This document shows, one piece after another, positions 1 to 60,000 of a stretch of DNA of 60,000 bases. This stretch comes from Malacoraja senta (Eukaryota). How positions within the stretch are numbered: the stretch's first letter is position 1; every line of letters begins with the position of its first letter. The position numbers were made by a program, and so were the translations under genes. The notes beneath the pieces were generated by a model, which made no database searches, was not told where the DNA came from, and saw only the letters and a program-made list of their open reading frames with translations. Where the stretch lies: positions 4,714,001 through 4,774,000 of the forward strand of contig CM075993.1 of assembly GCA_038087875.1 (NCBI GenBank), in the 5' to 3' direction.

Positions 1-285
1 TAGAGTTGCTGCCTTACAGCGCCGGAAACCTGGGTTCGATCCCGACTACGGGTGCTGTCTGTACGAAGTTTGTACGTTCTCCCCGTGACCGCGTAGGTTT
101 TCTCCGAGACCTTTGGTTTCCTCCCACACTACTAAGACTTACAAGTTTGTAGGTTAATTGGCTTGATAAATGTAAAAATTGTCCCTTGTGTGTATAGGAT
201 AGTGTTAATATGCGGAAATCGCTGGTCGGCGCGGACTTGGTGGGACGAAGGGCCTGATTACGTACTGTATTTCTAAACTAAACTA
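1..285 (+). mobile_element. tRNA-derived V-SINE (HE1-like), cut by the window edge
   Basis: B box ggttcgatccc; V domain gtttgtacgttctccccgtg..ggtttcctcccacac; CR1-like tail and (ctaaa)n. Confidence 0.85.
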
Positions 286-3203
286 TTACTTCCGTTTGTT
301 CTATGAGTTAATCCTAAAGCTCAATCCTAATTTTTAATTACAATACTGTGATCAGCCATGATCACGGTGAATGCCGGTGCTGGCTCGAAGGGCCGAACGG
401 CCTACTCCTGCACCTATTGTCTGATGTCTAATAATTTGAAAATTCAGTTTACTTCCCAGCTAATATTTACAAAATCTGGGCCAAATTCTGGTGTTCAATC
501 CGAATGCAACACCACTGAAATAGACAAGTGTATATGCCAGCCACAGCGTTGGACTTGAGGAAATGAAATAAAATCTCCCTATCCACCTGCAGCTGTGAAC
601 CGGATTCAAGATGTCATCACAGCTATAATCTATTCACACTTGACAATCCTGTCTAAAGTGATAACCGAACAAAACAAACTTAATCCCCGTCTCTGAAACC
701 GACACCCGTCAGTAACAGACCTTCAGATATAAAATGACAAGTCAGCCAGCTGTCCCACTGCTACTGCATGACAATTACAAGCAGCCCATCAAATGAGGTT
801 GGGTGTGGCGATGAATGAGGGCACAAGCCAGCATCCCTGATGCCTGTTCAGATATACATTTTCTCATTATAACCTGCCCTTTTATGCAGGACTCGGACAG
901 CATCAGAAGTTCAACAAGCGTATTCAATTGTCATTCGACAGTTTCCAGTTTATCGATACTGACAAGGGAGAGAGAAGGCAAAGGGAGGGGGTGGTGAACT
1001 CTCTTTCTAGCACCACCGAATGAACACTGCATGGTTACAAGTATTTCTCAGCGTTCTCACCTTTCATGTTGTGAGGCTTCAGCAAATATCACAATTTCAT
1101 CCTTAAGAATTCATAAGGAAAACAGTGAAGTCATGACACCGATTCAGACACTAGTGTCAAATCTCAAAGGTTTAGATCAAAGTGCTGGATTATCACATCG
1201 AACAGATTAAATACCAGTAAGTCTAAACTTGCAGGTTTGACTTTTCAAACCAATATGGCAAATATTTTCATTAAACTCTTTCACTCAGCAGCAGATTAAT
1301 AAACCAACTGGCTTTTGACATTTTAAATGACATAGAAAACAGACAAATTAAAGTGTCAATTTGCTATCGTTTGCTATAGCCTAGCATCACTCAACATAAC
1401 TGTTAATACCTGTAGTCAAAACATACTTGGTTTACCTCCTACTGAAACATGCATCCTGACTTTTCTAACTTCACACTCAATCATTTTAATCATCTCAAAA
1501 CCAAGGGCTGGAGGTTCCACCAACACATTATGTTTTAATGACGATGCCAGTGTCTGCCGTTTCTTGTATCTCCATTCCAATCATCTCCTGGCCAGATTAC
1601 CATCTCCCTTCGTAGTCAAACCTAACCCTGCACAAAACCCAGCTGCCCATATTCTGACCAACACCAAGACCTCTCCATTCTTAATCTCAGCCATTGTCAA
1701 TCCACCATCCCATCATGAATAAAACTCCCATCTTAATATCATAACAGAACTGGACACCAAGCATGTGCTCCAGTTTCCGATCCTCTCCCCTCCTCCCTCA
1801 AATCGGAGACAACCGGTTTTCTTTCAGTACTCTTTCTCTTTCACCTTACTTTCCCACCTTCCCACCCAATGACAAGGTGAGATTAGAAACAGACTCCAGA
1901 GGATTGTTACCCATCTAGGTTATACTAATCTATCATGAATAGTTTACCTCATTTACAACTCCTTTTCAAGAGCTTATGTATTCATATTTCATGTAATGAA
2001 TATGGAGCTTCAGTTGAAGTTCTAAACATAAGTAATTCTATATATTTTTTGATATCTGAACGTAAAAAGGCTACAGATAATCTTGGCCGCTGTCACAACC
2101 AGTATTCAGGTTGAAATAATGGGATCCATTTCAAATGAGGTCAATGGCTTTTATACTTAAATAAAGAATTTGGATATCTTTTCTTAGAAAATTAATTGTC
2201 TTTTTTACAAAACTTGTTAACATTCACTTCAATGGAAAATAACTTGGTGCATGAACACTTTCTGATCAGCGATTAGTTCCACAATACAACAACAACATAT
2301 TAATATAGTGCTTTAATGAAGGTAGATATTACAAACCACTTCACAAGAGCATCAAAAGAACAATTTACACCAGACCAAATGTCACATCACTAAAGCTCTT
2401 TCACAGCTAAGTTTTCAAAGGGGATTTTAGGGTTGAGACAGCTCAAAGCAAGGCCGTCAATCGTAAGGTTCAAAGGTACAGATTTGAAGAGTGTAAATTT
2501 GCAGGTGGTAATAGTATTATTGTCACAGAAACGATATTAAATAAAACGAATGAACAGAAACAAGAGGGTTAAAAGTCAAGATTTCCATCATTACTTCCAC
2601 CCGACCCATTTTCAGGATATTAGTTGTAAAGAAATGTTTCCTTCAGGAAAAATCACCAGGAAGTTTTGCAATTGACTGAAACTTTCCCTTGTCCAGTTTG
2701 AACCAAAAACATGTTACTAGCTTGAATATTATACCATGCAACCATGCAAAAATTCACTCTGTAATAAAAAGGAACTGCAGATGCTGGTTTACACCAAAGA
2801 TGGACACAAAATGTTGGGTCAGGCAGCATCTCGGGGGAAAATGTATAGGTGATGTTTCGGGTGGGGACCCTTCTTCAGACTTTCATATATTGAGTCTATT
2901 TGAAATATAGATGATGTTTCACTTAAACAGTAGGAGATGAGCTATGTCATTTTTATGCCTTGGACCAGAATGTATTCTTGTTTGAGAACGTAATGATCTC
3001 TGTCAGCATGTTTTTTCTTACAATAAGACTAAATTACAATAAAAATGATACTTGATATTTAAAACTGATGAAGGATTTGAATGAGATCCTTTTTTAAAGA
3101 AATCGAAATATAACATTCACTATTCATCCAAAGTATTGTGCCTCTGACACTGCAGCACCCCCTCAGTACTTCTCAACCGTGTCTTCTGAGATGAGGTGTT
3201 TAA

Positions 3204-3365
3204 TGGGCCTGTCCCACTTGGGTGTCATTTGCGCGTCATTTACGCAACATCATTTACGCGTCACGACGCACGACGCGCGCGCGAGGCCCCAGGATTTGGG
3301 GATTCACAAAACCTTCGCGCGCCACCTGCATGACGCGCAAATGACGCCCAAGTGGGACAGGCCCT
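3204..3365. mobile_element. PIF/Harbinger-type MITE
   Basis: TIR GGGCCTGTCCCACTTGGG(T/C)GTCATTTGCGCGTCAT; TSD TAA. Confidence 0.85.
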
Positions 3366-4777
3366 TAAGTTCTGCTGCATCAGCTGAACCCATAAACATT
3401 TAGTGTGGTAAATTATCAGTGATTCTATTAAGGAGGAACAATGTCACCTTTGCTTGCAGAGGCATTTATTTGTGCTTAGCTTGCATTTTAACTTCCCAGG
3501 AAATTATAAACATTGCTATCATTTCTACATGGTGAAATACAGATACCAAAATGTATAACAATTGCCTTGAAATTTCTTATGTAGAGATTTCAGGTTATAT
3601 ATAAAGTGAATACTTTATGAGAAACTGAAATAAAATTATATTCCACTGTGCAATAAAAATTAATTAAAAAAATCTTGTGTGCATATTGTACCTTATCATG
3701 CCACATCTTACAGCACTTCAGACAATGAATTACATTTGTAGTGTCTGCTAAGTGGGTATATGAATGTACTACTCTTTTTCATTCATGTATCGTATTAAAT
3801 ATACACATATGGTCAGCAACACACTGTGTGTAATTCATTTAATTTAGTCTAAGTTGTCTGATCAATTATATTTTACAAGCTAGGAAAGCAAAAGATGTCC
3901 ATTAAATTAGTTAGGTCATTTTTTTAATTCACATGGGAGATATATACATACAGTACATTAATAAGCTCACAAGAAAGGCTTCCCTCATCTAATGGGGTAA
4001 ACTTTTTATACAGGGCGTTTGGACTTTAAAATACATTTGGACAGGTACATGGATAGGAAAGGTCTGAGGCCAAATGCGGGTGGGTTGAACTAGCATAGAT
4101 TGGGCATCTTGGTTGGCATGGGGAATTCGGGCCAAAGGGCCAGTTTCCATGCTGTATGATTCTATGTGGTTGCCATCTTTAATCTAGACTACTTGAAACA
4201 GCTTTCAAACTTTGGTGAGACCATTTACCATTCTGTATTTATGTTGGTGGCTACGTAAGCCAACTCTGCCAAGAAAAGAGTCGACCACATGCAATTGGTC
4301 AGTGATGTCTGGTGATCCAAAATTCTGGTGCTGGCATATACTACACAGCTGTTGAAACCACTGATGATTATTGGTGACTCATCCGTACCCACAGCCAATG
4401 TCATCATTCCCTTCTGCCTTTGGCTGAAGTTTCTTATTTGTTGCAAACAATGTCAACCGCTTTTACATCCCTTTAACAAAGTATTTCACACTGCCTCGGT
4501 ACACGTGGCAATAATAAACATAACTAATCTGCGTGAAGAAGTCTCGACCCAAAACAACATCTTTCCATGTTCTCCAAGAATGTTTGGAGAACTGAATTAC
4601 TCCAACACTTTGTGCCCTTTTCTTTAACCTGCTAACAATGTATCTTACTAATCTTTTGGTTCATGGTACCTCTATATATGTATATCCTTTGGTAATATGG
4701 GCATTCCTTTAATAGGGCAATAATTAATGTGGGACAAGTGTAGATGGGGCATCTTGTAGAATAGCACATACAGTGAG

Positions 4778-5515
4778 TTGGTCACACCGCAGGTAAAAGG
4801 TAAGAGGACAAAAAGGGAACGGGTGGCCAATAGCCAGCATAGCAGTAGGCAGGTAGTGCAGGAGTCCCCTGCGGTCATCTCCCTCCTAAACAGGTATACC
4901 ATTTTGGATACTGTTGGGGGAAATGGCTCATCAGGGGAAGGCAGCAGCAGCCAAGTACATGGCACCATGGGTGGCTCTGCGGCACAGGAGGGGAGAAAAA
5001 AGAGTGGAAGGGCAATAGTAATAGGGGATTCCATTGTAAGGGGAATAGATAGGCGTTTCTGCGGCTGCAAACGAGACTCCAGGATGGTATGTTGCCTCCC
5101 TGGTGCAAGGGTCAGGGATGTCACTGAACGGCTGCAGAACATTCTGGAGGGGGAGGGTGAACAGCCAGTTGTCATGGTGCACATTGGCACCAACGATATA
5201 GGTAAAAAAAGGGATGAGGTCCTACAAGGTGAATTTAGGGAGCTAGATAAACTTAAAAGTAGGACCTCAAAGGTAATAATCTCTGGATTACTACCAGTGC
5301 CACAGGCTAGTCAGAGTAGAAATAGGAGGATATTGCAGATGAATACGTGGCTTGAAAAATGGTGCATGGGGGAGGGATTCAAATTTCTAGGGCATTGGAA
5401 CCAGTTCTGGGGGAGGTGGGACCAGTACAAAAAGGACGGTCTGCACCTGGGCTGGAATGGAACCAATGTCCTTGGGGGAGTGTTTGCTAGTGCTGTCGGG
5501 GAGGATTTAAACTAA
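4778..5515 (+). pseudogene. CR1 ORF1 C-terminal part, SGNH/GDSL esterase domain
   Basis: Motifs IGDSIVRG, CCLPGA, VHIGTND, DGLHL; ends EDLN*. Confidence 0.92.
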
Positions 5516-8479
5516 TGTGTCAGGGGGATGGGTGCAAGAGCAGAGAGGCAGAGGGGTGTAAAATGAGGGTAGAAGCAATAGGTAGCAAGGTGAAAAGTAA
5601 AAGTGGCAGGCAGACAAATCCAGGGCAAAAATCAAAAAGGGCCACTTTTCAACATAATTGTATAAGGGGTAAGAGTGTTGTAAAAACAAGCCTGAAGGCT
5701 TTGTATCTTAATGCAAGGAGCATTCGTAATGTGGATGAGTTGAATGTGCATAGTTATTAATGAATATGATATAGTTGGGATCACGGAGACATGGCTCCAG
5801 GGTGACCAAGGCTGGGAGCTGAACATCCAGGGATATTCAATATTCAGGAGGGATAGACAGAAAGGAAAAGGAGGCGGGGTAGCATTGCTATTTAGAGAGG
5901 AGATTAACGCAATAGAAAGGAAGGACATTAGCTTGGAGGATGTGGAATCGATATGGGTGGAGCTGCGAAACACTAAGGGGCAGAAAACGCTAGTGGGAGT
6001 TGTGTACAGGCCACCTAACAGTAGTAGTGGAGTTGGGGATGGCATCAAACAGGAAATTAGAAATGCGTGCAACAAAGGTAAAACAATTATAATGGGTGAC
6101 TTCAATCTACATATAGATTGGGTGAATCAAATTGGCAGGGGTGCTGAGGAAGAGGATTTCTTGGAATGTATGCGGGTTAGTTTTCTAAACCAACATGTAG
6201 AGGAACCAACGAGAGAGCAGGCTATTCTAGACTGGGTATTGAGTAATGAGGAAGGGTTAGTTAGCAGTCTTGTTGTGCGTGGCCCCTTGGGCAAAAGAGA
6301 CCATAATATGGTTGAGTTCTTCATTAGGATGGAGAGTGACATTGTTAATTCAGAAACAAGGGTCCTGAACTTAAAGAAAGGTGACTTTGAGGGTAGGAGA
6401 CGTGAATTGGCCAAGATAGACTGGCAAATGATTCTTAAAGGGTTGACGGTGGATATGCAATGGAAGGCATTTAAAAACTGCATGGATGAACTACAATTGT
6501 TCATCCCAGTTTGGCAAAAGAATAAATCCGGGAAGGTAGTGCATCCGTGGATAACAAGGGAAATCAGGGATAGTATCAAAACAAAAGATGAAGCGTACAA
6601 ATTAGCCAGAAAAAGCAGCCTACCAGAGGACTGGGAGAAATTCAGAGTCCAGCAGAGGAGGACAAAAGGCTTAATTAGGAAAAGGAAAATAGATTATGAA
6701 AGAAAACTGGCAGGGAACATAAAAACTGACTGCAAAAGTTTTTATAGATATGTGAAGAGGAAAAGATTAGTTAAAACAAATGTAGGTCCCTTGCAGTCAG
6801 AAACAGGCAAATTGATCATGGGGAACAAGGACATGGCAGACCAATTGAATAACTACTTTGGTTCTGTCTTCACTAAGGAAGACATAAATAATCTGCCGGA
6901 AATAGCAAGGGACCGGGGGTTAAATGAGATGGAGGAACTGAGTGAAATCCAGGTTAGCCGGGAAGTGGTGTTAGGTAAATTGAATGGATTAAAGGCCGAT
7001 AAATCCCCAGGGCCAGATAAGTTGCATCCCAGAGTACTTAAGGAAGTAGCTCCAGAAATAGTGGATGCATTAGTGATAATTTTTCAAAACTCTTTAGATT
7101 CTGGAGTAGTTCCTGAGGACTGGAGGGTAGCTAATGTAACCCCACTTTTTAAAAAGGGAGGGAGAGAGTAAACGGGGAATTACAGACCAGTTAGTCTAAC
7201 ATCGGTGGTGGGGAAAATTCTGGAGTCAGTTATTAAAGATGGGATAGCAGCACATTTGGAAAGTGGTGAATTCATTGGACAAAGTCAGCATGGATTTATG
7301 AAAGGTAAATCATGTCTGACGAATCTTATAGAATGTTTCGAGGATGTAACTAGCAGAGTGGATAAGGGAGAACCATTGGATGTGTTATATCTGGACTTTC
7401 AGAAGGCTTTCGACAAGGTCCCACATAAGAGATTAGTATGCAAACTTATTGGGGGTTCAGTATTGATGTGGATAGAGAACTGGCTGGCAGACAGGAAGCA
7501 AAGAGTAGGAGTAAACGGGTCATTTTCAGAATGGCAGGCAGTGACTAGTGGGGTACCGCAAGGCTCAGTGCTGGGACCCCAGCTATTTACAATATATATT
7601 AATGATCTGGATGAGGGAATTGAATGCAACATCTCCAAGTTTGCGGATGACACGAAGCTAGGGGGCAGTGTTAGCTGTGAGGAGGATGCTAGGAGGCTGC
7701 AAGGTGACTTGGATAGGTTGGGTGAGTGGGCAAATGCATGGCAGATGCAGTATAATGTGGATAAATGTGAGGTTATCCACTTTGGTGGCAAAAACAGGAA
7801 AGTAGACTATTATCTGAATGGTGGCCGATTAGGAAAAGGGGAGATGCAACGAGACCTGGGTGTCATGGTACACCAGTCATTGAAAGTAGGCATGCAGGTG
7901 CAGCAGGCAGTGAAGAAAGCAAATGGTATGTTAGCATTCATAGCAAAAGGATTTGAGTATAAGAGCAGGGAGGTTCTACTGCAGTTGTACAGGGTCTTGG
8001 TGAGACCACACCTGGAGTATTGCGTACAGTTTTGGTCTCCTAATCTGAGGAAAGACATTCTTGCCATAGAAGGAGTACAGAGAATGTTCACCAGACTGAT
8101 TCCTGGGATGGCAGGACTTTCATATGAAGAAAGACTGAATAGACTCGGCTTGTACACGCTAGAATTTAGAAGATTGAGGGGGGATCTTATAGAAACTTAC
8201 AAATTTCTTAAGGGGTTGGACAGGCTAGATGCAGGAAGATTATTCCCGATGTTGGGGAAGTCCAGAACTAGGGGTCACAGTTTAAGGATAAGAGGGAAGT
8301 CTTTTAGGACCGAGATGAGAAAATCATTTTTTACACAGAGAGTGGTGAATCTGTGGAATTCTCTGCCACAGAACGTAGTTGAGGCCAGTTCATTGGCTAT
8401 ATTTAAGAGGGAGTTAGATGTGGCCCTTGTGGCTAAAGGGATCAGGGGGTATGGAGAGAAGGCAGGGATGGGATACTGA
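5506..8479 (+). pseudogene. CR1 ORF2 (AP endonuclease + reverse transcriptase), disrupted
   Basis: YLNARSI, GITETW, MGDFN, DHNMV (APE); YLDFQKAFD, GVPQGSVLGP, KFADD (RT). There is a frameshift near 5750 and an in-frame TAA at 7169-7171 followed by TGNYRPVSLTS in the same frame. Confidence 0.93.
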
Positions 8480-9388
8480 GTTGGATGATTAGCCATGATC
8501 ATATCGAATGGCGGTGCAGGCTCGAAGGGCTGAATGGCCTACTCCTGCACCTATTTTCTATGTTTCTATCTTGGCTGGTTTTCATGCTGTATGACGCTAT
8601 GACTTTATTGACTTTCTTGGCAGTTGTATACAGTCTCATTTCACTGTCATACAGCAATAGGCAGATCATCAACAAAGTCCCGATTCCTCTGTCTGCTATT
8701 CCTCTATCCCCAGCGCTAATTAAGCAAAGTTAGTGGCTGTCTTTCCAATCAGCATACTGACAACTCAATCTCAAGTAATTCAATGCCTGCAATTCTCATT
8801 GCCCATGATCTAAATACCTTGCCAATTCTTGCATTGTTTTGTTTCTCCCGTCTCCTCATGAAAACGCTTCTGCCTCGCCCGTGGACATTTGCTGCCATGC
8901 TGCACCAAACATGGAATTTCCATCGGCACTCCATGGGAAGTGTGATCCAGATTCATTTACACCTTCACACGCAGTCAGATGCCCACAACCCCTACCTTAC
9001 GAGTTGCAAGCACAAGCAGAAACTGGTTTTTCATCTCTCTTGCTCACCAGCCTGACATCAATTGAAATATCGCTGCCATTACCCTTGTTAACATTAATTT
9101 AGTGACCAGAAGACAAATTTAGGAATTTATTTTCAGTTCTTAACATTTCATACACATTAGGATCACCAAATACTGACAAAATATAGTCAAAGAAGGTAAA
9201 AAGCATAAACAGTAAGCTTTTCCAGAATCTAGCATTTCTAAGTTCAAATGTCAGAGATATTAAATTCAAGGTGAGTCATGTAGGGAACAATCAAACTGAT
9301 TTCAGAAGGCTTATGGTTTAGAAATGAAGTACAAGTAACTAACGTGAGTAATAAATGTGTAAACAAATAGCTTACTAGTAAAACTTAC

Positions 9389-9496
9389 CACTTCTTCATC
9401 TGACAACTCTCGTCCCTGGATGCTGCTGTTCTCCCGTACAGCTTGCTGGTGTTTTCTTCCCTTGATGTGGCTGAAGAGGTAGACCTCAGAAGTTAC
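9389..9496 (-). CDS. SCAPER: SCAPER exon (108 nt) VTSEVYLFSHIKGRKHQQAVRENSSIQGRELSDEEV (Hx5H half of the zinc finger)
   Basis: tttttcaaag|GTA ... GTG|gtaagt. Confidence 0.96.
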
Positions 9497-12400
9497 CTTT
9501 GAAAAAGAAAGTGAAAACAGTTAAGCTCACTGACTCTTCTGAGTTTCTTTCTGATTATGACAGGAATAGGGTCTACACAAAGGTCACTATCACATCTGAA
9601 AAATAGTCAACTTGTCACCTTTTCCCACTTTACATCCATCACATACTTATTTTGCAGTTGTTGAGAAACATGTAGATGTTTTTAGAAACAGAAGAATGAT
9701 TAATACGTTCCTAACCTCAGTTAGTAACTCGCCTATCGCCGTCTCTCAATCATTTCTGTCCAGAAATTGCCCTCAAATCAGTCATTAGTTGTTGAGTTAA
9801 GGATTAAAAAAATTACACAAACCAGAAGTAGTCAAAAATCCCCTCAAACTTTTACCTTTAGACAAACTTTATACATTTGTCCTTCACCTCAGTGAGAAAA
9901 ATGCTTAATTTAGTTAATCTATTACAAATCTTGAAGCTTCAACTCCATTCTTTTAAACCCTCCTCATTTTACATAGGAAACAAGATTTGGGAATTGGAAA
10001 TTAAGGCCATAAGACCATATGGCATAGAAACAGAATTAGGCCATTCAGCCCATCAAATCTGTTCCGCCATTCAATCATGGCTGATCTATTTTATCCCTCC
10101 TATTTAGTTGAGTTTAGAGATACAGCGTAGAAATAGGCTCTTCATGCCCTTACTTCTATACCAAGCCAATTAACCTACAAACCTGAGGTACACAAAAATG
10201 CTGGAGAAACTCAGCGGGTGCAGCAGCATCTATGGAGCGAAGGAAATAGGCAACGTTTCGGCCTGAAACGTTGCCTATTTCCTTCGCTCCATAGATGCTG
10301 CTGCACCCGCTGAGTTTCTCCAGCATTTTTGTGTACCTTCGATTTTCCAGCATCTGCAGTTCCTTCTTAAACAACCTACAAACCTGTACGTCTTTGGAGT
10401 GTGGTAGATCTCAGAGAAAACCCGCACGGTCACGAGGAAATGTACAAACTTCGTACACAGCACCCGTAGTCGGGATCAAACCCACTGTCTCTGGCGCTGA
10501 AAGACCTGTAAGGCAGCAACTCAACTGCTGCGCCACCGTGCCGCCCTATTCTCCTGCCTTCTCCCTGGAACCTTTGATCCTTACTAATCAAGCATCTATC
10601 AATCTCTGCTTTACAAATACCCTATCATTTGGCCTCCACAGCTGTCTGTGGCAATGAATTCCAGATTCACAACCCTTCAAACATTATCCACCTGTCAAAG
10701 ATAATTCATAGTTACAGTATTTCTTTACGCAGTTTAAAAAAAACGAAACTATATCCACTATTTGAACCTACCAACACATTGCAGAGTGAACAGTGCTTTT
10801 TCCGTTCATAAGGAATTAGTTTGGGGGCGTAGTCAGTATTAGCATGTCTCCCACTGCTGAGCTCAGCTGCTTTTTCTTTTCGTTGTTCTATCTGCTCCAT
10901 GTGCCTCCGACTGCTTTCATCATGCTGAATAAAAGGCAAAACAGGCGGGGAATTCACCGACTACAAACAGCACAACACTTTGCAGTTTTGATCAAATTTA
11001 AACTCCAGTACTTTCTTGGAAGTTATTTGCTTGCTAAATCAGAAGCATTTGTTTGGTCCTGTATCTGGTTTACATGGTACACAAATTAATCTGTGTTTCA
11101 TTGAAAAAGATCTGATCTGTACCATTAAGGAAGCATTGTATAAAATCCAACCTAATTAGTTATAGAATCGAATCGTACAGTAGCAGGCCCTTTGGGGCCT
11201 TGCTAACCTTAGTGTCTATCTACACAAACCCTATTTACCAACATTAGGTTGTGTTCCTTAATGCCCATTCAAGTGCTTGGCTAAATGCTTTTTAAACATT
11301 GTAACTATCACCTCCTCTGGCAGCGAGTTCCAGAAATGAACACTCTGTTAAATAAAACTTTCACCTCAAATCCCCTTCAAAACTAATTCTTCCCACTTAA
11401 TCCCATGCTCTCTTGTTTTGGATATCCTTACCATGGTCAGCAATCACCTTGATGTTACATACTGCGTACCCTTTTTCAGGATTGCCACTGAGAAGCAAGT
11501 CTCAAACCTCAAGTCCTTAATATCTGGTGATTGTACACTAATCAAACAAGAACTATAATGCTTGCAAACCTTATATATGAATGATTGTGAAGATCAACAA
11601 CGAGTACTCCATTATGTCATACCTTCATCTGTATTTTTTTCTGTAGTTCCTCCATAGCCTCTTGTTGTGCTGCGCTGAGTGCTGCTAATCTCTCCTCTCG
11701 CTCCCTGCCAAAGGAGTAGCAATCATCAGGAAATGAGCAAGTATGGAAGAAAAGCGACAGGATAGACTTTTTTCCCCGAATTGCTATTGTGGGAAAATAT
11801 GGGGTGGCTTAGTGTTCAGAGGAGCAAGATTTAAACAAGTCACAAAGAATGAAAATGTATGCTTTTTAGAATGTTCTGTTATCTGATCATCCTCAACCTA
11901 CTTTGAGAATAAGCACACAAGGACCACACTGCCCCCAGTACTGAAGACTTGTAAATATACAAAATATTTCAAAATAGGGTGCATTTATAGTTACTTTTGG
12001 AGGGATCTAGGATTATAAACTTTTAAATGTTTGCGGTGATAGTCCGATGGACAACAGCAAGGTACTATAGCAAAGTGGCATCACCACTAAACCTGCCCCA
12101 CCATCCACAGCTTCCAGCAACCATAACTGAATTGCAGTCTGAAACAGGGAACATGGATGACCTGCTCCTCTGAGCCAGAGTGTAATGTAGTTTAGCGATA
12201 CAGAGCGGAAACATGCCCTTTGGTCCACCGAGTCCGCACCGCCAGCGAACCCTGCACATTAACACCATCCTACACCAGGGACATTTTTTACATTTATACC
12301 AAGCCAATTAACCTACAAACCTGTACGTCTTTGGAGTGTGGGAGGAAACTGAGGTTCTCGGAGAAAATCTACGCAGGTCATAGGGAGAACATACAAACCC

Positions 12401-15400
12401 CGTAGCCAGGATCAAACCAGGGTCTCAGGCGCTGTAAGTGCTGTAAGGCAGCAACTCTACCTCTGTGCCATCGTGCCACCACAGGAACTAACCAATCTCC
12501 TGACCCACATGTTGCTGCCAGTGAGGCCAACTTATTGTCATCTGCAGTATTTTGGTGTTAAATCAGGAGCTGTTTGTGTTAAACTAATTGGCCTTGGAGA
12601 GCTGCACATGAATCAGTTTGTGAAGTTTGCAAACCTGGCCCTTTCACGAGCAGCATCTTCTCTTGCTCTCTCTTTCTCTTGTCGTTGTTGCTCAACTCGC
12701 GCCTCCTGTTCCCTTCGTTTCAACAACAGTTCCTCCACACGAGCCTGACGTTCTGCCTCCAGCGCTCGTTTGCGTTCCTGCATTCAGACACATTTGTATT
12801 CAGATTTTATTTCATCATCTAAAGCAGTAATATCAACAACAACAAAAATACTACATATAACAAATTTCCGATATTTATATGCTTTTGCCATATCCACAAT
12901 GCCAGTATTGCATAATCCACAATGCTAGCTGCTTTCCACAAATTAATCAAACATTTATTCATTCATCTGAAACTGCAGGCAGCGTCTTTTCCACCTGGCC
13001 ACAAACCTAATTTTATTGACAGTCATTCGATAACATTCAGGATCACTAGCCATGGCTACATTATGCCACCAGAGATGCAATCAATTTTTTCACCACATTT
13101 GAAAGTGAGCACCACCAAATATAGGAACAGCTGCTTTCCCATCTGTTATCAGGCTTCTGAATAAACCTCCCATAAGCTCAGGCAATGAACGATTCACCTC
13201 TACCCCATTGTTGTTCTTGGATTTTGTCTATGGAATTGATGCACTGCAATGCTGAGAACTATATTCTGCACTCTGTATCTTCCCCTATGCTCAATCAACT
13301 GCACTCGAACTTTACATCGGGAGCCTGGGATCTCGCGACGAGATCGCCAGTGGTGGAGCTCCATCGAGCGCGGCCTGTCGGCTTCGGAAGCCGCGGACTC
13401 CGGTAGGGAGACGGCCGTTCCAGGTGTCCCAAGCTGCTGAGAGGGTTCTCCCGACGCCGGAGCACCATCACCCGGTGAAGAAGGGCCTGTAACATCGGCC
13501 CCCATAGCGGCGACTGTGGAGGCCTATATAGGCCGGACTATGGGTGGACAAGGGGATATGGACTGGACTTTGTGCCTTCCCCCACAGTGGGATCCATTGT
13601 GGGGGGATGTTTTTATGTTTTATGTTACATTTCTTTAATGTTGTGTCTATTTGTGCTGCATGGCAAGAACAAATTTCACTACACCATTTGGTGTATGTGA
13701 CAATAAATGTCCTTTGTCCTTTGTCCTTTGTCGAGTATGAACTGATTGTATCTATATATGGAAGGTAGACAAAAAAGCTGGAGAAACTCAGCGGGTGAGG
13801 CAGCATCTATGGAGCGAAGGAATAGGCGACATTTCGGGTCGAGACCTTTCTTCAGACTCGGGATATATGGTACATTTGATCTGATTGTTTTGCATGCTAA
13901 CCAAAGCTTTTTACTGTACATCCGTACATGTGACATCTATAAACCTAAACCATATCTGGTAACCCCAAAGAGAGCAAACATTGAAACTGAACATTCCCAG
14001 GTATATAGGCCTGTTACTTGTGAGCCAAAAGTTATTATAGCTATGGGCAATTAGTGCAATCTCACCCAAATTATTTAATTTTAAGGGTGAGGTCTGGTCT
14101 TTCTGGTTAAATTAACTAAAGATATATTTAAGAAGGAACTGCAGATGCTGGAAAAATCTAAGGTAGACAAAAATGCTGGAGAAACTCAGCGGGTGAGGAA
14201 GCATCGATGGAGCGAAGGAATAGGTGACGTTTTGGGTCGAGACCCTTCTTCAGACTGATGTGGGGTGGGGGGGAAGGGGCGGGAAAAATATTTACATTTG
14301 ATGTCCATAAGAATAATCATTCAGATGACAACAAATTCCATTGCGTATAATGATGATCAATACTAATTATACCAAACTATGAAGAGAGATTCTAACATTG
14401 TAACAACAGACAAAACTGAAACACCGTTAAAATATTTCAGTTAATAATTTTCAAGTACAATTATTATTGTAATTATTTGTATAAAGTGCAAGTGAAACGA
14501 ATTTGCCAGCAGCGGTACAATGAAAAAAGAACATACAAAAACACAATAAAAATTTGACACAAACATCCACCACAGCATTCATCACTGTGGTGGAAGGCAC
14601 AAAATTTGGCCAGTCCTCCTCCATTTCCCCCCGTGGTCGGGACCTCAACAGTAGCTTCCTCTCCTTGGGGGTAGAGAAGACCCCTTTGTGCATCAGATAT
14701 TATGGGGTCTTTAACTTCCATCTGAACCTCCACAGAAGCCTTATTGTCTCATTTATCTGTGGGTCTCACCTGCACGGCCTCATCACGTGCTTGCTTCTCT
14801 TCTTGCCGACGATGCCTTTCTTCTTGCAATTCATTCAGCCGCTGTTCATACTCTTTTACTTTTGCAAGAACATCGTGACGCTTGTTCTGCGCTTCCAATG
14901 TGTTGATGAAAGCAATTTCATTAACCTGAAAGGGGAAAACACATGTGTAGGAAGGAACTGCAGATGTTGGCTTAAACCAAAGATAGACACAAAAAGCTGG
15001 AGTAATCCAGCGGGACAGGCAGCAACTCTGGAGAGAAGGAATGGGTGACGTCTCGGCCCGAAACGTCACTTATTCCTTCTCTCCAGAGATGCTGCCTGTC
15101 CCGCTGGATTACTCCAGCTTTTTGTGTCTATCTTCGGGAAAACACATAAATAGTTTACCATTTAACCTGAAATACAATGACATTTGTAAACATGACTGGT
15201 TATTGTTCTTTAACTAGCTATGTACTTTTCCCCCTCAAGACAGGTTAAGATGTACCAACAGAACCTTGCTTTAATTCCCAGCTTGCATTGGATCTTTTTA
15301 ATTACCTCTGTAAATTGCCTCTCGTGTGTAGGAGTGGATGCAAAAGTGGGATTACATGGAGCAAGCGTGAAGGGTGAACAATGGTCGGAAAAGACTTGGT

Positions 15401-18400
15401 GGGTGAAGGGCCTGTTTCCATGCTGAATCTCAAAACTAAAATATTCATGGCTCAGGGTCCCCAAAGATGCAAGGGCAATTCAGAGTTAACACCAGGATAA
15501 TGAGCATATAACATTCTCAGATTTCTATTAAATTTCTATTATTGAATTACATCGTAAAGATCTCCCCATTATTCTGCACCAGGCCATAACACTGCTGACC
15601 ACTGCTTGGGATTCATGAACCAACAAAGCAATATCTCTAGAATGATCCTGTACCTTGGCTTCTTCCTCCTGTGCTTTTTTTACAATGGCTTGCAGTTGCA
15701 ATTCTCGTTTCAGTTCAGCGTGAAGTAGCTTTTCCTCCATCATTTTTCTCCTCTGTTCCAGCAGCTCCCCTTTCCATTTTCGCACTTCTTTCTCCTAAAG
15801 GCAGTGAGGATGGGTTAGGCAGTATTATACATGTAACACTTGCTTTTACTTGCATTTTAACACAGAAATGTCGAAGAATGATATGATGAATGTGGAGGTT
15901 GGTGGGGTAAAACGCAAGGATCAATTGAACTCTGATGAATACAGGGCAAATCAACAGGGATCGATGTTAGAAGACTGAGGGGGAGGTAACATTGAAACAT
16001 ACAACATTCTGACACAATCAAAAGGCTGGATGCAGGGAGGATATTTTCCCTAGCTCTAAAATCTAGAACCAGGGCTCTCGCTCTCAGGATATGGGGCAAC
16101 ATATTTATGATTTGAGACGAGGAGATTTTTTTACTCAGCAGGTGATAAACCTGTAAGAATTCTCCAGCACAGAAGTAATGGCAGCAAAGACATTGAATAT
16201 AATTAATGGAGAGATTGATTTCAAGACACAAAAAGGCATCGAAGGATATGGGGAGGGAACCAAAATATGGAATTTGGAGTTAGGATCAATTTGTATTGAG
16301 TGGCAGAATCATCTATTCCTACCCCTGTATTTCTAGCTCGTTAGCACTAAGCACTTTGGTTGGGGATATTACTAGAAGCCACAGAGGTTTCTTCTACTCT
16401 GATCTACCAGGCTCTGTCTGAACAGCAGAGGATACTTCCTACATTTCCAACATGGCAGCTATCTATGGAGCAGTAATTAGTGGCTTCTCAGACTTGAAAT
16501 CAGTGCAAATAGATGCAATTTTGCTTTGTTCCATTCACCCATCTGAAAACTAGTGCGGCACGATGGCGCAGCGGTAGAGTTGCTGCCTTACAGCGCCAGA
16601 GTCCCGGGTTCGATCCTGGCTACAGGTGCTGTCTGTACGGAGTTTGTATGTTCTCCCCGTGACCTGCGTGGGTTTTCTCCGAATACTTTGGTTTCCTCCA
16701 AAGACGTAGAGGTTTGTAGGTTAATTGGCTTGGTATATAAATGTAAAAATTGTCCCTAGTGTAGGATAGTGTCAATGTGCATGGATCACTGGTCGGTGCG
16801 GACTCAGTGGGCCGAAGGGACTGTTTCCACGCTGTATCGCTAAACTAAACTAAATTGAGACGGCAGTAACTCATACAATATTTAGAAGGAACATTCAGCT
16901 TTTCAGTGTGAGTTCCAATCACATCACAGAAAGAGGTTAAAACCTAACCCCCTGTGCACTTCCACTACTACATTTCTCACAGGCCGGAATTGAAACCGCT
17001 CTGCTTACCCGCTCCAACAATTTCTGTAGTTTCATAGTTTTCTCTTCTCTTAGTTTCTCACGAAGCTGTTGAGCTTTTAACTGCTTTTCCTCGTGTTTCC
17101 TTTTTGATTCTGCAATCGTCCTGTCAGTAGGAAATTTGAAAAGGCCATATTAGGGTTATTATTGTATCTAAAACCTTGTAATTTGGTTTACTCTGCAAAT
17201 GACAATCACAATACTGAATTACAGCTTAATGGTAATTCTGTACTGTGATAAGTAATTTAAGTCAGTAATTAATCTTAGTCACATTTTCCGCGATGGTGAG
17301 GAGAGCTTCTCGTGCATCTGGATGGCGTGTCCTGGTGGTCGTGCTGGTTCTTCCTCCACAATATCTCCCCACGATGTGCTCTGGCGCCAAGGTTCACGTG
17401 CTAAGAAAAGAATAATAATAAATCTTTGTGTAAAAAATCCAGCTGTTCCCAAGTTATTTCTCAGTAGGTTCTGGCAAAACCATAAACTGTCTTTTCCTTT
17501 CAGGCACTTCATCCAAAGCATCGCCTGTGGTTGTTTGGAAAGGTGCCATAAATAGGGAAGCAGGTGTTGGGGGAGGTGGAAGAGTGAACCAGTGGTTCAC
17601 AAAAGGGATGGTCCCTTTTAAATGCCTAAGAAGGAAGGGAATGGAAGATACACCAGATGGTGGCATCTTGTTGAGTGAGTCCATGAGATTTCTAGATGAT
17701 CCATTGAATATGGCGACTGGCGGGACGGAAGGCAATATATTCGCTGAGGGAAAAGGGGTAGGGCAAGGACATCCACGAGACCTTGTCAAGATCTGACGGA
17801 GGAGAAGCCACGGAAGCATATTGTGGAACCGCACAGATACAACAGATTTGAATAAACTGGAAGAACCAAAATGGAGTGCGAGTAAGAAGGTGGCAAGATA
17901 GATGTAGGAGAGCGAATTAACAACAGGGATGACATTAACCATGATCCAGTTTCCAGAGAGGGTCAAAAAACTATCAAGGTTGAAACTAAACTAAACTAAA
18001 TAATCAGATATGCCCAATAAAAATAAAAATAAACAAAAGAAATCTTTTTTTTTACCTTATCTGGTTTCAGAAAAATGACCTTCAGGAGAAAGATGCTATT
18101 CACATCAATCTATCCTTACCAGCAGAACCTGGTCTCAGGAACATAAGCCTGTCTGACTCTTTTAGGCACTTGTCAAGCATAGTTGTGGTAAATTCAAGAG
18201 GAAATTAAGTTGTGCAAATACCATCTGTTGCTCAATAAAATTACAAACAAAAGAATAAGAGGAACATGGAATCTTGGCTGCCAACAATATTGGCATTCAA
18301 AAGCGTTCACACCAGACCACAGGTTTAGGATCAAATGGCTGTCACTTCCCAACAGTTATTTGTGGGCCGTCCATGTTGAAACAAAATACAGTGAACTCTC

Positions 18401-21400
18401 ATTTAGTCAAAGTACAAATACAGATGACAAAGCTATGAAGCACGTACCTTCATACTCTGCCAACACATCATTCCAGTCCAGATTTTGAGATTGGGCCGAG
18501 AGACCATAGAGAGATAAGCTGCCGCTGCTCATGCTGGCCTACGGAAAAAAATGGATTTGACCCACTATTCTTGCAATTTGAGTGCACAAATGGAACCATT
18601 TTATTACAAATTGAGCTGAATTACCTGCCAGAGATCCTACCGAAAGAACATTTAATCTTTCAAGTAATAATGAAGCATCCAAACCAAGCTGTTCCAATCC
18701 GCAAAATACCTGGACAGCAGTGTGTTGTTCCACTTTGAGATACTTATTAAATCTTTTAAACATTTTCTGAACCATGCATTAAAAAAAAGACCCATCTATC
18801 AAATGGGTATGGAAAGATGCTTCTTAAACTGTAAATTTCTTTTAAAAAATATAGATATGTTAGCAAATCGAAGAAAGGTTCAAAAGCAATAATATTTTTT
18901 AGTTGTTGGGGATTTTAAACTTTCCCAATTGCCTTGAAGTAATGGGCTAAGATGGGAAAGTGCGTCCAAGATTTGTTTTTAGATAACGTACAAGGAGTCC
19001 TACTGGAGATGGGGCAGTACTTGACAGTATTTTGGTAAATTAAACTGAACAAATTGTGGATGAGTCAATGGGGAACACTTTCAGAACACTGACCATAATT
19101 CTGCAGGATAGCAAAATAATTTATAGTTCAGAAATGATTTTGCACATATGGTACTCCACTCTGTCTGACACGGGAATGAAGATAAGTATATCAATAACAA
19201 TAGACAAATTCTATTGTTGCTTTTCCGACTTGCAAACTATTTGGGTATGAAGAGTTCACAGTAAAGGGACCCTGCCATAACCTGAAGGCAACCTGTATAA
19301 ATATATCCTTCAGAGTTCCCAAAAGGGCCTTCAATAATATAATTAGAATATAGAAAAGAGACTTAACTGTATTTGAATTTATTACACTACAATTATATGG
19401 ATTGACACAAACATTCCAGAAATGTGAAGTTATTTCCAGTGAGTAAATGCGCCACCATTTGCAACGCAAAACTACACAGAATCTGGGGTATTGCAGGTCT
19501 GATTCTTAGTTGTTATTGTAATAACTCATCTCGACGGGGCTAGCAACAGCATCAGTAGAAATTGTCTTACCAACGTTCTTGATCTAGATCACTAAGCATT
19601 GACGCCTGGTGAATTTATGAACATCTAAACAACCAACCTATCTGTATTTGGTACCTGAGTTATGAAGCAGGAATGCAGCCATGGTTTTAGTTGTAGTAGT
19701 TTGCCAATATATGGAACTCACCATAGCAATTTCAGTAAAAAGTGTAAAAATTGATCATATAGGATATTAAGGGTGAAGGGTAACTAGAATAGTTCTTTGG
19801 AGAAGCACTCAGACCGTACTCACTGAGAACTCGCTTTCAGCATCAGTCTCCAGATTTATGTCATTACTTTCCTCTGCTTGAATTTCTCTTGTTAATTGTT
19901 CCTCCTCGGCAATGGCATTAGCAATTGCTTCTTCGTTCTCCTTTTCCAAACGGTTTGCCAGCTCCTCTCCTTTGGCAAGAACTGCGGCCATAGACTGCTG
20001 CAGAAGAAAATGATTGCGTTTACTCAGGTCATCTGCAATACCTCTTGTGTGACATTTACAAGAGTAACAGGCATCGTGAAGCCAGGCTCCTCCTTTGGTA
20101 GATGATATTGTGTTCGAGTACAAAAAGTTTAAGAGTTGTATAATATAGTACTCATTTATACAGAAGCAGAGTACCATGCTGTGGAATAGACCACATCATT
20201 ACAGTTTGCATTGAATGAGTGATTTGATGTTCATTGATAATCCATCCATTCAAGCCTCAAAAAGGCTGCCAACATCATCAAGGACCCACAACATCCTGGC
20301 CACACACTCATCTCTCCGCTGCCATTAGGTAGAAGGTACAGGAGCCTGAAATCTGCAACATCCAGGTTCAGGAACAGCTTCTTCCCCACAGCCATCAGAC
20401 TATTAAACAAACTCTGAACAATAACAGCCTATTGCACTTTATCTGTTTATTGATGTGTGTGTATATATATATTCTATGGTATATGGTCACACTGATCTGA
20501 TCTGTATTTATGACTACAATATCCTGTTGTGCTACAGCAATGCAAGAATGTCATTGTCTTATCTGGGACACATGACAATAAACTCTCTTGACTTGAAGTA
20601 TAGGTAATCAAGTATTAGATGAAAAGACAGAAGTTTATTACACAGCTCCAAACAATTTTTCCAAGTGGAAAGTATTAACGGCTGAACATTGGAAGGATTA
20701 GCCGGTTCCAAAATAAATACTGATGTGATTAGGAGGAATGAATTTGACTTATGAAGAAGGGTGACAAATAATACAAAGCTGCCAGAAAAATACTCATGCT
20801 GCTCTCAAGATCCATAGAGTGCCAAGTAAATCCTGTAGGAATAATAGAACTTTATTCCAGTTAAACATTGAGCATTAGGCAATTCCATAATCTCAATCAA
20901 TCAATATATTCTTTGCTTCTGTGTTTCTCTTACATTCTGTGCTTCTCTTACATTCAAGATGAAACATTTTCCAATTAGGCATACTCTTGATGAGGACCTA
21001 GATTTAGGACCTGGATTAAGTGCTATAATCTCAGAACAAGGTAAACACTTTTAATCCATTCCAAAAAAAAAAGACACAGAGTGCTGGAATAACTCGGCAG
21101 ATCGGGCAGCATCTCTGGAGAACATGAAAATGTGACGTTTCGGGTCGGGTCCCAGTGGTGGGGAGGGGAGAGAACTGGGAGGGATGTGGGCCAGGGCTAA
21201 GCTTGGCAGGTGGTAGGTGGATATAGGTGGGGCGGGGCGGGAGAAGGGGTTGATTGGCAGATGGTTGAACAAAGGTCAGAGAGGAGAAGACAAAAAGTGT
21301 GAGATAAGGATAGAAGAGGTCATAAGGTCATGTGATAGGAGTAAGAATAAGGCCATTCAGCCCATCAGGACCACTCTGCAGTTCAATCATCGCTGGTCCA

Positions 21401-24400
21401 TCTCTCCCTCCTAACACCCATTCTCCTGCCTTCACCCCATAACCTCTGACACCTGTACTAATCAAAAATCTATCTAACTCTGCCTTAAAAATATCCACTG
21501 ACTTGGCCTCCTCAACCTTCTGTGGCAAATAATTCCACAGATTCACCATCCTCTGACTGAAGACATGTCTCCTCATCTTCCTAAAAGAACATCATTTGAA
21601 TCTGAGGCTATGACTTCTAGTCCTAGACTCTTCCACTAGTGGAAACATAGTGGATATATGGAAACAAAGAGGTACAAACTGTGAAGCCAGAGGAAATGAA
21701 TGTAGGTGGAATGGAACAGGAGGAGGGGGGAGGTGAGAAAGGGTGGATTTCCAGGTGGGGCACATGTGAATCCAGGTGGGGAAGAAAGGGGCAAATCCTG
21801 ATGGGCACAGGGAAGTGAGGGGTTGAATCTAGGTAGGGCACAGGCAAGAGAGGGGCAAATATAATGGGTCACAGGCAAGACGTGAGGGGGCAACAAATCG
21901 TTAAAACCTGTGTTTAATTCGCTTTATTGCATAATTCCCCTCCCTTTGGTGCTGCTGAGAGGATTCCGCATGCTGGAGTGTGGTTCTACATACACCCGAG
22001 GCATAATTTACAGCACAACCAAACTTTGCATCTGAACCTCAACCTAAACTTTCCTAGCAAGGAAGCCTTCCGATGAAGAGGATATCATAGACCTGGTAAC
22101 AAATTCACACAACAGATCCAGATCAGTAAGGGGTCCTGTCTAATTAATTTCCTTCTCAGCACAGGTACATAGAAGTACCTCTTGAACCTTTCTCCGATTG
22201 AATTAGCACAGACAAAAGAATTACATCTAGGGATTATGTTCCAATGACTTAGTGCTACAACTCAGGATAGGTTTACTCATTATGTCACCGGAGTTACAAA
22301 ACTTTTTTATAATCAGCTCCCTAATCCTCCAGTACTCTAACATTATTCTTGTGCCTGAAGCAAAGTTAACTTTAGTCCATCATGAAATTAAATTTGTTGC
22401 AACAAAACAGGGGAGAAGGGGAGGGGGGGGGGGGAGAGAGAGAAGGAGTGGAGACACTTTTAAGAAGCCAGACAACTTTTAATGAAGTTTAGCGGGCATT
22501 TAACATTACCGGTCGGTTTTCCTTGGTTCTGAAAATTCCAATGAGCCAATTGAAATGCCCGGTCAGCAAAGGAGATCGCCTACGGCTACCTCGACTGCCT
22601 AGCGACCCCACTCCACTGCACTACGAGTTCAGAAGAACCATGCCGACCAATTTTTACCCGCGGAAAATTTTTCAGCATGCTGAAAACTTTTCCTCGACCT
22701 AACTGAGGCCACGAGTATGCGGGAACTTCCCTCGAGCTTGAAGGAGAGTTAAGCGGCTGTCCCACTGCGGCGACCTAATCTGTGAGTTTAGACGAGTTTG
22801 CCCTCGACTCAAACTCGGTTACATGGTCCTAGGAGGTCATATGAGGTCACTGGAACTCTCCTTCATGCTCGAGGGAAGTTCCCGAATACTCACGGCCTCA
22901 GTTAGGTCACAGAAAATTTTTCAGCATGTTGAAACATTTTCTGCGAGTAAAATTTGGTCGGCATGGTTCTTTTTAAACTCGTAGTGCAGTGGAGTGGTGT
23001 CTCCATTTAGTTACAGGCAGTCGAGGGCAGCCGTAGGCAATCTCCTTCGCTGACCAGGCATTTTGATTGGCATATTGGAGTTTTCAGGGCCAAGGAAAAC
23101 CGACCGGTAGGTAAAATGCCCGCTAAACTTTATTATACTTCTTAAAAGTGTCTCCACCCCTTCTCTCCCCCTCTCTCAAGGACTTACCAGACACTGTGCA
23201 GCCGTCTTTTACCTTCCTCTTCATCGCGGGTGTGAATTTCAGACAGCGCTCCCCCACTTTCCCTGGCCCCCCGCTGTGTGTGCGTGCGTGTGTGTGCATG
23301 CGTGCGTGTGTGCGCAAACTCTTCCAAACTCGCAAATTAGGTCGCCGCAGTGGGACAGGCCCTCTAGGAGCAATTTTTACATGGCTCACTTGAAAATCAA
23401 AATATTAACCATTTTTGTAATGGTTAGGCAATTTTTCTAATGGAACTTCAGTGAAACGGAAATGTGAAATACAAGTGATTGCCATCTTTTGTACAATTGA
23501 ATTCCAAAAACATTAGGAAGAATGATTGCAATAGGCGGTTAGGGATGGACAATAAACGCTAGCCATACTAGACTAGAAATATCCACACTCCACAAATTGA
23601 AAAATTCATCACTTATCATGGAGAAAGAGATTAAGAAAGGACAAAAAAAAATTGGTTGAAGTAGAATATAATAGCTTTCAAGATTTCTATAGCTGGTTAT
23701 TTTGAACAAATATGGTACATTAATCATTATATATCTGCAGACTGCAATACTAAGAGTTTTTGGAACAATTTAATTTAACTGGGACATATTCACCTAATCT
23801 ATTCAGGAAAATTGGATTTTCATAATTTTAAAATGTCAACTTGGTACAGTTTACAAGTGTTCATTCCGGTTGTGTTATTCTGAACTCTGAGCCCCTGCTG
23901 TCAACAGTAACCTTGTGCTATTGCCCTGACTGTCAGCATTGTTTACATAGACCTACATCCTTTATCCTTTTGGCGTTTTCACCAAACAGCCGAGAGACAA
24001 CAGACATGGCCCTTTCGTGAATTATGTTAAGAGTGCCTTACCAACATGGAGATGTGTGAGGAGGTAAAAGGATTGGCCCCTTATTAAAGAAAGATAACAT
24101 CAGGTCGTATTGAAAAACACATCAATGTAAATTTGTAAGATCTTTAGGATAACTTTTCATCAAATTAGAAATATACAGAATTTAAATATTTTCACACTAT
24201 AAATTGCAAAAGTTAACTATTTCCCCCAAATGTGTGGAAAGTTGGCCAGCATTAATTTTCTTCAAAAATTTGCTCTTTTTGTTTGTATCAGAACTGGTCA
24301 GTTCTGCTGTTAGGTAAGTATTATAATATAAAAGCTGATTTTCTCTCCCGATAGATACTGCCAGCACTCCCTCCTCAGTGTTAAAGAAGGAACTGCAGAT

Positions 24401-27400
24401 GCTGGAAAATCGAAGGTACACAAAAATGCTGGAGAAACTCAGCGGGTGCAGCAGCATCTATGGAGCGAAGGAAATAGGCAACGTTTCGGCCCGAAACCTT
24501 GCCTATTTCCTTCGCTCCATAGATGCTGCTGCACCCGCTGAGTTTCTCCAGCATTTTTGTGTACTCCCTCCTCAGTTCCTGGTTGTATTTAACACCACTT
24601 GTTTGTCCCTTTGTTTGTTTCCTCTCCAACTATCTTCTTTAATCGACTCACCAGGCAGCTCTGCAAACATTGGAGTTAACTTAGCAATCCTGGACTCACC
24701 TGAACAGAGACACTCTCTTTGCACTCTCTGTCCCATCTGTTTCTTTTTAACTGCAGTCATGCCCTTCACTATCTGGTTCTCAACTCTTCACTCAACCTTC
24801 CCAAGTAAAACAAAGTTATGGCCAATCAGAACCATATTGTCGTTATAAAGACCTGAATCATTCAACTAAAATAACTTCAGTCGTTTGACGATGACATGGC
24901 CAAAGCACAAATGTGAACAAATATTTAATTCCTCCATTGGATTTGCTTTTTCTGTGCTAAATGGAGAGAAAATGAGCCTTGCGCCCTTAACATAATATCA
25001 AGGGGAGGAAAATGGCATGGTGTGGTTAGAAGAGAGCTATTTTGTATGGGAACAATTAATCCATACAAACATTGTATTCCAGACACCTTAAAATGTTATT
25101 TGTTATATATTTTGACAGAATTTTCTATCGTGCCACAAAGCCAATCTTCAGTCAAAGTAAATGATAAGGAAATAACAATGAATCTATTCAATGCCCCAAG
25201 GTTTCATTTTAATTCTGCTAGTAATTCAACTTATAGGAATGTTCTCGCAACAGACAAAATCAGATATATTACTTGAGTACTGTCATGCGAATAGCCTCAA
25301 TTTTTCCCCACAGTAAATTCAGGATGATCTCATCACTGATAGTGTTACAGGGATGTTCCCTAAGAAACACTCAAACTGTAACAATGAAAAGGACGTTATA
25401 CTAGTTGCTAATATCTCAAATAACTTTTCAGTACATCTCTGCTCATCGCATCTATTGCTACTCTCTGCAAAGTATGCTGGAATAAATCACGTTGACAAGC
25501 AATAGTTAATTATTCACCACAGTGATATATATTCAATAAAAGATGAAGAAAAAGCGAGGAACAGTGAACAGACAAACTATTATTCAAAATGTGTATTCTT
25601 CACATAATTTGATGTGTGGCATCCAGTAAAATTCTGGACACCGTTCTTTTGTGAAAGATGTAAAAGCTTAAGAGAGGGTGAAGTAAAGAATTAGTAAAAC
25701 GCTCCTTGGGATGACATCTTTGGTTGTGAGAATAGGCTAGGTTTAAGAAGGAACTGCAGATGCTGGAAAATCGAAGGTAGACAAAAGTGCTGGAGAAACT
25801 CAGTGGGTGCAGCAGCATCTATGGAGCGAAGGAAATAGGCAATGTTTCGGGCCGAAACCCTTCTTCAGACACTAGAGACACTGGGGTTGCTTTCCTTGGT
25901 TGACGATTGCAAGGGAATCTGATGAAAATATCTAAAATAATGAATGATATAGGCAAAGTAAATGGAAAACAACTGCTCTCACTGACAGAACTAAGAACCA
26001 GTGGATATAGATATGTCCACAGTGAGTTCAACAGCAACACCAAACTGAGCCAAAATTCCCACTGCCATTGTTTTAATGGTGGAATCAGTTATTTTTACAA
26101 TCCCTGGATATGGTACTCAAGAGTACCATGGAAACTAGGACCAGCTAGAAAACCTTATCACTGCATCAGAAAATGCAGGAAATACTTAGTGAGAAGGGGA
26201 ACGGAGTTAATGTTTCAGGTCAGAGAGCCTTTGTCAGGATTGGGGAAGCAAAAAAAGAAACTTATTAAGCTGAGGGTGGATGGAGGAGGAGAGATTTTTT
26301 TATTAGGGTAGTCATGAGATAAACAGCAAACAGGTTCTCTGGTCAATGAGTGAATGGAAGTACTTGGAGAGTGAGAATATGGGCAAAAGAAAAGTTAATT
26401 GCATAGTGCAAAGCAGAATAACATGCCCCACAGGTCAGGAAAAGGGTAAATAAGTGGATAAAACAGTCAGCTATTCAATTTCCACAATGTTCTGCCCTTC
26501 ACATAACCATCTCTGACTCCTACCTTCCTTTTTTTTGTCTCTATCTATCTCAGGCGATGTTAGGTACGAACATCCATTACAGCCCACCGACTCCCACAGC
26601 TATATTGACTACTCTTGCTCCACCCTGCATCGTGCAAGGACTGTTTTCCATTCTCTCAGATCCTCCATCACAATAGTATTTTCTCTAATGATGAGACTTT
26701 CTGTCCAGGTCCCTGTAAAATTTTACCCTTCTTCCTGAACCGGGACTTCCCCTTTACCATCGTTGACAAAGCCCTTAACTGCAGATCATAATTTCTTGTG
26801 TTCTGCTCACACCCCCTCTCCTCTCCCGTACAGGACCAGAGAGAGTTCCCTTGGTCTTCACCTCCCATCCCACCAGCCTCAACGTTCAATTAATCATCTC
26901 CGTTATCTTCAAAGAGATTCCACAACCCAGAATCATCTTCCCCTTGTTCCCTTTCAGCGTTTTGTTGGGAATGTTTCCTTTAGCGACTCCCTGGTCCACT
27001 CATCTGTTCCCACCAACCACTACTTACATACTGCACTTTCCTTTGCTAATGGAGGTGATGCAACACTTGACCTCCCTTCTCTTCCCATCATCCAAGGACA
27101 TACACAGTCTATCCACATGACGCAACGATTCACTTATACTTCTTCCGAGCAAGTGTGTTGCATTCAGTATTCCCAATGTGGTGCTCACTACTTCAATAAC
27201 TAATGCAAATTGCATGACCGCCTTGTGGAGAACTTATGTTCAGTCTGCAGTAGTGATCCTGAGATTCCTAATGCCTGCCACTTTATAAACTTCCTTCCCA
27301 CTCCCACTCTGAACTATTGGTTTATAGTCTCCTATGCGGTTATAATAAGGCCCAATCCAAGCTTGAGGACTAGTACCACATCCATCCGACCACATTGCAG

Positions 27401-30400
27401 CCTTCTCGACTCAATGTTGAATTCTACAACCTCATATAACTAGGCACAGCTTGTTTGTTTTTTCTCACTTTATTTCACACCTGACTACTCTGCTTATCGC
27501 AACTCCTACATTCTCATCTTTCCTGTTGAAGAAAGAACTGCAGATGCTGGAAACATCGAAGGTAGACAAAAAATGCTGGAGAAACTCAGCGGGTGAGGCA
27601 GCATCTATCGAGACCCGAAACGTCGCCAATTCCTTCTCTCCATAGATGCTGCCTCACCCGCTGAGTTTCTCCAGCATTTTTTGTCTACCTTCTTATCTTT
27701 CCTATTCATTTGTCTATATTCTTACTCTTTCACCGTCCGCATTCACTCACTTTACAGTTTATCTCCAGTCACACCAGTTTTCCCCACATCAGATACCCAT
27801 TGCTCCCACACTTTCCATACAACTTAACAAGTTTCTCTCCGTCCCAGTTCTAGCGGTTTTAGACTTGAAATGTCAACGGTTCCTTTTCCTGTCATGACCT
27901 GCTATTTCTAGTATTTTCTGTTTTTATATTAGTTATCCAGCAGCTGATTTTTATCACACCATCAACCTACCCAATTTAGCAAGTGACGCAGCTTTCAGTT
28001 ATTTCTATTACAGTTACATGAAATCATGATTACAAATTCCTATTTTTAATCAAATGATCCCATGTTCTAAAGTAGTGGTTTACAACCATTTTAGGAATGA
28101 AAGCTTCATTTATTAATGCATTGTAAAATATACACTCCACCGCATTTACCTCCAATCATAAATGCCTAACAACATCACAGATCACTTTTTTAAGGCTCTG
28201 TAGTTAGTACCACCTCAGCTGGGACCATATTTAGCTTTATTTTTTTCTGTGAATTTTCTTACCAAATTACCTTAAAGTTATTGAAGCTTTGCTAACGCCT
28301 ATAATACCAGTATCATGCATCATAACTATCACCCCCACATGCAGTGATGCATCCTGGATTAGGAATTACTATTCCAAACATATTCAATCTTCAGTCTTCT
28401 GGAATCTTGTGTTTCAATATTGTCTTATAAATATATTTCCTATAATACTTTCCCGAGCTCCTTGGTTATTGGAGATTCAGAAAACAATAATTCCTGCAAT
28501 CTTCAAACGAACCAGCCCATAATAATTTCCTCATAACTGTGCGTGGGAGTTTGCTTTACAAAAAATAACTACAACAGTGTGTGCAAAGTTTGTTGAAAGC
28601 AGCAGGGCATGTTGAAAAAAAAAAAAGAGTAAGAGCATACAAGATTCTGGGCCTAATAATGGAGGTACAGTGGCGCAGGCTGGTGGAGCTGCTACTTCAC
28701 AGCGCCAGAGACACAGGTTCGATCCTGACCTCGGGTGCTGTCTGTGTGGAGTTTGCACGTTCTCCCTGTGACCGTGTAGATTTCTTCCGGGCGCCCCAGT
28801 TTCCTCCCACATCCCAAAGCTGTGCGGCTTTGTAGGTTAATTAGTCTTTGTAAAATTGCCTCTAGAGTGTAGAACAAGTGTGAACGGGTAATCAATAGTC
28901 GTTGTGGAGTCAGTGCACAGAAGGGCCTGTTTCCATGCCGCATCTCTAAACTCAACTAGCAAAGAGCACAAGAAGAAAGTAGGTGTTTGTAAAATAGTAG
29001 TTCAGCTGCTTAAGCATTGTAAGTTTGGAGTTTAAACATTGGAGTTTAGCTCGATTGTTCTTATATACAGCCGGTATTGACAGGACAGCTGAATAGTTAG
29101 TACAGTAACCCTTCTGTGAAACAAGGTAAAGGAGTAGACCATTCATCATCAAACATGTTCCACCCATTCAATTAGATTAACTCCATTCACTCGACTTGGG
29201 TCAGTGACCCTTACCTACTGAGCCTAAAAAATACCAATCTCAGTTGTGACCCACACAGCTCCTCACCTCTAACCTCAACAGATGTTTGGGGGAAGAACAA
29301 TGCAAACGTACCACTATCCTTTATGTTCAAATTCATTCCTTCCTGACATGACTCCCTCTCAAACTTCAACAATGCTGCACTTTGCATTTGATGGCTCAGA
29401 AAAGGCCAGAGAAAGCAAATGCCCAGTCAATTGCCCAGTCAAATGGTGGAGAGAAATTAATTTGCTGAAATTCCTCGCCTTCGACTGAATATTACCAAAA
29501 TCAGTTGACCTCCACATGAACTAGGAATCAGACTAACAATTTAACATCTCATCCATGGCACGGCGCCTCAGATCATGCAGGACTCGCACATTAGTTTAGA
29601 TTATAAGATGAAACATGATATGGGGCTTAAGTGTTCTGACCCAGAAGTGAAGGTACCACCAAATGAACCAGCCGGATACTTTCAATTTAAACTTATCTAC
29701 AGAGCACATTTCAAATTCACACAAATATCTTTATATTCTAAAACATCTTTAGCATAAATAAATTTGTGGTGTACACGTGCATATATAAATGAAATGCGAC
29801 ATGTCATAAAGCTAGAAGCAACCATATAAAACACGTCATAGTTAGCGTGTAACTTTTTTTTTTGCTTTTAAATAAATGTGGGATAATTCCATTAATAAAA
29901 AATAATTGAGAAAATGAGAGAGCATTTGTCATTAATTAACCTGACTTCTGTTACTTGTATTCACACATAGTTTCTTATCTGAAGCCCCTTAAATATACTT
30001 TCTAATGGCGCACAGAACCTGCAGCCTTTTTTAATTTGTAATAGTCTCGTAGACAATTAAATTGCAATTAATCTTCATATTTTAAATAGGCCTTCAAATT
30101 TTAGCATAGGTATTGGCAATTCCATCTTGAAGAGAGCCCGAGACTAAATTCTTGGTACTTAGCACTCATTAACCCATTAAATGACAATCCTCTAAAGAGC
30201 CAATTAGATGTACAAAAGGTCCACAGAGTATTAACAATTAGACCTTAAAGGATACAAATCAACGACAAATGCAGCTCAATAATATTCAAAGGTTGCTGTT
30301 TTATATTCATCACAGCTTCTACATGGCTTGGTCCTCAGGAACTTGGCGCAACCCAAAGTATGTTACAATAGTTCAGCAGTAATCTACACTAATTCCCCAC

Positions 30401-33400
30401 AAGGCAATAAAAGACTCATGTCGACTGGTTGGAGGCCTGAAAATTAGGTGTTCTATTAATAAAGGGGAGGCTTTCATTTTGCCAAGTACCAGAGGGCTTG
30501 TAAAGATTAATAATGTCTCCATCCTGTTCCATAATCTCCTCTGATTTCCTTTCAATTCTTTCCATCCCCCTCCCATACATTTGCAGACATGGTTTGAAAT
30601 GAAAACGTAGTTTACCACTGGCAATGTTGCTGCCCACATCTCTCATGCTTTTGCGAGGCTTGATCTCCATCTATTGAGACTAGAAACCTTCACAGGTTGG
30701 TTGTGGTAGAATGGAAAAACATTAAAGATCATGGATAGACACAAAAAGCTGGTGTAACTCAGCGGGTCAGACAGCATCTCTGGAGAAAAGAAATAGATGA
30801 CGTTTTGGGTCGAGACCCTTCTTCAGAAGAAGTCCTTTGCCTTCAGAAGAAGGTCTCGACCCGAATTGTCACCTATTCCCTTTCTCCAGTGATGCTGTAG
30901 GACCCGCTGAGTTACTTCAGCTTTTCATGTCTATCTCTGGTTCAAACCAGCATCTGCAGTTCCTTCTTACACATTAAAGATCATGGCTTGCAATTCAAGA
31001 AATAATGCACGATTAGCAACAAATATACATTCATTTCAAGGCACAAAGAAACAACAGAAAATGTGGTTCATCCATGGATTGCAAAGGAAATTAAATTCTA
31101 GGGAAAAGGATCATAAACCTCTGTTTCTTCAAGAAAAGGTAAAAGGATGTTGAAATTGTAAGACATTGTGATGGATATAACATGAATTTAATTTATAGCT
31201 AACTATTTTGCAGCAAACTCATAAATTCATGACCCATAAGATTTTGTGGGCATCACAGAATGCATTTAAGAATGACAAATAGAAAGGACAGTGAGATGGT
31301 GTTACACGGTTCATAAAATATGGGATTTGTACACACACAAAAGGAACAGGGCCAAGCGGAACCTAAAATAGAATTAGAATCGGTTTGGCTGTAGCTAAAA
31401 AGCAGCAGAGGACATAAAACACTAACAGGAGTTATATCAGCCTCCAAATAACAGTTCAGAAGTAGAGCATGGTAGGCACAAAGAAACAACAGAAAATGCG
31501 GCTCTTCCATGGATTGCAAGATAAATTAAATTCTAAGGAAAAGGATTATGAAGTTGCCAGCAGTTGAATATTGGGACCATTTTCTAATTCAACAAGATGA
31601 CCAGAAAAATAGAAAGAGTGAAGTGACAGTAAGCCAGCAAGATAAATAAAAACAGACTAAAAACTTTGGAAGGCATGGAAAAAGAAAATGACTAACAATG
31701 GCAAACTACCAGAGGGGCCCCTTACAGATGGAGGTGGGAGAATTTACAATGGGAAATAAATGATGGCATGGGAAATCAATACACTTTCTGAAGTATTGGA
31801 AAAGTAAGAATTCTTTGCCTATGAGGAAGTTCAAGAAATCAGTGTTATTAATTTCTCCAGTATATAATGAGCAATGATTTACATCCTAGAGTTTTGAAAG
31901 AGGTGTTTATGGAGTTGGTGGATACTCTAGTTATCATCTTTCAAAACATTATAGGTTCTGCAATGGTTCTTCCAGATTAGAGGGTAGCGAATGATCTTTA
32001 AGAAATGCAGGTGAGAAGACAACCTATTAGCTTGACGATGGGAGTGAGAAGAGTGCTGGAATCGATAATAAGGAAAATTATAACAAGACAATCAGTAAAT
32101 AATAAAAGCTCTCAGTCCACACCAATGTATTAACCCCATTTCCACATCCTTCAACCTTTTCACTAACCTCCTGTGCTAGACCTTATTAATAATAAACAAT
32201 ATGCTAATCAACTTCTCTACATCGGTGAGACCAGGAGCAGGCTTGCCGATCGTTTCACTGAACACCTCCGCTCAGTCCGTCTTAACCTACTTGATCTCCC
32301 GATGGCTGAGCACTTCAACTCCCCCTCCCATTCCCAATCTGACTTTTCAGTCCTGGGCCTTCTCCATTGTCAGAGTGAGGCCCAGCGCAAATTGGAGGAA
32401 CAGCACCTCATATTTTGCTTGGGTAGCTTACACCCCAGCAGTATGAACATTGATTTCTCTAACTTCAGATAGCCCATGCTTTCTCTCTCCATCCCCTTCC
32501 CAGTTCTCCCCCTAGTCTTACTGTCTCCAACTACATTCTATCTTTGTCCCGCCCCCTCCACGAACATCAGTCTGAAGAAGGGTCTCAACCGAAACGTCGC
32601 CCATTCCTTCTCTCCAGAGATACTCCAGCATTTTGTGTCTATAATCAAACACTTGACATCCAGTATAGCACAGAAATGGGGTCTTCAGCCCACAGACATT
32701 TTTGCCCATCTACACTAATCCTATTTGCCAGAAATTGGACAGTATCATTCTATGCCTTACTATTTAAGACTGTCTAAATTTCACATAGTAATTATATCCA
32801 CCACGCCCTCCAGCAGCATGTTGCAGACATCGACCAATCTATCTATGTGTAAAATAAAAATTCCCAAAAGATGTCCTTTAAATCATCTCCAAACTATGCT
32901 CATTTGATTTACTTTAGTCTGAAGAAAGGCCCCAACCCCGAAACATCACCTATCCATGTCTTCTAGAGATGCTGCCTGACCCACCGAGTTACTCCAGCAC
33001 TGTGTTCCATGCAAGTTTCCAGCATCTGCAATTTCTTATGTCCCCATCGGGGAAAAAAAATGAGGTTAGTTAAAATAAAACAGAAATGCTGAATATTTTA
33101 CAAATGATGGAAAATTGAGAAGTGATTATGCTCAAAGGGATTTGAGTGTTGTTGTGCACAAATAACTGAGAGCTAGCATGCAGTGGGCAACTGGTATGAA
33201 AAAAAATGCTTCGTTGCAAGAGGATTTGCGTACAAGATTAAAGATCATCATTGAGCACATTTTTATAATTACAAGAATTTTGTTTTGGAACTGTGATCAA
33301 CATGTGGTATTCAATCCCATTGATATTAGTTTGTCTGTTATGCTCTCCATATTACTTTACAGTCAATGTAAATATGTATGTATACAATATTAGAATATTA

Positions 33401-36400
33401 ATACATACAATTGTCTTAATATACTGCTTCAGTTTGCTTAAATTTGGGATAAAGAAGAAAAAGGCTGATCAAAAAAATGTATGTTCATCATAGTGAACTG
33501 GAAAAGGTCTAATAAAATAGCCATATTTGAAATATTTGACGAGCAGCCTGAAGATTATAGTTGAGTTCCAAAGTTTCTATTCTTTGCCCTGAATAATCTT
33601 TTGCCATTCTATATGCTGTTTTCAATTACAGCTGCAGGCATAAAATTAGATAATACAGGTATATAGGCGACACCGTCTTCCTCCTGACCATTTTCAAAGA
33701 GTCTTCTATGTATGGTGATGCCTTTACCTCACAAATCAATATGTGAACATCGTTTGGGATGTCAGAGGTAAAACTGCTGCATCAGAGGTTTAATTAAGAT
33801 GTTAATGCAAGTGAACGCTAAAGCTATCATAATAGTCATTTTTTTTAAGGAAAGGAAGACATTCCGATTGTCTTTGATTATCATTCATCCCCAATGAAAA
33901 ACATAAAACCAGGTTAATTGGCATTTCATACAAAACACATCCGAACATGAATTGGCTGAAGAAGGGGAAAAAGATGAAAAAAATGTGTGGACTTCATCCC
34001 AAAGTTCTGCACCAAAGAGAAATATTTAAATATAATATTATAAACACATGCATTAAAACAAATCTGCTGCTGCTGTGTCACTCAGCATTATTTCCATGCA
34101 AGCAGTCACTTCATTCTTTTCATACTCACATTTGAAAGCTCACTGGAAAGATCCATGTCAGGCCCCAGTCTGGGACTCTCCAATGGAGATGGTTCTTGCA
34201 CAGAAACAATTGGTGTCACTTCCACTTTCATATCCTCTGACTGGCATACATCTTTTGCTCGTTCAGTAGTGTCTGTCTCTTGCTGCCAGGACTTGTCTTG
34301 TACATTATCAGGCTGCACTGGATCCGTCGACATGTTTGCTGTGTACTAATGTAACATAATGCTCATTACAAGATGTTTCAGTAGGTCTGCAACTATTCAA
34401 AACATTACTATTGATCAAAATACAGAGATCTTTTGGCCCAACTCTCCAGAGTTAAAGCTGTACAAAGACAATTTGGATGTGCTTCCAATTAGATACTAAT
34501 TAGATTAGAAGCACCTAGTAAATGGGGAGATTTTGTTGCAGTTTGTAAAAGAGAAGGCAGCTGTACAGGAAAGTACTTACATGTAAAATAATACTTCTTT
34601 GTATTATAGAATCAATTAAAACAGCCTAGCTGTGGAATACACCCCATTCTCATACAAGACTGGATTTGTAGGTCTGGAAGTGGGATATAACTAATGCCAA
34701 GTACAAAATCTGGCCATGGATCTTTTTTTCCACAGAAGACGTAAACTAGTATTTGGCAAGCAATGGGAAATATATCTAGTATCTTGTACTTGCATGGAGG
34801 CACGGATGTAAAGCAGTTTAAAGCACAATACAAAGAATAAAATAAAAGGACACCGGGGCCAAAGAAGATTGGAAGGGGTGACTATGATCTGTGTTTTAGC
34901 GTACATATCAAAGTTGGAAATTGAAAGGATTGGGTTCCAGGAGGTAATTCCCCACCTGGCTTGCCAATAATAGGTTAGGGTTACATTTTCAATCCTGCCT
35001 GCCTACACCCGGAAAAATCAACAGGAAAGTCTATACCCAGTGTTAGATCTGCCACCTACAGCACACAAGCTGTGGCCTTTGGAGTTCCATTTTAAATACC
35101 CTTGAGGCGGCACCTGGTGGCAACCCAAGGGCACAATGAACCATCGGCTCCCACGGCGTCTTGGTGTGGGAGGCGCTAGTCACGGGGTCGGTACCTGAGT
35201 TGGTATTTAAGGCCGGGCAACGCCCGTGACCGAGAGGGAGTAGGGAGCTGTATTGGAGAGAATAAACACGTCTAGTGCACACAACTCGCGTCCGACTAGT
35301 TTTTGGCTGGACACCTGCGAGTCCCCGCTACACCCTTTTAAATACCATTACTGCATTTAAACTTGAATATGTGGCACGTTCCATTGTATGTATCTAAATA
35401 GTCAAAGATTGAAACTGAAAATGTACCAATGTTGATGGTCATGAGAAAGTAAGTAGTTAAATAGGAACCTTACCTTTGTCAATGTATCTGCTCATGTGGC
35501 ATTCATTGCCTCATAATGTCATGGATTATAATCAAAGAATTGCAAGCAAGATTGGCAACAATAAACCCGGGGCATCAAGATAATCGAGTGTAAACGAGAC
35601 AAAGTAAAAGGCAATATTGCGTGCTTCAACTTGAACTCTTATGGCCTGCTTACAACTGATAATGTATTGATCATGTTTAAGAAGGAACTGCAGATGCTGG
35701 AAAATCGAAGGTAGACAAAAGTGCTGGAGAAACTCAGCGGGTGAGGCAGCATCTATGGAGCGAAGGAAATAGGGAACGTTTCGGGTCGAGACCGTTCTTC
35801 AGACTGATGTGAGGGTGGTGGGGGGGGGGGTGGGGACGGGAAGAAGAAAGGAAGAGGCAGAGACAGTGGGCTGAGGGAGAGCTGGGAAGGGGAGGAGAAA
35901 GCAGGGACTACCTGAAATTAGAGAAGTCAATGTTTATTGTGTATCTATTTGTTGTGTTGTTGCGTTACTGTGCCTGTAAAAGCTGCAGTAAGTAAAATTC
36001 ATTATTCTATTCTTGGTGCATAAGACAATTAAACACAGTGATACAATATGGAAACAGGCCCTTTGGCACAATTTGTCAATGCCGACCAAGATGCCCCATT
36101 GACACTAGTCCCACCTGCCTGCGTTTGGCCCTTATCCATTTACTCTCCATGTACTTGTCTAAATACTTAAATGTTGTTATAGTACCAGGCTCAACTACCT
36201 CCTTTGGCAGCTCGTTCCATATACCCATCACCCTCTGTGTGAAAATGTTGTCCCTCAGGTTCTTGGTTCTTGGTTTCTTGGTCCTCCAAAATATTCCAAA
36301 TGGAATTTAAACTGGAGGTGGTGGAGGGAGGACTTTAGCCAGAAAGGGTTTTTGGGAAGAAAGAGCTACCTTAAATTTAGTTGCATCTGGTTGGGTAACT

Positions 36401-39400
36401 ATGGTAGGGTGAAGATTATTCCATGCTTTAATTGTGCGGGGGAAGAATGAATTGCTGTACACATCTGTCTTGGCAGCTGGAATCACAAATTGGATTGAAT
36501 GCCCTCATCTGCTCCTAATTGGTTTGGGTTTGGTGTGGGTTTTGTAATCTATGTCGAGCTGACCCTTTAACATTTTGTAAAAACAGGTCAAACGGTGAGC
36601 TTCACGTCTGTCTTGGAGAGGGTTCCACCTCAGTGAACTCAGAAGTTTGGCAACACTCACTTCTCTCTAATAGGTGTTAGTAACAAATCGAGCTGCCTGT
36701 CTTTGGACCTTTTGAAAAAGGTCCTTTTGAACCTTTCCCCTCACGTTAAACCTATATCCTCTGGTTCTTGATTTCCCCTACTCTGAGTAAAAGACTCTGT
36801 GCATTTACCCTATCTATCCCCCACATGACTTTATACAAGATCACCCCTCAGCCCCCTGCGCTCCAAGGAACAAAGTCCTAGCCTGCCCAAACTCTCCTTA
36901 TAGCTCAGGCCTTCAAGTCCTGGCAACATCCACATAAAAAACTAAAATAGTCTTGCCTAATATTGCATAACACTGAATACGACCAGCTCTCTCACTGCTT
37001 GACAGCGACAGTCATAAGAGTTAATTGTATTAAATTGCTTGGTGCTTCTTTTGAAACACGATTGTTCACTGTTATCTCATGATGAAAATTATTAATCATT
37101 GAATAAAGCATGAATAATTGCCATCTGGTGGTTTGTCAAATATATGATCACTGAGGTGCGGTATATCAGTCCTGAGGAATGCAATACTGTCTACTGAGCT
37201 CCCAGTGTCAGTCTCACAAGCTCTTGGGTAATTTTTCTGAACGCATGAGAAGCTCTTCGGCCAAACATAATCAACATTTTAGCCCCAAATGTACAATATA
37301 AATAAAATCATAGTCACCCAACCATTTAGTAGCTGAAGCTTGAATGCCAACACATGCACTAACCTTAGATACAAACTGTCCCCTGTAGCAAGTCAATAAG
37401 AAAAGGGGAAACTTTAAGAGCCAAGAATTTAAACATTCATAACACCCAACATAAAATGTCAATTTAATACAAATGCATAGTCTCTTGGGCTCTCGAAGTG
37501 TTCCCCATTTCTGAGTGAATTACTGATTTATGATCTACACCAGACATAGAATTTCCCATCAGTGCAAGCCATTTCTTCATAAAACCTGCAATAATCTCAT
37601 CACGGTCGACAATTCTTTTCTGTAACTGCCACTACTCATTAAGGACATGAAGCAAACTGACAGATGATGATAGGACACTGAGAAAACCCGCTGGCCCCGA
37701 TGCAATTTGAGAAAGATACAATCTATTCCGACATCAAGAAAATAGATGCATTGCCCACTACATCTACATATCAGGCCAAGCAGTGCTTGTAAAATCCCTT
37801 CCCTGAATAACTGCACTGAACCCAATAGTTTTTTTTTTAATGAATAGCAATCTCTTTTGATGAACATGAGAAATATTACACTCCAAAAGGAGAAATTAAA
37901 TTGGGCAGTTGATGAAGTTTTGGAATCTTTAAAAATCAGCTCAATTGAAAGCTGACAGCTTAACAATGTAATTACATCTCAAGTAAAGGTAGCTTGTTTT
38001 TACAAGTAACGAGTATTACAACACTGATGGAACAAGCATATACCTCACAAATGTATGAAAAATGAATGCTTCTGCATTCAGCATTCAGCATTCAGGCAGA
38101 AATCTGCCAATCTCTGTATCTACTGGAATAATCGATCAGTCTGAAGAAGGGTCTTGACCCGAAACGTCACCCATTCCTTCTCTCCACAGATGCTGCCTGT
38201 CCCACTGAGTTACTCCAGCATTTTGCGTCTACCTTCGGAATAATCTATCTTCTGGTGCATTCCACTGTGCCCAAGTCATGTCCCCATCCTGCGTCTCTGT
38301 CGTCTACTTTTAGTCTCCATGCCGGATGTCTAACCTCAGGCTCCTTCTTGATATTCCACCACATTCAAAACTGTATATTTTGTGCTGTTCCCTTGTTTAA
38401 TTACATTACAGAATGAAAGATAGTCCTTCTACTTAGGGCGCACAGTGGCGCAGCGGTAGAGTTGCTGTCTTACAGTGCTTGCAGCTCCAGAGACCCGGGT
38501 TCGATCCCGACTACGGGTGCTGTCTGTACGGAATTTGTTCGTTCTCCCTGTGACTGAGTGGGTTTTCTCCGAGATCTTCGGTTTCCTCCACCACTCCAAA
38601 GACGTACACGTTGGTAGGTTAATTGGCTTGGTATAAGTGTAAATTGTCCCTAGTGTGTGTAGGGTAATGTTAATGAGCGGGGATCGTTGGTCGGTGCAGA
38701 CGAGGTGGGCCGAATGGCCTGTTTTCACACTGTATCTCTAAACTAAATTACTTGACACTTCAACAGAAGGCAAGAGCTCGGAGCATATTTATCTAGATTC
38801 TTCAATCTTTGCAATTGCTTACTCATTCAATGGTCATCCAGATTTTCCAACATTTATTTTGCTCCAAGACATCTTTATTATTATAATTGGCAACATTTAT
38901 AATTCACTTTCATTCTTTATTTGCAACACAGATCTGATTGCCCTACCAGAAGGTATTATGTCATCACAATTGGAAGCAATGTGCAGATGACACATTACAA
39001 ATCAGTCCAGACTTTGCCTGTACAATGTGTGCACAATGTCTTTGGGGATCAACTTGTATAAACAAGATGAAAATATTTTGTTTATTAACTTGTGGGACAA
39101 TGAAAATTCCTCTCACCTTAAAATCTGTCTTTCAGTGCAAAACCTAAAATCTGAATACAGGCAATTTAGCTCTGAAGTGGAAGGAGTCAGTGAGAATCGA
39201 GTACTTTCAAGAAATAAATATTCACATTTTAATGATGTGCCTTTAAAGAAAATTGTATATTCACTTTACAACCATAATTATTTAATTGGATGATGTAATG
39301 ATAATTACAGGAGAGCAGGTGCAATAAACTCTGCTATTTTAGTTTTACCGAATTAGAATGTTAATCACAGAATCATTAATCTGCAGATCAAAAAGAAGCT

Positions 39401-42400
39401 ATTATGCCCTTGGCAATATAACAAGGCATTCCAGACTTATCCCACTTCGCTGCTTGCCTTTAAGATTCAAGTAAAGGAGAAACAAGGAACTGCAGGTGCT
39501 GGAATCTGGAATGGAATACAAAGTGCTGGAGTAACTCAGTGGGCCAGACAGCATCTATGGCGGACATGGATAGGTGGCATTTTAGGTCAGGACCTTTCTT
39601 CAGACTGACTGTAGTGGGTCAGAGAAAGCTAGAAAGGACTTCTTCTTCTTCTTTCGAGTCCATCTTGTTACAAATGTTGACGTTGCTGTCGTCGTCCATC
39701 CTGAAAAGGACGCAAGCTTCCGGCGACAATCGGTGGGAGCCACCACTTGTTACAATAGATGATGGTGGAAGCAGAATTAGCTCAGGATACTTCCAGTTTC
39801 CAGCCCCGCGATGTGGACGCTTCTGAAGAAGGGTCTCGACCAAAACGTCACCCATTCCTTCTCTCCAGAGAAGCTGCCTATCCCGCTGAGTTACTCCAAC
39901 TTTTTGTGTCTATCTTTGGTTTAAACCAGCATTTACAGTTCCTTCCTATATCATGCTAGAAAGGAGCTGGGGACAGGACTAAGCATGGAAAGTGATAGTT
40001 GCACTTCAAATAATCATGGAATAAGCATTTCTTGCAGTATTTCCAGAATCTGTTGGTGGTATCATCTCTGGGCATTGAGGTCCCAGAAACTGATGGAAGG
40101 CCAAGAAGCACTGCAGCTTGCTAAATAACCTTGCGCTTAGTATGAGGTCTTGAATTTCTGCCACCTTTTTCTTCTACTGAAGAAAGTCCATTGGTGCAAT
40201 GAAGCAATGTGTGCCATCAGGGATCTTGCTTTGAACCTTCATTGTTAGAGCACAGTGTTATACAGCAAGGACAGGTTGGGTGAGAATCTTTGTCTTCCAC
40301 ACGTTGAGTATGCTTGTGAATGAGTCAACATTAGCTTGTAGCTTGGCCTCTGAGCATAATGCAACTCAATCATACTCTATATTCTGCAGCTCAATTATTG
40401 AAGGCTTGGCTAACCTTGTCTGCTATTGAAGGTAGACAAAAGTGCTGGAGAAACGCAGCGGGTGCGGCAGCATCTATGGAGCGAAGGAAATAGGCAACCT
40501 TTTGGGCCGAAACCCTTCTTCAGACTATTGACATGTTTTTGAGCTAACAGTTGCATGCTACCATAAAAAGATTGTAAATTGGAGATGCATTTCTGTGGAA
40601 CTATATTAGACAAAACCTCCAAAATCCTTGCCAACCAATAAATTCAAAGGCCACACTGTGGTGAAAAAGGGCCATATATACAGTAATGGTTAATGCTGTT
40701 CCGTCTCGTGGTGAAGATGACACCCTAGATGGATGGAATCCACATGAGCCGTACAATGGAGTCCAGACCCGGTATTCTAATTCTGACCTATCAAGCTCTT
40801 GGTTTGTCAGTTTTCAAGTTCATATCATTGACTGCATATTCTCTCTTATTTGCTCTCCCCAAATTAATGGCCACACATCAATAGTTTATTCACTATTTAA
40901 TATTTTAATAGTGAATGAAATATTGGTGAGTATTAATATAGTACTAAAAAATGTGTATTTTAAGGATGAAGCAATAAGAGTGTGATTTCATGTAATTTAC
41001 ATGAATCACAAATAAAAATGAGTTCACAAACCAGCTGATAGCCATGACAATTATTCTTTAAAACCAATTAAAACTCAGCAAAAAACGAATAGCCCAAAAT
41101 GCGACCACCAATCTGGGAAATTCGTTTTAGTGAGCCAGATCATACAGAAATGGTCACTTCCAGACAGAATATACTTCCAGACCGAACATTTAACAAGAAC
41201 ACAAATCTGACATCAAACACCTTGTGCATATGAACCTTACTTGCACTGAACTTGAATAGCTTCCAGACTTTACGACCTTGACCTACAGGGGCAAGGGACT
41301 AAAGACAGGCAAGTGTCCTTAGAAGAGAGGCCAGTAAAGTAACTCTCTGTTGAAGTGGCAAGACATGAACATTTTGAAAAACTCATACTAGCAAGAAATG
41401 AGAACTCTATAGGCACTCAATGTTTAACCACATCACAGCTTCACTTTGAAGGCTTATTGATGCTGACCATATACTGTAAAGGATATGTCACCAAATTTAC
41501 TACATATTTTCTTACCCTGTCTGCTGACTCTTTTTGGAAAGTTTTCGCACAACAATTAAAACAGGGGTCCAATATTAATATATTGCTTTAAATTTCATAT
41601 CAGCACAGAAAATTAAAAAAATCACTGTCTCCAAATTTGAAAGTTAAAAACTCACTGTCAATATACAAGACTGTTAAAGATTGGTTTATTGTTACATAGC
41701 ATACCTTAAAGCTGCCAATAGAGGTATCTTCATTCTGGTTCTTTAACTTTTCTGGTGTATCTGTAACACTATCAGAACTGGGACTTGTTTGTTCAAATTC
41801 TAGGTCTCCATTCAGTGTAACTGAGAGTCCATTTTCCTTATCACTGTCATCCTTAAGACTGAGATACATCGTCCCCGATGTCTTGGTGACGTTCACAGCC
41901 ATTGCGGCAGAACGCGACCGGGTCGTTCTTCCACGATGCACCGTCTCCCATCCTTCAGTATCTTTCCTGTCTGTAAGAAATTGAAGAGAGAGAGTACGAC
42001 TACATAAGAATGTGTTAATCTATAGCTCCACGATCGTAAAAACAGATAGCATCGAAGAATGGCATGGATCGAGTTTCCACCCATGAATATTGCAGGGTCC
42101 CAAGTCTCATGTGTACAATTAATAATAATCTTCATGAATAAATATCTGAGCTTTATTTAGAGTCCTATATATTATGTTCCCATTGTCCAAAATAAAACAA
42201 TTATTTTCAACATAAAGCCTAGATAACTATTCATAAAGACATTTCCCACAACTATACAACCAGCCACAAGGCTTATGACCTAAAGGAAAAAATATAATAA
42301 TAAAGTACAAAAATTGACATATTTGGTTTAAATATTCTGTCGGAGCCAATGTAATTTTTTCTTGATGAGTTCACTGGCAACTGCAATTCATCATTAATTA

Positions 42401-45400
42401 AAAAAATCACTACCAAGACTTAAATGTTCACCAAAAATTAATATGATTATTATTGAAAAGCAAAATGGAGACTATTATCTAAACATAAATCTGACTTGCT
42501 CTATGAATGGGTGTATGGGTGGACAGCATCAGTTTGGCTGCAATTGTCCCTCTGATCAAAGAAAAAAAAAAGCAAAGCTTTACTCAATCAAACAGACCAA
42601 AGGCACCAAGACCTCATAACTCAAACCCTAAATGGTCAAGGATTATTCAATCAATTCTGTCGGTACCAGAAAGACAGGATTGATTATCAACCTCTGATAG
42701 AGATCAGAAAAAAAGTGTCAAAAATAAATAAGTTAACTGGTCAATATACAAAATGACATACATCATACGGACATTACCTACGAGAGAGATTGTGCTGTTA
42801 CTGTGGCTGCATCATCTATCAATGATGCTAAACAAAAGAGTATCAGTTTTCACCATCTTCCACAAACCTGATCACTGCTATCAAATATCAGCCCCTCTGC
42901 TATGGTAAGCATATAAGGTTCCCAGCTTCGTCTTATACTTATAGTGTAGTCATGGAGAAACTGTGCATAACCATTGTCGTATCCAGCAGATGTTTGTGAA
43001 CATGTCAGATTTCACCAAGAAACAGATGGTGACCAGCCCAATCTGTGAAGGAAGCTCATTTCTGCATTGAACATCTTTACACTATCAACACTATGGCTTT
43101 TTAATGACAAATTCTGCAAACTGGAATATCTGCGTCCACCAACACATGATAATAGTGGGTGAATCAGCTCAAATCATTGTACACACAGGAGTTAGAGTTT
43201 TGAGGTAAAGATATAAAGAGCTAAAAATACAGATAGTTAATTCCAGAAATGGAACAAATGTGTTTATTTTTTGCAAGGCAAGGAAAAAAGAAGCGGTCTC
43301 CAAGACTGGATATGATCAATTAAACACCAGGTAACCAGACACACACTAGATGGGATGTTTTGGAATACGGGCTGGGTGAAAGATGGATGGAAACGTTGTT
43401 TATGGCATACATCTTAATATGCAACTTGGTAGAAAATAAGCAATTTGAACTGCCACGGGGAAACATTTACACAACTTCCTGTGGAGTCAGAAGGAAGTCT
43501 TAGGTGCCAAAACATCAATGCTTCATGTCAAGATATTCCCAATCAAATTGACACTGAAAAACCTATCAATCATAATCAGCTGTACATCTATGAATAGTGA
43601 CGCATCAACAAAATACTGGAAATACTCTTTAGGTCAGGCAGCAGAGAAAGAAATAGTTAAATGTTTCAAACCAATGACCTTTCGAAGAACTGAGAGGGGT
43701 GGAATATTGCAACCTTCACGTGGTCCGCCCATGTTTCGACTAATGCAATCAACTCGAAGTGCACAAACGGAAGATCAAATAGAACAAGTCCTACAACTTT
43801 AGGCTGTGCACGCCACACGAAAGAAGAAGAACTGAGAGTTATATAGGACCTGACCCAAAACATTGTCCATCCATTTTCTCCAGAGATGCTACCTGACCTG
43901 CTGAGTTACTCCAGCACTTTGCGTCTTTTTTGGCAAACCAGCATCTGCAGTATCTTATGTTTACAGTTTAACACCTGGCATGCTTTACGTTGCACAGTAC
44001 AAAGGGAATGTCTGGAGACTATGAGTGACTGAATGGTGTTGGGTGCAGTTGATAGGGGATTATCATAGCTCGTTAATTGCAATGATGTTTGCAGATGAAG
44101 CAAATAACTGACATAAAAAAGTGTTAAAAAAAAAGTGCTGGAACAATTTGATAAAATGAGTAGAAGCAAAATGCCACAGATACTAGAAACCTGAAATCAA
44201 AAAAATGGATGATTCAGGGAATGGCCAGTACTCGGGCAGCATGTGTGAAGAGAGAAACAATGTGAATATTTCAGGTTGATGACCGTTCATCTGAACCGGC
44301 CAGTTCCGATACAAACTAGGGAGGCTGGTTATCGGAAAGTAAAAGTATTATCTTCTGCTAGTTATTGGCATTCAGTGTTTGGTTCCAAAGGCAATAATGC
44401 GGTGGTTCAGAAGATGAGATATTCTTCCTCAAGCTTGTCAGGCATCAATGTAAGTGGCTAACAAACTGAGGTCAGCAAGGAAGCAGGTTAGAAAATTAAA
44501 GTGACAGTCAACCGGAAGACAAGATCAATGTTCGGAAACTAAGTGGGAGTGTTCTTCTTCAAAGTAGAGGAGAGCACATCATGAGCATCAAATAAAAATA
44601 TACTAAAATGGAAAAGGTGCAACATTTATTTTTGACACCATTTTTTTCTGGTTGCTTCAGCTGGAAAGAAAGAATGGGTCCCTGGACAATGAAGAAGAGG
44701 TAAAAGCATTGGTAATGCACCCCTGAAGTCGCACGAGAGGTGCAGAGGGTGCCGATATTCATTCTGGATGGAATGGCCCCTTCAAATTGCAGAGTGCGAA
44801 GGGCAAGATAGGCATGTCATGGTACCATGACAATGGACAATGTCATGGTACCATTGTCAATGTACCATGACATTGACAATGGTAGAAATCAGAGAGGATG
44901 ATCCTTTGACCATGGAGGCTGGTGGGTAGAAGACAAGGTGGGAGGAGAAAGAGACAAGAGCAGATCATGATGAACAGATTAGGTTTAGTACTCTGTGTGT
45001 AGGAAGGAACTGCATATGCCGGTTTAAACCGAAGAAAGTCACAAAATGCTGGAGTAACTCAGCGGGACAGGCAGCATCTCTGGAGAGAAGGAATGGGTGA
45101 CGTTTCGGGTCAAGACCCTTCTTCAGACCCGAAACGTCAATCAGGTTTAATAATGTAAATAAGGTTTATTTAACCTATCTTAGATTAGTACCCAGGAGGT
45201 TATGAAGAAGCAAAGTAAGTCATGGGTTACAATCCTATCAATAGCATACCTTACAATCCTATCAATCCACAGCTATTTTGACTGCACCACCTCCCATCCT
45301 GCTTCCACAGAGCACCACATTCCAATGATGGCGACATTTTCCACAACAATGCTTCAAAAATGTATAGCATGCAAATATGTCCTTTGGCTCAACTCATCCA

Positions 45401-48400
45401 TGCTGACCAAGATGCCTATTTACACTAATCTCGTTTTCCTGCATTTGGCCTGTATTAGTTTCTTATCCAGACACCTCAAATGTTTTTTTTATATTGTAGT
45501 TATACCAGCTTCTGTAGCTCCTGTGGCAGCTTGTTCCATAAAGCCATCATCTTTTTAGACTTCCCTTCCTTGTGACTATCTAACCATCCCTCAGCCTCCT
45601 GCGCTCCAGTGAGAACCCTCCCAACCTATCCAATCTCTCTCTGTAAGTAAAGCAGATAACATCCTGATGAATGTCATCTGCACTCTTTCCAGTGCTGGAA
45701 TTGTTCAACCAATTTTGCTCCAAGTCTATCACATCCTGTTGTTCGGGATCCCTCTTGCACAGCAATGAGCAATGCTCCCATCACAATGTTAATTTTTTTC
45801 ACTTCTTCAAAACATACCAGGACATGTCTTAATAAAACTTGCATTCCCAGCACAACCTTCATTTACATAAGCCTTATAAACTAAGCAAAGGAAGTCAGAA
45901 TGTAAATAACTCTTCTTGTATCAATACGATGATTGAATATATGATGTAAACAAGAGTCACAGGGTTAAACGATGCCAAGGAGATTTCAGGGAGATTCAAT
46001 CCCAGACAGACCTAGCAGTGTCGCCTGAGGCTGCCGAGTGCCTACTTGGTTACGTTTGCGCATAGCAGACTCTAGATAAAGCAATCTTTACATCGCTATT
46101 TCTAGACTATTTCGCTTTTACTGAAATTAATTGATGAAAGTGGTGATATTCCCCAGTCCCTCAACAGCAGATTCCTCTTCCATGACATGTGTTGGAGCAC
46201 TTGCAGAAAGGGTGGCAATGTTGTGTAAAGATTATGAATCTGTGTCATCAGTAGAATCCACAAAAGAGTAATGTTATTATACCATGGGCACTTTGCATGT
46301 AGAATCTTATCCAGTGAGAAAATAGGAAACATCTAGTTAAAATGTGCAGCTTTGAAAGAGTATTTTTTGAAGTACCTATTATTAAATATAGGTTAGGTAC
46401 ACAAAAATGCTGGAGAAACTCAGCGGGTGCAGCAGCATCTATGGAGCGAAGGAAATAGGCAACGTTTCGGGCCGAAACCCTTCTTTGATTTTCCAGCATC
46501 TGCAGTTCCTTCTTTAACATTAAATATAGGTTATTAGTTTAGGAGATACGGCATGGACAATACTTTTTACAACAGTAAGATCTGGTTGAAAAAGCTCTGG
46601 GACCTTTGCATTCAAAAACCTCACACAAACTTTCCAAAGTTTTCCCAAAAAATCTAAATGTATTAATCCATTGCAAAATTATGCATTATTTACATTTTTC
46701 CTTTACGACATATAAATCTGAGCAGTTCAGCAACCAGTGGAAAGTTTTTCTTTATAAAATATGGCATTTTTTGGAGAGATATGAATACCCTGCATAGCGT
46801 AACAATAAATTTTGTTTGTAGTTTTAAGACCAAGTTTAGTTATTGTGCTCACTTCACGATTTGCAATGGGTAAAATAAATTAGAATCACTAAATCCTAGT
46901 CAACCTAGAATATTTTTGAGATCTGAATTAATTTATGCAAGTGTGTAGATGTGTCTGATTCTTGATAGTACTGTGCTATGTTACATAGCTGGACATTTGG
47001 TTAACTTAGAAAATGTAAGGAAACAACAAATAGCAAGTTCATATAAAAACCTTGAGTAACTCAGTGTCCATCTTCAGTTTAAACCAGCATCTGCAGTTCC
47101 TTCCTACACAAGTTCATATAACTTTAGTTCAATTCTTCTTCAATTAAATTTCAAAATAAAGAGAAAAATAAGAATATTATAACTGGGAGTTGTATAATTT
47201 TCCTTCATTCCAAAAGAAAATACATTTCCCTACCCAATATAGACACAAAATGTTGGAGTAACTCAGTAACTCCGGAGAGAAGTAATGGGTGACGTTTTGG
47301 TTCAAGACCCTTCTTCAGACTTACCCAATCCCTGATGGTGTGACTGAGCGTGTTTACACATAAGGAACTTTGATGATTTTTGCATTTTCTGATTTTTAAA
47401 TGTTATGATAACAAGATAACTCACCATTTGGATGCAATCTAATCCGCTGTGAAGACTTCTGATTGTGCTTTGGTGCCGCAGTCATACTTGCTCCATTAGC
47501 TTTTACTTTGTCTGCCCAACTGACACCTGTTGAAGCTAGACGAGCTACTACCAAGGCTGGAGGAGCTGCCCTGAATAGAAAATGTTTAGACTCAGATGAA
47601 AACCATGAGGTGAAACATTCACCATAACAATTATACACTGGAGATAAAAAGGATGTCGAGACTGGGATTCCTAACTTAGCTCTAAAGACCATCTGTCTAA
47701 TTTACAATGCTCCTCAAAATTTACAGGTGTACCACAACTAACTTATGATAAATTTTCACTCTTTTTCATGGTTGACTGTTCCTAATTAACCAATTAACCT
47801 CCCAGTCTGAATTTGGGATGCGGGAGGAAATCAAAGCATCCGACGAAAACCCACACATTTACAGGAGGGACATTTAGACTTTTTACAGAGAGGCCCAAGA
47901 TCATGAGTGAATCAAAGTCATTTGAGAGCAACAGCAGCATTACCTGCTGTCCTTATCTTTAACTGGCAGACACTGAACTACTCTCTATATCTATGCCCCG
48001 CCATTAAAAACATTTAATTAAATATGCCAATGTGTCACCACTAACTCTGCCTTGTACCAAGTCTGCTACGTGTTAAAAAAAAGACACAAAGTGCTGGAGT
48101 AACTCAGCCAGTCAGGCAGCATCTCTGGAGAACATTGATAGGTGACGTTTCAGGTCGGGTCCCTTCTAAATTGATACAATGGATACTTTTGTCATATATC
48201 CAACATAATTTTAGTTTCAGTCTCCAATGCTGTTTATTAATAATGAACCCAGTAAGGCAAGGTGCAAACAAATTAAAATGGCTTTATATTTATCTCAGTT
48301 GTTCTGTGATGCTGGTTGCAAAGTTGAACTGTTGTATGAATTTCATGTAAATCTGCATGTCAATACCAGTCAACATTTACAGCCCACTTTGATAATCAAT

Positions 48401-51400
48401 AGCCATTTCCTGAGGTAATCCCATTACAAAATAGCCGATGTATTGAACCAACTCTTCAGCAATCTTCAACCACAATAAGTCGTGAACATCCTTCAATGGC
48501 AATGTGTTTAATAAATTAAAAGGAGTCGCATGTAAGTGACATTAGAGGAGGATCAAACTACATGTAGTAATCGCACTTTAGATTAATTTAATAAAATGGC
48601 AACAAAGAAAACTGCTAACATATTAGGCACTGTACGTTCTGCATTTATGTACATACATGGATTCACTTCAACAAAGACTAGATTCTGGGCAATTTGGATT
48701 GCTTTCTCCAAAACCGCCGTAGGTTGTAGGGAAACTGATAGAAGTATATAAAATTCTGAGTGGCATAGATGGGGTAGACAGTCAGACTCAAAGGATGAAA
48801 GGTTTAAGATGAAAGGTGCAAAGTTTAAAAGGAGAAGTGCGGGGCAAGTTTTTTTTTTACTCAGAGGGAGTCGAGTGCCAGGAATACGCTGTGGGGGCTG
48901 ATCTTTGAAGCAGATATATTAGTGGCATTTAATAGACTTTTGGCCAGGCATATGGATATACATAGAATGGAGGGATACAAATTATGGATATACATAGAAT
49001 GGAGGGATACAAATTATCTACAAGGTAGATAAATTATGGTCTTAGCATTATGTTCGGTGAAGACATTGTGGGTCGAAGGACCTGTTCCTGTTCTGTATTG
49101 TTCTATGTTCTATTATATTATACACAAGTTGACTACTACATTTGTCCATGACACATATTACATTTAAAAACTAATACAGGTATATTATATTTGAATTATT
49201 CTGTGATTTCATAGTAATACAATTGCATTACACAGCTGTGGGCAGTTAGTTTACCTGTAACATATACAGAACTGTAGCATACTGTACAAATGAAACTCTG
49301 GAAAGGATCCAGCAAACTGGTCTCAAATCACTGGATCTGGAAGTATGACTGGCTTGCATTTCATGGAAAGGATGCATAATGTTTTCCACTATCAACCTGC
49401 AAGAAACAAAAGCCAAGGTAGAAATATTTCTTACATGGTATTGGGAGCCCCGAAATTTAAACTTCTTCGAGCATTCGACGTGGTGCAAATCCTGTCTGCA
49501 GGTGGACTTGGCATAACATGTCGTCCTGGTGACATTTTCCTCACTTCCCAAGCTAGAGACGTGGGTCTGCAAGAGGCACAATAAAAGCCAGCACTTAAAG
49601 CCAAAAAGCTATGATATGCACATGATACCTGCATACATTTATGGGCTCCATTCGCAATATGAATATCGAGGTAGAGAAGGAACAATAAAAATTCATAAAG
49701 ATAATACCAAAAATGAGAGATTATCAATGGGTAGAAACAACAATCATTGTGTGTGTTTTTTTTTAATCTATTAAAGGGCCTGTCCCACTTAGGCGATTTT
49801 TTAGGCGACTACTGGCGACTGCCAAAAAATTTTCAACATGTTGAAAAAATTTCGGCGACAGTGGCGACAATTTATGCTGTCGTAGGTTGTCGCCAGGTGT
49901 CGTAGGTGGATTCCTAAAGAGTCGCCTAAGTGGGACAGGCCCTTAACAAACAAAAATCTAAAATTGGTTAAAACTCTTTAAAATTATAAGGGGTTTCAAT
50001 AAGATAATTCCAGAAATTGTGTTTCTATGTAGGGAATCAAAAAATGAGGGAATGCAACAACATGGTGGCATTAGTCACTAATAAAGATGATTATGTATTT
50101 TAAGAATTATCTACTCAGTAAAGGATTAGAATATGGAACATGCTTTCCTGAAACAGTCGTGGAGAACAGAATCGCTCATGGATCTATTCATGGATAGTAG
50201 GTCATGGATAAATAAGAAAGAAAGAAACTGAAGAATGCGGTCATAAGCAAAGATAAAGTATGTTAGGGAAAGGACCACCTGGAACTAAAGCACCAAGACA
50301 AACTTGCTGAATTGAATGGTAGAATTTCTTTTCTTAAATCTATCATGGAAACATATTAATACAAGCAATTACATACGATGACAACTCCTGACCATCACAT
50401 AAATATATTGTATCCTCAGATATCACCTATAAACCAAATTTGCCAAAAACATTACTGATGTGTAGAAAAGAACTGCAGATGCTGGTTTAAATCGAAGGTA
50501 GACACAAAATGCTGGTGTAACTCAGCGGGACAGGCAGCATCTCTGGAGAGAAGGAATGAGTGACCTGACATGCACAACATCGACAAATGTCTCGCTATAG
50601 CTGTTTAAAGTCCAGATACTGCTGTGTACGAAGAAGTGTGTAATCATTATTTAATTTTTTTAACTCCAATTTTTTTAATACAAAAAACACAAGTTCTCCT
50701 TAATACTGCCAAATCTTCTCTTTACAAACTTAACACAAGTGAAAACTAGAAAACTAGAAACAATAAAGATGCAAATTTCTAATGAAACTAATAATCTGGA
50801 TCTAAAAATTATTTTAAAAAATCTCAAAACATTATAATTGGGGTAATAACTGGATGCAGTTTAACATTGCGAAAGTGTACGAGGAGGATTAGGAAAATGA
50901 AGGTGGCCTAAGAAAAGTTGTAATCACATTCTTTCCAAAATAATCTTAAAATGATGTGCAGGAACTGCAAATCTGGAGACTAATAGCTGGATACTGGGAA
51001 TATTACAGATAATTGGAATCTAATGGTTTCCTTCGACATTAGAATTTTCGGAACCTGTAAGCAAAGTGTGAAGGTATAAAAAAAAACTGTTTGTTCTTTA
51101 ATATGTAAATTTAAGTAATCTTTAGTGATCCTGTTACATTTATACTACTACCAAAAGATTATGATGGGTGTGGGGTACTTTTCAATCTGCCCATTTTTGG
51201 GGGTTTCAAAACTAATTGATATAGATGTGATGTATGGCCTTTATGTAATTTATTTCCAATGCCTCCATTCCAAGGGTATTTGCACTGGCTATTCTTCTAA
51301 AAGTAATATTTAAGACTGGGTGTCAATTCGACAGAATGCAGTTATTTCAATCTTTAATCAAGATCTTTGAGATATCTAATGTTCAATGTGGAGTTCTACC

Positions 51401-51500
51401 TGTTCTGTGCATCTGTCTTCTCCAACTTTTCCTGCAGCTGAAGCCAATCTATCAATGCCTTGAAGTCACGCACATAGTTATCCAGCATCATCAGGACCTC
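9389..51500 (-). CDS. SCAPER: SCAPER (S-phase cyclin A-associated protein in the ER), partial: 15 internal coding exons, 712 codons
   Basis: The spliced translation matches recalled vertebrate SCAPER (EVLMMLDNYVRDFKALIDW, RPTSLAWEV, GVSWADKVK, EGWETV, VNEIAFINTLEAQNKRHDVL, CSLCNVL..HIKGRKH). All introns are GT-AG and the phases are consistent. Confidence 0.97.
10102..10546 (-). mobile_element. V-SINE interrupted by a Penelope-derived insertion
   Basis: Reverse complement of the same SINE consensus; split at 10186-10372. Confidence 0.8.
10186..10372. mobile_element. Fold-back Penelope pLTR mini-element
   Basis: Inverted arms; 14-bp TSD AACCTACAAACCTG (10172-10185, 10373-10386). Confidence 0.88.
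10772..10924 (-). CDS. SCAPER: SCAPER exon (153 nt) HDESSRRHMEQIEQRKEKAAELSSGRHANTDYAPKLIPYERKKHCSLCNVL (CxxC half of the zinc finger)
   Basis: tattcag|CAT ... TTG|gtaggt. Confidence 0.96.
11623..11704 (-). CDS. SCAPER: SCAPER exon (82 nt) EREERLAALSAAQQEAMEELQKKIQMK
   Basis: ttggcag|G ... AAG|gtatga; phase 2 to 0. Confidence 0.95.
12188..12480 (-). mobile_element. V-SINE
   Basis: Reverse complement of the 1-285 family. Confidence 0.85.
12635..12777 (-). CDS. SCAPER: SCAPER exon (143 nt) ERKRALEAERQARVEELLLKRREQEARVEQQRQEKERAREDAARERA(R)
   Basis: aatgcag|GAA ... GCCAG|gtttg; phase 0 to 2. Confidence 0.95.
13300..13710 (+). mobile_element. CpG-rich SINE-like insertion with a Rex1-like tail
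   Basis: CpG-rich head; tail gtatgtgacaataaa + (cctttgt)n. Confidence 0.55.
14770..14925 (-). CDS. SCAPER: SCAPER exon (156 nt) VNEIAFINTLEAQNKRHDVLAKVKEYEQRLNELQEERHRRQEEKQARDEAVQ
   Basis: ctttcag|GTT ... CAG|gtgaga. Confidence 0.96.
14945..15135. mobile_element. Fold-back Penelope pLTR mini-element beside a SCAPER acceptor
   Basis: Inverted arms; 12-bp TSD GGGAAAACACAT (14933-14944, 15136-15147). Confidence 0.88.
15654..15794 (-). CDS. SCAPER: SCAPER exon (141 nt) EKEVRKWKGELLEQRRKMMEEKLLHAELKRELQLQAIVKKAQEEEAK
   Basis: ctttag|GAG ... AAG|gtacag. Confidence 0.96.
16554..16854 (+). mobile_element. V-SINE, full length
   Basis: A box tggcgcagcggtag, B box ggttcgatcc, V domain, (taaac)n tail. 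Confidence 0.88.
17009..17120 (-). CDS. SCAPER: SCAPER exon (112 nt) TIAESKRKHEEKQLKAQQLREKLREEKTMKLQKLLER
   Basis: ctgacag|G ... CGG|gtaagc; phase 2 to 0. Confidence 0.95.
17283..17400 (-). CDS. SCAPER: SCAPER exon (118 nt) (A)REPWRQSTSWGDIVEEEPARPPGHAIQMHEKLSSPSRK(M)
   Basis: ttcttag|CA ... AAAAT|gtgac; phase 1 to 2. Confidence 0.95.
17430..17970 (-). mobile_element. Old Penelope-like coding fragment
   Basis: Degenerate similarity to 26500-27445 in reverse orientation. Confidence 0.5.
18448..18538 (-). CDS. SCAPER: SCAPER exon (91 nt) ASMSSGSLSLYGLSAQSQNLDWNDVLAEYE
   Basis: tttccgtag|GCC ... GAAG|gtacgt; conserved DWNDVLA; not in the ORF track. Confidence 0.94.
19824..19994 (-). CDS. SCAPER: SCAPER exon (171 nt, or 174 with the upstream NAG) SMAAVLAKGEELANRLEKENEEAIANAIAEEEQLTREIQAEE...SEFS
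   Basis: ctgcagcag|TCT ... TCA|gtgagt. Confidence 0.95.
20262..20595 (+). mobile_element. Rex1/Babar LINE 3' fragment
   Basis: ANIIKDPQHPGHTLISPLPLGRRYRSL..RFRNSFFPTAIRLLN; aataaa and (cttga)n tail. Confidence 0.82.
21320..21647 (-). mobile_element. CR1 3' fragment
   Basis: FSQRMVNLWN..DIFKAELDRFL; CR1 3' UTR. Confidence 0.85.
22410..22750 (-). mobile_element. Truncated inverted copy of the same Harbinger-type element
   Basis: Reverse complement of about 22855-23175. Confidence 0.8.
22752..23363. mobile_element. Non-autonomous Harbinger-type DNA transposon (~610 bp)
   Basis: TIRs ..CTGTCCCACTGCGGCGACCTAAT / ATTAGGTCGCCGCAGTGGGACAGGCCCT; flanks TTA/CTA. Confidence 0.8.
24380..24562. mobile_element. 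Fold-back Penelope pLTR mini-element
   Basis: Inverted arms; 14-bp TSD ACTCCCTCCTCAGT. Confidence 0.88.
26500..27445 (+). mobile_element. Degenerate Penelope-like RT/GIY-YIG coding fragment
   Basis: LSISGD, PTDSHSYIDY, LQRDSTT, QRFTYTS..CIQYSQCG motifs across frameshifts. Confidence 0.75.
27524..27690. mobile_element. Fold-back Penelope pLTR mini-element
   Basis: Inverted arms; near-perfect TSD tct(c/t)atctttcct. Confidence 0.8.
28661..28958 (+). mobile_element. V-SINE
   Basis: Same head, V domain and tail layout. Confidence 0.82.
30735..30970. mobile_element. Fold-back Penelope pLTR mini-element with two hammerhead-like cores
   Basis: Inverted arms; 16-bp TSD ACATTAAAGATCATGG. Confidence 0.87.
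31040..32100 (+). mobile_element. Old degenerate CR1 ORF2 fragment
   Basis: Recognisable alignment to 6530-7260 (catccatggat.., catcctagagttttgaaagaggt, gattagagggtagcgaatg). Confidence 0.65.
32210..32640 (+). mobile_element. Penelope-like element 3' fragment: GIY-YIG endonuclease C-terminus plus pLTR/3' UTR
   Basis: YIGETRSRLADRFTEHLRSV...HFNSPSH...RKLEEQHLIF..GSLHP..MNIDFSNF*, followed by the ctgaagaagggtc..gaaacgtc motif. Confidence 0.9.
34130..34345 (-). CDS. SCAPER: SCAPER exon (216 nt), divergent acidic linker YTANMSTD...DMDLSSELSN
   Basis: attag|TAC ... AAT|gtgagt; open phase 0-0 exon whose end resembles human EMDPSDISN. The acceptor is less certain (weak pyrimidine tract). Confidence 0.8.
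35103..35332 (+). mobile_element. Solo LTR (230 bp), probably Gypsy-type
   Basis: TGAGGCGG...CCGCTACA termini, 4-bp TSD CCCT, TATTTAA near 35204, AATAAA at 35261. Confidence 0.8.
35676..35935 (-). mobile_element. Penelope 3' end / pLTR
   Basis: Reverse complement of the 32450-32640 type, including the ORF-end remnant (attgacttctctaatttcaggtag). Confidence 0.82.
36260..36708 (-). mobile_element. 3' fragment of a distinct CR1-group LINE (Daphne-like), nested in an older CR1 remnant
   Basis: VQRQAARFVTN..LRWNPLQDRR..RLTCFYKM..NSFFPRTIKAWNNL; (CCAAGAA)n tail. Confidence 0.75.
37119..37131 (-). promoter_or_regulatory. Candidate CTCF site
   Basis: CCACCAGATGGCA matches the CTCF core consensus CCASYAGRKGGCR; motif match only. 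Confidence 0.4.
38137..38172 (+). ncRNA. Minimal type-I hammerhead-ribozyme-like motif in a Penelope pLTR (representative copy)
   Basis: CTGAAGA-A-GGGTC/tt/GACCC-GAAA-CGTC; stem I is only 2-3 bp. The host insert has a 9-bp TSD GGAATAATC. Confidence 0.6.
38436..38747 (+). mobile_element. V-SINE, full length
   Basis: Same head, V domain and tail layout. Confidence 0.87.
41705..41970 (-). CDS. SCAPER: SCAPER exon (266 nt) (D)RKDTEGWETVHRGRTTRSRS...KDDSDKEN...GSFK
   Basis: cttacag|AC ... AAG|gtatg; conserved EGWETV and DDSDKEN; phase 1 to 0. Confidence 0.92.
43685..43830 (+). mobile_element. 3' end of an unclassified retroposon with a (GAA)n tail; second copy inverted at 57775-57915
   Basis: Two dispersed ~140-bp copies sharing caactttaggctgtgcacgcca..aagaagaagaa. 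Confidence 0.7.
44290..44970 (-). mobile_element. Old Penelope-like coding fragment
   Basis: Degenerate reverse match to the GIY-YIG end (agatgagatattcttcctcaagctt). Confidence 0.5.
46396..46518. mobile_element. Inverted Penelope pLTR mini-element
   Basis: 15-bp TSD ATTAAATATAGGTTA; inverted junction. Confidence 0.85.
47425..47570 (-). CDS. SCAPER: SCAPER exon (146 nt) AAPPALVVARLASTGVSWADKVKANG...LHPN
   Basis: tattcag|G ... AATG|gtgagt; conserved GVSWADKVK; phase 2 to 1. Confidence 0.92.
48715..49112 (+). mobile_element. CR1 3' fragment with an internal ~32-bp tandem duplication
   Basis: CR1 3' end, (ttctatg)n tail; tatggatatacatagaatggagggatacaaat x2 at 48951-49014. Confidence 0.8.
49435..49566 (-). 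CDS. SCAPER: SCAPER exon (132 nt) (R)PTSLAWEVRKMSPGRHVMPSPPADRICTTSNARRSLNFGAPNT(M), contains the RxL cyclin-docking motif
   Basis: ttgcag|A ... ACCAT|gtaag; phase 2 to 2. Confidence 0.93.
49775..49943. mobile_element. PIF/Harbinger-type MITE
   Basis: TIR AGGGCCTGTCCCACTTAGGCGA; TSD TAA; internal GGCGAC repeats. Confidence 0.87.
51400..51500 (-). CDS. SCAPER: SCAPER exon (101 nt) EVLMMLDNYVRDFKALIDWLQLQEKLEKTDAQN(R)
   Basis: tttttcag|GAG ... AACAG|gtag; phase 0 to 2. Confidence 0.96.
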
Positions 51501-53024
51501 CTGAAAAAGAAATTGATTACATTTACAGTTCAGTAACGTTTCCTGTCTGTCCCTGGTCTCCCACAAAAGATAAACTGTGCCAATATACATCAAGGGAGCA
51601 CATCCTTTTACCCGGACACTAAAAAGTTGCAGTTTTACCAGTAAAAGCCAAATATTCAATGAGCTCAATTCATTCCGAATCAAGTCATTAAACCACTAAA
51701 ACACTCCAGAAGAAAGGCGGCAGCCCTCACCCCTCGACAAAATAGCTTTACTTTGAACGTTTAAGAAGGAACTGCAGGTGCTGGAAAAATCTAAGGTAGA
51801 TAAAATGCTGGGGAAACTCAGCGGGTGAGGTAGCATCTATGGAGCGAAGGAATAGGTGACGTTTTGGGTCGAGACCCTCCCTCAGACCCTTCTTTGAACG
51901 TATGCTGTTTACAGTCATATGAGGTTGACTTACTTATATTTTACTTAGATATGCAGAGTTCATGCCAAAATTGATCTGTACTTTGGGGATGAGAATTTTG
52001 ATTAAATTCGAGTTTTAATACCTAGACATGAGAAATCTGAATGATTGATCAGAAAACTACATTTGGCCCAACTTCTCCAAACAATGCTTACTATACACTG
52101 TGCAGTCTAGCACAACATTCAGCACCTTCTCCAATGATGCTAATGTTATGGATAGATGACGTTTCGGTTCGGGACACTTCTTCAGACTGATTTTTTGAAG
52201 AATCTTTTCATAATTTGTCAAGAATTCACAACACATACAAGTGGCCAAGCAACAATGGCCAAATGGAATTTAAATTTATTATTTTAGGAAATCTATCACG
52301 AAACAACCATTGGATAAATTTTGCCAAATATTTAAAATTCTAACCTCACTGTAAACAATTGTTAAATGTTAGTGGATGCAACATTTTGCGAAGAGTTAAC
52401 TGATAGTGCGAAGTTTGTCCCTTTAAAGAGTAAGCAACCTAAACATGATTCGCCCAGAGGTAGTTTTTGAGGCTTGTAACAGAACGATGAAGTGGTACTG
52501 TTACACCTCATCACCAGAGGTGACAACAATTTGAAACCGAATTGAGAACACACAGGAAGCAAGTTGGAAACGATTGGAAAGAAAATATTTTAAGTGCAAC
52601 TTTCCTAGTTGAATTTTGGTGCTATGATAACCATCCCAGTAACAACATCAGATCTTTATTTTTTGCAGAGCCGAGAATCTGACCACTACTGTATGTTTAC
52701 TTTTGACTCCAACCTGTTTTCTTATAATTACAATCAGTGATTGATGCTCCCAGTGGCGGCCATCTGGATTTCCTCCGCAGGATTTGTTTAAAACTGGCAC
52801 AACTATGAAAACAAATTTGAAGCTGCTGATAAACATGACAACTGTCAGCTTAAAGTCAGGTTCAACAGGCTGAATGACAGCCAAAAATACTCTCATAATG
52901 GATCATTGATGCTATCCTCAAACAACAAAGCTAATTCTTAAAAGACTACAATTGAAGAGTTCAAATCCTGCTGCTAGCTGAAGGAATTTGAGTGTTCATC
53001 TTTCGGTAGTTACAGCATAGCTGA

Positions 53025-53208
53025 CCCCGTGACCGCATGGGTTTTCTCCGAGATCTTCGGTTTCCTCCCACACTCCAAAGACGTACAGGTTTGTAGGTTA
53101 ATTGTAAAATTGTCCCGAGTGTAGGATAGTGTTAATGTGCGCGGATCGCTGTTCGGCGTGGACCCAGTGGGCCAAAGGATCAGATTCCCCTCTGTATCTC
53201 CAAACTAA
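53025..53208 (+). mobile_element. V-SINE, 5'-truncated
   Basis: V domain and tail only. Confidence 0.8.
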
Positions 53209-55033
53209 ATGAAGCTGTATTATAGTTTTAGTAGCATGTTTTCCTGAATTGTTTGAAAATAATTCAATAAAGTCATTTGAGCAGCATGATAACCGCTGCT
53301 CACAAACCACCAAACAATCAAATGGCTTGGTGAAAATCTAAACACAGCATTATAATCTTATTATGCTCTGAAGTTGGATTAAAACGATTCCAAAATAATT
53401 ACAAACTTATTTTTGCTATTCACAATCTTATCCATCTGTGATTTTTATCCATAATGCTCAATGTTTCTGAAGAGAAACATCAGTCACATTTTTCAACTCC
53501 TTTCCTTTTTCCATATAGGCTCCTCTTTAATATCTGGAACCTGTGCATGACTAACTTGCTCCTTGACTTCTGTCAATACGCTTCTGAAATCAATAAAGGA
53601 TACTTCAATAGTAACATCGAAGTATCAGCGGCCACCAGTGTTTCCTGTCCTAAAGACGATGCAGGAACATCAAAAGAAACATTACAAGATTATCACTTCT
53701 GCCAGTTAAGCTCCTATGGCTTACCATGTACCACATCGGTGTGAAGAAGGGTCTCAACCCGAAATGTCATCTATCCATGTTTTCCAGATATGCTGCTTGA
53801 CCTGCTGAGTTACTCCAACACTTTGTGTCCCTTTTATGTATTAACCAGCATCTGCAGTTCTTTGTTTCTACTTCACCACATAAGTACGGCAGAATTACGT
53901 GTGCTGTTGTGCATGCAATTGTGAGTTTTCTTTATGCAACTTGTGCGCACATAGGCAGTGCTTAGGAAATGCCAACTCCAAAATGTTTAATAGCCTGCCG
54001 TCCTCACAGACTGACAAATATGCTCAATGTTTCCAATCATTTTTATTTTAGCGATATTAAAAAATGTCTGTGACAATATAACTTTGATAGCCGTTTTGAA
54101 ATGCACATAAAAACACTACTCACTACTAAAACAACAGGAAATTCATCAATGAACTCTCTTAATAAAAACAAGTGATAAATCTCAGCAATCTTACTTCACA
54201 ATAAAATTGTAAAAGCATGCTCCCAAGTTATTGCAATTATCAATATAAAATGCACACTTCCAATTAATATCTATACCTTGGAGAAGACGTACATTAAAAT
54301 TAATGGGTATACTATTCTTTATATTGGAGAATTGAACCTAACCCATTATAGTCAATGCAGAAGAGAAATTACACTATATAACATTATGGTTCAGATTGGA
54401 TAATACATTGCAACGCAAAAGCCTATCGCATACATCTTCAGCAGAGCATTTAAAACAGAAATTGCTGAAACACTTAACAGATCAGGTAGCATTTGTGGAA
54501 AGAGAAACATGGTTACTGTTTCACATTTAATACCCTTTGTCAGAAGTGGGAAAGAGTACAATAAATTATTTTTGAGGAGTAAAAAGGTAGAGCAATGATG
54601 TGGCAGAACAAAGGGGGTAGGACAAGGCCAAAATGTGTTAAAATGGTAGTTTGAAGCACATTATGCTTCTTTGTCTCCATTGTGTTGGCAGTAGCAGGGC
54701 TGTGAGGAACAAAGTCAAAATCACAGAAGGATGACTTGCAGAAATACCCAGTTTTGATCCAAATAGAGTGGCTTACCTAAAGAGTAAGAATTCAATATTG
54801 GGTTTTGACGGTTGCAATGTGCCCAGACGGAAGATATGCAACTCAAGCTTAATTAAAGCCATGTTGTGGCCACAGAATGGGAGTGGAATGGGAAATTTAA
54901 AAAAATCAGAGAACACCACAGCCCAATGATTCCGTGCCGACCATCAACCACCCATCTTTACATCTATAAATAATCCCCCAATGTTGTTTAATTCTCCTCA
55001 CATTCTTATCACCCAGATTCCAGCTATACAGTT

Positions 55034-55482
55034 AACCTATGATGAGCGTTTGTCAGCACTGGGCCTGTACTCGCTGGAGTTTAGAAGAACGAGGGGGGAC
55101 CTCATTGAAAGATACAGAATAGTGAAAGGCTTGGATAGAGTGGATGTGGAGAGGATGTTTCCACGAGTGGGAGAGTCTAGGACCAGAGGTCATAGCCTCA
55201 GAATTAAAGGACTTTCTTTTAGGAAGATGAGGAGAAATTTCTTTCATCAGAGGGTGGTGAATCTGTGGAATTCTTTGCCACTGAAAGCTGCAGAAGCCAA
55301 GTCAGTGGATATTTTTAAGGTAGAGATAGATAGATTCTTGGTTAGTACATGCGGCAGAGGTTATGGGGAGAAGGCATGAAAATGGGATTAGGAGGGAGAG
55401 ATAGATCAGCCATGATTGAATGGCAGAGTAGACTTGATGGGCCGAATGGCCTAATTCTACTCCTATCACATGACTTTATGAC
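55034..55482 (+). mobile_element. CR1 3' fragment
   Basis: YDERLSALGLYSLEFRRTRGDLIE..QRVVNLWNSLP; 3' UTR. Confidence 0.9.
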
Positions 55483-57774
55483 ATTTACAATGGTCAATCA
55501 GCCTTTCGACCTGCATGTCTTTGAGATGTGGGAAGAAACTGGAGCACCCAGGGGAACACACATGGTCTCACAGGGAATGTACAAACTCCACAACTTAAAC
55601 CCAGGCATCTGGCACTGTGTTGCAGTGGCTCTACTGGCTGTGCCACTGGGCAGCAGTGAACTGAATGAAGTAATTCCTTTTATGTATGACTTTCAAAAAT
55701 ACATCTCTAACATTATAGAGAATGGTTTAATTTGAATTTTGTTTTGCCAGGAAATACAATGCACTGAAGTCCCACAAATAGCAATAACACAATACAGTTC
55801 CCTGGATGTGATGGCTGAGGGCTATATGCACTCCATGACATTAAAATAACTCCTTAATCTTACTCGAGTAAAATGCCATTGATTACTTTACTTCACCAGT
55901 AGATTTAACCTCCGTTTAATCTCTGTAAAAGATGCATTCTTCAAATTAGCACTCTCTTTGTAAAACACGATTATATGAGCTGGTCCTAGAATATGACTAA
56001 CACCCAACAACCTTCTGATTTACCACCTTTCTAAGTACCATCACTGAGCTGAGCTGAGATTTCACACCATAATGTAATTTAGACGTTCATATATGACCAC
56101 ATTTTTATATACTTCATCCCAATTACTTTGTGTTCCAAGCACATCCGTTTTATAAATTAGGGTTCTGCATTAAAAAGTTCTGAGGAATAGTATTCATAAG
56201 CTTCCAGCACATCTGTTCTGTTCTTTGATGTTCACATCCTTAAATAATATTGAGAGGCAAGACTAAGGTTTCAGTCTGAAATCAGGGTCACGTCAGGAAT
56301 ATACTCACTCCTCCCACACCCAAAGAATACTCCAGAATAAATCCCTATCTACCTTTATTCCGCAGCATTCTTTAACATGCAGAGAAAAGGAGTGCTGATC
56401 AACTATCTTACGGCTTGCAGTGTTTTATTCTGCTCAGCACTATCTGTTCTAATCAGCTCCAAGCACCCGTAACCTAAAGCTCGGCTTGGTGAACAAGGGA
56501 ATACAAACAAGACAAGCAGTTGGAGTGGCTCCCTGTACTCGTTGGTGCGCATCTTTCTCCCTGCTGATGATGGCCATTTTGTCAAAGAGGACAGCAGAGA
56601 ACAAAAGTGGCTCTGAAAACACCGATATAGACAGGCAGATAACAAAGTATAGACATACAGCTAAAATTACCAATTAGTTTACCAATTGGCTGCAACGGAT
56701 TCGATTGGTTTGTAATTAATTCTAGTTACTGGCGCATACAGCAAGACGGTTGGCGCCAACCCTTTGTCCTGCTGACATACAATACCGGTGTACAGGACCC
56801 AAGGGTCCTGGACATCAATACCTCTCTCTACCTCACCTACATCAGCCAGTGCAGAAGATATACCCTGTGGTGCTGAAACAGTGGAAAGTTCTGCAGCATG
56901 AGAAGACGCTGACAAGAAAGAGGTCTTTATAAGCTGAGCAGTGCAAGAGCAAGCGACGTGCTGAAATAAACTCCACTGTGAGACAGGTTTTTTTGTGTAT
57001 GAAGGGGATTTATTTTCTGAAGGTCAAGCCTGCCACACAGAAGCAACACTGAAGTACAACTTTCAGACAAATTATCATCCACCAGGACATTCTTTTACCT
57101 AGAAAACTGAGCTCTCTTTTCACTTCTTGCCTTGGAAATGGACTGTGACTGCAAACGAAACAACAGCCTCATTCATAACGTAATGTACAGCACAAGTAAC
57201 ACACACCCAGATTAATTTAAATCGGTACAACAGCCCATTGCAGGTACAGTGTCTCTATAAAATACAGTACTGATCGTAGATGCATGTTTTCTTTGACATT
57301 GATATGCTTGCAAAAAGACAAGATAATTACATGTCATTGCTCATTTTTTAAATAATTTGATTGAGAGATTTTTATTCAGGGAAAAATATTGCAACATCTC
57401 ACTTCACAAGATGGTCATTTTTTCCACCCCCCCTCCCCCACAAATAAACTGTGCTCAGTATGGGATTTTAATCACTTTTCCATCCTTTAATCGTGCATTT
57501 GAGTTTTCAGAATCTTCAATTGTCATATAAAATAGTTGTGATATGTTGAATTCAATAATCCTCTTGGTGTCTATCATTCTTTTTAAACTCAATTCTGGCT
57601 GTCTGTGCATTGCTTCACCTTAAAGTGAATTTAAATTGTAACACAGAAACAGGCCATTTTGTTCAAATGAACTGTGCTAAAGTTTATCGCCCACGGCAGG
57701 AGCAATCCTAACCCGAGTTCTCTGTCCTATTCCTTCACTGTTCCGACACTTCAACCATTTTCAACTAATTATTA

Positions 57775-57915
57775 TCTTCTTCTTCTTGCGTATGGCGTGC
57801 ACAGCCTAAAGTTGTAGGACAACTTGTTCTATTTGATCTTATTTGATTGTGCATGCCAGGTTGATTGCATTCGTCGAAACAGGGTGGACCACGTGAAGGT
57901 TGCAATCTCCCACCC
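57775..57915 (-). mobile_element. Second copy of the (GAA)n-tailed retroposon end
   Basis: Reverse complement of 43700-43830. Confidence 0.7.
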
Positions 57916-58928
57916 CACTAATTATTATGAAATGTTGGCATCTTTTTTTCCCCAACAATTGCTCGTGTATTGCGTGGTTTCCCTTTTGTCTCCTTGTTTT
58001 CTTTACTTTGATATTTTTTTTAAAAGCTTGACAGACTCACTACGCACTTCCAAAGGTCTTATTATTTTGCAACCTCTAATATCCATTATGCTACAAATTC
58101 ATTAATAGGCATGTAAAAGGGATTAGTAATTGGTCAAAAGGGGGAAGGAAACAGACATAAAAGATAAGGTGTTGTCTATTGATCAGCAAGATGTCTCAAT
58201 GGATGAAAGTGTAGCTCAACATAGATATTAATGACAGATAAAAGAGATGTGTTCTCAGATTTGTAAATGGCTTTAATAAAACGCACAATAAGTTGTTTAA
58301 ACGGCAGCAGGAAGTTCTGAAGGATATGAAAGGAATGACTGGGCAAAATTATAGTTCTGTGGCGTTCAATATAGGAAATGCATTATCATCCTCTTTGGAT
58401 CTGACAGAGACAAATCAGAATATTTCTTTAATGCACAAATTCTACAGGTTGTGCAAGAGCAAAAGATTTGGGTGCTCATGCAAGACAAAAAGCACTATAG
58501 GCTTGTGCAGGAAGTAATCAAAGAGGCTAATGGAATTGTGGCCTATATCTCAAAGGGATTCAAATTCAAAAGTGAGGAAGTGATGCACATAACCATGCAC
58601 AGACCCAGTCTGACGTAACAACCCACATGACCACGGGCATTTTGGCCATGGAACTGGAACAGCCCACATTCACCCGAATAATCCTAGTGTGTGAAGGGTT
58701 AAATCATTGCCACATACTTGCTTGTGTTCTCTTTACAGCTTCAAAGTGTGAGGGATAATTTAATCAAATGAATGTAAAATATATGAAAGGTTTAGAGGGA
58801 TATGTGTCAAACACAGGCAAATGCGATTTGTGGAGATGGGCATCATGGTTGGCATATATGTTAGCCCGAAGGGCCTGTTTTCATGCTGTATGACTCTAAG
58901 ACTCTAATCACAGTGTTCACTAGAGCTG

Positions 58929-58931
<3 letters not shown>

Positions 58932-58961
<30 letters not shown>

Positions 58962-59283
58962 GATTGGATTTATATAGCGCCTTTCTAATACCCAAGGCGC
59001 TTTACATCGCATTATTCATTCACTCCTCAGTCACACTCGGTGGTGGTGAGCTACTTCTGTAGCCACAGCTGCCCTGGGACAGACTGACGGAAGCGTGGCT
59101 GCTAATCTGCGCCTACGGCCCCTCCGACCACCACCAATCACTCACACACATTCACACGCAGGCAAAGGTGGGTGAAGTGTCTTGCCCAAGGACACAACGA
59201 CAGTATGCACTCCAAGCGGGATTCGAACCGGCTACCTTCCGGTTGCCAGCCGAACACTTAGCCCATTGCGCCATCTGTCGTCC
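58932..59283 (-). mobile_element. Full-length tRNA-derived CORE-SINE with L2-type 3' tail and (ATT)n
   Basis: Minus strand: A box tggcgcaatggg, B box ggttcgaatccc, CORE gtgtccttgggcaagacacttcaccc, tail tgtaaagcgccttgggt..aaaggcgctatataaat; TSD TGATA. Confidence 0.85.
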
Positions 59284-59319
59284 TGATACAAACAATCTTT
59301 TTCATGAGGCAAAAACCTT

Positions 59320-59628
59320 GGGTGGCACAGCCGTGCAGCGACAGAGTTGCTGCCTAACAGCCCCGGAGACCAGAGTTCGATCCTGACTATGGTTTCTCTT
59401 TATATGAAGTTTGCACATTCTCCCCGTGGACACGTGGGTTTTCTCCGAGATCTTCCGTTTCCTCCCACACTCCAAAGGCTCACAGGTTTGAAGGTTAATT
59501 GGCTGCGTATAAATGTCAATTGTCCCTCAAGTGTGGAAGATAGTGTTAATGTGCGGGGACCACTGGTCGGTGTAGACTTGGTGGGCCGAAGGGCCCAATT
59601 CTGCACTGTATCTCCAAACTAAACTAAA
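59320..59628 (+). mobile_element. V-SINE
   Basis: Same head, V domain and tail layout. Confidence 0.84.
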
Positions 59629-60000
59629 CCAACTGCTACTCAATAATTAGATTCTCAGTTCCACATTACCGTCTACTTGCGGTATCCTTTTACTTCTTGT
59701 TTATCAATTATCCATTCACCACTACTATTAAAATATTTAGACTCTGCTTTCACTGCTCTTTAAGATAGAGAGTTCCAAAGACTCACTACCACAAAAAAAC
59801 AATTTTGCCTCATCTCGGAATTAAAACTATTTACTATTAAAACAGTGATTGCACATCACAGATTCTCCACAGGAACAAAACATCCTCTCCACAGTCACCC
59901 TGTCAATACATTATTGGATCTCACAATTATAATAAGACACCCATGACTCTTCTAAATGTCACTGGATTCAAGTATATTCTTTCAAACTTACTTCATATTT

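What the first reader, a model, noticed from the sequence alone, without database searches (positions are those of the whole stretch)
5501..5575. In-phase T_TTA_AAC slippery site at the CR1 ORF1/ORF2 junction: candidate -1 programmed ribosomal frameshift in a vertebrate LINE
Seen: ORF1 ends GAG GAT TTA AAC TAA, so 5506-5512 is T_TTA_AAC, an X_XXY_YYZ heptamer in the correct phase directly before the stop. The -1 frame (TTT AAA CTA ATG TGT CAG...) stays open for about 80 codons and leads into the endonuclease start LKALYLNARSIRN. G-runs at 5523-27, 5530-32, 5553-56 and 5567-69 begin 10 nt downstream. Established: UUUAAAC is the coronavirus slippery heptamer, and G-quadruplexes can stimulate -1 frameshifting. 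Inference: this CR1 family may make an esterase-EN-RT fusion in a gag-pol-like way, rather than reinitiating as L1 does. My unverified recollection is that amniote CR1 ORF1s also end in ...LN* on TTTAAAC, which would imply deep conservation.
Basis: partly seen in the sequence, partly recalled or inferred. Interest (0 to 1): 0.8.

Follow-up and report, generated by a model that had tools for sequence, protein, structure and literature searches.

The report
Conserved frameshift site in CR1 LINEs
A very common vertebrate jumping gene (CR1 LINE) keeps a virus-style slippery sequence at the end of its first gene, with its enzyme gene continuing one base back and often lacking a start codon, so the enzyme is likely made when ribosomes slip back one base, which would explain how these elements express it.

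Summary
Confirmed. T_TTA_AAC (5506-5512) is in ORF1 phase directly before the stop of a dead, 5'-truncated CR1 copy (4759-8572), and ORF2 lies in the -1 frame. The site is under nucleotide-level constraint. Three further CR1 families of this genome, 14 of 18 bird-like junctions and two very distant elements (about 28% ORF1 identity) keep the same seven bases. A third distant element carries another canonical heptamer, T_TTT_TTA. Across 15 lineage representatives the terminal Leu is TTA in 15/15 and the preceding wobble base T in 15/15, while 20 other conserved ORF1 residues use mixed codons. Several lineages have no Met before the endonuclease (family 3: 18/18), and the TAATG stop-start overlap of the window's family is absent from 60/60 copies of families 2 and 3. 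Best reading: -1 programmed ribosomal frameshifting makes an ORF1-ORF2 fusion (about 0.8; no product shown). Distant elements have a hairpin 9-10 nt downstream. Vertebrate ones have only a positionally fixed G-run at +9 to +12; a four-tract G-quadruplex is not conserved, so the stimulator is open. No CR1 frameshift report was found in 10 literature searches; key older papers were not held.

The parts
4759..8572 (+). 5'-truncated, inactive copy of a young CR1 LINE family (family 1)
   Evidence: 96.5% identity to longer sister copies over exactly this span; 1393 first-look candidates for the junction in G000, 40 scored
4760..5515 (+). ORF1, 3' part (251 codons; open frames of about 316 codons in longer copies), SGNH/GDSL esterase domain, ends EDLN*
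   Evidence: (PF13472, E 1.9e-9)
5506..5512 (+). Slippery heptamer T_TTA_AAC in ORF1 phase; predicted -1 shift site
5513..5517 (+). ORF1 stop TAA; in this family it overlaps an ATG in the -1 frame (TAATG), which is not conserved in other families
   Evidence: 30/30 in family 1, 0/30 in family 2, 0/30 in family 3
5523..5532 (+). G-run motif (G5-AT-G3) starting 11 nt after the heptamer; candidate stimulator of unknown kind
   Evidence: a run of 4 or more G starts at +9..+12 in 15 of 18 vertebrate representatives; no stable local fold
5506..5691 (+). -1 frame linker (62 codons) between heptamer and endonuclease; sequence and length vary between families, frame is kept
5692..8479 (+). ORF2: APE endonuclease then reverse transcriptase; broken in this copy (frame break near 5750, stop 7169-7171)
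   Evidence: (PF03372, PF14529, PF00078)
8480..8572 (+). Short 3' UTR ending in a TTTCTATG-type short repeat
   Evidence: likeness to the CR1 3' microsatellite is recalled, not from a call

Best explanation
CR1 ORF2 is most likely translated by -1 programmed ribosomal frameshifting: ORF1 ends on the in-phase heptamer U_UUA_AAC, ORF2 continues one base back, and a minority of ribosomes would slip there to make an ORF1-linker-endonuclease-reverse transcriptase fusion. Shown: heptamer, phase, -1 arrangement, codon-level conservation, absence of Met before the endonuclease in several lineages, a hairpin 9-10 nt downstream in three distant elements, and a fixed G-run at the same distance in vertebrate elements. 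Inferred: tandem slippage of tRNA-Leu and tRNA-Asn onto UUU AAA, so the fusion would read ..L-N/K-L.. into the linker; most ribosomes would stop at the adjacent UAA/UAG and give free ORF1p, which would set a low ORF2p:ORF1p ratio as in gag-pol. Weakest step: the vertebrate stimulator. The G-run may pause the ribosome through a bound protein, a G-structure or an unfound partner, helped by the adjacent stop. Whether the fusion stays whole or is cut is untested.
For: (1) Heptamer kept in family 1 28/30, family 2 30/30, family 3 29/30, family 4 4/4, bird-like junctions 14/18, distant L142 and L149. (2) Codon test on 15 lineage representatives: Leu TTA 15/15, Asn AAC 13/13, preceding wobble T 15/15 over eight different residues; 20 control columns have top-codon fractions of 0.38-0.77; four-fold sites between major lineages are mostly 20-50% identical. 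At 30 other x-L-N sites in seven elements only 1 has TTTAAAC; the chance product for seven lineages is 4e-12 if independent. (3) L153 has U_UUU_UUA in phase instead. (4) No Met before the endonuclease Asn in 18/18 family-3 copies that reach it; first Met after residue 233 (L062), 197 (L142), 470 (L153), while PF03372 spans 57-260, 77-285 and 83-286. (5) The -1 frame opens only 2-37 codons upstream of the heptamer. (6) The linker is 37-81 codons and unalignable, yet in frame, also in recombinant copies. (7) Hairpins at +9/+10 in L142, L149, L153 (z -2.1, -1.2, -3.6). [quoted passage not shown]
Against: No fusion protein, ribosome profile or reporter. No stable downstream structure in any of 16 vertebrate representatives (z between -1.8 and +2.0) and no consistent long-range partner for the G-run. 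Family 1 has TAATG and most bird-like elements have a Met within 4-24 codons of the stop, so AUG reinitiation is possible there. 4 of 18 bird-like junctions deviate, and only 5 of those 18 reach the endonuclease unbroken; the rest are decayed or cut short. Only one of three hairpins has a clearly significant z-score. Lineages are related, and the protein-tail test has no DNA behind it. L132, an esterase element of other architecture, has no heptamer at that place.
Confidence: 0.8

Rival explanations
1. AUG-independent termination-reinitiation as proposed for mammalian L1: ribosomes stop at the ORF1 stop and restart nearby in the -1 frame on any codon, giving a free ORF2p.
For: Explains open, Met-less linkers. 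L1 tolerates replacing the ORF2 ATG by other sense codons (PMC1965478, passage), and calicivirus reinitiation tolerates start-codon changes (PMC5972666, passage). The stop directly follows the heptamer in nearly all vertebrate elements.
Against: Does not predict fixed XXX-YYY-Z bases, a heptamer-to-heptamer swap (L153), or slippery dipeptides that sit 2-13 residues before the stop (L149, P0131).
Confidence: 0.1
2. UAAUG stop-start translational coupling as in SART1: ORF2 starts at the ATG that overlaps the ORF1 stop (5515-5517).
For: TAATG in 30/30 family-1 copies and in L111; SART1 precedent (PMC5972666, passage).
Against: 0/30 in family 2, 0/30 in family 3, and absent from family 4, L142, L153 and most bird-like elements. 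It could at most be a second route in family 1.
Confidence: 0.04
3. The seven bases are kept for another reason (terminal Leu-Asn needed by ORF1p plus codon bias, dual coding, or a DNA/RNA signal for transcription or packaging), and ORF2 is expressed otherwise.
For: Leu-Asn is invariant in 22 aligned ORF1 proteins; F-K-L starts the -1 frame in most elements.
Against: Codon bias gives 1-12% per lineage and 1 of 30 control sites; the -1 frame is shut 2-5 codons upstream in most elements, so little dual coding is possible; distant tails swap among different slippery words; a transcription signal would not need reading phase.
Confidence: 0.04
4. ORF2 is reached by splicing or by a separate internal transcript.
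For: Bird-like elements and family 3 have AG right after the heptamer (TAG).
Against: Families 1, 2 and 4 have TAA; the upstream sequence is purine-rich with no pyrimidine tract; Met-less families would still lack a start; the frame is open from the heptamer itself.
Confidence: 0.02

Closest known systems
Retroviral gag-pol and coronavirus ORF1a/1b -1 PRF sites (U_UUA_AAC in IBV)
   Same: In-phase X_XXY_YYZ heptamer at the end of the first ORF, polymerase ORF in -1; same heptamer set (PMC5009743, passages); the distant elements also have a 3' hairpin.
   Different: Host element is a target-primed non-LTR retrotransposon without Gag or protease; vertebrate elements show no pseudoknot or hairpin, only a G-run; no product shown.
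Canonical vertebrate CR1 (esterase-type ORF1, type IV; CR1 subgroup 7 of PMC4120745)
   Same: SGNH esterase ORF1, APE + RT ORF2; ORF1 83% identical to a sawshark protein over 170 aa.
   Different: In the passages searched, PMC4120745 (frameshift 0, overlap 0) and the 2026 survey PMC13343379 (overlap 0, translat- 0, start codon 0) say nothing on how ORF2 is reached.
Dictyostelium TRE5-A (APE-type non-LTR element)
   Same: Two overlapping ORFs (PMC5633606, passage); a -1 frameshift proposal is named in earlier scan notes and matches my recall.
   Different: Other clade and kingdom; that review has 0 hits for 'frameshift', so the proposal was not seen in print here.
Bombyx SART1 UAAUG coupling
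   Same: Family 1 has the same stop-start pentamer.
   Different: The pentamer is not conserved across CR1 families; the heptamer is.
Mammalian L1 ORF2 reinitiation
   Same: Bicistronic LINE RNA, ORF2 not strictly dependent on AUG.
   Different: L1 has a 63-nt spacer between the ORFs (PMC5972666); here the frames overlap on a fixed slippery site.
PEG10/Edr and other LTR-derived vertebrate genes with -1 PRF
   Same: -1 frameshift used in vertebrate cells (PMC5009743).
   Different: LTR origin, pseudoknot stimulator.

Membership tests
-1 programmed ribosomal frameshift signal | X_XXY_YYZ heptamer in the phase of the upstream ORF, before its stop | tested here: met
-1 programmed ribosomal frameshift signal | Downstream ORF in -1, open from the heptamer on | tested here: met
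   25/30, 24/30 and 18/30 copies of families 1-3 reach the endonuclease motif (the family-3 count misses recombinant copies, 3 of which reach it); L142 835 and L153 827 codons open
-1 programmed ribosomal frameshift signal | Conservation of the bases beyond protein need | tested here: met
-1 programmed ribosomal frameshift signal | 3' stimulator (hairpin or pseudoknot) a few bases downstream | tested here: inconclusive
   hairpin at +9/+10 in 3 of 3 distant elements; none in 16 vertebrate representatives, which have a fixed G-run; no Rfam match in 6 loci
-1 programmed ribosomal frameshift signal | Trans-frame product that depends on the heptamer | not testable with these tools
   needs a reporter, mass spectrometry or ribosome profiling
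G-quadruplex-stimulated frameshift | Four conserved G-tracts able to fold just 3' of the site | tested here: not met
   ViennaRNA gave only weak two-tier folds in 2 of 19 representatives; only the first run is positionally kept
UAAUG stop-start coupling (SART1 type) | Conserved AUG overlapping the ORF1 stop | tested here: not met
   30/30 family 1, 0/60 families 2 and 3
CR1 LINE, esterase-ORF1 type | ORF1 with SGNH esterase | tested here: met
   PF13472
CR1 LINE, esterase-ORF1 type | ORF2 with APE endonuclease and RT | tested here: met
   PF03372, PF00078; RT part 56% identical to a bird-like element
CR1 LINE, esterase-ORF1 type | 5' truncation, short 3' UTR ending in a short tandem repeat, no poly(A) | tested here: met
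   the family rule is recalled
CR1 LINE, esterase-ORF1 type | RT phylogeny inside the CR1 clade with named references | not tested
   no curated reference set was at hand; clade of L142, L149, L153 rests on 37-55% ORF2 identity to vertebrate elements

The most novel reading that the evidence does not exclude
The esterase-type CR1 lineage as a whole, the dominant retrotransposon of most vertebrates and with relatives beyond them, makes its endonuclease-RT as an ORF1-ORF2 fusion by -1 frameshifting. The vertebrate branch has replaced the hairpin by an unstructured G-run stimulator that acts through a protein or a G-structure. CR1 ORF2 annotations that begin at the first Met would then be truncated and miss endonuclease motif I.
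Probability: 0.6. Interest if true: 0.88.

Novelty: new variant of a known kind. Interest (0 to 1): 0.78.

Why it matters
How LINEs translate ORF2 is a long-open question. The studied cases are reinitiation (L1, SART1), and a large frameshift review names no CR1 case in the part held (PMC5009743). A conserved gag-pol-like signal in CR1 would be a third solution and would put -1 PRF in the most abundant retroelement of birds, reptiles and sharks. It predicts an esterase-EN-RT fusion that could tie ORF2p to the ORF1p particle, corrects ORF2 start annotations, and points to a new kind of stimulator. It is testable with a 150-nt reporter insert.

Tried and rejected
Viral-contig scans found no relatives; the prokaryote genome scan gave one decayed fragment without a junction. 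Own-genome searches with P0040 (E 1e-75) and P0128 (E 1e-12) returned nothing at those strict cut-offs. A search for longer, fused proteins gave 9 hits; the four I read look like gene-prediction splices and say nothing on a natural fusion. PDB sequence searches with two -1 frame products gave 0 hits, so the endonuclease was placed by Pfam. Long-range partner for the G-run: a C-rich ORF1 stretch about 630-650 nt upstream pairs well in family 1 (rank 0.002) and moderately in L091 (0.022), but not in families 3 and 4 or L092 (0.08-0.23); in family 2 the motif was not located; rejected. G-quadruplex: not conserved. Rfam: 0 matches. The count of zero stops in the linker of 11 representatives is circular, because they were picked for reaching the endonuclease; not used. 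Sequencing runs: no RNA holder listed; contigs of 4 runs showed no joint across the junction, which is no evidence on splicing or expression. Dropped rows: 9 of 24 candidates in the codon test had under 90 open ORF1 codons; L096 and L123 (mis-anchored) and L097, L098 (end before the junction) were left out of the bird-like count; 82 of the 135 proteins screened were not in the two tail groups (35 are vertebrate-type 26-residue LN tails, the others had no complete tail), and the 49 include a few vertebrate-type tails. Papers not held: PMC7528939, PMC1190309, PMC1356112.

Full report
Observation. The window holds a CR1-type LINE at 4759-8572, 96.5% identical to longer sister copies and missing the first part of ORF1. 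ORF1 carries an SGNH esterase (PF13472); ORF2 carries an APE endonuclease and RT. ORF1 ends GAG GAT TTA AAC TAA, so T_TTA_AAC at 5506-5512 is in phase, and the -1 frame runs 84 codons from it into the endonuclease start. This copy is dead: small deletions near 5730 and 5750 and a stop at 7169. TTTAAAC occurs 19 times on the + strand of the window, so the single site proves nothing. The stop also overlaps an ATG in the -1 frame (TAATG), which raised a rival at once. ORF1 homologues point to a cartilaginous fish as host (inference).

Own family. The junction search gave 1393 candidates, 40 scored, 30 fetched, all chosen for likeness to the query. 28 of 30 have the heptamer, 30 of 30 TAATG, and 25 of 30 read in the -1 frame into the endonuclease motif at the same distance. 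This fixes the frame relation. It says nothing on selection, since copies decay neutrally.

Other families in the genome. Searches with diverged ORF1 proteins gave families 2, 3 and 4, whose esterase regions are 52-68% identical to each other and to family 1. Heptamer: 30/30, 29/30 and 4/4; TAATG: none. In family 3, 18 of 18 copies that reach the endonuclease have no Met before its first conserved Asn. In L062 the first Met follows residue 233 of the -1 frame product, while PF03372 spans 57-260. In family 4 (L164) the first Met lies inside motif I. Five recombinant copies join the family-3 junction to the family-1 linker in frame.

Other animals. ORF1 proteins end in Leu-Asn-stop in sharks, rays, Xenopus, lizards, a snake, turtles and a turaco; their DNA was not obtained. 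Of 18 bird-like junctions (four tested are 55-60% identical to the turaco protein, one 38%), 14 have TTTAAAC and 4 differ by one or two bases; 5 reach the endonuclease unbroken in -1, the others are decayed or cut short. Four loci were about 28% identical to the query. L142 ends Y-L-N-stop on T_TTA_AAC with 835 open codons in -1 and no Met for 197. L149 has T_TTA_AAC two codons before its stop. L153 ends F-L-I-stop and carries T_TTT_TTA in phase, with 827 open codons in -1 and no Met through the whole endonuclease. L132 has another layout and no heptamer there. The hosts of these four are unknown; they are equally far (27-32%) from all named vertebrate proteins (three tested).

Is it protein or nucleotide constraint? 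In a codon alignment of 15 representatives (9 of 24 candidates dropped for short open ORF1), 20 conserved residues use mixed codons (top codon 38-77%). The terminal Leu is TTA in 15/15, Asn is AAC in 13/13, and the base before is T in 15/15 under Asp, Ser, Thr, Gly, Cys, Ala, Tyr and Phe; four-fold sites between major lineages are near saturation. With each element's own codon use the chance per lineage is 0.009-0.115, the product over seven lineages 4e-12 if independent, and 1 of 30 other x-L-N sites has these bases. In proteins, the residue before terminal Leu-Asn is one that cannot end in T in 1 of 115 cases, against 54 of 287 elsewhere. The -1 frame is shut 2-37 codons upstream, so ORF2's frame opens at the junction. 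A profile search (10,925 hits at E 0.001, best 150 listed) brought more distant ORF1s with tails such as QGN*, SKN, TKN, FL and GF. 39 of 49 such tails hold a slippery-compatible dipeptide against 12.5 expected, and 0 of 4 tails of the DGLHP type do. These rows are related, include a few vertebrate-type tails and lack DNA, so they are support in kind only. The implied words match the most shift-prone heptamers listed in PMC5009743.

Stimulator. L142, L149 and L153 fold a hairpin starting 9-10 nt after the heptamer (-14.2, -17.0, -19.5 kcal/mol; z -2.1, -1.2, -3.6). By eye, two outer pairs differ on both sides between L142 and L153. Sixteen vertebrate representatives show no stable local fold, but a run of four or more G starts at +9 to +12 in 15 of 18, against 0-9% per comparable window further down; the three misses look like decayed bird-like copies. 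A four-tract quadruplex is not conserved, no long-range partner recurs, and Rfam has no match. PMC5009743 says natural use of G-quadruplexes for frameshifting was not known in 2016. The vertebrate stimulator is therefore unexplained; a protein-binding G-run or the adjacent stop are inferences.

Mechanism and rivals. The best reading is -1 programmed frameshifting (0.8): shown are site, phase, frame, constraint and missing starts; inferred are slippage, the fusion and its level. AUG-independent reinitiation (0.1) explains the missing Met but not the fixed or swapped heptamer. UAAUG coupling (0.04) fits family 1 only. Protein or codon constraint (0.04) fails the control columns. Splicing (0.02) lacks a conserved acceptor. 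Laid contigs could not test RNA.

Literature. Ten searches listed no paper on frameshifting in CR1, which required CR1 with slippery or frameshifting terms, gave 0 papers. Seen as passages only: PMC5009743 (first 300,000 characters held; CR1 0 hits; non-LTR cases HeT-A, TART, L1), PMC11835228, PMC4255032, PMC4120745, PMC5972666, PMC13343379, PMC1947958, PMC3905857, PMC5633606, PMC3956500, PMC1965478. Not seen: Haas 1997, Kajikawa 1997, Kapitonov and Jurka 2003, Kojima 2005, Alisch 2006 and Repbase notes; an earlier remark on the overlap may stand there. No supplements were opened; those of PMC13343379 may hold family sequences that bear on the claim. Earlier scan notes from other genomes reached the same idea; they are unchecked AI notes and are not counted as evidence.

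Verdict. Real feature, strongly conserved, most likely a -1 frameshift site. A known recoding mechanism in a class of element where I found no report of it: new variant of a known kind, interest 0.78.

Noticed in passing
L069, L074, L077, L083, L084; join matches window about 5538: A recombinant CR1 subfamily: family-3 ORF1, junction and linker fused in frame to the family-1 linker and ORF2 (linker about 110 codons). Loose ends at 5538 in two laid runs suggest it also exists in other organisms.
   Followed up: partly
L032 linker: A 21-codon tandem duplication in the family-2 linker that keeps the frame.
   Followed up: no
window 15960-16255, 21424-21648 (-), 31873-31992, 33079-33204, 36106-36938 (-), 55017-55376, 58376-58707: Further short CR1-like ORF2 fragments, none with ORF1.
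   Followed up: no
L091, L092, L094, L103; P0094, P0098, P0099: Bird-like ORF1s lack the His of the D-G-x-H esterase motif but keep the terminal Leu-Asn and the heptamer.
   Followed up: no
L142, L149, L153: Esterase-ORF1 CR1-like elements far from all vertebrate ones. PMC4120745 found this ORF1 type only in vertebrate CR1 and L2 groups; PMC3905857 reports esterase ORF1s in many animal phyla.
   Followed up: partly
L132:1101-2700: Esterase ORF1 with a long proline- and glycine-rich repeat tail after the domain, followed by an endonuclease ORF; junction not examined.
   Followed up: no
P0006, P0071, L155: Vertebrate-type CR1 ORF1 sequences filed under Pseudomonas aeruginosa, Protopolystoma xenopodis and a Providencia contig; likely host contamination.
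   Followed up: no
window about 4860-4890: C-rich ORF1 stretch that pairs well with the family-1 G-run (-25.6 kcal/mol, top 0.2%), not seen in other families.
   Followed up: yes
L092, L094, L103, L104, L109, L141, about +27 to +50 after the heptamer: Small hairpin shared by bird-like elements, too far from the site for a classic stimulator and not significant by shuffling.
   Followed up: partly
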